Origin: Penicillus capitatus
Taxonomy: Eukaryota > Plantae > Chlorophyta
Length of the DNA: 64,000 nt
Direction: 5' to 3'
NCBI GenBank assembly: GCA_965649825.1
Contig: OZ287713.1
Coordinates: 341,587-405,586 of the forward strand
A program made the translations under genes and the position numbers. A model generated the notes under the pieces. That model was not told the origin of the DNA and did not search any database. It worked only from the letters and a program-made list of their open reading frames with translations. Positions 1-64,000 of this stretch are shown here, in pieces (positions within the stretch are counted from its first letter, which is position 1; every line of letters starts with the position of its first letter).

Positions 1-959
1 CCTTGAGCGTGAGCGGGACTGGGACCAGTTCTCTGCTCTTCCCGTTCTGTCTCTCGACTCTGTCGGTGGAGGAGCTGGTGGTGAAGAACCCATTGTGGGC
101 GGAGGTGCCGGACGTGGTCATGCAGTTTCCTTGCCTCAGGAGCCTCGAGATCCGCAGACATCCCTTCGCACACAACCTCGGATTCAGCTCTCCTCCAGGT
201 GGGACTTGCACCAAGCGGATGCGTGCGTCTGCACGGGGATGGATCCTAGGCAAGATGCATCAACTGGAGCGCCTTGGCATTGTGGCCCACCAGCTTCAGA
301 GGACGCCCGAAGAGGTCGGCGAGATGATCTTCCTCAAACACCTGGACCTGTCAGGGTCAGTCCGTCATCCACATCTGCACTCTCCTTGACTGCGGCGTGC
401 ATCAGGAACAAGTTCGACGAGCGCCTGCCGACGAGCGTCGTCTTTCCCTTCAAGAAGCTCTGCCGTCTGGAATCCCTGGACATCTCTGACTGTGGTCTCA
501 GAGAGCTCCCTTCTTCACTTCGTGCGGAGAGATATCGGGTGGGGCATACGTCGACTGACGTGGCTTGTCTGCAGAGTTCCTGGTCAACCTGACGGAGTTG
601 AATCTCTCGGGCAACGTACTGGAGACCGCATCGAATGTGCTGTCTCGCTGCCTCTCCTTGAAGCGCCTGTTGATGGTCGGCTGCGGATTGGACACCGTAC
701 CGTACCAGATTTCGGAGATCCCCAGTCTGGAGCACCTGGACATCTCCAACAATCCTGTCACCTGCGTCGAAGGCCTGAGGTGCGTGCCACTCCACAGACC
801 GCCTCACTCTTGTAACAGTTTGTTCTCTGCAGCGATCTCTTGAAGAAGAAGCGCTTTGTCGCCCTCGTTTTCCGACAGGATAGATGGACATCCGAATTCG
901 TCGCCTCCGCCTGCCGCATCGCGCGAATGTGGGGCAGACGCGAGCCCATTGTGAATTAG
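1..959 (+). CDS. Leucine-rich repeat protein, 3' part (gene starts before window); 3 short introns
   Basis: LRR motifs LKHLDLSG, LESLDISDCGLRELPS, LTELNLSGNVLE, LEHLDISNNPV across exons. GT-AG introns near 356-403, ~520-572 and 780-832. Stop TAG at 957-959. Confidence 0.85.
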
Positions 960-992
960 ATCGTGTTGTGGTTTCTGGCAGACTCTCTCGGC

Positions 993-997
993 TGTAA
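993..997 (+). terminator. Chlorophyte-type poly(A) signal TGTAA (similar copies at 28421-28425 after the MBOAT gene and 34946-34950 after BTB-2)
   Basis: TGTAA lies 30-60 nt downstream of the stop codons of three + strand genes. TGTAA is the established chlorophyte poly(A) signal. Confidence 0.5.
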
Positions 998-1009
998 AGT
1001 AGAATCGAG

Positions 1010-1400
1010 TTACATGGTGGGTTGTGTGCCATGGATCCAGTCATAGTAGTAGTTCAGTAGACAGATGGGCTGACCCAACACACAGAAGGACACCCAGAAA
1101 ATGATGTTGCCCCAACGATCGCCGATTCTCCTCTGGAGAAACTGCGAGAAGAAAATGAGGGGGACTTGAACAAGCATCCCCACAAACGACCACGGAAAGC
1201 TGCTGGAGAACTTGAGGGGCACAATCACCACCACCTCGTGCATCAGTGCCGAGACAAAGAACACCAGCAGCATTGCAGCGGATCGTTGAAGGCCTACATT
1301 GCTCGCTCACGAGTGATGCATGCAGGAAGGGAATGTCTAACCTAAATGAATGGCCGGGTAATAGATCGTGCGCAGCATCCATTTGTGCACCGGTGTGTTC
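1010..1400 (-). pseudogene. DGAT1: DGAT1-type MBOAT acyltransferase, C-terminal fragment only (upstream part degraded)
   Basis: WNTPVHKWMLRTIYYP, then VFFVSALMHE (catalytic His), QVPL and GNIIFWVSFCVLGQPICLLNYYYDW, all DGAT1 C-terminal signatures. No open N-terminal exons upstream, only scattered remnants such as WNAT near 1570. Confidence 0.7.
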
Positions 1401-2882
1401 CACGTCCGCCCTCTTCTGCAAATCAATAGTTTGTCTAGACCGATGGTATCGCCAAAAGATCTTAGCACACCAAAACCACGTATCGAGACGAATCGGACGG
1501 GTATTCTTTCAGGACAATCAGTACAGTTAGTTGTTTTGTATGGCAACGTCACGTCAGTTGACTGTAGCGTTCCATGTTCCAACAGGTCGTCAACCAATCG
1601 ACATTCGAAACGATCTTAATCGATCAGACCAGGATGCACTGAAGAAGTTTAGATTCGAAGAGGAATGATGAATCAGTCAGCGAGATTAAGAAAATGAAAC
1701 CACGTGGAATCATTATCTTATCCAGATCTGGTGTCGTTGAGAGCTTCCTAGCTGGTTCTTCTGCGTGAGTGCGGTCACCATGATTAGCCCGACTTTAAGA
1801 TTCGGTGGCATCGACGGGTGTCATTAAAGATGTCGTGCGCGGAGCGCGGTAAGCCGGACGCCGTCGGCGCGTATGCGAATTCTGAGGTAGCGGAAAACGA
1901 ACGCGGATTAATTAAATGTTCTTTCTGACTGTCAATTTCACAGTTTCTTCGCCGATATACCGTCACTTCAATCCATCAAAAGAACTCGGGGCTAGAAATC
2001 CAAACATGAGTGTCCATATGGGACTCTACTTCATGGCACAAGTGTTGGGGGTAACGCTCCGCCATTGCGAGCACATGTGGCCGACCCAACGATCAGTCAC
2101 ATGTCACATCACCCTTCCGGTGCCGGTTGTGGCCGTTACTGCGCCGAGTGGACGACTTCGCTCCCATAGAATTTCAGGCACAAGGAGATGTGTCAGTGGG
2201 CACAATTCCTTGCGGATGGAGAAGCATCGGACGCTAATTGCGCCCGCTCTCGCATCGTTCGTAGCGTCGCTTTCACGGTGTCGACCTCATGAACTATCCT
2301 CTAGACACTCGATGTTCCCTCAGTCGGCAACTTCGCGACCGTCGCCAGTAGTTCAACCGTCCATTTTGCTTGCTGCTTTTTTTCCACATTCCCCGCTTCC
2401 ACGAGTTTCGTCATCTCTTCTGCATGAACTTATGCTCCGCCGTTCTCTTGCTTCTACCCCTCCGCGTTGCTACGTTCGCCGATAGATGATATCGGTTTCG
2501 TCAGAAGCGGATCGACAAAAAGCGGCGTCTCTAACATCGCAGCGATACTCTCGACATGACCAACACGGTTGACGACCTCATTTATGTCCTCAGGACGTCG
2601 CTCCATCCGTGACACACCGCAAAGATCGCATGCAGCCGTGCGTCTCGCCACCTCTATTCCTGTGCATCGATTCTCTTCAGCCTCTTTGTGAGTTTGGCCT
2701 TCCACATCTCCTTTTCCGATATTCTCTTGTTTTGAATCTCTGACGCCTCTTATCATAGCCCCGCCGCTTTTGTGCTCATCGTCGATTAAACGTCGAAACG
2801 TCGATAGGAAAATCGAACGATTGATATAAATGAGGCATCTCGCCTTATACGTCACATCTGACGGAGGACACAGGAAACGTCC

Positions 2883-4562
2883 ATGATGCGCCGCTTTGCG
2901 AGAAACCACGCCGACGTCACGCGTTGGCTCCTCCATTCGCGTTTCTTCGCCGTCGCATCAACGCTCTCTGTGAACGACACCATCACTCCGACCCGATCTG
3001 CCATTTCACGAGTCAGTCCTCTTTGCCCTACTCCATCCAGATCTCCATCCTTTACGAAAGAACGCACTGATGTCAAGACAGTACGGTATTGGTCACGAGC
3101 GATGCAGTTCCGTGGATTTCATGCCACCGTGGCAGAGCAACGAGATCCAGAGGAAGTGATGGAGGCCATAATACGTCAACTGAAAAGCACAGATGATTAC
3201 GCTCGTGTCATGCGACGTCTGTCGCGTGACCAATCGTACTCCCGCGTTGTGGATCTTTACGAGGATATGAAATCCTGCGGAGTTGAGATTAACGCTTCGG
3301 CCTACACTGCACTCATGAAAGCCCACTCGCGCATGGGGAACCCTGACAAGGTGAAAAGCATCTTTGAGGAGGCCGTGGAGAAAGGAGTTACGCCAGACAA
3401 GTGGATGATCAATACACTCATCTATACCTATTCAAACACTGGCGACATGGAAGCTGCATTCGATATACTTCACAAGATGCCAGAGTATGGTGTTCAGCCT
3501 GATTCGGTGACATATCGCTCGCTGATCAATGTCTGCGGCAAGGGCAAAGACGTGGATCGTGCGAGAAAGACTTTTGATGAAATGCTGGAGAAATTCAAAT
3601 GGGATACCCGAACCATCAATTCTATGATAGAAGTCTATGCCGAAAATGCCGACAGTGACACCGGCGAGGCGTACCTGCAAGAATCCAAGAACTTGGTAAA
3701 AATGCTGAAATCAAAGAGGCTCAAAATTGACGCATTCACCTATGTGCATATGATTAAACTGTGCAGCAAACTGGGGAAGTCGGATGAGGCGATGGATTAC
3801 TTTCAGCTAGCTCTCGGCGATGATTTGCAGCTTAGTATTTCCTCATTTGATATCATCTTTCAATGTATGGCGGATATGAAGCTGACAGATGAGGAAGTCG
3901 AGAACCTTCTGGTGTTGTGTATCCAGCGCATGAAAAAACTCGACATTAGGCCATCCTATCTGACGTTTAACAACATCATGAAGCTCTGCGAAGCAAGAGG
4001 AGATGTGAGCAAGGCATTTGGACTCTTTACGAAACTGACAGAGGGGGAGTTGGCTGACACCGGCCGGAGCGCAGAGTGCTTTTCCGTGCAAGTAAAGATC
4101 ATTGAGCGTATGCTTGATAGTGGGGCGTATTCTCGAGAAGAGGCTTTGATAAAAATGGATACGGTGCTCGAAAGGATGAAGATGTTTGGTATCTCATTGA
4201 TGCTCGCTGGTTACCGGGCACGGTTTAATATTTGCCTCAAGACATCCGATGTGGAACGTGCATTCGAATGCTGGAATGATTACGCAAAAGGGAACCGTGT
4301 GCCATCGGCCACTATGACAGAGTCGATGATTCGACTTACATTGGATCATGATCGTGTGGACGATGCGGTAAAGCTGGTGAAGTTTATGCAGAAGGATAAG
4401 AATATTCCGCCTACTGAAGGCACGTATGAGGCGATTTTCGCATACTGTGCTGAAAAAAATGACGCGGAAAATGCAAAGACGGTTCTTAAATTCATGAAAG
4501 AGAAACAAGTGAAAGCGAGTAAAGTAATCCAAGGACACGTCGATGCCTTGGAGCTGAATTGA
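2883..4562 (+). CDS. Pentatricopeptide repeat (PPR) protein, probably mitochondrial; intronless
   Basis: 559-aa ORF with tandem 35-aa P-type repeats (SAYTALMKAHSRMG, PDKWMINTLIYTYSNTG, PDSVTYRSLINVCGKG) and an Arg/Ser-rich N-terminus. Confidence 0.93.
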   Translation: MMRRFARNHADVTRWLLHSRFFAVASTLSVNDTITPTRSAISRVSPLCPTPSRSPSFTKERTDVKTVRYWSRAMQFRGFHATVAEQRDPEEVMEAIIRQLKSTDDYARVMRRLSRDQSYSRVVDLYEDMKSCGVEINASAYTALMKAHSRMGNPDKVKSIFEEAVEKGVTPDKWMINTLIYTYSNTGDMEAAFDILHKMPEYGVQPDSVTYRSLINVCGKGKDVDRARKTFDEMLEKFKWDTRTINSMIEVYAENADSDTGEAYLQESKNLVKMLKSKRLKIDAFTYVHMIKLCSKLGKSDEAMDYFQLALGDDLQLSISSFDIIFQCMADMKLTDEEVENLLVLCIQRMKKLDIRPSYLTFNNIMKLCEARGDVSKAFGLFTKLTEGELADTGRSAECFSVQVKIIERMLDSGAYSREEALIKMDTVLERMKMFGISLMLAGYRARFNICLKTSDVERAFECWNDYAKGNRVPSATMTESMIRLTLDHDRVDDAVKLVKFMQKDKNIPPTEGTYEAIFAYCAEKNDAENAKTVLKFMKEKQVKASKVIQGHVDALELN

Positions 4563-5190
4563 AACGTTTCGTTATGATAGTAACAAATGGAGTTCAACAG
4601 GAACGGAGATTTTCATTGGCTCCGGCATTTTAAAAGAGAACGTACCTCGGTTTTAGTTGATCCATCAAGAAGTTTCTTACAAGAGATGCGAGTTCGGGTT
4701 GCATCCGACATGAGATACGTCGAGAATAGTAACACTTAAACGCGACGGACATGGGGTTGTTAGAAATTTCGAACCGATCGGCGAATCGATCGATCGATCG
4801 ATCAGCTGTGGATTTACTGTTGCCTCAGTGGTTGCGCAGATCGGTAATCTGACGCTGAATGTCCAACTCGTTTTGTAATCGTCCAGTCAATGGACGTCAC
4901 GCTCATCTTGTCGAATCAACGTCGTGGTCATTAACATTCGCCGATCCGTGAGATCTTTCTTTCAGTTGTCCAATCCTCCGCGTTTTCAGATCAATGCGTT
5001 GCCGTTCGGCATTGCGACCGGTGATCTCAAGTATATTTCTACACTCTTTTGTTGTAGTCCATTCGTCATACCCTTTATTCGATTCTGTTATTAACGAATG
5101 ACACTTCTATCTGTGTTGTTTTGCAAACCGAAGCCACTTGTCTGCGTGTTTCTGGTCTTTATGGCGAATAGATGTTAATGACGGACTGAC

Positions 5191-5435
5191 AGGCGTCTGC
5201 CAATCTCGATGCGAACCAAATCGTAGCATGATCGTCGACTGCCGGTTCCAATGGGAATCGTAATAACGACATCTCGTCGATAGATCGATAACATTCCGAC
5301 TGACGCAGACAGGCAGATCTTGGTGGTGAAATCGATAGGCTTCTGTCAATCTTGATGCGAATCGAATCGCAGCGACGATCGTCGTTTGCGGATTCCCATC
5401 GGAAATCGTGATACCGATGGCGTCGATTGATCAAT
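5191..5435. repeat. Degenerate direct repeat, two ~97-bp copies (5191-5289 and 5337-5435)
   Basis: AGGCGTCTGCCAATCTCGATGCGAACCAAATCGTAGC... aligns colinearly with AGGCTTCTGTCAATCTTGATGCGAATCGAATCGCAGC... Confidence 0.7.
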
Positions 5436-5882
5436 CGTGTTCTGTCTGCCAGTCTTGAAGTGTACGCGATAACACCATACTCGTACATCATGCACTTGAT
5501 AGAGTGCTTCCTCCTCGTGGTTACACCTATAGTCATCGTACAACCTCTTAGATTAATATCTTTCTAGACGCTCCAGCCGACACGGAAAACAAAGTTACCG
5601 CTTTAGGACAAACTGAGATCTCGAACGACGATTTCTCAATACAAATGTGCACGGCGGCGTATAGTAATGGCAAGGTTCGAAAGGGCTATCGATATCGCCG
5701 TCCACAGGTGTAAGTATGTAATCGCTTCCGGCTGCCTTCCATCGTGATTCGCCTATGACGTCAACTCTCACAGAGGATAAATGAATGCGTGTCATCGACA
5801 TTCATCATCACTGTCTATGTTTACCTTCGCCGATATAAATTCGAGAGCTTCGCGCCGTCCACGATTCGAGTCTTCCGCAGCG

Positions 5883-7493
5883 ATGGACAAAGTGTGTCAA
5901 TCTCGACGCACGTTCATTCTTATTCCCACTGTCTTAGGAGAGAACTTCATGCCAGACTTTACCATTAAACATTCCAAAGGCTCTTAGGGAGCAGTTAAAC
6001 GTGAGATGCTTGACCTCGTTCTACTTGGGGAGTCTCGTGTACCGTCCAGGTTCGAAGATACCAACAAGAATTTTATGAATCGAAACCCCGAGGGCTAAAA
6101 AGAAGTTACCATCGTTTTGTTGAATGCTTTGGCAAGACAATCCAGCACGACGTTAGTTCCCGCTTTACTCTGTCCGTCACGGAACAGATGCTAACCTACT
6201 CGCCAGTAAACACTTGCCATGAACTTCCACGACGTGGTTGATGGATTGTGTCTGACAGCATCCCTTGCGGATATCGTTGCTGAAAATGAAGCGCAATAGA
6301 CGAGCATGTTGCCTGGAGCTGTTCAGGCACGTGCTTCGCTGGATGTCCTTATCTAACGCAGCCCATGACATCGAACTGAGAAATGTGGCGTTACAGAAAA
6401 TAGTGGACATCACTGATTCTGACCCTCGGCTGAAAGACGAGATTCACTTGCAAGTACTGAAACAGACTAGAGAGTGCCCCAATCGAAATACTGAGCGAAA
6501 TGCATGGAAACTGTTCTCACTCGTCCTCACCACAGTTTCGTGTTCTCTGGTGAGACGCACTGATAATAGTTGACTGTAAGCCTGTCTGTTGTGTAGGAAA
6601 TGACCAAATTTATTGCAGCATATCTTCAAACTGCCGCGATTCGACATTCAAAAGACCCACTGATGAACAAATTTATAACAGAAATGACAGACCGTCTCAG
6701 AAGCTCAATTCTCGCAAACCCGAGAACATTGAAACATCTACCAGATGCCCGAAGAGATCTCGGACAGTTCTACTGTTTTCCAGTCTATGTCTCAGAAGAG
6801 TCTCATGTGGATGCCGTCTACGATCCAGACACTGTCATCGAGGACCTGGTTCCGCAGTTGGCGTGGACGATCGGTCTGCCGGATGACGACACATTCGCTC
6901 TGTACAAGTGCCGAGGATCCCAGTACACGCAGATCGACAGGAAGCGACTCGTGTCCGCCGTCATCAGCGACATCGCCGATCGTCGAGAAGGAGAGGAGAT
7001 GAGCCGATTGTTCATGAAGAGAACGAAATCGAGTCGCGCCAGCATGGAAGGACTCGATCGAGACAGCATCTATCGGATGTATCTGGAGACAAAGGACAAG
7101 TACCGACAAGGCGGATACCCGCTGGCGGCCATAGGGGAAGTGGCCATGCGTCTTTGCGTTTTCCTCATCCAGGCAGAAGGCTCCGCCGAATTGTTCGAGA
7201 ATGAAAGGAGACTGTCCGAAGAATTGAACAACTTCCTTCCGTCGACAGTACGCATCCTGCTTTCATTCTTACTTCTCTAGTGAGCAATCCTTCTTTTTAG
7301 AGTCTGCGCCTCAAGCAACGAGAAGAGTGGATAGACGGGGTCTTAACCAAGTTTGCACACATTGGTCGCATCGAAAAAGAGGCGGCCAGGCTTCAATTTC
7401 TTGATGCCATCGAAGGTCTCTGTTATAGAGTCGGCTGACAGTATTGTTGCAGCCAAATGTGTGATCAGCGTCATTTGCAAATTTTATTTTTAG
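5883..7493 (+). CDS. KCBP: KCBP (kinesin-like calmodulin-binding protein)-type MyTH4-FERM protein lacking the motor domain; ~6 introns
   Basis: Spliced model: IPKALREQLN|VRRYQQEF...D|MLTYSP|HPLRISLLKM...LRWM...DEIHLQVLKQTRECP..AWKLF (MyTH4), then the FERM F1/F2 region (YDPDTVIEDLV, RLFMKR, YLETKDKYRQGGYP, REEWIDGV..ARLQFL). Stop TAG at 7491-7493. Confidence 0.75.
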
Positions 7494-7890
7494 TTGTGTG
7501 ACTTTCCTTGATTGGCTAGAGTTTTTCCTGACCTTTCGCACTTCTCAACAATCATGTACGAGCACATCGCAGTTGCGTTTTGTCACATGTAACGAATTTC
7601 AAGCGTGTTAATGCCAATCGATGCCACTGAAGATCGTCCCGTTGCGAGTTGTCAAACCGTTGGACGATTGACAATCGAAAAGGAACCAATTTAATCGAAA
7701 CTGTAATTAATCGGAATCGATCGACCATTATTGACACGTGTTAGCATAAATCTCGGAAACATTAGTATAGTACGGAGACAGACACTTTGTTTGTTCTTAG
7801 TTAGACGTCGACTGTCTATGTCGCCGAGCGATGTGACCCTGCCTAGTTTCTGAGGGGGCCACGTCCTGGGGGGTGTTGGTTGAATCACCC

Positions 7891-8815
7891 GAGGCCATTT
7901 TCTCTGGCTCTGAGGCTAGGGTGATTCACCTGCCTCGTTAAGTCGCGTCATCGCGCAGGTATTTAATGCGCAATCTGAACCTCTGAACGCCTTGCTCTGA
8001 TTACTTGTAAGACTTCCGCTGTTATCGTTTTCGTTCGGCGCCTCCGCGCGACAGTCTACAGTGTGAAGACATTGATCTCCACAATTAACTCAAATCCAGT
8101 GGTTGTCTATTGAAGTTGCCAAGAAATGAAATCTCGGTGATCTCCTAGGGGCTAAGTTGCTGTTGCGATTTTTCAATTCTTTCGCCGAGAATGAAATTTT
8201 TCGATCTTTGTGTAATCATTTTGTTTTCTATCTAATCCTACGGAGTAGTCTTTTTTTGAACCATGATTCTCATTCCTTTACCGAGATGCTCTGTGAATCC
8301 GTTTAAGACATGACGTCGGCATTGTGGCAGATGAGATGTTCCGTCGTTGTAGGTTTCGCAGTTATCGTAAGTTAGTTTTGCCGAAAGGATTCTTAACGGG
8401 TACAGCATTCTCCAGTGGAACTCAGATCGATGTTTAAGCACAGAGCAAATGAAATGATGGTGTCGAGAGATTGCTGCAGTCTCTACGAACACCTTACTAG
8501 AACAGCTGCCCCTTTCTAGTTCCCATCATTCAATAAATACTTAACCGCGCTTCTGTTGTAAACACTGCGTTGTTGTAATCCGTTCGTTGTCTATATTGCA
8601 CCTCGACGGAAAACAATGTACCTTTATGACTATAGCGAGCAACGGAAAACGCTTCGCCGGTGTCACGCGGAGGCGCCGTGCTGAAGAAACTACGCAGCGG
8701 AAGACGTTAACGCTGACAGAACCAAGTTGTTTTGTGATTCACATACACTGATTTATATACTAACTGTAACTTGACAGGTGGGTCAGCCGACTGTAAGAGC
8801 CAGAGAAAACACCTC
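7891..8815. repeat. Imperfect long inverted repeat (arms ~7891-8080 and ~8608-8815)
   Basis: The reverse complement of the left arm shares colinear blocks with the right arm: GGA.A.CAATGT, TGTC(G/A)CGCGGAGGCGCCG, CAGCGGAAG, CAGGTG, AGAGCCAGAGAAAA. Confidence 0.75.
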
Positions 8816-8819
8816 CTAG

Positions 8820-9640
8820 AAGTCGTGAACTTCTTACAAGCGCCACTTTGAAGACAGAACTCCGAGAAAACGAGTCAGACAGGATGATACAACTCAAGAT
8901 AATGGCAAGCATTAAAGCGAGGGCGTGATAGCCGGCAAGTCATACGAGCCATGACGTTAGAATCTGCAGTTAGTTCGTAGTAATGGACAAACCCAAAAGA
9001 CGTTGCTGCTAATCGTCTTTTCTCGATAGATTTTGTCTGTATGTAAAACTTCTTGCCGTCGAGGACAACTTACAATCTCCCATACATGAATGAATCGATT
9101 ACAGAACTTAGTGTTGTCACATCAAGAGGTTAAATACAGTTCTGTTTCCATAGAACGAGGTTTTTAGTTCTGTTTGAATGTCAAAGCGAGTGCAACACTA
9201 CATTGTAGCTGGCAGATGTTGTTGATGTCCTTTAAATAAGGTAGAATTCATCTTCTCGTACTAACTAAGAAGCTGCTTTTCCATTCGTTGTTGCCAAATA
9301 AAGAAAAAGGTGTGTATTACTATCAGTTTTTTTAGTAAGCGCATGAACAACTTGCGTCATATGCTAACATACTTTTCCACGTATCGGCGAGTTCACGCAA
9401 CGGTACATAACTGTATTCATGTCTCTTAATGAGAGCTTAGTGCTTTCTTGAAATAAACTGCTCGGCACATTGTAGCGTTTTAGAATACACACAATGGACA
9501 TGCTTTTGTATCAAAGAAAAAAATGTTCTACCTGCGACATGTTCTTCAAGAAGAATTCGTCTTCATCTATGATGTTAGTGGTTAATATGTCCGTTTCGAA
9601 CAGAAAAAGTATCTCTCTCACGATTCGATTCATAGCAGGT
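8820..9640 (-). pseudogene. Unidentified stop-interrupted coding relic
   Basis: Protein-like frame MNRIVREILFLFETDILTTNIIDEDEFFLKNMSQVEHFFSLIQKH...* continues through scattered stops. The tract is visibly AT-richer than the flanking genes. Confidence 0.3.
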
Positions 9641-9714
9641 TGTAGGAGAGAGAAGTATTTTGAATCAAGCAGAACCAACCACCTGCAGACAATCGATTCG
9701 AGTTCGAAAAACGG

Positions 9715-9827
9715 CGATCGATCACACTTATTGCAACGATTGATCGTTGTTTGCCGATTAATCGCATCTCGATTTGCAGCGATCGGAGAATTCAGTTCGA
9801 TCGATCACACTTTTTGCAGCGATTGAT
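9715..9827. repeat. Two 30-bp direct repeats upstream of the gene at 9989
   Basis: CGATCGATCACACTTATTGCAACGATTGAT (9715) and CGATCGATCACACTTTTTGCAGCGATTGAT (9798). Confidence 0.8.
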
Positions 9828-9988
9828 GGCGCGCACATCTGTACATGCCGATACAGAAACAATTGGCGATAATCCGCTGACCCTAACAATGACGCGACTC
9901 GATTTAAAAGGTGGCTTTCTCGATGATCCAGCCACGCGATGAGTGATCCCGAACGTTTTCTGGATCGAACCATCCCATCACTGTCTCC

Positions 9989-10608
9989 ATGCTTCGATCC
10001 TTCCGTCGATCACCGGTCTCGCTCCCGGATGCGCTATCCGCAACGATATGGGTCGGTCGACGTTTCTTCCAAAGACGTAAAATGCGTCAGGTTCCAATTT
10101 GGACCGGCGACATCGTCGAAGTCGAGTACTGCACCGTTGAAGACTACTATCCAAACTATCGCATTCTCAAACAAAAACTCATGACCGAATTCGCCGATCT
10201 CATTGAAGTGAGAGGCAATCCATACGGTATGCCACGTCGTTCCGCCTTCGAAGTCCTCTGGAGGTGCGAGACGGTCACCCCTGACTTACTTGATGGAAAC
10301 CATCGTTATACTGCAGGCGTGGAGAGGATCTACAGGAAGAGCTATGGTCGAAATATTCCTCAGGCGAACCTTCGACGGAGGATGAGACTCATGGTGTGGC
10401 TGAGGTCATCGTCTACGATCTGCAGCAGATTCTAAAAAAATACGGCCTGCATCGTGGACGCTATAAAGAGCGATATCCGGCGACGATCGATGAGATGGAC
10501 TTCTATCGAGATCTTGATGAAGAGAACTCTCGACTGCTCAAGGCGAAAGACCAGAAATCGACATCGTTTACCCGGAAAGTGACATTTAAGCGACGAAGGA
10601 GAGTGTGA
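9989..10608 (+). CDS. Hypothetical protein with a mitochondrial-type N-terminus; at least 1 intron
   Basis: MLRSFRRSPVSLPDALSATIWVGRRFFQRR, donor GTGAGA near 10208, downstream exon(s) ending KVTFKRRRRV*. Family not recognised. Confidence 0.6.
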
Positions 10609-10634
10609 GAACATTTCTTAACGACATGTGCCTT

Positions 10635-11301
10635 TTACGCCACCATACCTTCCTTCACAATATCGTAAGGAATGGGAGCCACGGTGGTTAAGTTCTCAAA
10701 CACATTCTTGAGCATCAATGCATCGCGTGGACCCGCCTGTTTTCGCTTGAGGTCGACTTTCTCTGCGACAAACGAACATACTGAGTGAATTGGACAAAAC
10801 GTCCAGGACTGCGGTACCGCCGGTCTTGCGAGCCTCGGCTTTCAACTCTTCATTTCGGCGAATGCGTTTCAGCACTTCCTCGCGACATCGAGATCGGCGA
10901 ACATGTTCCACTCGGACATGAATGCGTTTGCGAACGATGCGTCCACGAACCTGCGATCGATGACGTGGAATCATATCGAGACGATCGGACGGATGTCTCA
11001 CTTTCTTGTTGATCTCGACACCCAAAGAATGTTTCGTCACATCCCATACTCTTCCCGTCTTTCCATGGTAATACTTGTGCGGCATTCCCTAAACAACAGA
11101 AGAAGGATCGTGTACAGCAAGGGAAACGCTTGTTTGTTTGTTCGGTCGTCCGACCTTCTGTACACTTGGATCTGCATGGACCGTGACGTACTCTCCAAGA
11201 TTAAACACACGAAGGTAAGTCGAGAGACTCGACACGCCTTTCGTCTTGAACGGTTTTTTAAAGATGTGTCGTGTACGATGGCGAACGCCTTTGCCTCCCA
11301 T
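10635..11301 (-). CDS. RPL21: 60S ribosomal protein eL21; 3 introns
   Basis: [65 protein letters not shown], ending [15 protein letters not shown]. Confidence 0.97.
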
Positions 11302-11581
11302 TCTTTCGATTGAAGCCGAGCGGCGGCGATCGAAGGATGTGCCAAATGCGAATGATCATGCGACGATTCGAAAACGCAACACATTGATCTCGATGCGCTG
11401 TTCATCGATCACCCCGTGCTGCTAACCGACAATCGCCTTCGCGCAGCATTCGCCATATCATCGAACGCCACGCCCGCCGACGATTCTTCTTCACTATCCA
11501 CTTAGACATCGGCGTACGAAACGATTATGCTCAGCGCAATGGAAGAATCGTTCGCTGTCTTGTGCTGTGTAGGGTTTCGTC

Positions 11582-13632
11582 ATGCAGTCCCTACCGAAAT
11601 TTTACACTTCGAAGAACCCGGGGTCGATTCACTGTTTCAGGTATGGAAGCCAAGAAAAGACGTTCGTATCCGAACGTGTCCCGCCGTTTTGTGAAAGGAG
11701 TCGGTCTGTGCGACGGGAACAGAGACAGAGGCCATCATTGAGACCCTTTTGCCGCGGCGGTGGCTCAGCAGGATCGGGTGGAAATGGTGGACGGGGTGGT
11801 GGTGGTGAATGGTTTGAATATGGCGACAGCGATGACTCCTCCCCGCAGAACTTTGATTTCTTGGCGGCGCTGACACTCATTTCTCAACAAGACACACCAA
11901 AGATCGTACACCCCTCGCTTCTTTCGCTGACGGTTATGTGATATGTGGCATTCAGCCGTACTATGTGATTGCAGAAGATAACGGAGGAGAGGCGGCGGGA
12001 GAGAAAGAAGCGGAGGAGGAAAGTGGGATGCCCTATGTAAAACCGGCGCCGAAGCCGAAGCCTATGTCTCTGAGTATTCAGCCCGGAGGGCTCTCCTGGA
12101 TGTTGATGCTTCTGCTCGTTTCTGGCGGATTCTTTCTCTGGAGGAGATCACGAAACCGAAACGCAGCTCCTCGTGCGGTCCACACACGCAAAACCCCACT
12201 TTCTGATCTATTGCCTCACAGAAGAGGAGATCAACGCCGAAGCGATAGTCCAGAGCGTGGTGGAAAACCAGACAGAAGCCCATCTATCACAACGTCCCTT
12301 CTTTCTCTCGCCCAACATTTCTGACTTATTTTTTTCACAGAGGCTGAGCCCGAGACACAAGAGACGGTGCAAGATGCCGAACGACGCGAAGGTAGGGGCC
12401 TCAGCCAATCGGTCGTGCAGGACACCAAGGATGGTACCAGGTGGATGCACTCCAGACTTTGATAAAGATCTCGAGGAGCAGGATGCCTTGTTCGGTACGG
12501 AACGAGACGTCAAGATCGAGAAGCAGCCGTCCGGGATTGAATCGGCAAATCCCTCTGAAGAGTCTCTGCCGCCCAAGACAGAGACGCCCCCAACAGCATC
12601 TGAACCTCCTGCCGCTTCTGCTGTGATCCCTCCACCGCCTCCAGATGTCTTACAGAACGCCAGGGAGACAGAGACGTCGATCGAGGCGTACAATGACGAT
12701 TTGGATCAGAAAGATGCGATGTTTCCAGACGAAAGGATGTCCGAGAAGAAAGAATCCGTTTCAGAGCCTGCCTCTGCCCCAGGCATGTGAGTTTTTCGTT
12801 GGAAGTGGTGAATCATGTGTGACTCTGAAAGGTCCCCTTCTCGTTTCTGTTCTTTTGATTCCAGACACACAGAATCCCAAAATCGTCAGACTGGTGTTCA
12901 AATTCATGGAGACGTCATCAACGAAGGAACTGGAAAAGGAGATGTGTGCCAGGTGACAACATGAATTCCCTCTTCATCTCTGAAAATGATTATCTACATT
13001 GCCATTGTTTTTTGATGGAATGGTGCTTGTTTGCTTGTTTGTTTATGCACGGACAAAAACTCTAGTACTGACTGTTAAAAGTGCTCTCGTGTTGGTGTTA
13101 GATGGGTGTTGTCGCCGACGTCGCAACTTGATGAAGGTTCCAATCAAAGCGCCGCCACAGATTTTAGCGAAGCTCGCTCTCTTAACACAGAAGCACAGGA
13201 GATCGATTCACCTCTTTCCGAAAAGGAAATCGAGGATTACGATTTTGAGAATCTTCCCAAGAAGTATGACCTGATCGAGGAAGATCTGGGACCACCTATT
13301 AAACCAACGGGTACGCTCAGACCCCTGCCTCGGATCGCACGTGCCTGATCCCTGTGATGTGACTGATAGCTGTCGATTTTACCCAGCCGGCTTTGTGGGA
13401 ACTCGAGGCACCGGAAACAAAAACCAAGAGTGCCACAACAGATGAGCGGACACAGACAATGCGATACTTGTTGAGCAACGCCGATTTGATGACCGAAGCG
13501 TTGAAGATGATGGAATCCAGCTCGCATCCGGTCGATACCGCGAAGCTCATACCCGATGTTGGATCGATTGGCGGCGCAACGAAGAAATCGAAAAAGAAGA
13601 AATCAAAGAAAAAGAAATCTGCCGCTGCATAA
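11582..13632 (+). CDS. Hypothetical plastid-targeted single-pass membrane protein with an acidic, Pro-rich tail; multi-exon
   Basis: Transit-peptide-like start, Gly linker GGGSAGSGGNGGRGGGG, TM segment WMLMLLLVSGGFFLW, low-complexity exons, and a Lys-rich end KKSKKKKSKKKKSAAA*. Confidence 0.6.
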
Positions 13633-13735
13633 TCCTGCCAACCATCAGTTTTGTTTTCTTATATGCGTGCGATTGTTTATCGTGAGCGAACGAGCGATAA
13701 AGTGTGAGATATATGGATGATAACTCGACATCATC

Positions 13736-14257
13736 TTACACAGTGGGCATTCCGAGACCCCGTTCGTTAAATGTCCCGACGCAGACGATCTCGGAAGGCT
13801 CGACATTCAGATTCAAGATCTTCAATCGAATATCGGTTCCCGCAACGATGCGCATTTCTTTCTCGACCGATTCGAATGCGCCGTCATTATCTGGAACGAA
13901 TGCAAAGGATTCAGGAATGCAGTGAGACCCAACGAAAATTTGCACAGGACCGGCTTCAGCAATAAACCCCGTCGAAAAGACTTCGCGTACGGTGACATCC
14001 AAAATCTGCCCACGGAAAGGACGAAACATGATGCAGTCATAGCGCACATCGAATGTGGCGAGTCCCGTGCCGTCGGGTCGGATCAATCCTTGTCCGACAT
14101 CGCGCAGACGGGTGACGCAGACGCAGTATCCATGCTTTCCGAGACAAACGCCTTCGACCTTCGTCTTGACCGTCGTTTCGATAACAGCGCGCAGCTGAGG
14201 GCCAAAGAACTTCGGATGCACATCAATCGACTTGGACAGCGTCAGGTAATAGAACAT
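13736..14257 (-). CDS. RPB7: RNA polymerase II subunit RPB7; intronless
   Basis: MFYYLTLSKSIDVHPKFFGPQLR..., VEGVCLGKHGY, FRPFRGQILD, AEAGPVQIFV. Confidence 0.96.
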   Translation of the reverse strand: MFYYLTLSKSIDVHPKFFGPQLRAVIETTVKTKVEGVCLGKHGYCVCVTRLRDVGQGLIRPDGTGLATFDVRYDCIMFRPFRGQILDVTVREVFSTGFIAEAGPVQIFVGSHCIPESFAFVPDNDGAFESVEKEMRIVAGTDIRLKILNLNVEPSEIVCVGTFNERGLGMPTV

Positions 14258-14311
14258 TATGGCCGAGATGATGGCGCATGTTGCTGCCACAATGAGGCTG
14301 GACGATGATCG

Positions 14312-15442
14312 TCATTCTTCGTTAAGTATAGGCCGCAGGCGTTGCACAGAGGCTCTCCTGAAAATCGATCCTTGCGCCAGAACGGCGTTGTTCGGGTTCC
14401 GCAATTGCGACACGTCTAGAATAGAACCGTCCGCGACGCAAGAGGCGTAACGAAAGCGCACTCGATTTTCAAACTTCGCCCGACGGCCTCTCTTCGACTG
14501 TGTCCGCTTCACGGGCTCTCTGCCTTTACGTTTGAGTTCATCCATGCCGCCAGGAGATGTGCGTGGATCGATGAAAGGTCTTGGCGAGGCAAAGAACGCC
14601 GGCCAATCCAACGGACCGGCAATCTGCCCGTCACTGCCGATGGATGCACTCAAGCCATTGTACAGTCCAGTGAGATAGGCATTCCGCAACGCCGTCTACA
14701 GCAGCACACATATAACAGTATATCTCAGGTGTTGACCATCTACGTGAACAGCGGCTTCGTTGGTGATTAGATGCGATGCATCACCAAAAGTCCCCGGGGG
14801 TGGTGGTGCATCGATGAACTGCACTTCACCGCTATCGGGTAGAAACACACCAACGCTCGAGGCACTTCCATGGATCTCATTCTTTTCATGGTCTCCTGTG
14901 ACGACGGGAGGAGATAGATGACGGTGCCGTACACGAAAGTCTTGGTGTGATGCGAGTGTGGGTGATGGGTTTAGCACAGAGGGTTGTCCAGCGTGATGTA
15001 GTGGAAAACGCATTTCGCTGGACAGCGAAGGTCTTTCCAGCATGACTGCTGGAGCCTCGGTGGTTTCCGGCGCTTCTCGTTTGATGTTTGTGTACTTCAC
15101 CGTGGCGTCTTCCTGTGCGGCACCAAAGTCGACGACTGACAGAGGGTATGTGACTTCGGTCGGCGTTTGGGTTCCAACGCCGTCTGTTTCAACAACCAGC
15201 GCCGCCGTTTCTGTCGTGTTCGTTTCAGGGTTGTAAACACTTAGCGGTATAGCCGTGTCCGTTGCCTGCGAAGCATCCGTCACAATACGGCACGGAATCA
15301 TTCTCTGCGCAGCGGCACGTCTCGCAAATAGTATGACCTGTAACAAAAAGCCAAAGCTAACACGAACGCAGCGGCGACCGCGCTTCCTTGTTCCCAAGAA
15401 ATTCAGATGGCTCCAAAGGACGTACCAGCAGTACGTAACCAT
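14312..15442 (-). CDS. Hypothetical protein (start uncertain); at least 1 intron
   Basis: Two adjacent ORFs (248 and 125 aa) joinable by an intron near 14680-14725. No family recognised. Confidence 0.55.
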
Positions 15443-15536
15443 CGAAGAAGATCTCGTGATCGTTTTAGTACATTACTAACGATCACTCCAGTCAGCAAAA
15501 AATAAAGAATAAGTGCTCATCAGCAGCGAGATTTGA

Positions 15537-16439
15537 TCAGAGATCACAATCAACCATGGCGTCGTCGACTAACGCCTCCTCCCAGCAACGCGGGGCGACG
15601 CCTGTTCGCTCATGGAGCCACGTTTCGACTGGAGGAAGCACTGTGTTCAAAAAAGGATTCCAGATCCCACTGACAATGCAGTAATTGATGTCAAACGGTG
15701 ACCGGTGATGCCGACCGTGCTCCGTCGTCGATATCAAGATGCCTCTCTCCTGCCAGGATAACACCCACGAAGGTAGATTTCCCTTCTTTGTATGCGACCA
15801 TGCATGAAACTGCTGACTCAATATCACCAACATACATCCCACAGATCCAAAGATCTCCATCCATGAAGGCAGATGTGCCCAAAGCAGGAATGCCGAAAAG
15901 GGCAGTGCAGGAAGACAGATTGTATGGATGTTGTTGCAGAGTTGACGATGCGTGATCGTCCATGGGTAAAGGTGATGTCGCTGAAAGCCATCGATCTGGC
16001 TGCCAAAGACAGGTGTGTTTTTCGTTCCGTAGTTGTCGACGGCCCAATGGTAAACGCCGCTGAGGACATCCGCCGCCAGATAGCCGCCAAACGTCGCGAA
16101 CAGAGCGCCCATCGCTTCATACCAGTTTCCGACGCTGAGGGCGCTACGTCCGAGCAGCCAGAAATTCAGTCCAAAGGTCACGGCCACAATGCATCGCTGC
16201 TTCGAAGTGCTCTCCAACTGCTCGCTGGCCAATTGACGCTCCACCCACGAGACTCCATTCTCTTCGAGCGATCCATCTCCTGCATCAACGCTGTGTGCTG
16301 TTTCGTCGACGGCAGTGCTCGCGTAACGACGGAGCAACGTGCGATGTATCGCCGCGAGCCGTTGTCGGCGAGATAGCGGCTGTGCATTAGCGAATCGAGA
16401 TCCGACCGTCCGGACTTCACAGACGCTGTAACAGGACAT
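15537..16439 (-). CDS. FAD4: Plastid fatty acid desaturase 4 (trans-delta3-hexadecenoate desaturase; TMEM189/Kua His-box family)
   Basis: Transit peptide, then DVLSGVYHWAVDNYG, FQRHHLYPW, SQQFHAWSH, HGRHHRSPFDINYCIVSGIWN. Confidence 0.9.
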   Translation of the reverse strand: MSCYSVCEVRTVGSRFANAQPLSRRQRLAAIHRTLLRRYASTAVDETAHSVDAGDGSLEENGVSWVERQLASEQLESTSKQRCIVAVTFGLNFWLLGRSALSVGNWYEAMGALFATFGGYLAADVLSGVYHWAVDNYGTKNTPVFGSQIDGFQRHHLYPWTITHRQLCNNIHTICLPALPFSAFLLWAHLPSWMEIFGSVGCMLVILSQQFHAWSHTKKGNLPSWVLSWQERGILISTTEHGRHHRSPFDINYCIVSGIWNPFLNTVLPPVETWLHERTGVAPRCWEEALVDDAMVDCDL

Positions 16440-17987
16440 CTAATCGTACAATCGATGATGGATCGACATTGCTGAAAACGTGTTGATTGGACCGCAACGG
16501 CAACATGTCTGTCGGTACTGGAACGGGCGCAGCATCGAGAAGCGTCTCCGGCGACGGCGATGAGGTCGTCGAAGTTGGCGCCGATGGCTGAGAGGGAGCA
16601 GCTTTCCATGGATCTTGAACGGCTTTCTGAAACGCCTCCGATGGAACGTAGGCATCGTTCGTGGGGTGATTTTTCGCGTCTTGCCATTCGACAGCGTAGG
16701 ACGGTTCTGTCTCGGCGTCATCATCGTTATCGTCGTCTTCCGTCTCGTCATCGGATCGTTTCCAAAGGGGTCCCCCTGACCCAGATGCCATCATCCACTC
16801 TTCTTCGGCATCGTCTTCGGACGCGAGCGAAGGGTTTTCTGTTTGGACCGATTCTGTCACGTCAGATGAGGGGACAGCCTCGTCGACAGGAAACGCCTTT
16901 TCCGCAACAGATGTCCAAAGGCCACGCCATCCGCTTCCCTCTTCCGATGGCTCTTCCACACTCGCCCTTAGCTTCCCGTCTGCGTGTATGTACCCTTCTT
17001 ACATATAGTCGTGAGCGATCGCAGATGCAGGACCTGTGGATGGCGGCGGTTCTTCCGATGTTGATCGACGACGAAGAAGAAAGGCGACCAGAAGGACGAT
17101 CCCTCCTGCGACGATCGCGGGTGCCGCTCTCTGAATGCGTACACCGTTCAGCTCGATGCGTCGCCCTCCGATGGACGGGATCCGTCGGATGACGTCTCTC
17201 ACTCGGTTCTGCAGTCCCATCCACGTCGTACCCGATGTCGCACTTTCTTGAAGACGTGACAGTTCGAAGGGTCTCTCTGTCGCAGCACCTTCTTCTTCCA
17301 TCTCGATAGCTTCATCCAGCGACGGAGCGTCTCCCTCAGCGACCTCTTCTGAAATCGATGATTCAGCAGGGGCAAGGACCTCGGGTGACGATTTCTCCTC
17401 TTCTGTTGGATTCTCCGTCGTCGTCACACGGCGCCGTCTTTCCTGCTGTTCGTCACGGACCCCGCGGTCGCGTATCTGCCCCGGAACCGCTCTCTTCTCG
17501 ACGACGATTTGTCCTTCGGCCGAATCCGACAGTGCTGGTGCGTCCATGGTCGCCTCTTTGAGCAAACGCAACAACTGGTCATCCGTCGCTTCGTGCACTC
17601 TATCACAGACAGATCAGCCATCCACACACCCAGTCCTCTGTATCTCACCGTTTCTCGTAGTCTTTCATCAACAGACGCTCCAATTGCTGCCTCTCGACCA
17701 TCACTGTACTATCCGCCGCCGTTGCCCTGTATCCCGCACGTGCTGTTTGTCTTCAGACGCATGCAGATGGATGCACGATACTTCTGCCCTGCCGTCGTCG
17801 GTTCTGCCAGATACAGCAGTGCACTGAGGCCCAGTGCCGTGCCAATCGTTGCGACGCGTTTGACAGCGACTCTACATCTCTGTGCGTCGCCGCGTCCCCG
17901 CGTCATCGTCACCTGTTTGCGGCGCAGCTTCGTTCCTGCGCCGTTAAGCGTACTGCGCGTTCGAATCCACGTCCCCGAGAGCGTCAT
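16417..17987 (-). CDS. Hypothetical plastid-targeted acidic membrane protein; multi-exon
   Basis: Exons at 17709-17987, 16999-17598 (TM AIVAGGIVLLVAFLL) and 16417-16959 (acidic). Its stop overlaps the FAD4 start region. Confidence 0.55.
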
Positions 17988-18400
17988 GACACAAGTCTGT
18001 ACGACGCAACATCGACGACGACAACGACGACGTTTTCAACGTTCACTTCGTTCAGTTCACGCCAAAATCGTTTACCTCTTGTCCGCGAGTTGACTTCGTA
18101 TACGCGTCCATCCATTCATCGAAATCGTGCTTCCATCGTGAAGCCTTGCGTCAGCGCCCTGACCACCGCGCCGACGACGGCCACTTTTTGTGCAACAGAC
18201 AAAAACGACGAAGACGACGTCATCATTTTGTGCGTCGACTGAGTCTCGGCGGAGCTAGCTCTCTAAAGTGAAAGTCCACCGTTTGCTTCCGGAACGTTAA
18301 GGTAACGGAACGCGTCGACGCCGCCAAGTACTTGGGCGGCGTACATGCGTTTGTTCGTTCGCCAGGCCCTAAAGCGCGTCTGCTTGTGCGTTGCGTAGGT

Positions 18401-19693
18401 ATGGAGTGCAGTTTGTGTTGCGAGGCTTTCACGGAGGAGGGTGCCCATGTTCCGCGTAATCTCGACTGTGGCCATACCTTCTGCACCGTCTGCATTGAGC
18501 GTCTCGAGACGCATGCGCCATTGCGTCAGGGTCCACGATGCCCAGACTGTCGAGCAGTGATTCGTTTCAACCGACGAACGGTCCCAAACCTGCCGAAGAA
18601 CTACAAGCTATTGGAACTGATAAGGGAACAGCGTGCTGCTGCTGCTGCTCAGCAACACCACCACCACCAGCATTCGCGTCAGCGACACCATCATAACAGC
18701 CACCACCATCATCCGCACGCGCAGCAGCAGTCATCTCAGCAGAAGACGCAACGTATGACGCCTCCTTCCTCGAGCCACAGCTGTGCCTCATCTGCCATGA
18801 CAACCTGTTCGACGGCAGTGGGTCTACCTGTGGTTCCAGCATCGCGCTCGCGTCACGGAATGATGTACGCAACAGCAGCGCCGCCACCGCCGCCAGCCAT
18901 GGGCAGTTACTTAACGCCACCGCTGATCACAGCTCGTCTGGAAGAGTGGATGCCGCTAAGGCCTGTCCCATCTCTCCCCGATGGCCGGTCGATGCGTTTG
19001 GGATCATTCGGTGAAGACGTGCGTCCGACAACGACGACGACAAGGATTGCAACGAGTGCTTCGGAGGAGACGGTCTCCAGGAATCGAACCCCGTCTGTCC
19101 TCCCTCCTGTCCGATCACCCGAAGCACTGCCTGATGTTCCTGAAGCTGTTGAGAGTGGAAGAGCCGTGACGGGGCCAGATGGCAGACTGGTCTGTAAGTT
19201 CTTTCAAGAAGGGACATGCCGTTATGGGCACAGCTGTTGGTTCCACCATCCCGTTCTCAACGAGAATAAATCGATGTGTCGACACTGGATGAAAGGGCAA
19301 TGTCGTATGGGACTGATGTGCAATTTCCGTCATGGGAAGCTTCCGAGTCCTACTCAGCGTTCACCCACACAACAGCGACCGTCACATCAGCAACAGCTGT
19401 CACGTCACCAACACCAATGTCCACTACCGCCACCGCCACCACAACAACGGGACCCTTCTGCACCAGGACCGAGTGGCGAAGGCCCTGTGCAACCTGTTCG
19501 GCGCACGAGTCCGTCTGTTGTCATTTTTGTGACCAGTTGTGGAAGCACTGTCCATCATCCAGCTCCTCAGGCCAGACAGGAGCGTACATGGGGGAATCTG
19601 CCAACTCAAGCAGGAGCTGCTGGGCGGAGCTTCAGTCCAGAATCTGAAAGATTCTTCGACGATTTTAGCAGCAGCTCCTTTCATCAACAGTAA
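18401..19693 (+). CDS. RING-HC E3 ligase with two CCCH zinc fingers
   Basis: MECSLCCEAF..VPRNLDCGHTFCTVC..RCPDCR, then CKFFQEGTCRYGHSCWFHH and CRHWMKGQCRMGLMCNFRH, with His/Gln/Pro-rich linkers. Confidence 0.9.
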   Translation: MECSLCCEAFTEEGAHVPRNLDCGHTFCTVCIERLETHAPLRQGPRCPDCRAVIRFNRRTVPNLPKNYKLLELIREQRAAAAAQQHHHHQHSRQRHHHNSHHHHPHAQQQSSQQKTQRMTPPSSSHSCASSAMTTCSTAVGLPVVPASRSRHGMMYATAAPPPPPAMGSYLTPPLITARLEEWMPLRPVPSLPDGRSMRLGSFGEDVRPTTTTTRIATSASEETVSRNRTPSVLPPVRSPEALPDVPEAVESGRAVTGPDGRLVCKFFQEGTCRYGHSCWFHHPVLNENKSMCRHWMKGQCRMGLMCNFRHGKLPSPTQRSPTQQRPSHQQQLSRHQHQCPLPPPPPQQRDPSAPGPSGEGPVQPVRRTSPSVVIFVTSCGSTVHHPAPQARQERTWGNLPTQAGAAGRSFSPESERFFDDFSSSSFHQQ

Positions 19694-20498
19694 TCCCCAC
19701 CCATTCTTTCTCTTTCCATGCATCTTGATGCTGCCTCAGTCGATTGGGTGGGATTGTTATTGATTGATTGATTGTTTCATTGGTCGGTCGAAGAAGAAGA
19801 GGATGAAGAAGAAGAAGTGGCATAGCACAGTTTTCCTTTGGGACCGGGACGACTTCAAATAGCGTGACATCACATAAGCTCTTGGGTCTTTTAGTTTTCA
19901 GCCGATACTGTCAAGAAGATGGATGCAGATTTCTCAAGTATAAAAAACGCACCTGTGTACAGAATCTCTGTATTTTCTTGACTGAGGAGAGATGGACATG
20001 TCGATTCTTTTCTCGGTACGTACGTACGTCGTTTCAAAATCCCAGTTAGCAAGCGTCCGTATGCAGATTAGCTTGCCCATACATACCCATGTTATTTATT
20101 TTTTCTAAGGGAGATGATCCAAAAGATGTGTGTGTCTCTACTGGGGGGACCTGGACTGCACATTCGCTGTCATCCTGGAATTTTGAGAAGCCTTGTGATG
20201 GCAATGCTTTTCCTCAAGCTTTGATGAACATCACCTGCACCGCCGCCGCCGCCGCCGCAATCTGATACCGATGAATAAAGAACCAAAGGAGACAATTGAT
20301 CAAAAAACATACAAACTACGAAGAGAAACAGTTGACATCGATGATCGATCGTTAAGAAACGGATAGACAAGAACTCCACGCATAAAGGCTGCGCGATAAA
20401 ACGCATGCAGACCAAGCGTGGTACCGTGGACATGCACATAATGTAATAGTCGGTCTTTGCCCTTACGATGGACAGACGTCCCATCATCCATCAGCCTT

Positions 20499-21701
20499 TC
20501 AGGCCTCTTTACCGTCGGCTTGACGAAGGGTGCCCAGTTCCCTGGGAGCACTCGTCTGCACGACCATGCTCTTAGCAAGAGCTGTCACATCACCCGTCGC
20601 CGCCAGATCCTTGGCGACCTGTTTCTTGATCCAGTCGTACGTCAATTTCAGTCCATCCTTCAGAGAGACCGTTGGCTCCCAGCCCAGCTTCTCCAGAATG
20701 AGCGAGTTTTCAGAATTCCGTCCTCGGACGCCTTCTGGTCCAGGAATGTGTTTGATCGGCAATGTCTTGCCTTCAAAGCCCATCACCATCTCCATCATCT
20801 CGTTCATGCTCACCATCTCGGTGGTGCCCAGATTCAACGGCTCTCTGAAATCCGATTTCGTGATCCGAATGATCCCCTCGACGCAATCGTCGATAAACGT
20901 AAAGCTCCTTGTCTGTTTGCCATCGCCCCACATCTCGATCTCTTCTGTGCTCGTCAGCACTTTGCGACAGAATGCTGCCGGGGCTTTCTCTCGACCGCCT
21001 TTCCACGTTCCGTGTGGACCATAGATATTATGAAAGCGTGCCACACGGCATTCGATACCAAAATCCATATTGTAGTACTTGCACACCTCCTCCCCTGACA
21101 GCTTCTCCAGTCCATAAGCATCTTGTGGCTGAGCCGGCCAGGCATCGGACTCCTTCAACCCGCCACCTTCAACCGTCGTCTCCATCTGCTTCGTCTCCGG
21201 ATAGCAGCAAGCACTGCCTGCATAGAAATACCTAGACAGGCAACGACATCATGATCCATGTGATGTGACTGTTGGCTGTAGAGACAAATACCTTGAGACA
21301 CCACACTGACGAGCGGCCTCGAGGACGTTAAAGGTAATCATGGTATTGTTGTAGAAGATGACAGAGTGATTGGACTGGATGAAGCCCATGCCACCCATAT
21401 CGGCTGCTAGGTTAAACACATGCTGACACCCCGTGCAGACTGTCTTGCAGTTTTCAAAGACGCGCAGATCCACCAGATGAAATTCATCACAGAATTCGGC
21501 CTCTTCAAAGTGCTCGTTGCGTTTCCAGTCACAGCCAACGATGTAGTGCCCCTCAGACTTGAGGCGTTTGGCCAAGTGCGAGGCAATGAAACCACCGGCG
21601 CCGGTGATGCAGATGCGCAGTTTTTCGGCCGGCCAGTACGGTTCGAAAGGATACGTGGCGAGATCGGAGACCGCATGGTACTCCTTGGCGACGGCAGACA
21701 T
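20499..21701 (-). CDS. GME: GDP-mannose 3',5'-epimerase; 1 intron
   Basis: RICITGAGGFIASHL, FNLAADMGGMGFIQSNHSVI, AWPAQPQDAYGLEKL, GPHGTWKGGREKAPAAFCRK, GPEGVRGRNS, ending ADGKEA*. Confidence 0.97.
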
Positions 21702-21773
21702 AGGGACTGTGATAAGGCGTTTGGCGAATGGGGTTGGTGCGTTCGGGTGCTGCGCGTGACAAAGACCTGACAA

Positions 21774-24640
21774 ATGATGCGTCAACGACACCAAGCGGCT
21801 CGCCGCGTCGTTTCGCCGGACAAACCGCCGTCTGTTGCCAAACCCTCGACGCCGCCGACCAAAGGGCCCTTCTGGATCACATGGGGGCTCTTTACAGCGG
21901 CAATGGTACATATGCGTTCTGTCGGCGATGGGTGAGGCGCGTTGAAGGTGGCTGTGATATGGTACTGGATCTATTGGACCCCACCACCGCTCACTCGTGA
22001 CGCACCGATGGATGTCTTCTCCGAGCAACGCGCGTTGGAACACGTTCGGGTCTTGAGCGACGAGATCGGACACCGTCAGGTCTACTGATCACGCGGCATT
22101 ATGGTGTTTGACTGTGTGGCAGGTCTCGACGCAAGGTCTGCGAGAAGCTGCTGAGTATCTGCTACGTGAGTGTCAATCTCTGGTCGACTTGGCACATAGA
22201 CGTCCGGACTTGGAAGCGACGGTCTGCTCCCATATGGCGTCGGATGGTGATCGAGATGGCGTGAGATGTAGGTGGATGTGGAGCGAGTGTCCGGTGCAAT
22301 CGTGGACAAAATCTTTAAGAAGCATCTGATCAATGTCTACCGTCATCTGACGAATGTGGTGCTCTTCGTGGGACCCAAAGAGGCAAGCAACAGATCAGCT
22401 GTTCTGATCAATGCACACTACGATAGCGCCTTGGGTTCTCCTGGAGCAGCCGATTGCGCATCCTGTGTGGGCGTGGGACTTGAAGTTGTACGGACATTGA
22501 TTGAACGTAAAGAGCCGTTGTCGCGTCCAATTGTGTTGCTCCTGAATGGAGGCGAAGAGACACTGTTACAGGCAGAGAGGTATAGGATCCAGAGATGATG
22601 TGACAGCTATGGTGTCTGCTAGGCAGCGCATGGGTTCGTAACGCAGAGTGCCTGGCGCGATCGTATCGGAAGCTTTATCAACGTGGAATCGACGGGATCT
22701 GGCGGCGGGCCAATGCTCTTTCAGTTCACAGGCAGTTGGACACTGCGAGCCTACGCCTCGAGCGTTCCTTTTCCCAGAGGCGTCGTCTTGGCACAGGAGT
22801 TCTTTGAGTCGAGGATCATTCCGGCGGACACCGATTTTCGTATGCTCTCTTCGGCGCATCACGGTGCGTATCCCGGTGTCGATATCGCTACGATTTTGGA
22901 CGCGACGGCTTATCACACCGATCGAGACACCTTCTCGCGCCTCAAGACGGGACCCACACAAGTGCCCATTCCTCATGCGGATGCATTCTCCCAAGACATG
23001 TATGCGATTAGGAGTTTGGCAATGCGATTGTGGCATTGACATTGAAGATGATGGAGATGCTTGAGATGCATGACAGTGACAGCTCCGATGCGAAATGGGT
23101 CTTTGCCGATGCCAGTCATTTCGTAATGGTGCTCTATTCCATTCAAACAGCCAAGTGGATTCATGGTCTGCCATTCCTCCTGATCTCAATTGCCTTTTTG
23201 CTGGCATCGAAGAAAATGCGTTTCTTAGTGACAGCCGTCGTCAGTGTCTTGCAGCATATGCTGTCACTCATACTGGCTCTCGCTCTTCCGGTGCTCTCCG
23301 GAGCGACACGTGTGCTTCTCTCAGGTACAATGGCTGTCGATGCAAAACCTCTCTGCAAAACCGCATTCTAGGTCGACCCGTGACATGGTTTTCGCATCAT
23401 CTGGCGGCTTTTGCCTTTTACTGGCCCATATCTGCGGCTGGATTCATGATCCCTCACGGCCAAGATGGACACCCAGAACACGTCGCCTCGCGATTTGCTG
23501 GGGTCAGTCTGATGACAGGGACACTGGCCTGGACACTCACCTTTGCGAACATCGGCTCATCCATCATTCCCTTCGCTGTATCCCTCAGCACCTCCATTGC
23601 CTGTCTCGCCATCGTCTGCCGTCAGAAACTGGACATGACCATGCTCTTGACACTGCTCTCTGGATGCATCTCTTTCTCTGCTTCACTGCTCTTGGTGTTG
23701 ATCCGACATATCATGGAGAAGATCAGCATTGCTGGTGGTCGGCGATCCGCTTTGGGCTTTCTGATTCCGGATAGCGTCATCGGTGGGTTAAACGGTTTTC
23801 TCGTCTTCTTTGTCCTACTTCCTCTTTCTCCTTTGCTTACCACTCGATGGCAGTCACATTCCAAGAGTCGGCTGATCAAAGGTCTGTTGGCTGGAGGACT
23901 GGTGGCGGGTATCGCCTCCAGCTTTCTCTTTCCGTATTCTCTGCAGCATCCCAAGAGAATCTTCCTGAACCATCTGTGCCGACAGCAGTCAGACGGAAGC
24001 TGCATTTCTGTATGGTCCGTTGCTGCGTGGGATGTGACATCTCTCGACATAACGTTGCCCGATTCTCTCAAGGCCCAGACTCCAATCGCCACAGATCCAC
24101 TCGATTGGACAAGCGTCACGCCATTCAATCGCCTTGTCGCCGATATGGCCTTCAAAGGTCCACCATTTCCAGAAGAGGGTCCCTGGGGTACCTACCATCC
24201 CCGTCTGGAGCTCATCCAGCAGTGGCATAACGCTGAGGAAGGCAGCAGGACATTGGAATTTGCGTTAAAATGGGAGAAGCCAGGATGGGGAGCGATGAAC
24301 ATCACCGGTCCAATTCGCAACTGGTCACTTGCTGATCCCAGCGGCATTCAGGTCCTATCCCTGTTTTCTGATCCACGACAACATCGTATGCATCTGTTCG
24401 ATGCAGGCGGAGCAAAACACCATTCGTTTCGCCCAAGATGCCGACGATCCGATATGGTCTTTCTGGATAGAGGCGGAGACGAAGGAGGCGCTGGTTTTGG
24501 AGATTGGTGTGTACTATCCCACGCCATCGGTACAGGTGACCTCTCTGGCCAAGCAGTTCCCTCCGTGGACGACTGTGGTCAGCGGAACATCTTTTGTCAC
24601 TCGCTTTTCTTTTCCTCCTCTATCTGCAACGCACATGTAA
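21774..24640 (+). CDS. M28 family ER membrane metallopeptidase (ERMP1/Fxna-like); ~7 introns
   Basis: FSEQRALEHV..L..EIGHR, LINAHYDS..GSPGAADCASCV, LLNGGEE, INVESTGSGG, IPADTDFR, YHTDRD, followed by multiple TM segments. Confidence 0.92.
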
Positions 24641-24703
24641 CGACTCGATGGTCCTTCTGTGAATAGACACACCATCGCATTGACTTCACGATAACTAGAA
24701 AGA

Positions 24704-25152
24704 CTATTCCGACTTTAACGATCTACTGAAATCGAACAAATCAGCATCGTGACCCATCGCCAGGGGGAAGCCACGCACTGAGCAATTGGAGGTTGAAACG
24801 CAGTTGAGCAGGACTTGTGGTGAGAGGGCTCGATCGGGATGCGACCCTGGATTCGAGATTTTTAGTCGGTCCGACAGAGCGACGACCGTCGACAGCGCCC
24901 AGCTCGCTCGACAATAGCTGCCGCCAAATGGCATTCCTCATGACCGTGATGCCGATGATGGCCTTACCTTGGGGCATGCTCATTCTGCACACGCGTCAAG
25001 AAACTCTCTCCGGCGACATCTCCCCAGAACCAGGCCTCGGGGAGGGCCGCTTCCGCGGCATCTGACGATGGGTGCTCAACGGCCGCCCGCGCCAGGGACA
25101 GCGAGAAGAGGACAACGAGGCAACAGCCGAACCTGGAATCCGCGAGCATCAT
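24704..25152 (-). pseudogene. Truncated cathepsin Z-like paralog (signal peptide plus the first third of an inactive papain domain)
   Basis: MMLADSRFGCCLVVLFSLSLARA, LPEAWFWGDVAGESFLTRVQNEHAP|SYCRASWALSTVVALSDRLKI..LSPQVLLNC, then terminates against the 3' end of the M28 gene. Confidence 0.7.
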
Positions 25153-25405
25153 TTTGTCATTAGCCCGTCGACCCGCGGATCGTTGAATCTGGTCGTCTCC
25201 GTCCCGACGAGGCCGAAGCATCGGGGATGAACGCTCTCCGGCACGACATGGGCCGAGAGCCGGCCATTTGTCGACGCTCCGGAGTGTGGGGTGCCTCCGA
25301 CCGTCTACGGTTTGCGTACGCGACCGAGTCGTCCGTACGCCGTCGCCTACGGTTCACATACGGTAACAGCAGCTGCGTTGGCATTCTCGATTGCCGGGTG
25401 TTTCC

Positions 25406-26247
25406 ATGCAGCTCGACGACCAGCGCTCAGAGCGTCAGCAACTCGTTTTCCTCGATGTCGGTGGCACGTCCTTCAGGATATGCCGAACGACATTGGCACG
25501 TTACCCCGAATCCCTCCTCGCCAAAATGGCCGAAGAGTTTCCGAACCTCGTCGAGAATCGGGAAGACCTGTACATCGACCGAAGCCCAGTAGCCTTTCCT
25601 TGGATACAAGAGATCTACAGGCAATGCCGCACTCCCTCCGACACCATGTCTACTGTCACTGCAGGGACGGCAACTACAGAGGCGTCATTCCTGATTTGCC
25701 GAAGGAGCTGCTACAGAAGGAACTGGATTTCTATCAGCTGCCTGGATTCTCGGAGCTCTTTGGCGAGAAGGACACAGCGAATCTGGGGCTGCTGCATCGC
25801 GATGCCTATGCGGAGCAGTTGATGAACAACATTCTCCGGGAAATCGAGACGTCGGGTCTAAGGGACTTCTTCCCGTGGACGATTCTGATCTACCACAAGA
25901 TCGTGGACGGGAAACTGGATCCCACTCAGCGCGTCTACGTCTCGCCGCCGCTGCCGATCTCTGACGCAGACTACATCGCCAAAGGCGGTCACCAGGCCTT
26001 TGACAGCGCTCTGCAGATGGAAGGCGATCGGTGTCCTCGGCAGGCGTTCGGAGAGCGCTCGAAACTGTCGCCGTTTAATCAGAACGTCGCGTTTCTCATA
26101 TGGAAGAAGGGCTACGCGTTCATCGAACTGCTGGAGGCGCAGGCTGAGAAGTACGGAATGGAGTTGGAAGAAGCCAAAGCGGCGACGTTCTGCCTGTCGA
26201 ACGGCAAAATGGTTTATGGGCATTTTATTCTGGATTATAAAGCCTGA
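25406..26247 (+). CDS. BTB/POZ (KCTD/T1-like) domain protein 1; one GC-AG intron at 25621-25664
   Basis: VFLDVGGTSFRICRTTLARYPESLLAKM..LYIDRSPVAFPWIQEIYR|DG...LLQKELDFYQLP. Confidence 0.9.
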
Positions 26248-26487
26248 GTCGAAAAGTGTGAGAAGCAATCAGGTGTGTGTGTGTCATGTCGATGAGGACA
26301 GAGTGAGTGATGTTTGTTTGGTCTCTCCTGTGCGGTCCGTTCTCAAAGCGAACTCATTCTTTGCGTTGTAACATTGGCCAGGCCTGCTGTGTGATTCCGC
26401 ATGTGTGTCCGCGCGTCCTCGTCCAGTGCGAACGCACAAGATGCTTTCTGCGCTTTTAAAGGCACGGACTGCCGTCTGCATACATGT

Positions 26488-27081
26488 CTAGCGGCGAAGG
26501 CGACAGGGAGAGGGCGGACTCCTGGAACGGTGTCGACGGCCTTGGCTTGGTGGCATCTTGCCAGAGAGACGTCGACGGTTGGACGCAGACGTCACGCGAT
26601 CGTCGTTCCGATGACGATTCCGGCATCTCGCCGGAGAAAGCCGCCGATCGTCCGCGACGAGAGACGTGGATGCGCGCTGCTCTTGAAGACGGGAGCGATT
26701 CTCGGCAATCGGCGACCGGAACAGACCTATTCGCTCCGCGTGGCGAAGCAGCTGATCGAGATTCTCAAACTGATGAAGGTCCTGCAGCTCTTGGATCTTC
26801 TCCCACGCCGAATCCCACGTCTTCACCAGCTTCTCTTCTTCACGGGCAGAGAAAGGATCGTCGAATGCACAGGTGTTGGACGTGGATCGGATGAGAAAGT
26901 AGGGAAAGGTCTTACGGAGGACCGTCGCGATCGGATCGCAGCTTTCTTCTTCAGGTTCCGCGTTCGGCAGCCTCCATCCTTTGTCTGGCAACTTGGTTTC
27001 TGCGGCAAAGCTGTTCCAGTTGTCACAGAGGTCTCGATAGATCGAACGCTTGACGCATTCGAGGTGTCTCGTTAGGGACAC
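26488..27081 (-). CDS. Hypothetical protein
   Basis: 197-codon ORF with natural composition in its first half (REEEKLVKTWDSAWEKIQELQDL). Start codon uncertain. Confidence 0.4.
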   Translation of the reverse strand: MSLTRHLECVKRSIYRDLCDNWNSFAAETKLPDKGWRLPNAEPEEESCDPIATVLRKTFPYFLIRSTSNTCAFDDPFSAREEEKLVKTWDSAWEKIQELQDLHQFENLDQLLRHAERIGLFRSPIAENRSRLQEQRASTSLVADDRRLSPARCRNRHRNDDRVTSASNRRRLSGKMPPSQGRRHRSRSPPSPCRLRR

Positions 27082-27261
27082 GATCTTTACATAGGGGTCC
27101 TCAAACGGCGCCGAGATGTCCTACTTTGTCGTTCATGCAGCAACGGCGAAAGCAAAGGTCGCCAAGGGAAGGGACGCGTGGTCAGATGGAGCGAGACGCC
27201 TCGATGGAACATCGATCGATGCACACGACTGGCATACGTCATCGTGATTCGATCGTCTTCG

Positions 27262-28365
27262 ATGGAGCTGCTCGTGCATCTCGTCGTTCTGGTGGGTTAC
27301 TCTTGCTGCATCGCCAGCGTTGCATGGCGAATCGCTCGATATATCGAACCGGGACGATGGCGACTCCTCGCCTTCAGTCCTCTCTTTGTCGCGAACATCA
27401 TTCCGTCGATGCTTTTCTGTCGAGAACGCGGTCTCGAGGCGATTCTGTATTACTACGCTGTGACGAACTACCTCTGGCTCGTGAACTGCAAGCTCTTGGC
27501 CTTGGCGCTGAACCGTGGGCCCGTCGCGATGTATCGCGATCAGCCAGGAATGTTCGCATGGCTGCTCGTGTTTCCGATCAACGTCGCGTCACATCATGCA
27601 GCAAAGAACTGCGTCGATCACTCACTCCAGGCTATGCTCCAGCGGCTGGCTGCAACGGCACTCGGACGAGCAATCGTCGAATGTGTGATGGAGAGTGAGA
27701 TTTAGGTACTGGGGTGTGTTCTGTTCGCTCGTGCGGCGGTATCGTTCTGGGATTATGGTTGGGTACGCGATTTCGCTCTGAGTTGGTTGATGTACTTTCT
27801 CCTCGCCTCTGTGATGGAAGTGGCGGCGAGCTTCTCTTGGATGGTGATGGGACTCGAGTTGATGCCGCACTTCGATCGGCCGTGGCTGACAACGTCGATC
27901 TCCGAGTTCTGGTCCGCCCGATGGAACCTCGTCATCGGCGGGCTGCTGCGCGATCTCGTCTACGATCCGATTCTGGAAGGCCATCCCGTAAAAACGGAGG
28001 CCAAGATGCGCAAATCGCACAATCCACTGCGCCAAACGGCGGCTGTTCTGTGCACGTTCCTCGCGAGTGGAGTGATGCACTGGGCTGTGATCTACTACAT
28101 TGTCCGCCGGCATGCCTTGTACAATCTAGCTTCGTTCTGTATTCATGGCGTCGTGGTGATCGCGGAGCGGCTTTTGTGCGGGACGATGCGGCATCACGCA
28201 CCGACAAAGGCGCGATGGAACGCCGTTCCGTTGCCGATCAAGGCCTTCATCTCCCAGTGTTTGCTGCACGGCATTGCGCACAAGTTCTTCTGGAAGGATC
28301 TGGTTCTGTGCAAGGAGACGCGGCAACTGGCGACGGCACTGGACGTCGCGAATGTGCGTTTCTGA
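27262..28365 (+). CDS. Wax synthase / MBOAT_2 O-acyltransferase; 1 intron
   Basis: LWLVNCKLLALALNRGP, LELMPHFDRPWLTTSISEFWSARWNL, FLASGVMH (catalytic His), FCIHGVVVIAE. Confidence 0.92.
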
Positions 28366-28427
28366 CAGTTTGTGGGGAAGAGAACTTAAATGTGTCGTCA
28401 ACACTTTGTCGAACGCACAGTGTAACA

Positions 28428-29482
28428 CTACCATTGAATCTCGCTCCCGTCCCAGGCGAAGAATCGCCCGTTTGCACTGAGATCGGCACTCTCGATGATT
28501 CTGAGCAGCTGCTCTACGGCGCGTTCCCGGCTGAAGAGCTTCCCGGAAGGCACGTTCTGCATCACACCCATACGGTCCTGTCGGAGAGGGGATGGGATCG
28601 CACTCGCTGAAAGGGACGTGACATGTCGGTGTCGACCGTGCCTGGGTGCAGCAGGAGGCAGGCAACGTTCTTCTTCCTGTTGGCCAGTTCGATGGAAAAG
28701 CACTTGGTCAACTGGTTGAGGGCGCATTTGCTGGCGCGGTAAGACATCCAACCTCCCAGTGCGTTGTCGCCGATGCTGCTCACTCTGTCGCACACCTCTG
28801 TGAAAGGGCGGCGATCTGACGGGCAGATTGAAACCGAGCGCTCATGTTGGCGATGATCGCCGGACGCAGCGAAGTGGCGCCTCCGTGCGTTTCAGCGCGG
28901 AGCAGGAGTTCCATGAAGTGCTTCATCACCAGGGCGGGCCCGATGGCGTTCACTTGCATGCTCTGCACCAGGTTGTCAAACGACAGATCCTTGTACGTCT
29001 TCTCTGCAGCATCGATCTCTGAGACTGTTTTCTCCGCAGGCCTCACCTGGTTTCAGTCCCTCGGGGGAGTGCAGCACTCCGGCAACGTTGATCAAGAGAT
29101 TCAAGTGCTCCGTGTGCTCCTGCACCTTCTCTCGCGCAGCCTGGGAGCGAACAGATCGGATCGGAGATAGGAACAGAGGACGTTGACGGCAATGGAATGT
29201 TCGTCCGTGCAGTCCATCGCCACGACGAAGCACCGATCGGGATGTCGGTCGCGAAGGCTCTGCAGAGCACTCGTCTCCGGAGCCCGACGACTCGTGGCGA
29301 TCACCCTGAGTCAAGATCGCACTGGCCGAATCTCACGGGAGCTAGTCGAACGTGAAATCGGGTTTTTGGAGGAGTTGGCGGACGTACTCGAGGCCGATGC
29401 CGCGCGAGGCTCCCTGAACCAAAGCAACCCGTCGCCATGACACATTCGACGCCAAAATCGAGCCAAATCGCAGTCCCTTCAT
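28428..29482 (-). CDS. Short-chain dehydrogenase/reductase, CsgA/C-factor-like; 4 introns
   Basis: VALVQGASRGIGLEYVRQLL, LLINVAGVLH, VNAIGP, IANMSAR|VSSIGDN..GGWMSYRASKCALNQ (YxxxK), LLHPGTVDTDMS, GRFFAWDGSEIQW*. Confidence 0.93.
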
Positions 29483-30104
29483 CTCTTCGATCGGCCTTCG
29501 ATTCCTCCGGCAGAGTCGACCTTAATCCAAATCCCCTCGCCTTCGATCGACTTCGATTCTCTCGAATCGTGAAGACCATCGCACGCCCACGCAAGCGATT
29601 CGTTCGATCGTTCGCTTTACCCTCGTCACGTCACGTTTCCTCTTTCTCACGCTGCAGTCAAGTAGAGATCGATCGATCGGTTGTGAGAGAAAGGGCGAAT
29701 GTCGATAGGAGAGCATCGAATGGAAGGAGAAATCTCTGACGAAACGATTGGCAGACAGTGTTGGTCTTTCGGTGGGACCCATCATCTCGAGTATCGTCGA
29801 TGATTACGATGAGAGTCGCCCCAAGCAGTCAGATCTGCTCCTAGACGCCGACGCCCCGTCTAGGAATCACGGAAAGCGGATCACTCCATGACGACGGCTG
29901 AATAGCGAGATCGCTACGAAAAGAACGGGACAGTGGATCTCTGTGTCGAGGAGGATAACAAATCCGGATCTCTCGTTTCGTAGAGGTTGTCAAAGTATGG
30001 TGCGCCTACGATCTGCAGTTTTGGCAGCATTTCGAGAAGTATGCCCCTGGACAAGAGCGGTCCGCTCATCGATCGCGGTCGACCTTTCATTGGAGTTGGC
30101 GGAC

Positions 30105-30949
30105 ATGGACGAGGGAGGCCCCACTGTGGCCAATGACATTAACCGTCTGTTGTACAAGATTGAACGTTGCATTTCGGACGACGTCTTTCAGGCCACGGAA
30201 ACGCCATAAGACGCTCGGCCAGTGCATGGAACGGACCTTCGCGTTCTTCGTTCGTCAGAGCGGCCGCGCCCGACGTACTGGGCAGCACCTACGCTTCTGT
30301 CTTCTCCGTCAGTTTCCAGGTCTACACCGCACCACCATCGCAGATCTGCCTCCGTCGACAATATCGGCACTTCGGGGATGGCGTCTTGCTTCCCGACAGA
30401 TGTCGTTTTGATGCGTCGATCGGACGAGCAAGTGGCGTTGTAGACGGCTAGGTAGTGCGTCTTTCCTACAAAAGCAAGAATGCGCGGAGCTCCACATTCG
30501 CCACACCGACACCCAATCGTGTCATTGCATCGATCGATGCGCCTGAATGTATACAAGGAGCGCGGAGAATCTCATGGCGGTGTTGGAACGCGTAGCCCAC
30601 AAGAAGCAGCATTTGACAGGCCGCTGTTTGTTAGACCTGCTTAAATCTAATGATGGCTCGGCTGTTCCAGTGGAAGACAAATCATCGCGCATCTCGGAGT
30701 CAGAGTATGCATAGCTTCCATCCAGGTCATTCGTGGACGGTTTGGTTTTTATTCAGGTGTCCAGCTCGCATCGCTGCCATCGCCACGGAGCAGTCACTGC
30801 GCCGCGAACTCGACAGAATAAAATCGCAATGCGAAGCTCTCCATTGCGAAAACCAACACCTCCAACAACGTAACCAGGACTTGATCGAGGCATACTGGCC
30901 TATCATGATGAAATTGAAAGCATACGAGCATAACACACACCACGAATGA
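30105..30949 (+). CDS. Hypothetical protein with a C-terminal coiled coil (exon structure uncertain)
   Basis: MDEGGPTVANDINRLLYKIERC at the start and LRRELDRIKSQCEALHCENQHLQQRNQDL near the end. Middle exons not resolved. Confidence 0.4.
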
Positions 30950-33900
30950 ATACCGTAAGGCCTTGTGGGCTACCTATTTGGTTTTGTTCTCTTGACCTCA
31001 GTTCGATCGAGATCAAATGTCTGCGATGTTGGTTTTTGCATTGGTGGGTGGAGCATCAGGGCGCTGCTAGAGATCCATAACTGTGACAGACTAAGACTTG
31101 TCCATTCCGTTGTGTGTCCACTTGTACTGGACAGTGTTCATTGAATAGAAGATGTCTAATTAAATACTGTATGGTAGTCAATGCTCGGACAGGCGGCAGT
31201 AGTCTACCATGAATGCAAAATCAACACTGCAGGATGTCACATTGAGCAGAAATCATTCCCTTTTCAATCCTCCCATTTTTCGTTGATCCGTCGTACTTGA
31301 ACGTTTTCTTTTTTGTTTGTTTCAATTTTTTTCGTCCTCTTTGTTCCTTTCGATATCTCCATTGCAGTGCTTGTACTTTTAGTCACTTCAAGTTGTCGCT
31401 GTCCTTGCATAGCTTCTCGATCGCTCTATCAGTTTGCTGATGTTTGCCTCCAATGTCTTTGACGATCTCTCCTGTCAGGTAGCCGAGCTATAGCGGACGT
31501 CATCCAAGAGCTGCTTGTTGGCTAACAGCCGGGGCGTCGATACTCAGCTGTTGTCACACTGTGAAGGGCGAGACCTTGGGTTCTCTGCCTTCGTCGTAGG
31601 ACGGACGCGTGGGAAAGGTGCGTGTGAACGTCGGCCTAACAACCGAATCCGGACCGGATGGCGAGTCGCGAAGGGAATCTCTGTCGGCAATGCGCAGTTA
31701 CATAGCTAGACGAAACGACAGAACAGTTCTCACGTTAAATATCTCGGACCATGGAACGTCAGACCATTACGTAAGCCTCTCGTCTTCTTCACTCCAAGGG
31801 CTCAGCCACTGACTGAATTGTTTGCTGTCGTGGCGCCACGCGAACGGTTTGCACGCTACAGCGACCTCTCGCCAGATGGCTCGAGGCGGAGACTGCGGCA
31901 CTCTTAACAGTACGTTGCAATAGTATTTCGAACTGTGGCGCATACAAGATTCACGACTGTTTACATACTCGGAATGCCACATGACGTGATATATATACGA
32001 ATGGCGATTTTACATGGGATCCGCACATGACATACCGCATGAAGCCACATGACGTGGTGCTTCTCATCGTGCTTCTCATCGTGCTTCATGTCAGGCTCAT
32101 CTTATGTGTGACAAACCTCTCACGAACGTCACACCCACCGTCATTTCGACACCGACACTTGATGCGACAGCTATCGTGTTGATCTTACAAAAATCGAAGT
32201 CATTGGGACATGGCTGGTGATGTCACCCCAGTTCTTCACAGAGTTCCGAGAGTGTGACAAAGCAATGCAGGAGTCGAAACCAGCGTTTGGTATCATAACT
32301 GTCTTGGTAGGAAAGCGTGTGTCTAGGTGTCCTCAATCGGGTCACACACACCGTCCCCCGAAACATTTTTTCCAATTCTGCATCGACATGTCTTTTCAGA
32401 CACACAAAAGTAACGGTCTCGTCGAAATGACGCCCTCTTCTCAAACGGGACGCCCGATCGATCTGTGATGTCGCGCCCGCTATTCATAGTCCCGGCAATG
32501 CCCGATCGGTTTCGAAGGTAAGCCGGCTGGGAAGTTTCTTCGGCGACTGTCTGTGCGTAGCTCTTTATGAAGAGGGATGGATCTTTTGGATCTGCTGGAT
32601 TCCGTTCGAAGGACTAGAAGGAAGAACGCACGCATTTGGGAGAGGTCGGAAAAATGCTGTCTTACGTGAATTTGGCCGAAGCGCGTATGACGATAGATTT
32701 CTCCGTCGGGACACATCGTTGAGCACGTACGAACTCTTGTCGATTTGTTTCAATCAAGTGTGGTTGCGGCGTTGAACTCTATCCGGAGGCAACACGTTAC
32801 GACGAAACGCAGGGGTCGTATCGGTTGGGCCACGACGGTGTACGTTCGCTGGCTTTCGTCCGACGGTGATGTGACCGCCGCCTTTTTACTCTAGGCAATA
32901 GGAGACAAAAGAATGCAACTTTTTGTCGCCGTGCGGTGGAATGGGTTCTTCTCTTGCTTCTGACCGTGCCTCCTCGTTATTGTTTGATGGGGCGCCTTGC
33001 TCACCCTCTCCTCCTAGATGTGCCTCGGAGGGACCGGGGGTTACCACTTCCTCAAGGATTGGGGGGTGTCGACACCGCGGTCTTCAGATCTCCTCCGGGT
33101 GTCGTAGAGGCCCACGTTATGGACGATCCGCTCGGCACCTCGGCGTAGAAGCTCTGAACGTTCTCCTTCTCGAAAACGATTGAGGCTCTCTTGGTATGTG
33201 GGGTATAGGGGGGCGTAAGGCACGAAAGCGCGCGAGATGTTTTGCTCAGCGTCGTCGTCTGCCAGAATGGCCACAAGCGTTGAGATCGAATGTCTTACAA
33301 AGAACAAAACAAAGTCCGTCCTCAGCCTCTTATCCCAGCTAGGCGATGTGACTTTCCTGGGCAGGCGAGTCATCCTACCATCAGAACAAGAGAAAAAGGT
33401 CTCAAATGACTCAACCAGTACCCCCCGACAAGGTGAACCTCCCGTCAACAAGACAAAGTGACTCAACCCGCACCTCCTCACGGGGTGGCCCCATTTCCAA
33501 CAAGACAGACATGCCCTATCGCCAGGCGACACCTTTTTCAAAACTGAACGAGCAACAAACTGTTAACGAATGGCCTCGATTCGTGACCCCTTTCAATGTC
33601 CCCATTAATTGCCACAGCAGTTCGTAACTTTATAGAACGAGCACACGGCTCATAGAAGTTCTTCTCCAGATCGCCAATGTTTTTCTCCTCACAGAAAGGG
33701 GACGTTGTCTATTACTCGTGCACTGGACAGATGTCGTTAAAAGAGAGATCAAAGAAAAGCACAGATGGGTTTTACTTTACAGCCAAAATGACAAAAAATG
33801 TATCGAATCAACTCATCAGCAGGTTGTTTAACGCATCATTGTCGGCCGTCGAGGCGTCTATCCATCCAAATTGCTGCCTTGAGAAAACGCTTGCATTCAA
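30950..33900 (-). pseudogene. Degenerate coding tract: stop-interrupted long frames containing a CCHC zinc knuckle and an alpha/beta-hydrolase-like motif
   Basis: CLSCWKWGHPVRRC at 33470-33511. A long frame at ~33060-32110 has few stops. The frame at 31982-~30930 contains FCIHG...VLVCHSYGS. Confidence 0.4.
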
Positions 33901-33947
33901 CGACTTTGGCGACGAAATCTGCTCACTCTTTTCGCGTACGCTCAGAG

Positions 33948-34913
33948 ATGTCCGACGCAGGTCGTGCCAATTACGTCTTTCTGGACATCGGTGGAGAAAA
34001 GTTCAAACTTTCAAAACGCTCCATCGAGAGATATCCTGACTCCTTGCTGGCCAACATGGTCGAAGATTTTCCGACTCTTGTTGAAAAAGGCGAACACCTT
34101 TACATCGACAGAAGTCCACAAGCTTTTCCGTGGATACAAGAAATCTATCGGTGAGGACCGACCGACCCTTTCGTTGACATTACTGCTGTACGTGATATTT
34201 TCCGCAGAGGGGGAGACTATGTAGCTGGCACGCCTGCTCTGTCTTCTGAGTACCTCCAGGCTGAGCTGGACTTCTACCAATTGCCGTCTTTCAAAGACCT
34301 CGGTGTGCGAATACCGTCTCCCAATCAGAATCCCATACTCCTCGAATACGCTCGAGAACTGGTCGATATCATCATCGGCGAGATTAAGACCTGGGGATTG
34401 TGGCAGCGACTCGATGAACTGACGATCGACGACACAGGCGTTCTCTTTGATTTCGTCGTCTACAATCAAACGATCTATTCTCGCTCTTATCAGGATTACC
34501 AGTATAAGTATGTTCTGAAGAATCCGACAGAGAAAGACAAGGTCATGATCCTGGACATGAAGGAAGGGAGAGGTTTGACACTGAAGGAAGTGAACTTTGA
34601 ACACAAAGAGATGTTCCAGATTTTCGAAAGCGCGCGATTCATGGCTCGGCCTTCGTGGGTCGAAGGTACCAACAAGTATGCCGTGAGGGATCCGTTCAAA
34701 CCAAATCTCGAAACGAGCATTTCGAACCCAACATCGGAAGCTCTGTTTGCCACCGTCATCGATGCTCCACTAGTAGAAGCGATGAATTTCTATGGAACGC
34801 CATACGACCTGGAGTTCAGTATCCAGAAAGAGGAGCGACTTGACAAGAGTCGTATGGAGCGTTTGTGGAAGGAGTTGAATCTCGTTGGGTGCGTTAAACT
34901 AAGAAAGAAATGA
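33948..34913 (+). CDS. BTB/POZ (KCTD/T1-like) domain protein 2; one GT-AG intron at the same position as in BTB-1
   Basis: VFLDIGGEKFKLSKRSIERYPDSLLANM..LYIDRSPQAFPWIQEIYR|GG..YLQAELDFYQLP. Confidence 0.9.
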
Positions 34914-35027
34914 CCACGACGCGACACTGCTCATTCGCTGTCAGCTGTAACGAATCCGAATCCGTGGCGTTTTCCTGAACCCGTTGATCTGTCGCTGGAT
35001 GCCTACTAAACAACACGACTCGTTTTA

Positions 35028-35109
35028 ATCGCTCGCCTCTCGATCGCAATCGCACCATCATCGCTCGCCTCTCGATCGCAATCGCACCATCATCGCTCGC
35101 CTCTCGATC
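35028..35109. repeat. 32-bp tandem repeat, ~2.5 copies
   Basis: ATCGCTCGCCTCTCGATCGCAATCGCACCATC starting at 35028, 35060 and 35092 (partial). Confidence 0.95.
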
Positions 35110-35645
35110 AGCCTCGATCATGACCTGCAGAATTGAAGATATAGAAAACAAGAGATAACGAACAATCGACGCTCGTGATCGTCATCATCGATGCCTTACG
35201 AAATAATGATGTCGACTTTCGAAGGAGATGATCTCGACGTCGTGGTTGCTACGCGTTACAGGATCTGTCGTATCATCATCTCCTTTAGCAATCCAACCAT
35301 ATGGCTCGAATCTATCTAACTACATCCGGAGCCCTATTTCACGCCACTTTGAGATGAAGAGGTCACATCGCATGTTCTTGCGCGCGAATCATCGGACGAG
35401 CGCCGGACCGTGTTATGCTGCGAGAGATCGATTTTTTAGTCCAGATATTATTGTCCATTGTTGTAGAAGCCTTCCGTTCATTCAACGACGAACTTATCGC
35501 TGTTACTACCGATTCTTCGGCTTCTGTCCTATCGTGGCATACCGATTAGTATTCTTCATTTTTAGAGGTTCGCCTTGCCTTACCGCCCGGAGACCGTACC
35601 CTCACCATGAAGTCCTAGGACGACGTTAAGTTGTCGCTGTCGACA

Positions 35646-38600
35646 ATGTCGAATTCCGAACAGGGCCGACAGTGGGAGGAACCACCAGACAACGAAGCTT
35701 CGCACAATCCGTCTACCTGTCGTCCAGACGAAGGTCCCTCCGAAATCCCAGAAAATCCCGCTGAATTCATCCCGGATCATCTCCGTCGGCCCTTTTGGGT
35801 CCATCCCGCATCTGGTTATCTTAATGCGGAGAGCTACTTTGCATCCACCAGTAGCTCATTTGGGCGAAGACAGAGAACGTCAAATCGAAATGAACCGGGA
35901 TCGTTTAGATTTGGTGGACCGTATCTGGGATCGGTGGGAGCCCCCTCTTATGTCAATGCGTTCCCTCGGCGTGGTATCGGACCTGGAGGACCACCCCATG
36001 TCTATCTCCCTGCTTATGTGGATCCAATGTATGTTTTTCCTAATCCTCCAGCACGAGGGATGCAAGGCGAAGCTCCGCCATCCCCTGCGACAACAAATCA
36101 GAATCTTTATGGAATGGACTATGATTTATCACGGTTCCCTCCTGGTACACAGCAACCCGTGTCGTATCCTGTCTCGGATTTTAAGGCAGCAGATGAAGCG
36201 ATTGAGCAATTGGCAGTGCATTCTGCTCCACAAAGGCCTTTGGAGGATAACAAGCCCATCATGATGAATAGCACTGCCAACGATGAGGGATCGTCGGATT
36301 CCAAATCCGCAGAATCTCCAGCGGAGCACCCAGTCGCTACGACCCCAATTTTTCATCCATTGCCAAGCATGTTCCATCCGTTGCCACGTCCTTTGTCTTT
36401 TCCTGTCACCAATTCAAATAAAGAACTGCCAACATTGGCCCTATTTCACAACTGTAGTCTCGAGTCCAAGGTCGTCAGCGATTACGCCGATTCGCATCAG
36501 GAACTGAGCCTGTTGTTAGCGCTGCCTGGGCTTTCAGCTCACCAGGCACCATTGCTTTCTTTACAACAGGCAGGAGATATTCTTCAAGCTGTGAACAATC
36601 CATTGGTGGTGCTCAAAGTGGGAAGGCTGACGCGAAAGCTCGTTCCAAATCCAGCACTGCTCAAACCGACTGGAGATGTCGGAACGTTGGCCCTTTGGCT
36701 ATCCCCAACTTCAGATGTCCGTCTTTTTTGGCACAGTTTCTTAAAAGGCCCGACATCTGATGGTGCCCGTCGTGTCGAAGAGCAAATGCATCAGATTCGC
36801 AGTCAAGGAGAAGGCTCACCGTACAAAGAACTCTTCTCCCATGTGGAGCTCTCGGAGGAGTTGGCTTGGGTGGCTGCCGAATCTGATCAAGTCGATGGCG
36901 GCAGTGGTATTCGATTAGAGATGATGAAGCACGATCCAAGTGGACGATCTTTTAAACTGACACGCAAGAAGGGACACGATCGCCAGAAGACAGACTTGGC
37001 ATCCAAACTCGCAACAGAGGAAGACAAGACGGGAGATCAGAACACAGAAGACAATCAGAAATTAAGAGAGCTGCTAGCACAGTGTATGTCTGAGGATCCT
37101 GAAGAGGAGGACAGTTATTTCTTTTGGATAGCAGAGTCGTCTGTCTCCGAAGGTTTGGAAATGCTGAACACGATGCAAAACCGATTGGATCATCTGCCAA
37201 CCCTGGCAGGAGAATCTGGCGTCCCAGAGAAGAAACTTCAAGAGCTGTATGAATGGTTTTCCAAAGGACAGCAAGTTGCCTCAGGCGATTCCACACTGAG
37301 CAATGAGATTGCCTCGTGGATCGATCTTCGTTCGGGTGCCTCTGTCCCATCACAACTGTTTTCGAACACCTGCCCAGCCAATGTTCCGAACTGGGCAGAA
37401 TCGCAACCTTCCACATCGGAAAATGAACAGCCGGCAGAAAGCCGGATTCGCGAAGGATGTGCATTGTCTGCCACGGCGAACTTCTTGGTCGCGGACAAGA
37501 AGTGGGGACTGACGCATTTGGCAACGGCGTCCGTGATGGTGGCAGTCGGTGTCGAAAGCACAGGTTTTTTCTATGATGAAGAGAAAGCACATCTAGATCT
37601 CAGCCATTGCGCGCATGAACTCGCCAAGAAGCGCGTATGTCCCCTTAGATGATTGCTGACATGAAGATGGATGTGTTTGATCTTAGGCAGAAGCGGGCGC
37701 AAGTGCCGAGGCTGAGAGACTTGGACGTATTCGTTTAGAAGAACTGGTCGCCGTAAAGAACCTTAGTGAAATGCAATCGAGCAAATCTACCGTCCGTCGG
37801 CCACCTTTGCAGAAATCAGAGCTGCCCGGTGCGCATCCGCCTTCTGAAGAGCTCATCCAACAACAGCAACGTGCCATGTGGAAATCTTTCTACGACCGAA
37901 ATGGACAGAGGAGAGCTCCGAGGCCATCTTATCCATCATGGGGTGGTGGTGGTGGTGGTGGTGCCCAAATGCTACCTGGTCATTCAATTCAGGGCAACTC
38001 TGTTCTGCATCACTCCCAGATCCATGCACATTCCGAAGTGGTGACACACATGCCAGACTATTTCCGACAACGTGTCCATTACACTGTGCCTGGAGATCAA
38101 CAGCTTTCGAGAAATGTGCCATGGCGGTACGATCCGGGAGAGGTCGGTGGAAATGTACAAGTGATGGTACCGTATCCACAGCAGCAGTATGAACATCCTT
38201 CCTGGTCTGCCCTGGGAGCCTACCATCCGTATCCGTGGCCTTATGGGGATACCACGCCGCCGCCACCAGTTTACCAGCCGACATTTGTTCCTCCTCCTCC
38301 ACCGACTCCAGTTCCTTCTTTTTTTCCGCGCCACTTACCCCCTCAACTGCCGTTTTTGCAAGTGGCGCATCTGCAAGGAAATCACCGGCACAAACAACCT
38401 AATCTTTCATTGGTGCGTTTAGCACAAGAAGCACGTGAAAAGGTGGCACGCTATCCGAGAGATCGAATTCGGGCTGGCCCTAGTGGAAGCAATTTGACAG
38501 CAGCAAACATTGACATGCAATTAGACCGCGATGATATTGCCTATGTCTGGAGACAGGACCCAACGGCTCAATTAGGAACTCTTTACCACAACAGCTCTGC

Positions 38601-38700
38601 GAATGTGGGCCATATGCCAGATGGCGATGCTGTGAAAGAAACACGAACGCATGCGGAAACACCGAAAAACACAACGGCCGATGAAACAGACAAGATGTGA
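35646..38700 (+). CDS. Large Pro-rich protein whose central domain resembles the Arabidopsis At2g39950-type uncharacterised family; 1 intron at ~37635-37686
   Basis: LALFHNCSLESKVVSD, RLFWHSFLK, DPSGRSF, YFFWIAESSVSEGLEMLNTMQNRLDHLPTLAGESGVPEKKL. The family match is recalled, not searched. Confidence 0.65.
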
Positions 38701-39489
38701 TATGGCTTATTCGTTCAACTGGACTGAGGAATTCTCTGGGGGGAATGAGGGAATTCAGCGATCATTTGATTTTGTCTGTTCGGCGGTACTACAGGCAGAC
38801 TCCGATTTGCATTTATGATTCTTTTTTCTTCCAATGTGTGCTCTGGCATCATTGTGTTGGACAGGATACGATTTGTTATTGATGATTTAAGAGCCTGACG
38901 GTGTTGGATGTTTCCGTACGTGTTGTCTCAAGTTTGATAAAGGTTGTTTGATGAAGCTGTTCAAACTCTGATTGTAGATGATCGAGGAAAGCAGCGAGAC
39001 GGTGTGATATTTCATAACGATGTGACAAGATGGTGCCCCGAGATTCTTTAACCTACTAGTCCCAAACACGAATGCCCAAACGCACGATCGCGTCGAAAGC
39101 TCATCGAAATCGATCGATCGATCGATCGAACACGCACAGGTATCCAGACAATTGGCTGCTGCCATCCATCGCCTGTCGGTTTGCGAACAGCGTGTGGATT
39201 GCCCACTCTCGAGGTGAGATCGATAGGCGATCGATAGAGAGATATCGTTGTCCGTCGATCATCGGCATCTGCTTCGGCGGTTCGTTGAATTACAGCAACA
39301 TTTCCAATCGCGACAGCTGTTTATTGCCAATATCATACAACAAAGAAGCAAGCATGCGGTGGTGGTGGAAAGAATGAAACAATTGTTGGTCGTCAGCGTC
39401 GTCGTGGTGGTGGGGGTGGAGGAATATCTGAGGAACGGCGAAATGGTGTGATAGCCGTGCATTGCGTCGTGTACTTAAGACAATTCACA

Positions 39490-40140
39490 CGTCGGAGCAG
39501 CTCCTGTTGCAATAATGTACATCCTTCCTTGTATTTCTGATCATTACGCTCCGCCGTGACATAACGCCATCCAAGAGGCACACTGCATTTTCGACATTGG
39601 ATGTCGACAAGTGTATACTTTCCTGTTGACAGACTGACACAGACGACCGTCAGACAACAGCAGGCAAGGGTATGCGAGTGGACCTTTCAGAACGGACAGC
39701 GGAATAGGGATCCACATTCACCGTGGAGCGAAACAAGTAAGCAGGCTGCTGTGCAGCCATGTACCCTTCCCAGATAATGTTCGTACTACTGGCGATGTCA
39801 ATCCTGCAGATGCAGCACGCGTCTGGATCCGATGCATGGAAAAGGGAACGTGGATACCCACCCGCACTTGGCGCAGCAATACTTCGGCGTGTTCACCTCG
39901 TCGATATACTATGAGCGTATCCAAGCTCAAAGGGATGGCAACATTCGTGAGCATCTACCTCCAGAAAAGGTCGTCCCATGGTGTGACGGGCAAGGGAACG
40001 GAAAGGACTCGGTGTGGTTAAGTGCAGCGTCCGAGATTCTGCCTCGTTGACGAGCACCAAGCCACGATGCGAAATTCCGCCTTCGTCAAGACCGAAGTCG
40101 AATGGACTGTCCGAGCATTAATGGCAGGCATTATCTGAAC
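39490..40140 (+). pseudogene. Probable nucleotide-sugar transporter (SLC35A/CSTLP-like) relic with frameshifts and stops
   Basis: Colinear fragments in changing frames: AAPVAIMYIL, KQ|IMFVLLAMSILQ, FGVFTSSIYYE, VSIYLQK, TVRALMAGII*. An intron is retained near 39737-39773. Confidence 0.35.
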
Positions 40141-40435
40141 TGCCAACCACGATGCATCCGTACAGCGGTGATGACATGGACTTGAGCTTCGAGGCGTCGG
40201 CCGCGTGCTGCGTCGAGGCAACCCGGTCCACTTAATCCTTCGCATTAGCGTCTGATACGAGTCCTTGTGACGTCTGCGCCTGAAACAGTGCCAGAGATTT
40301 TATCGACGGTTAAGTATTAGACGGCTCTCTTAATGCGTCAGACGGGTTAGGTAGTGCTTGAGGTTTTTTGGTGTTGGAGAAATTGCACACAGTTACTCCG
40401 AACAGGCCAGGGAGTGGAAAAGAGAGGTGAACGCC

Positions 40436-41683
40436 ATGGCTTTCGTATGTTTAAGTCCGACGCGATTCGTGGATGGCGACAAGAGCGATGCAGTGGCCCG
40501 AGGGGAATCGAAAGAAGAGGTACAAGTCGCTCTGAATGAGCTGGATTTCGGCGGAGTCGATAAACTTGTCTTATGCCTTCCCGGCGGAGGCATCGCTGCA
40601 CGCGGGTTCGGACGGTGCCCGGAAATGGCGGTCGAAGGGTGCTTCATCGCTGTACTGAGCGGTTCTTTGCAAAACTATGCATATCTTGTGCGAAAGTATT
40701 GTCTGGAAGAGCTCTCATTACCGACGACGATCAGCTTGGAAGCTATCCGTGATTTGACGCCAGTCCGCGAAACGGCATTGCTCTGTAAGCTCTATGAAAG
40801 ACTCGGCACGGGAATGCTGACAAAGCTCCGCGGTAAATTTGCATTCTGCCTCTTCGATTCGAGCACGATGAAAGTTCTTGCCGCCAGAGATTCAAGTGGA
40901 TCTGTCCCTCTTGTCGCTGGAGAAACATCCAATGGATTTCTTTTTGTTGCCAGCGGCGATACATTACCGCGAGACGTTCAAGAAGTCAACGAAATAGATC
41001 CAGGGCAGTTTATCTATGGCTGGCGTACATCCGCCGTCAAATATGCGAATCCTCTCAATATCGTGGAGAAGTCTGCAGCAGAGGCCGTCGATGCGGCAGC
41101 TGCTGCACTGAAAGGCATTAAACTTCAAGAACTGCCAGAAAGAGAAAATACACGACGAACTCGAAGCCATTCCGATCGACCGCAGCGGCGCAGAGCCACA
41201 TCCTCTGACCCCTATACACGCGCACATCACATGTATGCTTACAATCCTGCTCCACCCGACGTGCAATCATGGCATCAGCCAATGGTGACCTGTCCGAATC
41301 CTGCCGTCTTCAAGGGTCCCTGTTATCCGACACGTGGAGCCTATGCTCCAGTCTACAGCATACCTGGAGATGGATATGGAGCAGCCGCCCCCGCCACCGC
41401 CGCCTATCGAGAACCACGTCATATGGTGGATACTTCAAATCAACCTAGAATTCGTCGATCGTCGCTAGAACCAAACTGGAGACCTAATGCGCACGAAAGC
41501 CAATATCACAGTAGAGGCCTGAGCCCTGATGCCAGCAGGCAACCCGTCTACGTGACCAGTCCAGCACACCACGACCGTTATCAAGGACATCCGAGTATGA
41601 TGGGATACGCCTCTGGCGATATGACGCAGAAAAAAGCTTTCAAAATGAAAAAAGGGTCCAGACAGCGCGAGGAGAGAATGTAG
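40436..41683 (+). CDS. DUF3700 / Wali7-TSJT1 (aluminium-induced) Ntn-hydrolase-like protein with a long low-complexity C-terminus
   Basis: VLSGSLQNYAYLVRKY, ETALLCKLY, MLTKLRGKFAFCLFDS...VLAARDSSGSVPL..G. Confidence 0.85.
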   Translation: MAFVCLSPTRFVDGDKSDAVARGESKEEVQVALNELDFGGVDKLVLCLPGGGIAARGFGRCPEMAVEGCFIAVLSGSLQNYAYLVRKYCLEELSLPTTISLEAIRDLTPVRETALLCKLYERLGTGMLTKLRGKFAFCLFDSSTMKVLAARDSSGSVPLVAGETSNGFLFVASGDTLPRDVQEVNEIDPGQFIYGWRTSAVKYANPLNIVEKSAAEAVDAAAAALKGIKLQELPERENTRRTRSHSDRPQRRRATSSDPYTRAHHMYAYNPAPPDVQSWHQPMVTCPNPAVFKGPCYPTRGAYAPVYSIPGDGYGAAAPATAAYREPRHMVDTSNQPRIRRSSLEPNWRPNAHESQYHSRGLSPDASRQPVYVTSPAHHDRYQGHPSMMGYASGDMTQKKAFKMKKGSRQREERM

Positions 41684-42318
41684 ATGACAAAAGTGTCTCA
41701 ACCCCAAAGAAAAATGTCATGCAAATATGTTCCTTTCCTTACTTCTGATCTGATACAAAACTGTCCCGACCGAATAATCCTGGCAATAAAAAGCATAATC
41801 CTGCGATCCAGCTGTTTTTATTGTGCGACTATTTACATTGAGCGAAGGGAATCTTGAAGATTCGTGCTCTTCGTGCGTATCATGGTTCTTCTTTTCAGCT
41901 CACCACACCACAAGCAGTGTACGAACAGCACTTTTTTATTCGGCAAGAGATCCATACAGCACAATTTGTCTTGTTTTGGACCTTAGTATTCACCGGGACA
42001 GTAAAGAGAGCTGTTAATCTCCGATTTGATTTAGTATTATCCAATCACGCATCCATGTCACATCTCGCCATCGATCGCGTTGATATGAGAGACAGACAGA
42101 CGTCACAACTCGAGGCCGATCGACAGACATAGAAGGTATGTTTGTTATCACAAGAGAGAGTGATCATTCGTTTCCCAAGGCACGGGGTGTTGAGTTTTCC
42201 ACGAAAGCCTGTTGCTATCACTTTGGCATGCTGCATACATAAGTCTCGTGTGTCGTGTCTTCTAATAGAGTTCGTTATCGATGCAATTGCTGTTACCCTG
42301 TCTCTGCCATCCACTTGA

Positions 42319-43066
42319 CTATTTCATCACAGCTACAGACATGCGTCGCTGTTGCGATCGATCGGACGATCGATCGGAAGACGACGACGCACCAAAGAAG
42401 GTTGTCAACACGTCGATTGGATTCGAGCCTCCGACGATCTCGTGAATCACCCACGCTGCACGGTCGACAGCGAAGTTCGTACCATAGATATTGACGGTAC
42501 ACGGTTCGGATCCTTGATGGATCGAAAGCTTCACGCAAAGGATCGATTGGATCATTTTGAGCGTCCGTCCCTGACGCCCGATGACGCGTCCGATGACGCT
42601 TCGTGGGCATTTCAGCGCCCGCGTCGTGCCATACTGCAAACACACCTAGCACGCCATGCGCCATACATAAAGGCGTCAGTACTTGACAAATGCCCTTTCC
42701 AGAACAGGACATTTCAGAGCATCCAATGCCCAAGATGCTGTAGATCATCTGTTTTGCCCGTTCTGTCTGAACGCTGTGTGCACCCTGAACGACGACTCGG
42801 CGCATTCCCTCAACATGTGCGTCTTCTATGTAGATGCGCGTGTTCGTTTGTTCTCTCAAATACTTCATGGTCTGTCCATTTCGCCCGACCACATAACCAA
42901 CGAGATACGCTGGACAGATGACACTATCCGTCGGTTCTTCCTCTTCATCGTCGTCTGTGTCTATCAGCGATGCAACGTGTTCACGAATGCGATGCTCTTG
43001 GCATTCGCAGCTCGCCACCGTCTCGTTACAGAACAGAGCAAAGCTCTTCTGAATCCAGACACGCAC
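42319..43066 (-). CDS. KH-domain RNA-binding protein (two KH domains); 5' end uncertain; 1 intron
   Basis: ICPAYLVGYVVGRNGQTMKYLREQTNTRIYI and CPRSVIGRVIGRQGRTLKMIQ (GxxG loops). Confidence 0.88.
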
Positions 43067-44229
43067 AGAATCTATGCGGTACAGTTTCGCATCCGATAAC
43101 GACGTCTACCGAATGCATGGTGCAGAAGGGGGAGAGAAACGTCACGGGCAGCAGCATGAAGCTCATGTCGATCGAGAGCAGCACCCGTGAATGTTCTCTC
43201 CTCAACGCCGACGGCGAATGACTGGCACAAATGCGGCGAGCGCATGTGACAGAGAACGCAGCAGAAGATGCATGCAACGTGCATCGGGGATATCGACTAG
43301 GCAACGCCACGCGGTCGATCGCGATACGCATGACAACAGTATGTAAAGAAGTAGGTAAGGTTTCAGAAATGGGTCCGGTTCTAGGTATACTAAGGGTGAC
43401 AGAGATCTATGTCCTTTAAGAATCTTGGGTCTTTTAAGGTAGTCGTCGATTTGACACAGATACAGAGAGAATCGCATCAAAAGCGAAAGCAATATACCAA
43501 ACATCGTCAAAGAATGGTGTCAAAGCGCGTCTGGGACGCATCCGACTCTGCATTCTCAACATATCGTGTATCCGTCGGATGCTGTCTTCACTTTTTCATC
43601 CAGAACAACAATCAAGTATCGTCAAACGTTTGGTATTGGATTCCGAGACACATCAACAGAATATGTTTCTCCCTATGAATATGCTCTCGAACTGTTCCAT
43701 TCTGTCAACGGTTTCAGCAACAGAGCTCCGCTCGTATTCGATAACACTCATGTCGTGTTGTATTGTATTGGATTGAGTGCAATCGACTTCACGTCGCGTA
43801 GAGAACAACAACAACAGTCATCGGATGCCAACGCAGTAGCATCATCGTCGACACAGCAGACTTCGTGCTCGTGATGCATGGACCCGCGGACCACCAGTGC
43901 ACTCGATAACACGGAGACAAGAAAACAGCACGCATAAATATGAGAGCCAGGCAGGTAGGTTCTGGCACTTCGTTAGAAAAGATACGCCAAAAACAATTAG
44001 GTTCACATGGCAAGCAAAGAAACAACAGTCTATAAACGCAGTGAGTAGTGGATCTCGAGGTCTCCGTCGACCCCATAAGCTGCTCTCCGTTTTTGTCATG
44101 ATCGTTACGTTTCTGATGACAGCAGTTTATTGGGTGTTCACCGCAGCACACGAGATGAACAAAAAAAATTGATGAAGATGACGTACGTACGTATCACAGA
44201 GGCGTGAATAGGTTTCGCGGTAGCCGTGG

Positions 44230-45123
44230 TCAATACGGAAGGTTATCAAAGGAAGTACGAAAATCGGCTCCCTCATCATAGTGCATGGCGCGAAGAAGGG
44301 CAAGACCAACGAATCGACCAGAGCCGGGTAAGTAACCACCTTCGCTGCGTCGAAGCAGCTTCACAACCTTATCCCTTTCGGCAGTTTTCAGAAGGTCGAT
44401 GTCCGTGGAATAATCCGACAAGGGAAACTGCGAACACACGATGGTTAGGACCAGCCTCTCTTGCGGAAGTTCAGTCGGTGACATACATTGGTAAGGGCTC
44501 CGTCTCCCCAGTAACAAATGGCTGCCATATCGAAGGTACGAGCTGCGGCTAGTTCATTGCTAAAACTACCTAAGTATATCTGCTTACCCCTGTGGCGCCC
44601 CCTGCGGTTCTTTCCTTTCCTTATCACGCTCGCGTCCCAAAGATGCGCCTCGTATTTTCCGGTAGCACGATGCCTACAAGTGTCTTGTTGAAGCAATGAG
44701 GCGCATCCGAACGGTTTACTTGGTGACGCCCTTATACTGAGACGTAGCGTTGGGCTTTGCCTTTTTAGGACGCTGCCCAAAGGACTTATGAAGTGCTCCT
44801 ACGTCGTGCAAAGAAACTATATCACTGCCTGGCTACATCAATGCACTACTTGGCTCCACGTTCGTTAACATCTCCGCCTTTCCCGCAGGGTGTGGAAAGT
44901 TGGTAGAAGAAAGCGTTGGACGCAACTGATTCCCGGGGGTGTCGGCCGATATGCCCGCTGGCTCTGCTGTCAGGCGCAGCGCAGGCAAACATTCTTGCCG
45001 AGCAAGAACGGGCGTAGACACGACCTCGGGTCCACTGTCGCTCCTGGCACGCACAATCGATTGCGCACTGGCGCTCGACGTCAGCAGGTCACTGTCTCTA
45101 CGAGTTTCCACTTTATAAGCCAT
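44230..45123 (-). CDS. AP2-domain transcription factor (ANT/WRI1-like), single intact AP2 repeat; 3 introns
   Basis: TSQYKGVT|KHRATGKYEAHLWD...RGKQIYLGSF.NELAAARTFDMAAICYWG..ALTN|FPLSDY..VVKLLRRSEGGY. Confidence 0.9.
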
Positions 45124-46516
45124 CTCGGTTTCTACGTCGAATCAAACGCTAATGAAAAGACGAAAGCATCGATTGTGACTCACTCGCGCCTTGGAATAGC
45201 CCTTCGTCATTCCAGTAGTGATAGTCGTACCACAGCTGGTACCGAAGTCCATCGACAGGCAGCGTTTCACAGCCGAGCTCCCAGTCGAATATATTCCAAG
45301 CATCGCCACAAAACACTGGCAAACACCAATATCAATTTGAGCTCATCTACGCAAAGAAGATCCGCTAGGTTTCTTTTTTGCTTACCGTCCATGCTCTCTT
45401 CCACCAAATCCGGACGCCGCGTTAGCCGACACGTTTAGCTACAGACTAGAGTTCTATAGAAAAAAAGAAGATTTGGGTCAGCATATGTGTTTCTGCTTTA
45501 AACCAGCGAACGGTTGGATCCACGAATTCTGGAACACACATTTCAGCAACATGCGTCCATGTCGCCAAACGACCTCAGAATTTCATGCGAGTTTTAACGT
45601 ACAAGGAAGCTACGGTGACCCTAAACCGCTTATACAAGAGGCCATAAACACTGGAAGTTGAATTCCCGCGTCCTCACCACAACATAGCCGCGGCCTCGTT
45701 CCCTCCACAAGCGCTGTGTGGACTCTGTTTACCCCCGGTGCTGTCGAGGTATGAACCAAACAAGCCCACGAAGAATAGGATGCGCAATGGACTGTATGAG
45801 ATAGCGCTCTTACAGGCGAAAAATTGTTGTCGGCCGCCGCGCGCAGATCGACTCTTGAAGCTCTTATCCACCAACCACCACGCCACACCTTCACTAAAAT
45901 CTTCAGAGCCTGAGGGTGATTCATCAGACACCTAATGCGCACAGATGATTCTTCGCAGCACCCAACGGTCAACCGAATTGGTTGCGTGTCCGATGTCCAT
46001 CGCCATTGGATGGTTACACCAGTGAAACGTGCTTGATATCGAGGCAGTGATCTCACTCTATGCACACATGCTGGATGCATCGACGGTCACACAACTGGCA
46101 TTACAACACTTATTTCAATCCGTTTCTAGAACATGACAGTCTCTGGCAACTCATTGTCCAAGTAAGAGAATCTACAGTTCGATTTGTCTTCATAATTTTA
46201 TGCATGCCAGGAAACAAATAAGTTCGTGTGCGTGGAAAATGATCTCCGGTGATACTGGATAACCGAAGCTTGTGAAGCAAAACTTGACTAGCAATCGACC
46301 CCATGCGAGAATTGTGTACTGTGCTTGATAGACAGGCCTCTCTGTGAGGCTCTTGCTGACAAACGACTAATGAATGAACAATTATCGAACAATCTACGAC
46401 GGACGTCGTATCTTGAGTGTAAACATGCGATTGTGAAAAAGCGCGGCAAGAAGAGAGCCATATCACCAGAGATCCATGAAATTGCACAGATTGGGATGCC
46501 GATCCCGATTCCCCAA

Positions 46517-49003
46517 TCAGATAACGAAACTGGAAGATTCGCTTCTATCGCGACTTCTGAACTCTTTCTTGATTCTAGCTATTCCTGAGATACCATTCTG
46601 CAGATAGAGGTGATGGTACTTCGGCGGCTCTGGTACAGCGGCGTAGCAATCTGTCGTGATTCCCATATCGCCCTTGCCCATTGCTACTCTAAACCACCCC
46701 ATCTCTCCCCAGTAGGTCCCCCAGCTGTTTCTGCCGATCCAGAATCTAACACCGTTCTCTTCTCCCCACCCGGACAGCACGACATGCTTCTTCGAGACTG
46801 TTCTGCACGGGTAGGCCTTCTCGTCTGAAAAAATGCCGCCCGTGTAAGAAAGAAAAGATTCTGAGTCACAGACACGGCAGGCAACTGGTCCCCTGGCGAC
46901 GATCTCTTTCAACACATGTTCATCTCCGGACACCTGAGCAGCAGACACAGATACGGCCTGCCGTCTTCGCTCCGTGTGCTTACCCTGTAGTAATCTTTGA
47001 TGGTGTAGGGTGTGTATTCTCCAGGTTTCAGAGCGTAACAATTATCCGGCCAGCAGGATTTACACACGTGTATGTCGGTACATTCGTTGGACTTCGCCTC
47101 GTAAGGCGAGCAAGATTCATCCGGCAGGCTGCGATCCTTGATGTACTTGTAGGCATCGTGCACCTCGCCGCCGCGACATCCGTCGGTGTCTTTTGTTCCT
47201 ACACAATTAAGTAGAACCTAGGAAACAGTATTCGCCTCGAGTGACAAGACAGCAGCGATGGGCACTTGGGCAGAGAGAACGACTTCTGGGTACGAGGCGT
47301 TTTTCAGCAACGCAAATCTATCGTTAAGAGCAGATGTAGCAGCCTGAGCCCATGAGGACTCGCAGTAGTAAGGGTTGTTCTGGTTTCTGTTGATGGAAGC
47401 ATAACTCATCCCGAAGTGTGACCGAATGTCATATCCGACGGTCTCGTCTTGCCTAGAGTGAGTGGGTCTCTTGGTCGCTTTCTTCTTTGGTTTCTTGGCA
47501 AGGAGGCGTCTGGCAGGGCCATCGGCATTCTCTGAGATGTGTTTGTATGGATTGTGATAGTTCAGCAAAAACTCTCCGTACGGTACGTCTCTGCACACAG
47601 TACTGAGGATCAGGGGATGGAAAGGAGAGCGATGCGCACTCGGGGAGAGGATCGTCCGGCAGTAGATGCTTCGGAACCTTGGGTGTTGCCCACGTGCAAT
47701 CGTTCTCGATTCCGAGATTCATTCGAGCATCGCCCCGTATTATTCTGAAGAAACCATTCTCCCCCCAGTAGGTTCCCCAGCTGTTTCGACCGATCCAGTA
47801 TCTAGGCGCCAGAAACGCAACACTCATCGGGCATCCTTGCAGAAGGAGGGACTGCTTACGGGATGCCATTCTCCTCTCCCCATCCCACGAGGCTGACAAT
47901 GTGGTTAGCATTCCACCGTATCCCGTTTTCAGAATAGATGCCGCCAGTGTACTCGTCGAAGTTATCGGTGGCAAACAGCGTGCACGAAACCGGTCCATGC
48001 TTGTAGATCTCATTCATGATGTTGTCTTCCTTGCTGCTGAAGGCATGGTACATTCGAATCGCGCCGGCATCCGTCGAGTCGAAGGCAGAGATCTTGTAGA
48101 GGGTAAAGTCCTTCACTGCCTTGCACTCGTCGCGACTGTTGGCCTGCAAACGTCCCGTTATTGCAGCTGTCGCGATGGCGGCCTCCTTACATGGTTCCGG
48201 TTGCAGCTGACGCAGACACTCGTCTCTGCACATCGCTGGTTTAGCGCTCGATAGTTTTGACACGTTTCATCTGGCAATCCGTGCTCTGCTACATACCGGT
48301 AGACACCGCTGGCCTGTCCTCCCTACGGCGGCGCCGTTTTCCTTTCAGCGACGCGAGGCTAAATGGCTCACTTGGCATGTCCCTCCGCCGTTGCAGTTAA
48401 TCAGGACTTGAGGGGCCAAGATGATCTCTGGAAACTGGTTACGCCTCATGATCTTCATGCGGTCGGAGATGGCGGAAGTTGTCCCGAAGGCCCAACAACT
48501 TCCACAGTACCTGCATACACACGGCGTCCACTCGTTGCGTTCAGTCGACGAGACGCACTGTGGTATGTGCTGATTCCTCGACACCGTCAAGTAGTTGACC
48601 CCATGGATATCCCCCCAAAAGAAATACGGCGGAAGGCTGCTGGGTTCCCGGACCACGCGAGGCGTCGCCGTCGACCAGTGATTGGCTGCAGAACAGACAC
48701 TCGTTTCCTTCTCGCCGGCACAGCACAGTACCGCCTCCGATGCGTGCAGCCGTGGAATAGATCGATGGCTTGTTGGCGCACAAGCCTCCAGCCAAGACGC
48801 TTCCACCTTCATACTGCGAACGAAATGACGAACCCTAAAACGATTAAACGTACTCTTGGAACGACGCATTCGCCAGCATCGATGTCGTCGTTCAGAGAAT
48901 CTCCCGCAAAGGCATTCCCCGGCGGGGTCGAATCGGCAGCGTCGACCCAGCTTGAAAGAAAAAAGAAGACGAGGAAACAGAGCAGAACGAATATGGACTT
49001 CAT
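46517..49003 (-). CDS. CTSZ: Double-domain cathepsin Z/X-like papain protease A (active domain 1 plus inactive domain 2); multi-intron
   Basis: Signal peptide MKSIFVLLCFLVFFFLSSWVDA. Domain 1: RNQHIPQ|YCGSCWAF, ANHIVSLVGWG, GRNSWG. Domain 2: RNQNNPYYCESSWAQ, KKHVVLSGWG, GRNSWG. Confidence 0.92.
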
Positions 49004-49280
49004 GGGGGATGCGTACGTGGAAACAATAATCACTGGAACTGTGAGCGGATTCCAGCGTCCACCTTGGCAGCATTTACGAAGTGACGTCATCCACCTGCCA
49101 CGTTCGACGGCGCGCATCCGAAGCCGCTGGCTGATTGGAAACCGTGTGACGGCCGGAAAAAGGATCGAGGCTTTCAAAGAACACGGACATGTCTGGCCAC
49201 TAGACACAAAACCCATACACCGACCAGAGGAGAGATTCCTGCCCGATGTGGGCATCTGATAAGCTCCGGCTGGGAGGCGA

Positions 49281-49820
49281 TCATCTCTTGCGGGATTTCA
49301 CATTGGCAGAGTAGTCCGTCGATTTGTACACCTCCTCGTATCCGATGCCGTTGGCGGCGGAGTCCTTGAGCCAGGTCAGATACATAAAGTCTTCGAAATC
49401 TGAATCCAATCTGGATGCTGCCACGTAGAGTGCCGCACATCCACCGAGTGTCAATGGTAGCGACAGGAGGCCGACGTCGATGTTCAGACCGCCTCCCATC
49501 GATGAACTGGATGCCACAGGCGGCGCTGCTTTCACGACAGGGGCCGGAGCCTTATCTGTCTCTGTCGACGTGTCGATGCGTTTGAGCTGCGGCTGCTCCA
49601 AGACGACACCCGCTTCGACTGGTGCGGCCGCGAGCACTGCAGCCATGGCCACGCCGGCGAGGAAGGGCAACGGCTTGACGTGGACCGCCTCGTCTTGCCG
49701 TTCGACTCGGGAGATCGACGCCTGTGCGCGGAGGACTCTACGACTGCTGACCGGTGGGGCTCTGTCCCTCTTCGATAGGCCACACTTCGCGAGACGACAG
49801 CCCAGAGTTGACGAAGCCAT
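49281..49820 (-). CDS. Small thylakoid membrane protein with a bipartite (lumen-transfer) presequence; family unnamed
   Basis: Transit peptide, hydrophobic LAGVAMAAVLAAAPVEA (A-x-A cleavage site), GVVLEQPQLK, one TM (LLSLPLTLGGCAALYVAA), then LDSDFEDF..KDS..GIGYE. Confidence 0.75.
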   Translation of the reverse strand: MASSTLGCRLAKCGLSKRDRAPPVSSRRVLRAQASISRVERQDEAVHVKPLPFLAGVAMAAVLAAAPVEAGVVLEQPQLKRIDTSTETDKAPAPVVKAAPPVASSSSMGGGLNIDVGLLSLPLTLGGCAALYVAASRLDSDFEDFMYLTWLKDSAANGIGYEEVYKSTDYSANVKSRKR

Positions 49821-50194
49821 TAGACGCGTCGAAGGGATCTTCTCTCAGAACGCGTTTGTGCGTTCGCGAGCGTTCGTCTGTCCGTCCACTCATCGCCAGT
49901 CGCTGTCATCTTCAATTCGAACGATGACGATTTACAGGGTAGTCGGCGTCCGTCACCTCTGGGGGTACAAAGGTAACCAAGTACGCCCAACACAGCAGCA
50001 CATCGCGAAAACTCATTGTAATGATTGTCGGTCAACGTCAGGAGAGTACACTACCCTCATAATCCTAGATTCTGTTGGGCGTCACATATTTTGATGATCG
50101 ATGTCACGTCAGACCACGACGGATGCGTTTATACACACGCCTGTCTATTCACACTCGCAGCCCATCCGGTCGATGCAGACGCACCAGCATCCCG

Positions 50195-50548
50195 TTAACT
50201 AGCGCCGCCAGCCGTAGAGAGTGTCCCCGATGGAGATGATGAAGAAGGACTCGACTGCTCTGCTTCTTCGCGAGATGCCTCGTGCGTTTGTTCCACCTCT
50301 CCATCGGAAGCAATGACCGGCCTATCTAAAGCACTAGCCCCTAGAACAGAACCACAGTTACTTAGCGATACTGGTTCTGGAGAGAGGCTCCACAGACCTC
50401 CGAGTCGCGGTGTCTCGATGTTCTCCGCATAGACAGTCCGTACAACAGGAAAGCCCAATTCGACGTCCGGCTCAGGTCGTATCCTGAACTCAGCTGATGC
50501 CATCCATGCCTTGATCTTTTCGGAAGGTGTTCGTTGTCTCTTCATCAT
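50195..50548 (-). CDS. Hypothetical protein (may have upstream exons to ~50860)
   Basis: 117-codon ATG ORF with no recognised motif. Confidence 0.3.
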   Translation of the reverse strand: MMKRQRTPSEKIKAWMASAEFRIRPEPDVELGFPVVRTVYAENIETPRLGGLWSLSPEPVSLSNCGSVLGASALDRPVIASDGEVEQTHEASREEAEQSSPSSSSPSGTLSTAGGAS

Positions 50549-50997
50549 TACGACCTCGTTCTAATGACACACGGACGTGCTGTCATCGCATGTCTGGCTG
50601 ACGATGGCGTCACACCTTTAATTTATGCTTCGCTGGATGCTTCTTCTTCTTGGGGTAACAAAACCAAAGATACGCGAGGATTAGGAGATAAAGACATAAC
50701 TGAGCTAAAATCGAGGCCAGGACAACGAAGCCAGACGCCATCCATAAAGAACCGGCGAAACACGTTTTTCACGAGGAGTCTACAGAAACCGTCTCGAATG
50801 CGCCTATCGGAGAATGGCGTAGTTAGGTGCTGACTTACGTGTCCCTCCGCCTTACGAGACATGCAGCTTCACACGATGCTCCACGTTCACACAGGCGTCT
50901 GTGAGACACGATTCGTATTCGGCCGACGCGTCGTACCCATCGCCGTATGAGATGTCCCGTACCTGTATCAGCCGTCGGCGATGTGATTCGCCAAAAG

Positions 50998-51486
50998 ATG
51001 TCGGTCAGTTTGCACACGAGCCTGGGCGATATCAAGATCGAGATCTTCTGCGAGGAGACGCCGCTCGCGGCAGAAAACTTCCTTGCGCTATGTGCCAGTG
51101 GATACTACGACGGGACGCTGTTTCATCGCAACATCAAAGGCTTCATGATACAGGGTGGAGACCCCAGTGGCACGGGGAAGGGAGGACGGAGCATCTTTCA
51201 CACGCTGAACCACAAATTCGAGGACGAGATCCGACCGGAGCTCAAGCATAACAAAAGAGGGATCGTCTCGATGGCGAACAGCGGACCCAACACGAACGGA
51301 AGCCAGTTCTTCATCGCTTACAAGGCGCACGTCCATTTGGACGGAAAACACACAGTCTTTGGTCATGTGATCGACGGCTTCGATGTTTTGGACAAAATGG
51401 AGAAGGTTCCAGTGGAGGACGGCGAGCGACCGAAACAGGACATCAAGTTGCACGGGACGACGATCCACGCCAATCCCATTGCGTAG
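50998..51486 (+). CDS. PPIL3: Cyclophilin-type peptidyl-prolyl isomerase, PPIL3/CYP18-like; intronless
   Basis: MSVSLHTSLGDIKIEIFCE, ENFLALCASGYYDGTLFHRNIKGFMIQGGDP, SMANSGPNTNGSQFFI, HANPIA*. Confidence 0.96.
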   Translation: MSVSLHTSLGDIKIEIFCEETPLAAENFLALCASGYYDGTLFHRNIKGFMIQGGDPSGTGKGGRSIFHTLNHKFEDEIRPELKHNKRGIVSMANSGPNTNGSQFFIAYKAHVHLDGKHTVFGHVIDGFDVLDKMEKVPVEDGERPKQDIKLHGTTIHANPIA

Positions 51487-51498
51487 GACATCCCGCCA

Positions 51499-54400
51499 TC
51501 AGGGCTCGTAGTTAAGCATGCTACGAAGATGCGCCTCGGCCTCTTTCTTGTCGATCCCCTTGCGATCCGCGTAGTCGTGCGCCTGCTCCTCCGTGATCTT
51601 TCCCACCGCGAAGTACTGACTCTGTGGAGCGCCGAAGTAGAGACCGCTCACACTGGCCGCCGGCAACATCGCCAGCGTCTCGGTGAGGCTGACGCCGATG
51701 CTCTCTTCTGCCTTGAGGATCTCCCACATCGTGAGCTTCTCGCTGTGATCCGGCTGAGAGGGGTACCCCGGAGCCGGGCGGATGCCCTGGTACTTGACCT
51801 TGAGCAGCTCCTCCGTTGACATGGTGCCCTCGGAGGAGTACCCCCAGTAGTCCTTGCGCGTCATCTCGTGGAGCTTCTCGGCGAAGGCTTCGGCCAGACG
51901 ATCCGCCAATGCCTCGGCCATGATGTAGTTGTAGTCGTCGTGGGCGGCCTTGTAGCGCTCCACCACAGTCTCCAGCCCAACGCCGGCCGTGTTGACGAAC
52001 ATGCCGATGTAGTCCGGCACGCCGCTGTCCTTCGGGGCAATGAAGTCTGAGAGGCAGAAATAGGCGGTGGCTCCATCGCGTTCCGCCTGCTGTCTCAGTC
52101 CATGGAACGTCGCCTTGATCTGCTGACGGTCATCGTCTTCGTAGACCTCGATGTCGTCCCCCACCGCATTGGCCGGAAAGAAACCGATCATGCCGTTCAG
52201 GGTGACCGTTTTCTGCTCGACGAATTCCCTGAGCATCTCCTGCGCCTCGTCGAAGAGCTTTTTGGCCTCAGCGCCGACGGCGGGATCGTTAAAGATCTTT
52301 GGGTAGCCGCGATTGGGATACCTCCCTCTCAGCTGCCACACCTGGAAGAAGGGATTCCAGTCGATGTAGGACAGCACGTCCGATATGGCAAAGCCGTTGA
52401 AGACGTGGATGCCCAGACGCTTCGGTCTCACCGGCTGCGACTCCGGCAGCGACCAGTCGATCGCAAACTTCTTGGCGCGGGCCTGCGCGAGGGTGAGGTA
52501 CCTGCGGTCCTCCAGGCCAGCATAGAACTCTTCACGGATCTCATCGTACTCCTCTCGGATGACTTCCACGAACTCCTCCCTCTGCGTCAAGTCCATCAGC
52601 GTCTGGCAGACGGGGACGCTTCGGCTGGCGTCCAGGACGTGGATGACGGCGGATCCCGTGTACTGTGGAGCGATCTTGACGGCCGTGTGGACCTTGGACG
52701 TCGTGGCGCCTCCGATGAGTAGTGGCAGTCGGAGGCCTCTCTCTTCCATCCGCTTCGCCACTGTCACCATCTCGTCGAGCGACGGCGTGATCAGGCCACT
52801 AAGGCCGACGATGTCCGCTTTCTCCGTCTCGGCGGCGTCCAGGATCTTCTCCCACGGCGTCATCACTCCCAGGTCAACGACTCTGAAGTTGTTACATCCC
52901 AGCACGACGGCCACGATGTTCTTGCCGATGTCGTGAACGTCTCCCTTTACTGTAGCGATCACGATGGTACCGGCGTTGCTGGGGCCCGAATCCTCTTCGC
53001 CCTTCGCCGCCTTCGCCTCCTCGATGAACGGCACAAGGTGCGCCACCGCCTTCTTCATGACCCGCGCCGACTTGATCACCTGCGGCAAAAACATCTCACC
53101 CGCTCCGAACTTGTCTCCCACGATATTCATCCCGTCCATCAGCGGCTGCTCGATCACGTTGAGTGGCTCCGGATACTTTCCGCAAGTCCGCGCCTCCTCT
53201 GTGTCCTTGACGACGTAGGTGTCAATGCCCTTGATCAGGGAATACGCCAGTCGCTTCTCGACCGGCTCCTCCCTCCACGCCTCCGACTTGGACGCCGATC
53301 TGTCGGCCTCCTGTGCCGTGCCGAGCGGCAGAACTTTCGTTGGCTTGGACTTGGGATTAATTGTCGCGGCGTACTCCAGAATCCGCTCCGTCGAGTCCTC
53401 CCGTCTGTTGAGCAGCACGTCCTCGACGTACTCCAGCAGCGTCTTATCAATCTTGTGGTAGTCGTCCTCCTTGACTTGGGCAGCGTTCACGATACCCATG
53501 TCCATCCCCGCAGCACAGGCATGGTGCAGAAAGGCGCTGTGAAAAGCTCGACGGACAGGCTCGTTACCGCGAAAAGAGAAGGCCACATTCGACACGCCGC
53601 CGCTGATCTTGCATCCAGGACACACGCGCTTGATTTCCCGAGTGGCCTGGATGAAGTCCACGGCGTAGTTGTTGTGCTCCGCCATCCCTGTTCCGATCGT
53701 CAGGATGTTGGGATCGAAGACGATGTCTTGAGGGTCGAATCCCACGTCCTCTACCAGGATGCGATAGGCGCGCTGGCAGATGCGGACCTTGTCTTCGAAC
53801 GTCGCCGCCTGGCCGTGCTCGTCGAACGCCATGACCACGACGGCGGCGCCGTGTCGGCGGATCGTCGCCGCCTGACTTCTGAAGATCTCCTCTCCCTCCT
53901 TGAGAGAGATCGAGTTGATGATGCACTTCCCCTGGCAACACTTGAGTCCGGCCTCGACGATGTGAAATTTTGAAGAATCGATCATGAAGGGCACGCGGCT
54001 GGTCTCGGGGTCGCTGACGAGGAGGTTGACAAACCTCACCATGGCCGGGACGCCGTCGATCAGACCGTCGTCCATATTGATGTCCAGCAGATCGGCGCCC
54101 TGTTGCACCTGTTTAAGGGCGATGGCCTGCGCCTTGTCGTAGTCCCCGTTTACGATCGCCTTCTTGTACATCATCGATCCGGCGACGTTGCAGCGCTCAC
54201 CCACGCAGAGAAACGTCCGACGCATGTTGCCTTCGTCTGGCTGGTAGTTCAGCGGCTCCAATCCGCAGAGGCGCATGAGAGGAGGGATGTCGTGATTGGC
54301 TCTCGGCGGAAATTCCGACGCCATCTCGGCGATGGCCGTGATGTACGGTGGCGTGGTGCCGCAGCATCCACCCACCGCATTCAACAACCCCTCCTCACAG

Positions 54401-55350
54401 AAAGGTCTCAGCAAGTCAGCCATCTCGTGCGGCTTCTGATCGTAGCTCCCCATCGCATTCGGCAGTCCGGCATTGGGGTAGCAGAAAATGTAGCAGTCAG
54501 CTAATTGGTGCAACTTCTCTATGTACTGCTTCATGTCTTCGGCCCCGAGGGCACAGTTCAGACCAATGGCGAACGGTTTGGAGTGGCGCACGCTGTTCCA
54601 GAACGCCTCGTTGGTCTGGCCGCTCAGCGTCCTCCCCGAAAGATCGACAATTGTTCCGCTGATCATGACCGGCACGCGAAGCTTGCGCTCTTCGAATAGT
54701 AGATCCAGAGCGTAGAGTGCTGCCTTGGAGTTGAGCGTGTCGAAGATCGTTTCGACCAGGAACAGATCGACGCCGCCGTCCAGCAGCGCCTCCGCCTGCT
54801 CGTAGTAGGCGTCCACCACTTCGTCGTAGGTGATTCCCCGAAAGGCCGGATTCTCGACAGACGGCGAAACGGACAGTGTTTTGTTGGTGGGACCGATGGC
54901 ACCGGCGACGAATTTCGCGGTGCCTGGATGGGCGGCCTCATACTCCTTACATGCCTTCTTGGCCAGCTCTGCTGCGGCGACGTTGATGCGAAAGACCTCT
55001 TCCCTCTCATCGAGGTGGTAGTCGGCTTGAGAGATCCGAGTGCCGTTGAAGGTGTTGGTCTCCAGGATGTCTGCCCCAGCCTCGAGGTAGGCGGTGTGGA
55101 TATCTCCAATTATGTCCGGACGGGTGACGACGAGAACGTCGTTGTTGCCCTTGAGGTCGTGCGGGTGGTCGCGGTAAACGTCGCCGCGGAAATCGATCTC
55201 TTCGAGACGATAGGTCTGGATGCAACTGCCCATCGCTCCGTCGATAATGGCAATCCGTTCTTGAAACAGCTTCTCGAGCGCGGCGAAGGCATCGGACTTT
55301 GGAAGCGGGTCGACGTAAGGTCTGTAAGAAGGCGGCTCGCCGGAGGCCAT
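51499..55350 (-). CDS. METH: Cobalamin-dependent methionine synthase; intronless (possible in-frame extension to 55500)
   Basis: [35 protein letters not shown] (Zn), [20 protein letters not shown] (B12-binding), [23 protein letters not shown] (AdoMet domain). Confidence 0.98.
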
Positions 55351-55380
55351 CGTCTCAGTCGTGTAAATGATTGGGACGTT

Positions 55381-55506
55381 CGGCTGATCGATGGATGATG
55401 ATCGACGCATCGACTGATCGATGGATGATGATCGACGCATCGGCTGATCGATGGATGATGATCGACGCATCGGCTGATCGATGGATGATGATCGACGCAT
55501 CGGCTG
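55381..55506. repeat. 30-bp tandem repeat, 4 copies plus a partial copy, at the 5' end of METH
   Basis: CGGCTGATCGATGGATGATGATCGACGCAT x4 (one G>A variant). On the minus strand it reads [10 protein letters not shown] x4, in frame with METH. Confidence 0.97.
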
Positions 55507-55879
55507 TTGCAATCAAGAATGCGGTGAGAGGAACTAAGGCATTGGTTGGGGGAAGGAGACAGAACGCTTTAGTGGACAGCACAGCTTTCCTCTCTGCGGA
55601 ATGGATCTTCTGTCGCCGGAGTCTCTGTGTATGAGCGCCGGATGTGGCTCGTGCAATTCCTGACGGATGATGACGATGGCGCTACGACATCAGCTGCTAC
55701 CAACAATCGATGCGTGCGTCATCGTCATGTGGTCGCTCCTCGAAAAGCATTCCTGCAGCGAAACGATAGAGATGTTTGTCCAACTGGATGACAGGAGTCG
55801 AGGTTAAAGTGGCAGCTCGCAGCCGAGTACGGCGTGTCATTTCCTGGGTTGGATGGGAAGGTTTTTCCGTGTCGCCGCG

Positions 55880-57745
55880 CGATTCAGATGACGACGCCGA
55901 AGGGGTGCGGGGTCGCGGAGAGGCGATTCTGCGAAACGAACCGACTGTCTCTTGAACTCTTTCTGAAACGCGCAAGCCAATCGCCTTCACATTCTGGTAC
56001 ATACATACATACCATTGCGAAGATGGCTTCGTGAAATTGTTCTCCTTTTTGTTGATAGATCGGCAACAGAAACCCTTTCCGAACACCGTTTTCCAGAAAA
56101 CGAGAGTAGAGTTTGTTCAAGTGAGAAGACGAACAGCGATATTGGCTTCTCTCATCAACTTCATCTGGGTCTACAGTTTGGGTCACATATTACACATTTA
56201 GGCGCAACAGTTTCTCCAAAAGCACCGGAAGGGACAGCTTACGACCGAGTTCAAATCGAACAAGACAATAGGGTTTACCATAACGAATCGCTCGAAACTT
56301 GTCTTCCAGTGTATGTCAGTTCTCGGAGAGATGCTGTTTTGTGACAGGCACCATCGTATGTCAAATCGATCCTCGAGGAAATGGTGACAGCGTGAGCCAT
56401 TCCGCTGTCATGTCGAAAGACTGGAAAAGTCAGTCGATCGTTAGCAGTGCACAAGTAAGCAGGAGTCTGACATCTAAACACATACACGTTCTACACAAGT
56501 CTAAGATGCAGTGTCTTTTTTCCTAGAAGTAAGCACCGTTTCGCATAAATCTGTGTGTCTGAATTTGCATTGTGAGCACAGAATGCGCAACACGGAGCCA
56601 AACAAGATGTCTAAGAGGAAGAATAGCAAACAGAATCAATCCTGCACTTATGCAACTAAGACGCAAGCGTCTTTCTTGACGCCACTCATTGAAGATACAG
56701 AGGCCGATGGATCTATACACCCAAACGCACTAGAGACAGCACACAACACAGCAACTGTCCGCTGCTTCATGCCTCTGGTTTACGAACGAGGGCCGATCGA
56801 AGTTTTCTCAAGAATCTGCAGACAGTGTTCTTCGTCTCACGAAGAAGACGTGCTGCACGACGTATGGCCGTGCGTGCCGATTGTGGCAGACGAACCCAGA
56901 CATATAGACCACGTCCTTCCTGTGAACAGTCGATGTCACAATGACCCTCGCTCAGGATAAGGCTTGATGCATCCTTCTGTGAAGCCTCACCTCTCTCGTC
57001 ATTGCCATAATACTCTTCTGCCTTTCCTTCGCAAAAGAGAACAGTCGCAAGAAGTATTCTGTGCGCTTCATTGAGAAAAGTGGACGACGTGCTCAGGCCG
57101 CGCGTCAAAAGTAAGTAACGAGGAATTCGGAATATTCTGCTGACAGAGGTAGCCGCAAGAATATTCTCTTATCAGATTGGACAAAGACGTGAAGGGTCGG
57201 AAGCTGTCGTGAACATATGACAATGACGCTCAGGCAATGGAATGCCAAACTGCCGTAGCTTCCTCATCATTGCAAGCACAAGTGCTATCAATTTTATTCA
57301 ACTGCATTGCCGTCAAGCTACGCAGACGTTGAACCAAGGCCGATACGTTGTTAATCTTCTTCCATTTCGCGTCCATACGCAACTTGGACGCAATTCAAAA
57401 CGCGTTTGTAGATTTATAAACATAGAACCGTCGAATCGTCGCTGTACACGCCTGTCGACACTTTCGTCATCGCCGGAAACTGTCTCGAACGTCTTGCCTT
57501 TGTCGTGGAATCTCGATCCCTTCTTTCAGATCTTAATATCGCATCGTCGCGACACGACTTTTATATTTATCAATCTTATCAAAACGTGCCGTTGCGACCA
57601 CAGCTGTCCGACAGACGGCTGTCGAACAGAATCGCATAGCTGGCTTTCTATCAAATTGATGTATACAGTTTGCAGATGGCCTGACAAGATTGTCAGTATG
57701 GCGCAAGCGAAGAAGCTGCTTATGACAAAAACGCTCAGAGCACCG
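55880..57745 (-). pseudogene. SOS1: SOS1/NHX7 (SLC9C-like) Na+/H+ antiporter relic with stops and frameshifts
   Basis: Colinear motifs: TM FFACAILTILSG; EEYYGNDERGEASQKDASSLILS (cf. YWEMLDEGRIS..TANILMQS); ERRLRLSCISAG (cf. ERLESACYISAAFLRAH); HFLED..P..WKT; FLENGVRKGFL..EQFHEAI (cf. IENLEKVGLLEEKEIAHLHDAV). SOS1 motifs are recalled from memory. Confidence 0.55.
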
Positions 57746-58535
57746 ACGTGATATAAAGATATCGCGCCGCCGTTCTAACTTTGGCGCCATATTGGCCTCA
57801 ATCGTCCTGGCTTTGCGCACTCATTCGAAACTGGATGATAGAATTCAGGTGGAGCGCAACGAGACCGTGGTCGCGTTAAGCATCGAGAGAACGAATCTTA
57901 GAGTCAGATCGGTGCCGAGCGGTGTTCGCGATGCCTACTACTTAGAAGATCCTCTAAGGTTCACACGCTGAATGACGCGCTGTAAAAGAGTTATTTCGTC
58001 GAACGCATCCACGTTCTGCATCGCTCCGTAAAAAGATAGACGCAAGATAGAGTGCTGACGCGTGAACAGACAACGGCTGCCGAAAAGTGCTACGGAACCG
58101 TGACACTAAGAAGTATTTGATGGATCGCGTGAAGCTAAGGTTTCTGTCGGTAGTGGTGGATAGTGAGACCGGGGAGCGGATGAAAGACGAGCGTCTCCAG
58201 TCTGCTTTGCAGTTCGTTTATTGATACGTTCGATCAGAGAGACAGCAAGGCAGATCATGCAATGAACATGATGTGACGCTTACTGCGTCTATTAGGTGCC
58301 GCCTTTAGCATACGCAGTCTAGATCGGTAAAGCCTTTGCGACGAATTCCTAACAGCAATCGACGACATATTTGATAAAAGTGGCTACTTACTGTCTGGCG
58401 TCTTTTCATGAAGAAATCATGAAATAGAATCCTGACTAAGTAGATTCTAGCAGATGAAAGCAAATCTATTCAAACACATAGTGCGTTGATCGTAATTTTT
58501 CAGACAATCAATCATAATGCTAACAATGGCCGCAC

Positions 58536-60968
58536 TCATGCACTGTACGCTGAACGAATTCTGTTTGGCAGTTGACGTTGTTGAGACAAATGAAGAAAGA
58601 CATCTCTGAGACCAGCGGCTTTGGTCTTTTGATGCCCTCCCGAGAAGAGATACTTGTAAGCGGGTTGCTCCGGTGTCGCCCAGTAGCATTCTCTTGTGAC
58701 GCCCAGGTCTCCGTCGCCCATGGCTAGATGAAACCATCCACGGATCCCCCAGTAGGTGCCCCAGCTGTTGCGTCCGATCCAAAACTTTTCGCCATTTCGC
58801 TCGTCCCATCCAGAGAGGACAACGAATTGGCTGGAAGAACTGCCACTCTTACAGGCGCCAGGATCACTGAAGATGCCACTCTGGTAGGAATGGAATGCCC
58901 TGGATTCGCAAATGCGGCAGGCAACGGGACCATTCTGCGCAATCTCCTGCATCACAGCCCGATCTCCAGAGATCTGTAGAACCGCCACGTAAACCTCAGC
59001 AGTAGACGAGATCAAGGATTATTACCTTTCCATGCGATGAAATGCTGTATGGTGTGTATTCTCCTGCTTTCATGGAGTAACATCCCGATGGCCAACAATT
59101 CTTGCAGATGTGAATGGCATCACATTTGAGGGGCTTTCCTTCATACGGTGCGCAGGACTCGTCTGGAATGGTGTGCTTCTTAATGTACTCATAGGCATCA
59201 CTCGGATCTTTGCCGTCACACTTTCCATTCGATGATGCACAGTTTAGCAGGACCTAAATGCAGAAGCACTCAGTCGAGACAAGATGTGTGAGATGAGATG
59301 CACTTGGACGGAGAGAACGACTTCTGGATAGGTCAATCCTTTGAGCAGGGTGAAACGATCGTTCAGAGCGGAGGTCGCTGCCTGGGCCCAGGAAGACTCA
59401 CAAAACACTGGGCTGTGTTGATTGCGATCGATTGAAGCGAAACTGATGCCATTGATATCACGAATGTCATACTTTACTGGAATGTCTGTAACCTTCACCG
59501 TTTTCCCGTGCTGCCCTGAAGATGAACTCTCTTTCTGCTCTTCGGCATGATACTTTAGAAGATACTCTCCCCACGGCACATCCCTAGATGTCAGAGTGTT
59601 CGCTGACGGTTTTGTAGGGAGAGAGCGACATTGGTAGGGGGTCGCTGGGCTGGAGTTCATCTGGGATGACAGGCGTTGCGAAGGTGCAGCCGTTTTCGAC
59701 GCCCAGACCGAGGAAGAAACTCGGTCGGGCGATTCGGAAATACCCGTTCTCTCCCCAATATGTGCCCCAACTATTCCGTCCAATCCAATACCTGCAAACG
59801 TCACATCATCTTAGATCTCGCTGGCACAGAGGAGTCTCTCACTCGAAGCCATTCTCCTCTCCCCATCCGACGAGACTCACGATGTGATTGGCCGAAGCCC
59901 AAACGCCAAACTAGGCAAGAATATAGCTCAAATCGAAATGAGATGGTGATGTGACGGCTTCGCACCTGACGAAAGACTCCTCCTGTGTATTTGTCGAACT
60001 TCTTTGTAGCGAAGATTTCGCACGCCACAGGGCCGCGAGAGTAGATCTCTGCCATGATCTTCTGAGTGTGAGACACTCCCCTGTTGTGACCGTCATAATC
60101 TCCTCCGGCAGTCGCATAACCAAAGTCTTCGATGAAGTAACGGCGGTACTGATCCACTGTAGAGCACGTGTTGTGCTGTCCCAACTTCTCACACTTCTCA
60201 CACACTCCATGCGGTTCGCATCTGTTATTCCTTGCTTGATAATTCTGACAGGTCTCATCAGGCAGACCGTGCTTTGCAATATAGTAATAGACACCGCCAG
60301 CGGTACCGCCCTTTGCAGGAATAAGATCAGAAGACATCGAGGAGATGAAGGAGAGCACTTGGCAGGTTCCGCCTCCACGGCAATTGATGAGAACCTGTGG
60401 TGCAAGGTTGACCTCGGGGAAGGCGTTGCGACGCTCAATCTTCATTCTGTCAGAAATGGCAGAGGTGGTGCCGAACGCCCAGCAACTGCCACAGTATCTG
60501 CGCCACCCAAATGCATTCAATCTCTTCTCAGATGTGATTACTGTGGAATGTGCTGGTTGCGTGAGACAGTCAGATAGTTGACGCCGTTGATGTCTCCCCA
60601 GAAGAATTCCTTTGGCAGTGTGGCGACGTCCATGATCTCATGGCCGCGTCGTCTTCGAGAATTGACTCTTTCGACTGCAGACAGCCAGCAGCACACACGA
60701 TGAGAAGCTGATGGGATGCTGGCGTACCTCGGTCGTAGATGCCGTTGGTGCAGAGCCCTCCGGCGAAGACACTCGTGTCCGGTGTCTAGGAACGGCAGTG
60801 GTTGGGTTGCGTGCCGCTTCGCGACGGCGTTACCTTGGGAGGCAGGATACACTCGCCGCCCTCCAGGGTCGTATCGAGTTCCTCCAGGGACGCATTCGCT
60901 CCATCATGTTCGGCCAGGCAGCTGCCGACGAGCAACGCCGTCACAGCACAGACAATACTGCGTCGCAT
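58536..60968 (-). CDS. CTSZ: Double-domain cathepsin Z/X-like papain protease B (active domain 1 plus inactive domain 2); multi-intron
   Basis: Signal peptide MRRSIVCAVTALLVGSCLA. Domain 1: RNQHIPQ|YCGSCWAF, ANHIVSLVGWG. Domain 2: RNQHSPVFCESSWAQ, SSQFVVLSGWD, GRNSWG. Confidence 0.92.
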
Positions 60969-61079
60969 GTTTAGTCAGACGAGGTGCAAAGAAATGAGGT
61001 AATGGATGGAATCCGTGACGCGGCGGTCGCTTTCGATGTGCAAATGATCGTCATCCAGAACATAACTCTGTCGGCTTTT

Positions 61080-62200
<1,121 letters not shown>

Positions 62201-62760
62201 GTCTCTTTCGAAGTTTGAATAACAATCGGGCTTCAATGCTCTGTAAAGCTTCGCATGCATGGTGATAGGCTGGCGTCAAGCGAGTTTACGATCATAGTAC
62301 CTATGATGGCCATAATTTGTCCAAGCAGGATAGCCACAAACAGACAAAATATCTGACCGACATTAGAATCAAAGGAGATGCGTAGTACACGTAACGAATC
62401 AACGAAGTCAATGTATACAGCGTTCATCTTCCGATTCGCGATTAGATCTCACAAACAGATAGAAAGGACGTTGGGATCGATCCTCGGTGACTGAGAAACG
62501 ACAGTGCCAGCATTAACTTCTCGAATTTCCGAACGCCAAATGTCTTCGTGTAAAAATCTGCGTTTCCGAGTCTCGGATCTAGCGCCCATCTAAGAGATTA
62601 AGTTATCTTTTAAGGGATTCGTCTAGAGGATGATCGAATGCTTCCTCGGAAACGTCTGGAGTTAAGCCGAACTGACGAACTAAAGATCGATTAGTTCGAT
62701 TTCGATGAGAGCAATCGTTCAAGTAGATTCGATTGAACGTGGTCGGTCCAATCCGAAATT

Positions 62761-62998
62761 CGATTGTCGTCGATCGATCTCAATCGAAGTGAACCCAATT
62801 AGATAACACGTCTATCGCTCGTCATCAAGAACGTACGATTGTCGTCGATCGATCTCAATCGAAGTGAACCCAATTAGATAACAAGTCTATCGCTCTTCAT
62901 GAAGAACGTACGATTGTCGTCGATCGATCTCAATCGAAGTGAACCCAATTAGATAACAAGTCTATCGCTCTTCATTAAGAACGTACGATTGTCGTCGA
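62761..62998. repeat. 75-bp tandem repeat, ~3.2 copies, non-coding
   Basis: Unit CGATTGTCGTCGATCGATCTCAATCGAAGTGAACCCAATTAGATAACA(C/A)GTCTATCGCTC..AAGAACGTA at 62761, 62836, 62911 and 62986 (partial). All six frames contain stops. Confidence 0.97.
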
Positions 62999-64000
62999 CA
63001 AGAGACGATGTCGACGAAGAAGTCTTGTGAACAAACCTCAAAGGTGCCGTATCGCCTCAACGCATACAATGGAAAAGATTGTCGCTCAAGAATTGCATTC
63101 GATCGATACGAAAGTTCCGGTGAACATCGAGATCAATCGATCGATCGTTGTGAATCGTCAGTTACTAAAGAGAAATGCATGGACGAGTTCGATGACTATT
63201 TCGATGATTGGCGATTGGAGAAGTAAATCGCCTAGACGAATGCTATTCACATGAAGACGTATAGCCGTTCTTATCTGATCGAACGTAGATTTGTAAACCA
63301 ATTGGCATGTCAATGCGCGTTCGACATCACAACGCTTAGCACAGAGAGCATCCTTTTAAAGAAGGATCTTTCAGGCCGATTGCTTTGATGCCTTGCCGAT
63401 CATCATCAGCACGCGATGAAGGAAGCAAGGGAAGGAAGTGTGGAAAGGTCTGTTTGTTAAAGAACTAAGATAAGACTGTCAGGATTTTTCCGCAGCGACA
63501 CAGATATCAAAGGTCTTTTCAATAAACTAGGCGGTATATAATATATTACATTGTACACTTTCGATTTGTTCGATCTCTTTGCAACAGTCACAAAAAAGGC
63601 GTAAAAAATTCAATCTCCTGATCGATATGACTGGGCATGGCGTGCGATTGATCGATCGCCGCGATCGATGATAGTAGCTGTGGCGCGCCCGGACACCTCC
63701 GGCTGCTGGCGACCAGAGGCGGCGGGCCGCTTACTCTGGGTGATGCAGGTGATGTGACGTTCGTGCAGCGGAAGTCGTGTTGCTCGCTTTCCTGAATTCC
63801 CCTACGGTCGAGGGCGTCCTATGCGTTGCTACGCATACGGCGTCCTCGGCCCGAAGTGCGTTACATGGGCACACCACACTCTCCGTTGCGTGTTTTCGAG
63901 TGGAGAAGTCTATGATCGGATGCTTGATGTGAGGTTGTGATGTCGTTGGGCAGCGAAAGTCGGCAAAAGTCCATTGTTGGAGCGATCTATTACAGAACGT

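What the first reader, a model, noticed from the sequence alone, without database searches (positions are those of the whole stretch)
46517..60968. Cathepsin-Z family fusing an active protease to a conserved, catalytically dead second domain (two paralogs)
Seen: two separate genes (46517-49003 and 58536-60968) each encode a signal peptide, a shared pro-region motif (EC..P..SV.AGGLC.N), a normal cathepsin Z domain (CGSCW, NHIV, RNSWG) and a second papain domain. In both paralogs the second domain has the catalytic Cys replaced by Ser (CESSWAQ) and the catalytic His position holds Lys (A) or Gln (B), yet it is full-length, stop-free and keeps its other Cys residues. Established: papain-family catalysis needs Cys25 and His159, and dead papain homologs such as SERA Ser-type domains act in binding or regulation. 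Inference: the pseudo-domain predates the duplication and is maintained by selection, e.g. as a built-in substrate receptor, inhibitor decoy or wall/wound-plug adhesion module of a secreted protease.
Basis: partly seen in the sequence, partly recalled or inferred. Interest (0 to 1): 0.72.

Follow-up and report, generated by a model that had tools for sequence, protein, structure and literature searches.

The report
Tandem cathepsin X with dead domain
Two green-alga genes each encode a secreted or vacuolar cathepsin X protease joined to a second cathepsin X copy that lost its catalytic residues yet is still conserved: a new, lineage-specific example of a known kind of "pseudo-enzyme", not a new kind of system.

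Summary
Gene A (49003..46517, - strand, 683 aa) and gene B (60968..58536, - strand, 661 aa) each have 10 exons. Each encodes a signal peptide, a short Cys-containing pro-region, an intact cathepsin X domain (D1), a fast-evolving linker, a second cathepsin X domain (D2) and a conserved C-terminal tail. In D2 the catalytic Cys is Ser (CESSW). The His position holds Lys in A and Gln in B.

D2 is not decaying. dN/dS against a sister-strain locus is 0.06-0.08, the same as D1, and it models confidently as a cathepsin X fold.

The interpretation needs correcting. The two-domain architecture is old, widespread and already noted in a 2024 preprint, and in most relatives both domains are intact. D2 was inactivated once, in a small clade. 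That happened before the A/B duplication, and an active D1 was kept wherever D1 could be read. Similar losses recur elsewhere in this family: at least 17 of 71 diverse two-domain representatives have one.

The most likely role of D2 is a non-catalytic partner or binding module of D1. Nothing supports a wall or wound-plug role. I rate it a new variant of a known kind, of modest interest.

The parts
46517..49003 (-). Gene A, full CDS with stop codon. 10 exons (49003-48854, 48813-48732, 48685-48559, 48510-48372, 48322-48191, 48143-47860, 47801-47640, 47590-47266, 47217-46984, 46933-46517); 683 aa.
   Evidence: Gene model. Intron boundaries conserved in L001. Two Peptidase_C1 stretches.
48938..49003 (-). 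Gene A signal peptide, residues 1-22 (MKSIFVLLCFLVFFFLSSWVDA).
   Evidence: Hydrophobic N-terminus, mean Kyte-Doolittle 2.5; coordinates. Read from the sequence; no predictor was run.
48636..48937 (-). Gene A pro-region, residues 23-94. Holds the shared motif ECVVPRYEGGSVLAGGLCAN (48871-48772, interrupted by intron 1).
   Evidence: Low pLDDT in the model.
47672..48635 (-). Gene A domain 1, residues 95-348: intact cathepsin X domain. Cys125 is codon 48497-48495 and His291 is codon 47903-47901. Also has the Gln, the Asn and the HIP mini-loop.
   Evidence: 223 bits against human cathepsin X 1EF7; catalytic tetrad Q,C,H,N; omega 0.06.
47434..47671 (-). Gene A linker, residues 349-411. The first part is conserved (PLPEDVPYGEFLLNYH) and is followed by a basic, low-complexity stretch (KKPKKKATKRPTHSR).
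   Evidence: Omega 0.26. pLDDT about 90 for roughly residues 350-380 in the full-length model, but below 50 when modelled without D1.
46622..47433 (-). Gene A domain 2, residues 412-649: catalytically dead cathepsin X-fold domain. Ser438 (codon 47355-47353) replaces the catalytic Cys and Lys594 (codon 46789-46787) sits at the His position. Gly23 (papain numbering) is Glu.
   Evidence: alignments; pLDDT above 90; TM 0.88 to 1EF7; omega 0.06-0.08.
46520..46621 (-). Gene A C-terminal tail, residues 650-683 (KYHHLYLQNGISGIARIKKEF...SSSFVI). Conserved in P0001 and in L001/L003.
   Evidence: Alignment; omega 0.09; predicted helix.
58536..60968 (-). Gene B, full CDS with stop codon. 10 exons (60968-60834, 60785-60728, 60674-60542, 60497-60359, 60310-59966, 59910-59843, 59791-59630, 59583-59304, 59253-59026, 58973-58536); 661 aa.
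   Evidence: Gene model. Two Peptidase_C1 stretches. 7 of 9 introns are at the same column and phase as in A.
59662..60618 (-). Gene B domain 1, residues 84-336: intact cathepsin X domain. Cys114 is codon 60484-60482 and His279 is codon 59886-59884.
58662..59471 (-). Gene B domain 2, residues 385-620: dead domain. Ser411 (codon 59393-59391) replaces the Cys and Gln565 (codon 58829-58827) sits at the His position.
   Evidence: dN to A-D2 is 0.30-0.34, against 0.33-0.38 for D1, with dS saturated.
58539..58661 (-). Gene B C-terminal tail, residues 621-661 (AYKYLFSGGHQKTKAAGLRDVF...). Shared with the B-type sequence P0074.

Best explanation
Genes A and B are paralogous members of the ancient double cathepsin X family: one polypeptide with a human-like (CPX-III-like) domain followed by a second (CPX-I-like) domain. 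After the signal peptide is removed and the short Cys-containing pro-region is released, D1 should act as a normal cathepsin X-type cysteine carboxypeptidase.

In the common ancestor of a small clade, apparently of green algae, D2 lost the Cys/His pair. Cys became Ser and the neighbouring Gly became Glu, and both changes then became fixed. The His position became free to vary. D2 nevertheless kept its fold, its disulfide cysteines, the oxyanion Gln, the Asn and the Trp residues.

D2 is therefore a pseudoprotease domain. It most likely persists because D1 needs it as a non-catalytic partner: for folding, stability or regulation in an intramolecular pseudo-dimer, or to hold substrates. This would resemble the dead second domains of other tandem enzymes.

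Shown here: the anatomy, the loss of catalytic residues, the single origin before the A/B duplication, strong purifying selection, and a retained fold in the model. Inferred: D1 activity, the partner or binding role of D2, and the lysosome/vacuole or secreted location.
For: - Gene models and conserved splice sites.
- Two Peptidase_C1 domains in each protein.
- D1 has the full Q/C/H/N tetrad and scores 223 bits against human cathepsin X.
- D2 has Ser at the Cys position and Lys or Gln at the His position in both the HMM and the 1EF7 alignments.
- The residue at the His position varies across the CESSW clade (K, R, Q, G, A, S, H), while CESSW itself never varies.
- Omega for D2 is 0.064-0.080, against 0.059-0.061 for D1 and 0.26 for the linker, at dS 0.36-0.51. 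Introns are only 81% identical, exons 85-94%.
- The CESSW D2 clade has 100% bootstrap, and A and B are never sisters.
- A more distant genomic contig (L005) has an intact D1 plus a CESSW D2.
- An intron-free contig reads through both domains.
- AF2 full-length model: pLDDT 83, pTM 0.85. D2 alone has pLDDT above 90 over most of its length and TM 0.88 to 1EF7.
- The first part of the linker is ordered only when D1 is present, which fits a defined D1-D2 arrangement.
- The tandem architecture is documented in bioRxiv 10.1101/2024.05.15.594278, Table S4.
Against: - No biochemical data exist for any member, and no expression data exist for the window's own genes.
- I could not read model coordinates, so the D1-D2 interface and the state of the D2 cleft are unknown. 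pTM is only indirect evidence of a fixed arrangement.
- The low-complexity, basic part of the linker could be a cleavage site that frees D2 to act on its own.
- The invariant Glu and Ser in the former active site could mean a new chemical role rather than a purely structural one.
- The CPX-I/CPX-III assignment was not tested against the preprint's reference sequences.
- The sister strain shows no B orthologue in the 10 kb fetched upstream of MetH, where B lies in the window, so B's selection could not be measured at low divergence.
Confidence: 0.55

Rival explanations
1. D2 is cut away from D1 at the basic, disordered linker and works alone as a binding module: a substrate receptor, an inhibitor decoy that soaks up cystatin-like inhibitors, or an adhesion protein.
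For: The second half of the linker is low-complexity, Lys/Arg-rich, fast-evolving (omega 0.26) and has low pLDDT. The cleft scaffold residues Gln, Asn and Trp are kept. Dead papain homologues with binding or regulatory roles are known, for example SERA5 (PMC4671257, PMC5500368).
Against: The Gly-Gly motif that holds substrate or inhibitor backbones is not conserved in D2 (CRGG in A, CDGK in B). D1 and D2 stay fused wherever both could be read: the window, L001, L003, L002 and L005. Nothing links the proteins to walls or wounds.
Confidence: 0.2
2. D2 is still an enzyme with new chemistry: Ser438 acts as the nucleophile, helped by the invariant Glu two residues before it (or by Lys594 in A). This would parallel silicatein, a Cys-to-Ser cathepsin L with a new activity.
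For: E and S in CESSW do not vary in any clade member, and Glu at this position recurs in other dead domains of the family (CEASW, CEAGW). The oxyanion Gln and the Asn are kept.
Against: The general-base position is not conserved (K, R, Q, G, A, S, H). The Gly-Gly substrate-binding motif varies. The cathepsin X HIP loop is changed to NNP or HSP. Cys-to-Ser papain mutants are essentially inactive (established knowledge).
Confidence: 0.1
3. D2 is a decaying relic with no function that has simply not yet been lost.
For: Catalytic residues are gone, and the His position drifts.
Against: Omega is 0.06-0.08, equal to the active domain, while introns and synonymous sites have diverged. D2 is retained stop-free in two old paralogues and in several further environmental sequences of unknown origin. 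The fold is modelled with confidence.
Confidence: 0.03
4. Gene-model artefact: D1 and D2 are two adjacent genes, not one protein.
For: No RNA data exist for the window itself.
Against: The reading frame is continuous across a conserved GT..AG intron. D2 has no start codon or signal peptide of its own. The intron-free contig L002 reads D1-linker-D2 as one ORF. 116 of 122 proteins in the comparison set (120 hits plus A and B) have two domains.
Confidence: 0.02

Closest known systems
Double cathepsin X (CPX) domain proteins of protists and algae (bioRxiv 10.1101/2024.05.15.594278, Table S4: Chloropicon, Micromonas, Klebsormidium, Chara, Guillardia, Monosiga and others)
   Same: One polypeptide with two cathepsin X domains. 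In non-SAR lineages the human-like (CPX-III) domain comes first. Here too D1 is the more human-like domain (223 against 163 bits to 1EF7). The host is a green alga.
   Different: The preprint says nothing about inactive domains. Among my close relatives the second domain is intact in 106 of 116. Here it has lost Cys and His, and the clade also has a new linker motif and a C-terminal tail.
Human cathepsin X/Z (PDB 1EF7, 1DEU)
   Same: Best sequence and structure match for both domains. Both keep the three-residue insertion before the catalytic Cys. D1 keeps HIP, the catalytic tetrad and a short pro-region with Cys.
   Different: Human cathepsin X has a single domain. D2 lacks the Cys/His pair and the HIP histidine (in A). 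D1 has an extra insertion of about 11 residues.
Plasmodium SERA5 and other Ser-type papain pseudoproteases (PMC4671257, PMC5500368)
   Same: Papain fold with Ser in place of the catalytic Cys. Conserved and functional without proteolysis.
   Different: SERA Ser-type domains keep the His, are single-domain and are unrelated to cathepsin X. Here the His is also lost, and the dead domain is fused to an active twin.
Tandem enzymes with an active first and a dead second domain, such as receptor tyrosine phosphatases D1/D2 (10.1101/805119). From my own knowledge: carboxypeptidase D domain 3, JAK pseudokinase-kinase, trypanosome 'prozymes'.
   Same: A duplicated catalytic domain in one chain or complex, with one copy inactivated but conserved and serving regulation, stability or binding.
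   Different: Different folds and chemistries. The analogy is functional only and was not tested here.

Membership tests
Papain family, Peptidase_C1 (PF00112) | Significant match to the family profile | tested here: met
   Two stretches in each protein; whole-protein scores 289 and 272 bits against a cut-off of 20.7.
Papain family, active peptidase | Catalytic Gln-Cys-His-Asn at the canonical columns | tested here: met
   This row is for D1 of A and B: Q,C,H,N all present.
Papain family, active peptidase | Catalytic Cys and His present in D2 | tested here: not met
   D2 of A has Q,S,K,N and D2 of B has Q,S,Q,N. The alignment to 1EF7 places human His180 opposite the second Lys of SKKHVV.
Cathepsin X/Z subfamily | Closest solved relative is cathepsin X, with the insertion carrying the HIP mini-loop before the catalytic Cys | tested here: met
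   1EF7/1DEU is the top hit by sequence and by fold. D1 has NQHIPQYCGSCW. D2 keeps the loop length, but it reads NNP in A and HSP in B.
Cathepsin X/Z subfamily | Short pro-region whose Cys is disulfide-linked to the active-site Cys | not testable with these tools
   The pro-regions are short (about 65-70 aa) and hold two Cys. The covalent link cannot be inferred.
Cathepsin X/Z subfamily | Carboxymonopeptidase activity | not testable with these tools
   Needs an enzyme assay.
Double CPX-domain proteins (preprint Table S4) | Two cathepsin X domains in one polypeptide | tested here: met
   Read-through in the intron-free contig L002.
Double CPX-domain proteins (preprint Table S4) | One CPX-III and one CPX-I domain, with CPX-III first outside SAR | tested here: inconclusive
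   D1 is more human-like than D2 (223 against 163 bits). In my tree D1 groups with the first domains of some hits and the second domains of others, as expected if the order is swapped.
Pseudoenzyme (pseudoprotease) | Enzyme fold retained, catalytic residues missing, sequence under constraint | tested here: met
   Fold. Residues. Omega 0.06-0.08.
Pseudoenzyme (pseudoprotease) | Experimentally shown lack of catalysis | not testable with these tools
   Needs an activity-based probe or an assay.
SERA-type Ser papain homologues | Cys replaced by Ser with the catalytic His retained | tested here: not met
   His is replaced in A, B and most clade members. Only P0074 has His at that column.

The most novel reading that the evidence does not exclude
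Tandem cathepsin X proteins have repeatedly evolved into 'one live, one dead' pairs across eukaryotes: at least 17 of 71 diverse two-domain representatives, with either domain affected. In the most novel reading, the dead domain in this green-algal clade is an obligate intramolecular activator or substrate-capture partner of the live one (a built-in 'prozyme'). The fixed Glu/Ser pair would rebuild the old active site into a binding site.
Probability: 0.2. Interest if true: 0.55.

Novelty: new variant of a known kind. Interest (0 to 1): 0.33.

Why it matters
Cathepsin X has recently been tied to stress-induced cell death in a diatom and in Chlamydomonas (bioRxiv 10.1101/2024.05.15.594278). If the tandem form is the working unit in many algae, a clade in which one half is dead but strongly conserved offers a natural experiment on what the second domain contributes beyond catalysis. 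It also warns annotators that 'cathepsin X' or 'Peptidase_C1' calls in algal genomes include non-catalytic domains. Beyond that, the finding is an ordinary example of pseudoenzyme evolution.

Tried and rejected
- **A/B dN/dS.** Synonymous sites are saturated (dS undefined or above 10), so I used the sister-strain loci L001 and L003 instead.
- **Linker as a propeptide in the D2 cleft.** Not supported. The linker is ordered only when D1 is present.
- **Naming the organism.** Only the MetH search gave names: green algae at 68-73% identity. Cluster look-ups of clade members returned no names or accessions.
- **Profile search with the CESSW alignment**. It added only one new clade member (P0251) and oddly omitted P0001.
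- **Literature searches** for tandem or dead cathepsin X domains found nothing beyond the preprint.
- **B orthologue next to MetH in the sister strain.** Absent from the 10 kb fetched upstream, so B has no low-divergence selection estimate.
- **Rfam scan of the window.** No matches.
- **Regex classing of catalytic residues**. It leaves many domains 'unclear' or partial, so the 17 of 71 figure is a lower bound and approximate.

Full report
**What is there**

The window is eukaryotic DNA with very short introns. Gene A runs 49003..46517 and encodes 683 aa. Gene B runs 60968..58536 and encodes 661 aa.

The model for A holds up in a sister-strain locus. L001 comes from a 1.23 Mb contig of ENA assembly ERZ26696514 and is 87% identical in DNA. 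All nine GT..AG boundaries are kept there and exons 2-10 align without gaps. Exons are 85-94% identical, while introns are only 81%.

A and B share 7 of 9 intron positions at the same alignment column and phase. One further shared-phase intron sits in the poorly aligned pro-region. Each gene has one private intron position.

**Protein anatomy**

Pfam finds two Peptidase_C1 stretches in each protein. Reading from the N-terminus (coordinates):
- a hydrophobic signal-like N-terminus;
- a short pro-region with two Cys that carries the shared motif (A: ECVVPRYEGGSVLAGGLCAN; B: ECILPPKTPDTSVFAGGLCTN);
- D1, a normal cathepsin X domain with NQHIPQYCGSCW, NANHIVSLVGWG and RNSWG, scoring 223 bits against human cathepsin X 1EF7;
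- a linker with a conserved first part (PLPxDVPYGEFLLxYH) and a variable, low-complexity second part;
- D2;
- a conserved C-terminal tail.

D2 reads YCESSWAQ where D1 reads YCGSCWAF. In an HMM alignment of all domains, and in the alignment to 1EF7, the catalytic His column is Lys594 in A and Gln565 in B. The His in A's SKKHVV is one residue out of register. The oxyanion Gln, the Asn of RNSWG and the Trp residues are kept. D2 has 12 Cys against 11 in D1.

**Is D2 maintained?**

Between A and B, synonymous sites are saturated. dN is the same for D2 (0.30-0.34) and D1 (0.33-0.38).

The sister-strain loci L001 and L003 give usable divergence, with dS of 0.36-0.51. Omega there is 0.059-0.061 for D1, 0.064-0.080 for D2, 0.26 for the linker and 0.09 for the tail. 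So D2 is under purifying selection as strong as that on the active domain.

AlphaFold2 models the full protein with pLDDT 83 and pTM 0.85. D2 modelled without D1 has pLDDT above 90 over most of its length. Its best structural match is mature human cathepsin X, at TM 0.88 and 2.4 A. The first part of the linker is confidently modelled only when D1 is present. This argues against the linker filling the D2 cleft like a propeptide, and for it packing on D1 or on a D1-D2 interface. I could not read model coordinates, so this stays indirect.

**Where it comes from**

A search with A's D2 returned 467 relatives. In the comparison set of the 120 best hits plus A and B, 116 of 122 proteins have two domains. 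The catalytic tetrad is intact in D2 in 106 of those 116. In D1 it is intact wherever the whole domain is present, apart from a few cases. Named members include Blastocystis and Triparma.

A 2024 preprint on cathepsin X as an algal cell-death protease (bioRxiv 10.1101/2024.05.15.594278) already lists 'proteins with double CPX domains'. In SAR lineages a CPX-I domain comes first. In Chloropicon, Micromonas, Klebsormidium, Chara, Guillardia, Monosiga and others, CPX-III comes first. The preprint does not mention inactive domains. The swapped order explains why first and second domains intermingle in my domain tree.

The tandem architecture is therefore old and known. The fusion is not 'active plus dead' by origin.

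**The dead-D2 clade**

CESSW-type D2s occur in the following sequences:
- A and B;
- the near-identical sister-strain loci;
- P0001, which is A-type and shares A's tail;
- P0074, which is B-type and shares B's tail;
- P0041, P0060, P0251 and P0340;
- probably P0376, a short piece that shows the variable His column but not the CESSW motif.

These D2s form one clade with 100% bootstrap. A and B are never sisters, and B groups with P0074 in 70% of replicates. The inactivation therefore happened once, before the A/B duplication.

CESSW never varies within the clade, including the Gly-to-Glu change. The residue at the His column varies: K, R, Q, G, A, S or H.

A genomic contig from a more distant member (L005, Logan SRR2835676) shows an intact D1 (CGSCW, ANHIISLVGWG) ahead of a CESSW D2. 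L004 (JGI 3300001264) shows the end of D1, the conserved linker motif and a CESSW D2. P0001 lies on a 1939-nt contig without introns that reads D1-linker-D2 in one frame. This is best explained as an mRNA, so at least in an orthologue transcripts do not end before D2.

The closest outgroup, proteins such as P0014 and P0023, has the same domain order and an intact D2.

**How unusual is it?**

An exhaustive scan of 1.84 billion cluster representatives found 271 relatives at E below 1e-30. Half of the best 150 have two domains. At least 17 of 71 two-domain representatives have lost the Cys or the His in one domain, and either domain can be the one affected. At least 8 are 'intact first, dead second'. 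The classification is approximate and is a lower bound.

One-live-one-dead tandems thus recur in this family. The window's clade is one instance. I found no paper that describes this.

**Host**

The neighbouring intron-less methionine synthase (51499..55512, - strand) is 68-73% identical to green-algal proteins from Micractinium, Chlorella, Parachlorella, Volvox and a pedinophyte. It is 95% identical to the sister-strain protein. This supports a chlorophyte that is not close to any named genome in the collection. Cluster look-ups gave no names for clade members.

**Mechanism**

D1 should be a working cathepsin X-type carboxypeptidase. This is inferred from its full set of defining residues.

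D2 cannot use the papain mechanism. A Ser-based activity is unlikely, because the general-base position drifts and the Gly-Gly backbone-binding motif is not conserved (CRGG in A, CDGK in B).

The most economical reading rests on four points: strong constraint on D2, fusion retained wherever both domains could be read, a confident two-domain model, and a conserved D1-proximal linker. Together these suggest that D2 is a non-catalytic partner of D1 serving stability, regulation or substrate holding (confidence about 0.55).

A free-standing binding or decoy role after linker cleavage remains possible (0.2). New chemistry (0.1), a decaying relic (0.03) and a gene-model artefact (0.02) are unlikely.

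The tails end in hydrophobic residues (SFVI, QYVF, TSAF). From my own knowledge, these resemble plant C-terminal vacuolar sorting signals. That is a hint towards a vacuolar rather than a wall location, and it was not tested.

**Verdict**

This is a clade-specific pseudoprotease variant of a known tandem cathepsin X architecture. It is worth a note for protease and algal cell-death researchers, but it is not a new kind of system.

Noticed in passing
window 24707-25044, - strand: A third cathepsin X-like piece: LPEAWFWGDVAGESFLTRVQNEHAP, followed by SYCRASWALSTVVALSDRLKISNPGSHPDRALSPQVLLNC. Again Ser replaces the catalytic Cys. Only the first 70 or so of 238 profile positions are recognisable, so it is either a truncated relic or a very divergent gene. 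It lies just past the end of a 523-aa + strand ORF (23095-24666).
   Followed up: partly
protein hits P0310-P0452 (not in the window): Among diverse two-domain cathepsin X-like representatives, at least 17 of 71 have lost the catalytic Cys or His in one domain or both. Motifs include CASSW, CSSSW, CEASW, CGAGW and CKSSH. Glu at the Gly23 position recurs in dead domains.
   Followed up: partly
window 55380-55512, - strand: The ORF containing the methionine synthase starts with four tandem copies of a 10-residue unit ([10 protein letters not shown], one copy [10 protein letters not shown]), upstream of the conserved enzyme. The ORF as listed starts at TTG, so the true start codon is uncertain.
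   Followed up: no
L003 1-10000, compared with window 55512-62000: In the sister strain there is no gene B orthologue in the 10 kb fetched upstream of MetH. The neighbouring P-type ATPase gene is in the opposite orientation to its orientation in the window. L003 also carries inverted copies of XPD-like (DEAD_2/HBB) ORFs, at 1-1605 and at 19890-21142.
   Followed up: partly
window 46520-46621 and 58539-58661, - strand: Each paralogue has its own conserved C-terminal tail after D2. The A-type reads KYHxLYLxNxxSGIARIKKE and the B-type ..AxGLRDxF... Both are shared with sequences from other organisms (P0001, P0074) and absent from the intact-D2 relatives. Several tails end in hydrophobic residues, which may be a sorting signal.
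   Followed up: partly
window 48144-48190 (A) and 59911-59965 (B), - strand: Intron 5 sits at different places in A and B. The distant relative L005 has an interruption at the B-type position, so A probably lost that intron and gained or kept another.
   Followed up: partly
window 47980-48030 approx., - strand (A residues about 233-248): D1 of A, B and P0001 carries an insertion of about 11-13 residues (for example STDAGAIRMYHAF) relative to human cathepsin X and to other tandem proteins. It has low pLDDT in the model.
   Followed up: no
L004 (JGI 3300001264, record BBAY68_14666930): A CESSW-type member comes from this environmental contig. From memory, the BBAY sample names belong to seaweed-surface metagenomes, which would fit a green-seaweed origin for the clade. 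This was not verified.
   Followed up: no
window 2883-4562 (+), 15537-16439 (-), 21249-22073 (-), 50947-51486 (+): Other genes seen in the ORF lists, identified by eye and not tested: a PPR-repeat-like protein, a FAD4/TMEM189-type desaturase-like protein, a GDP-mannose 3,5-epimerase-like piece, and a cyclophilin (the syntenic ORF in L003 carries Pro_isomerase). The set fits a green-lineage nuclear genome.
   Followed up: no
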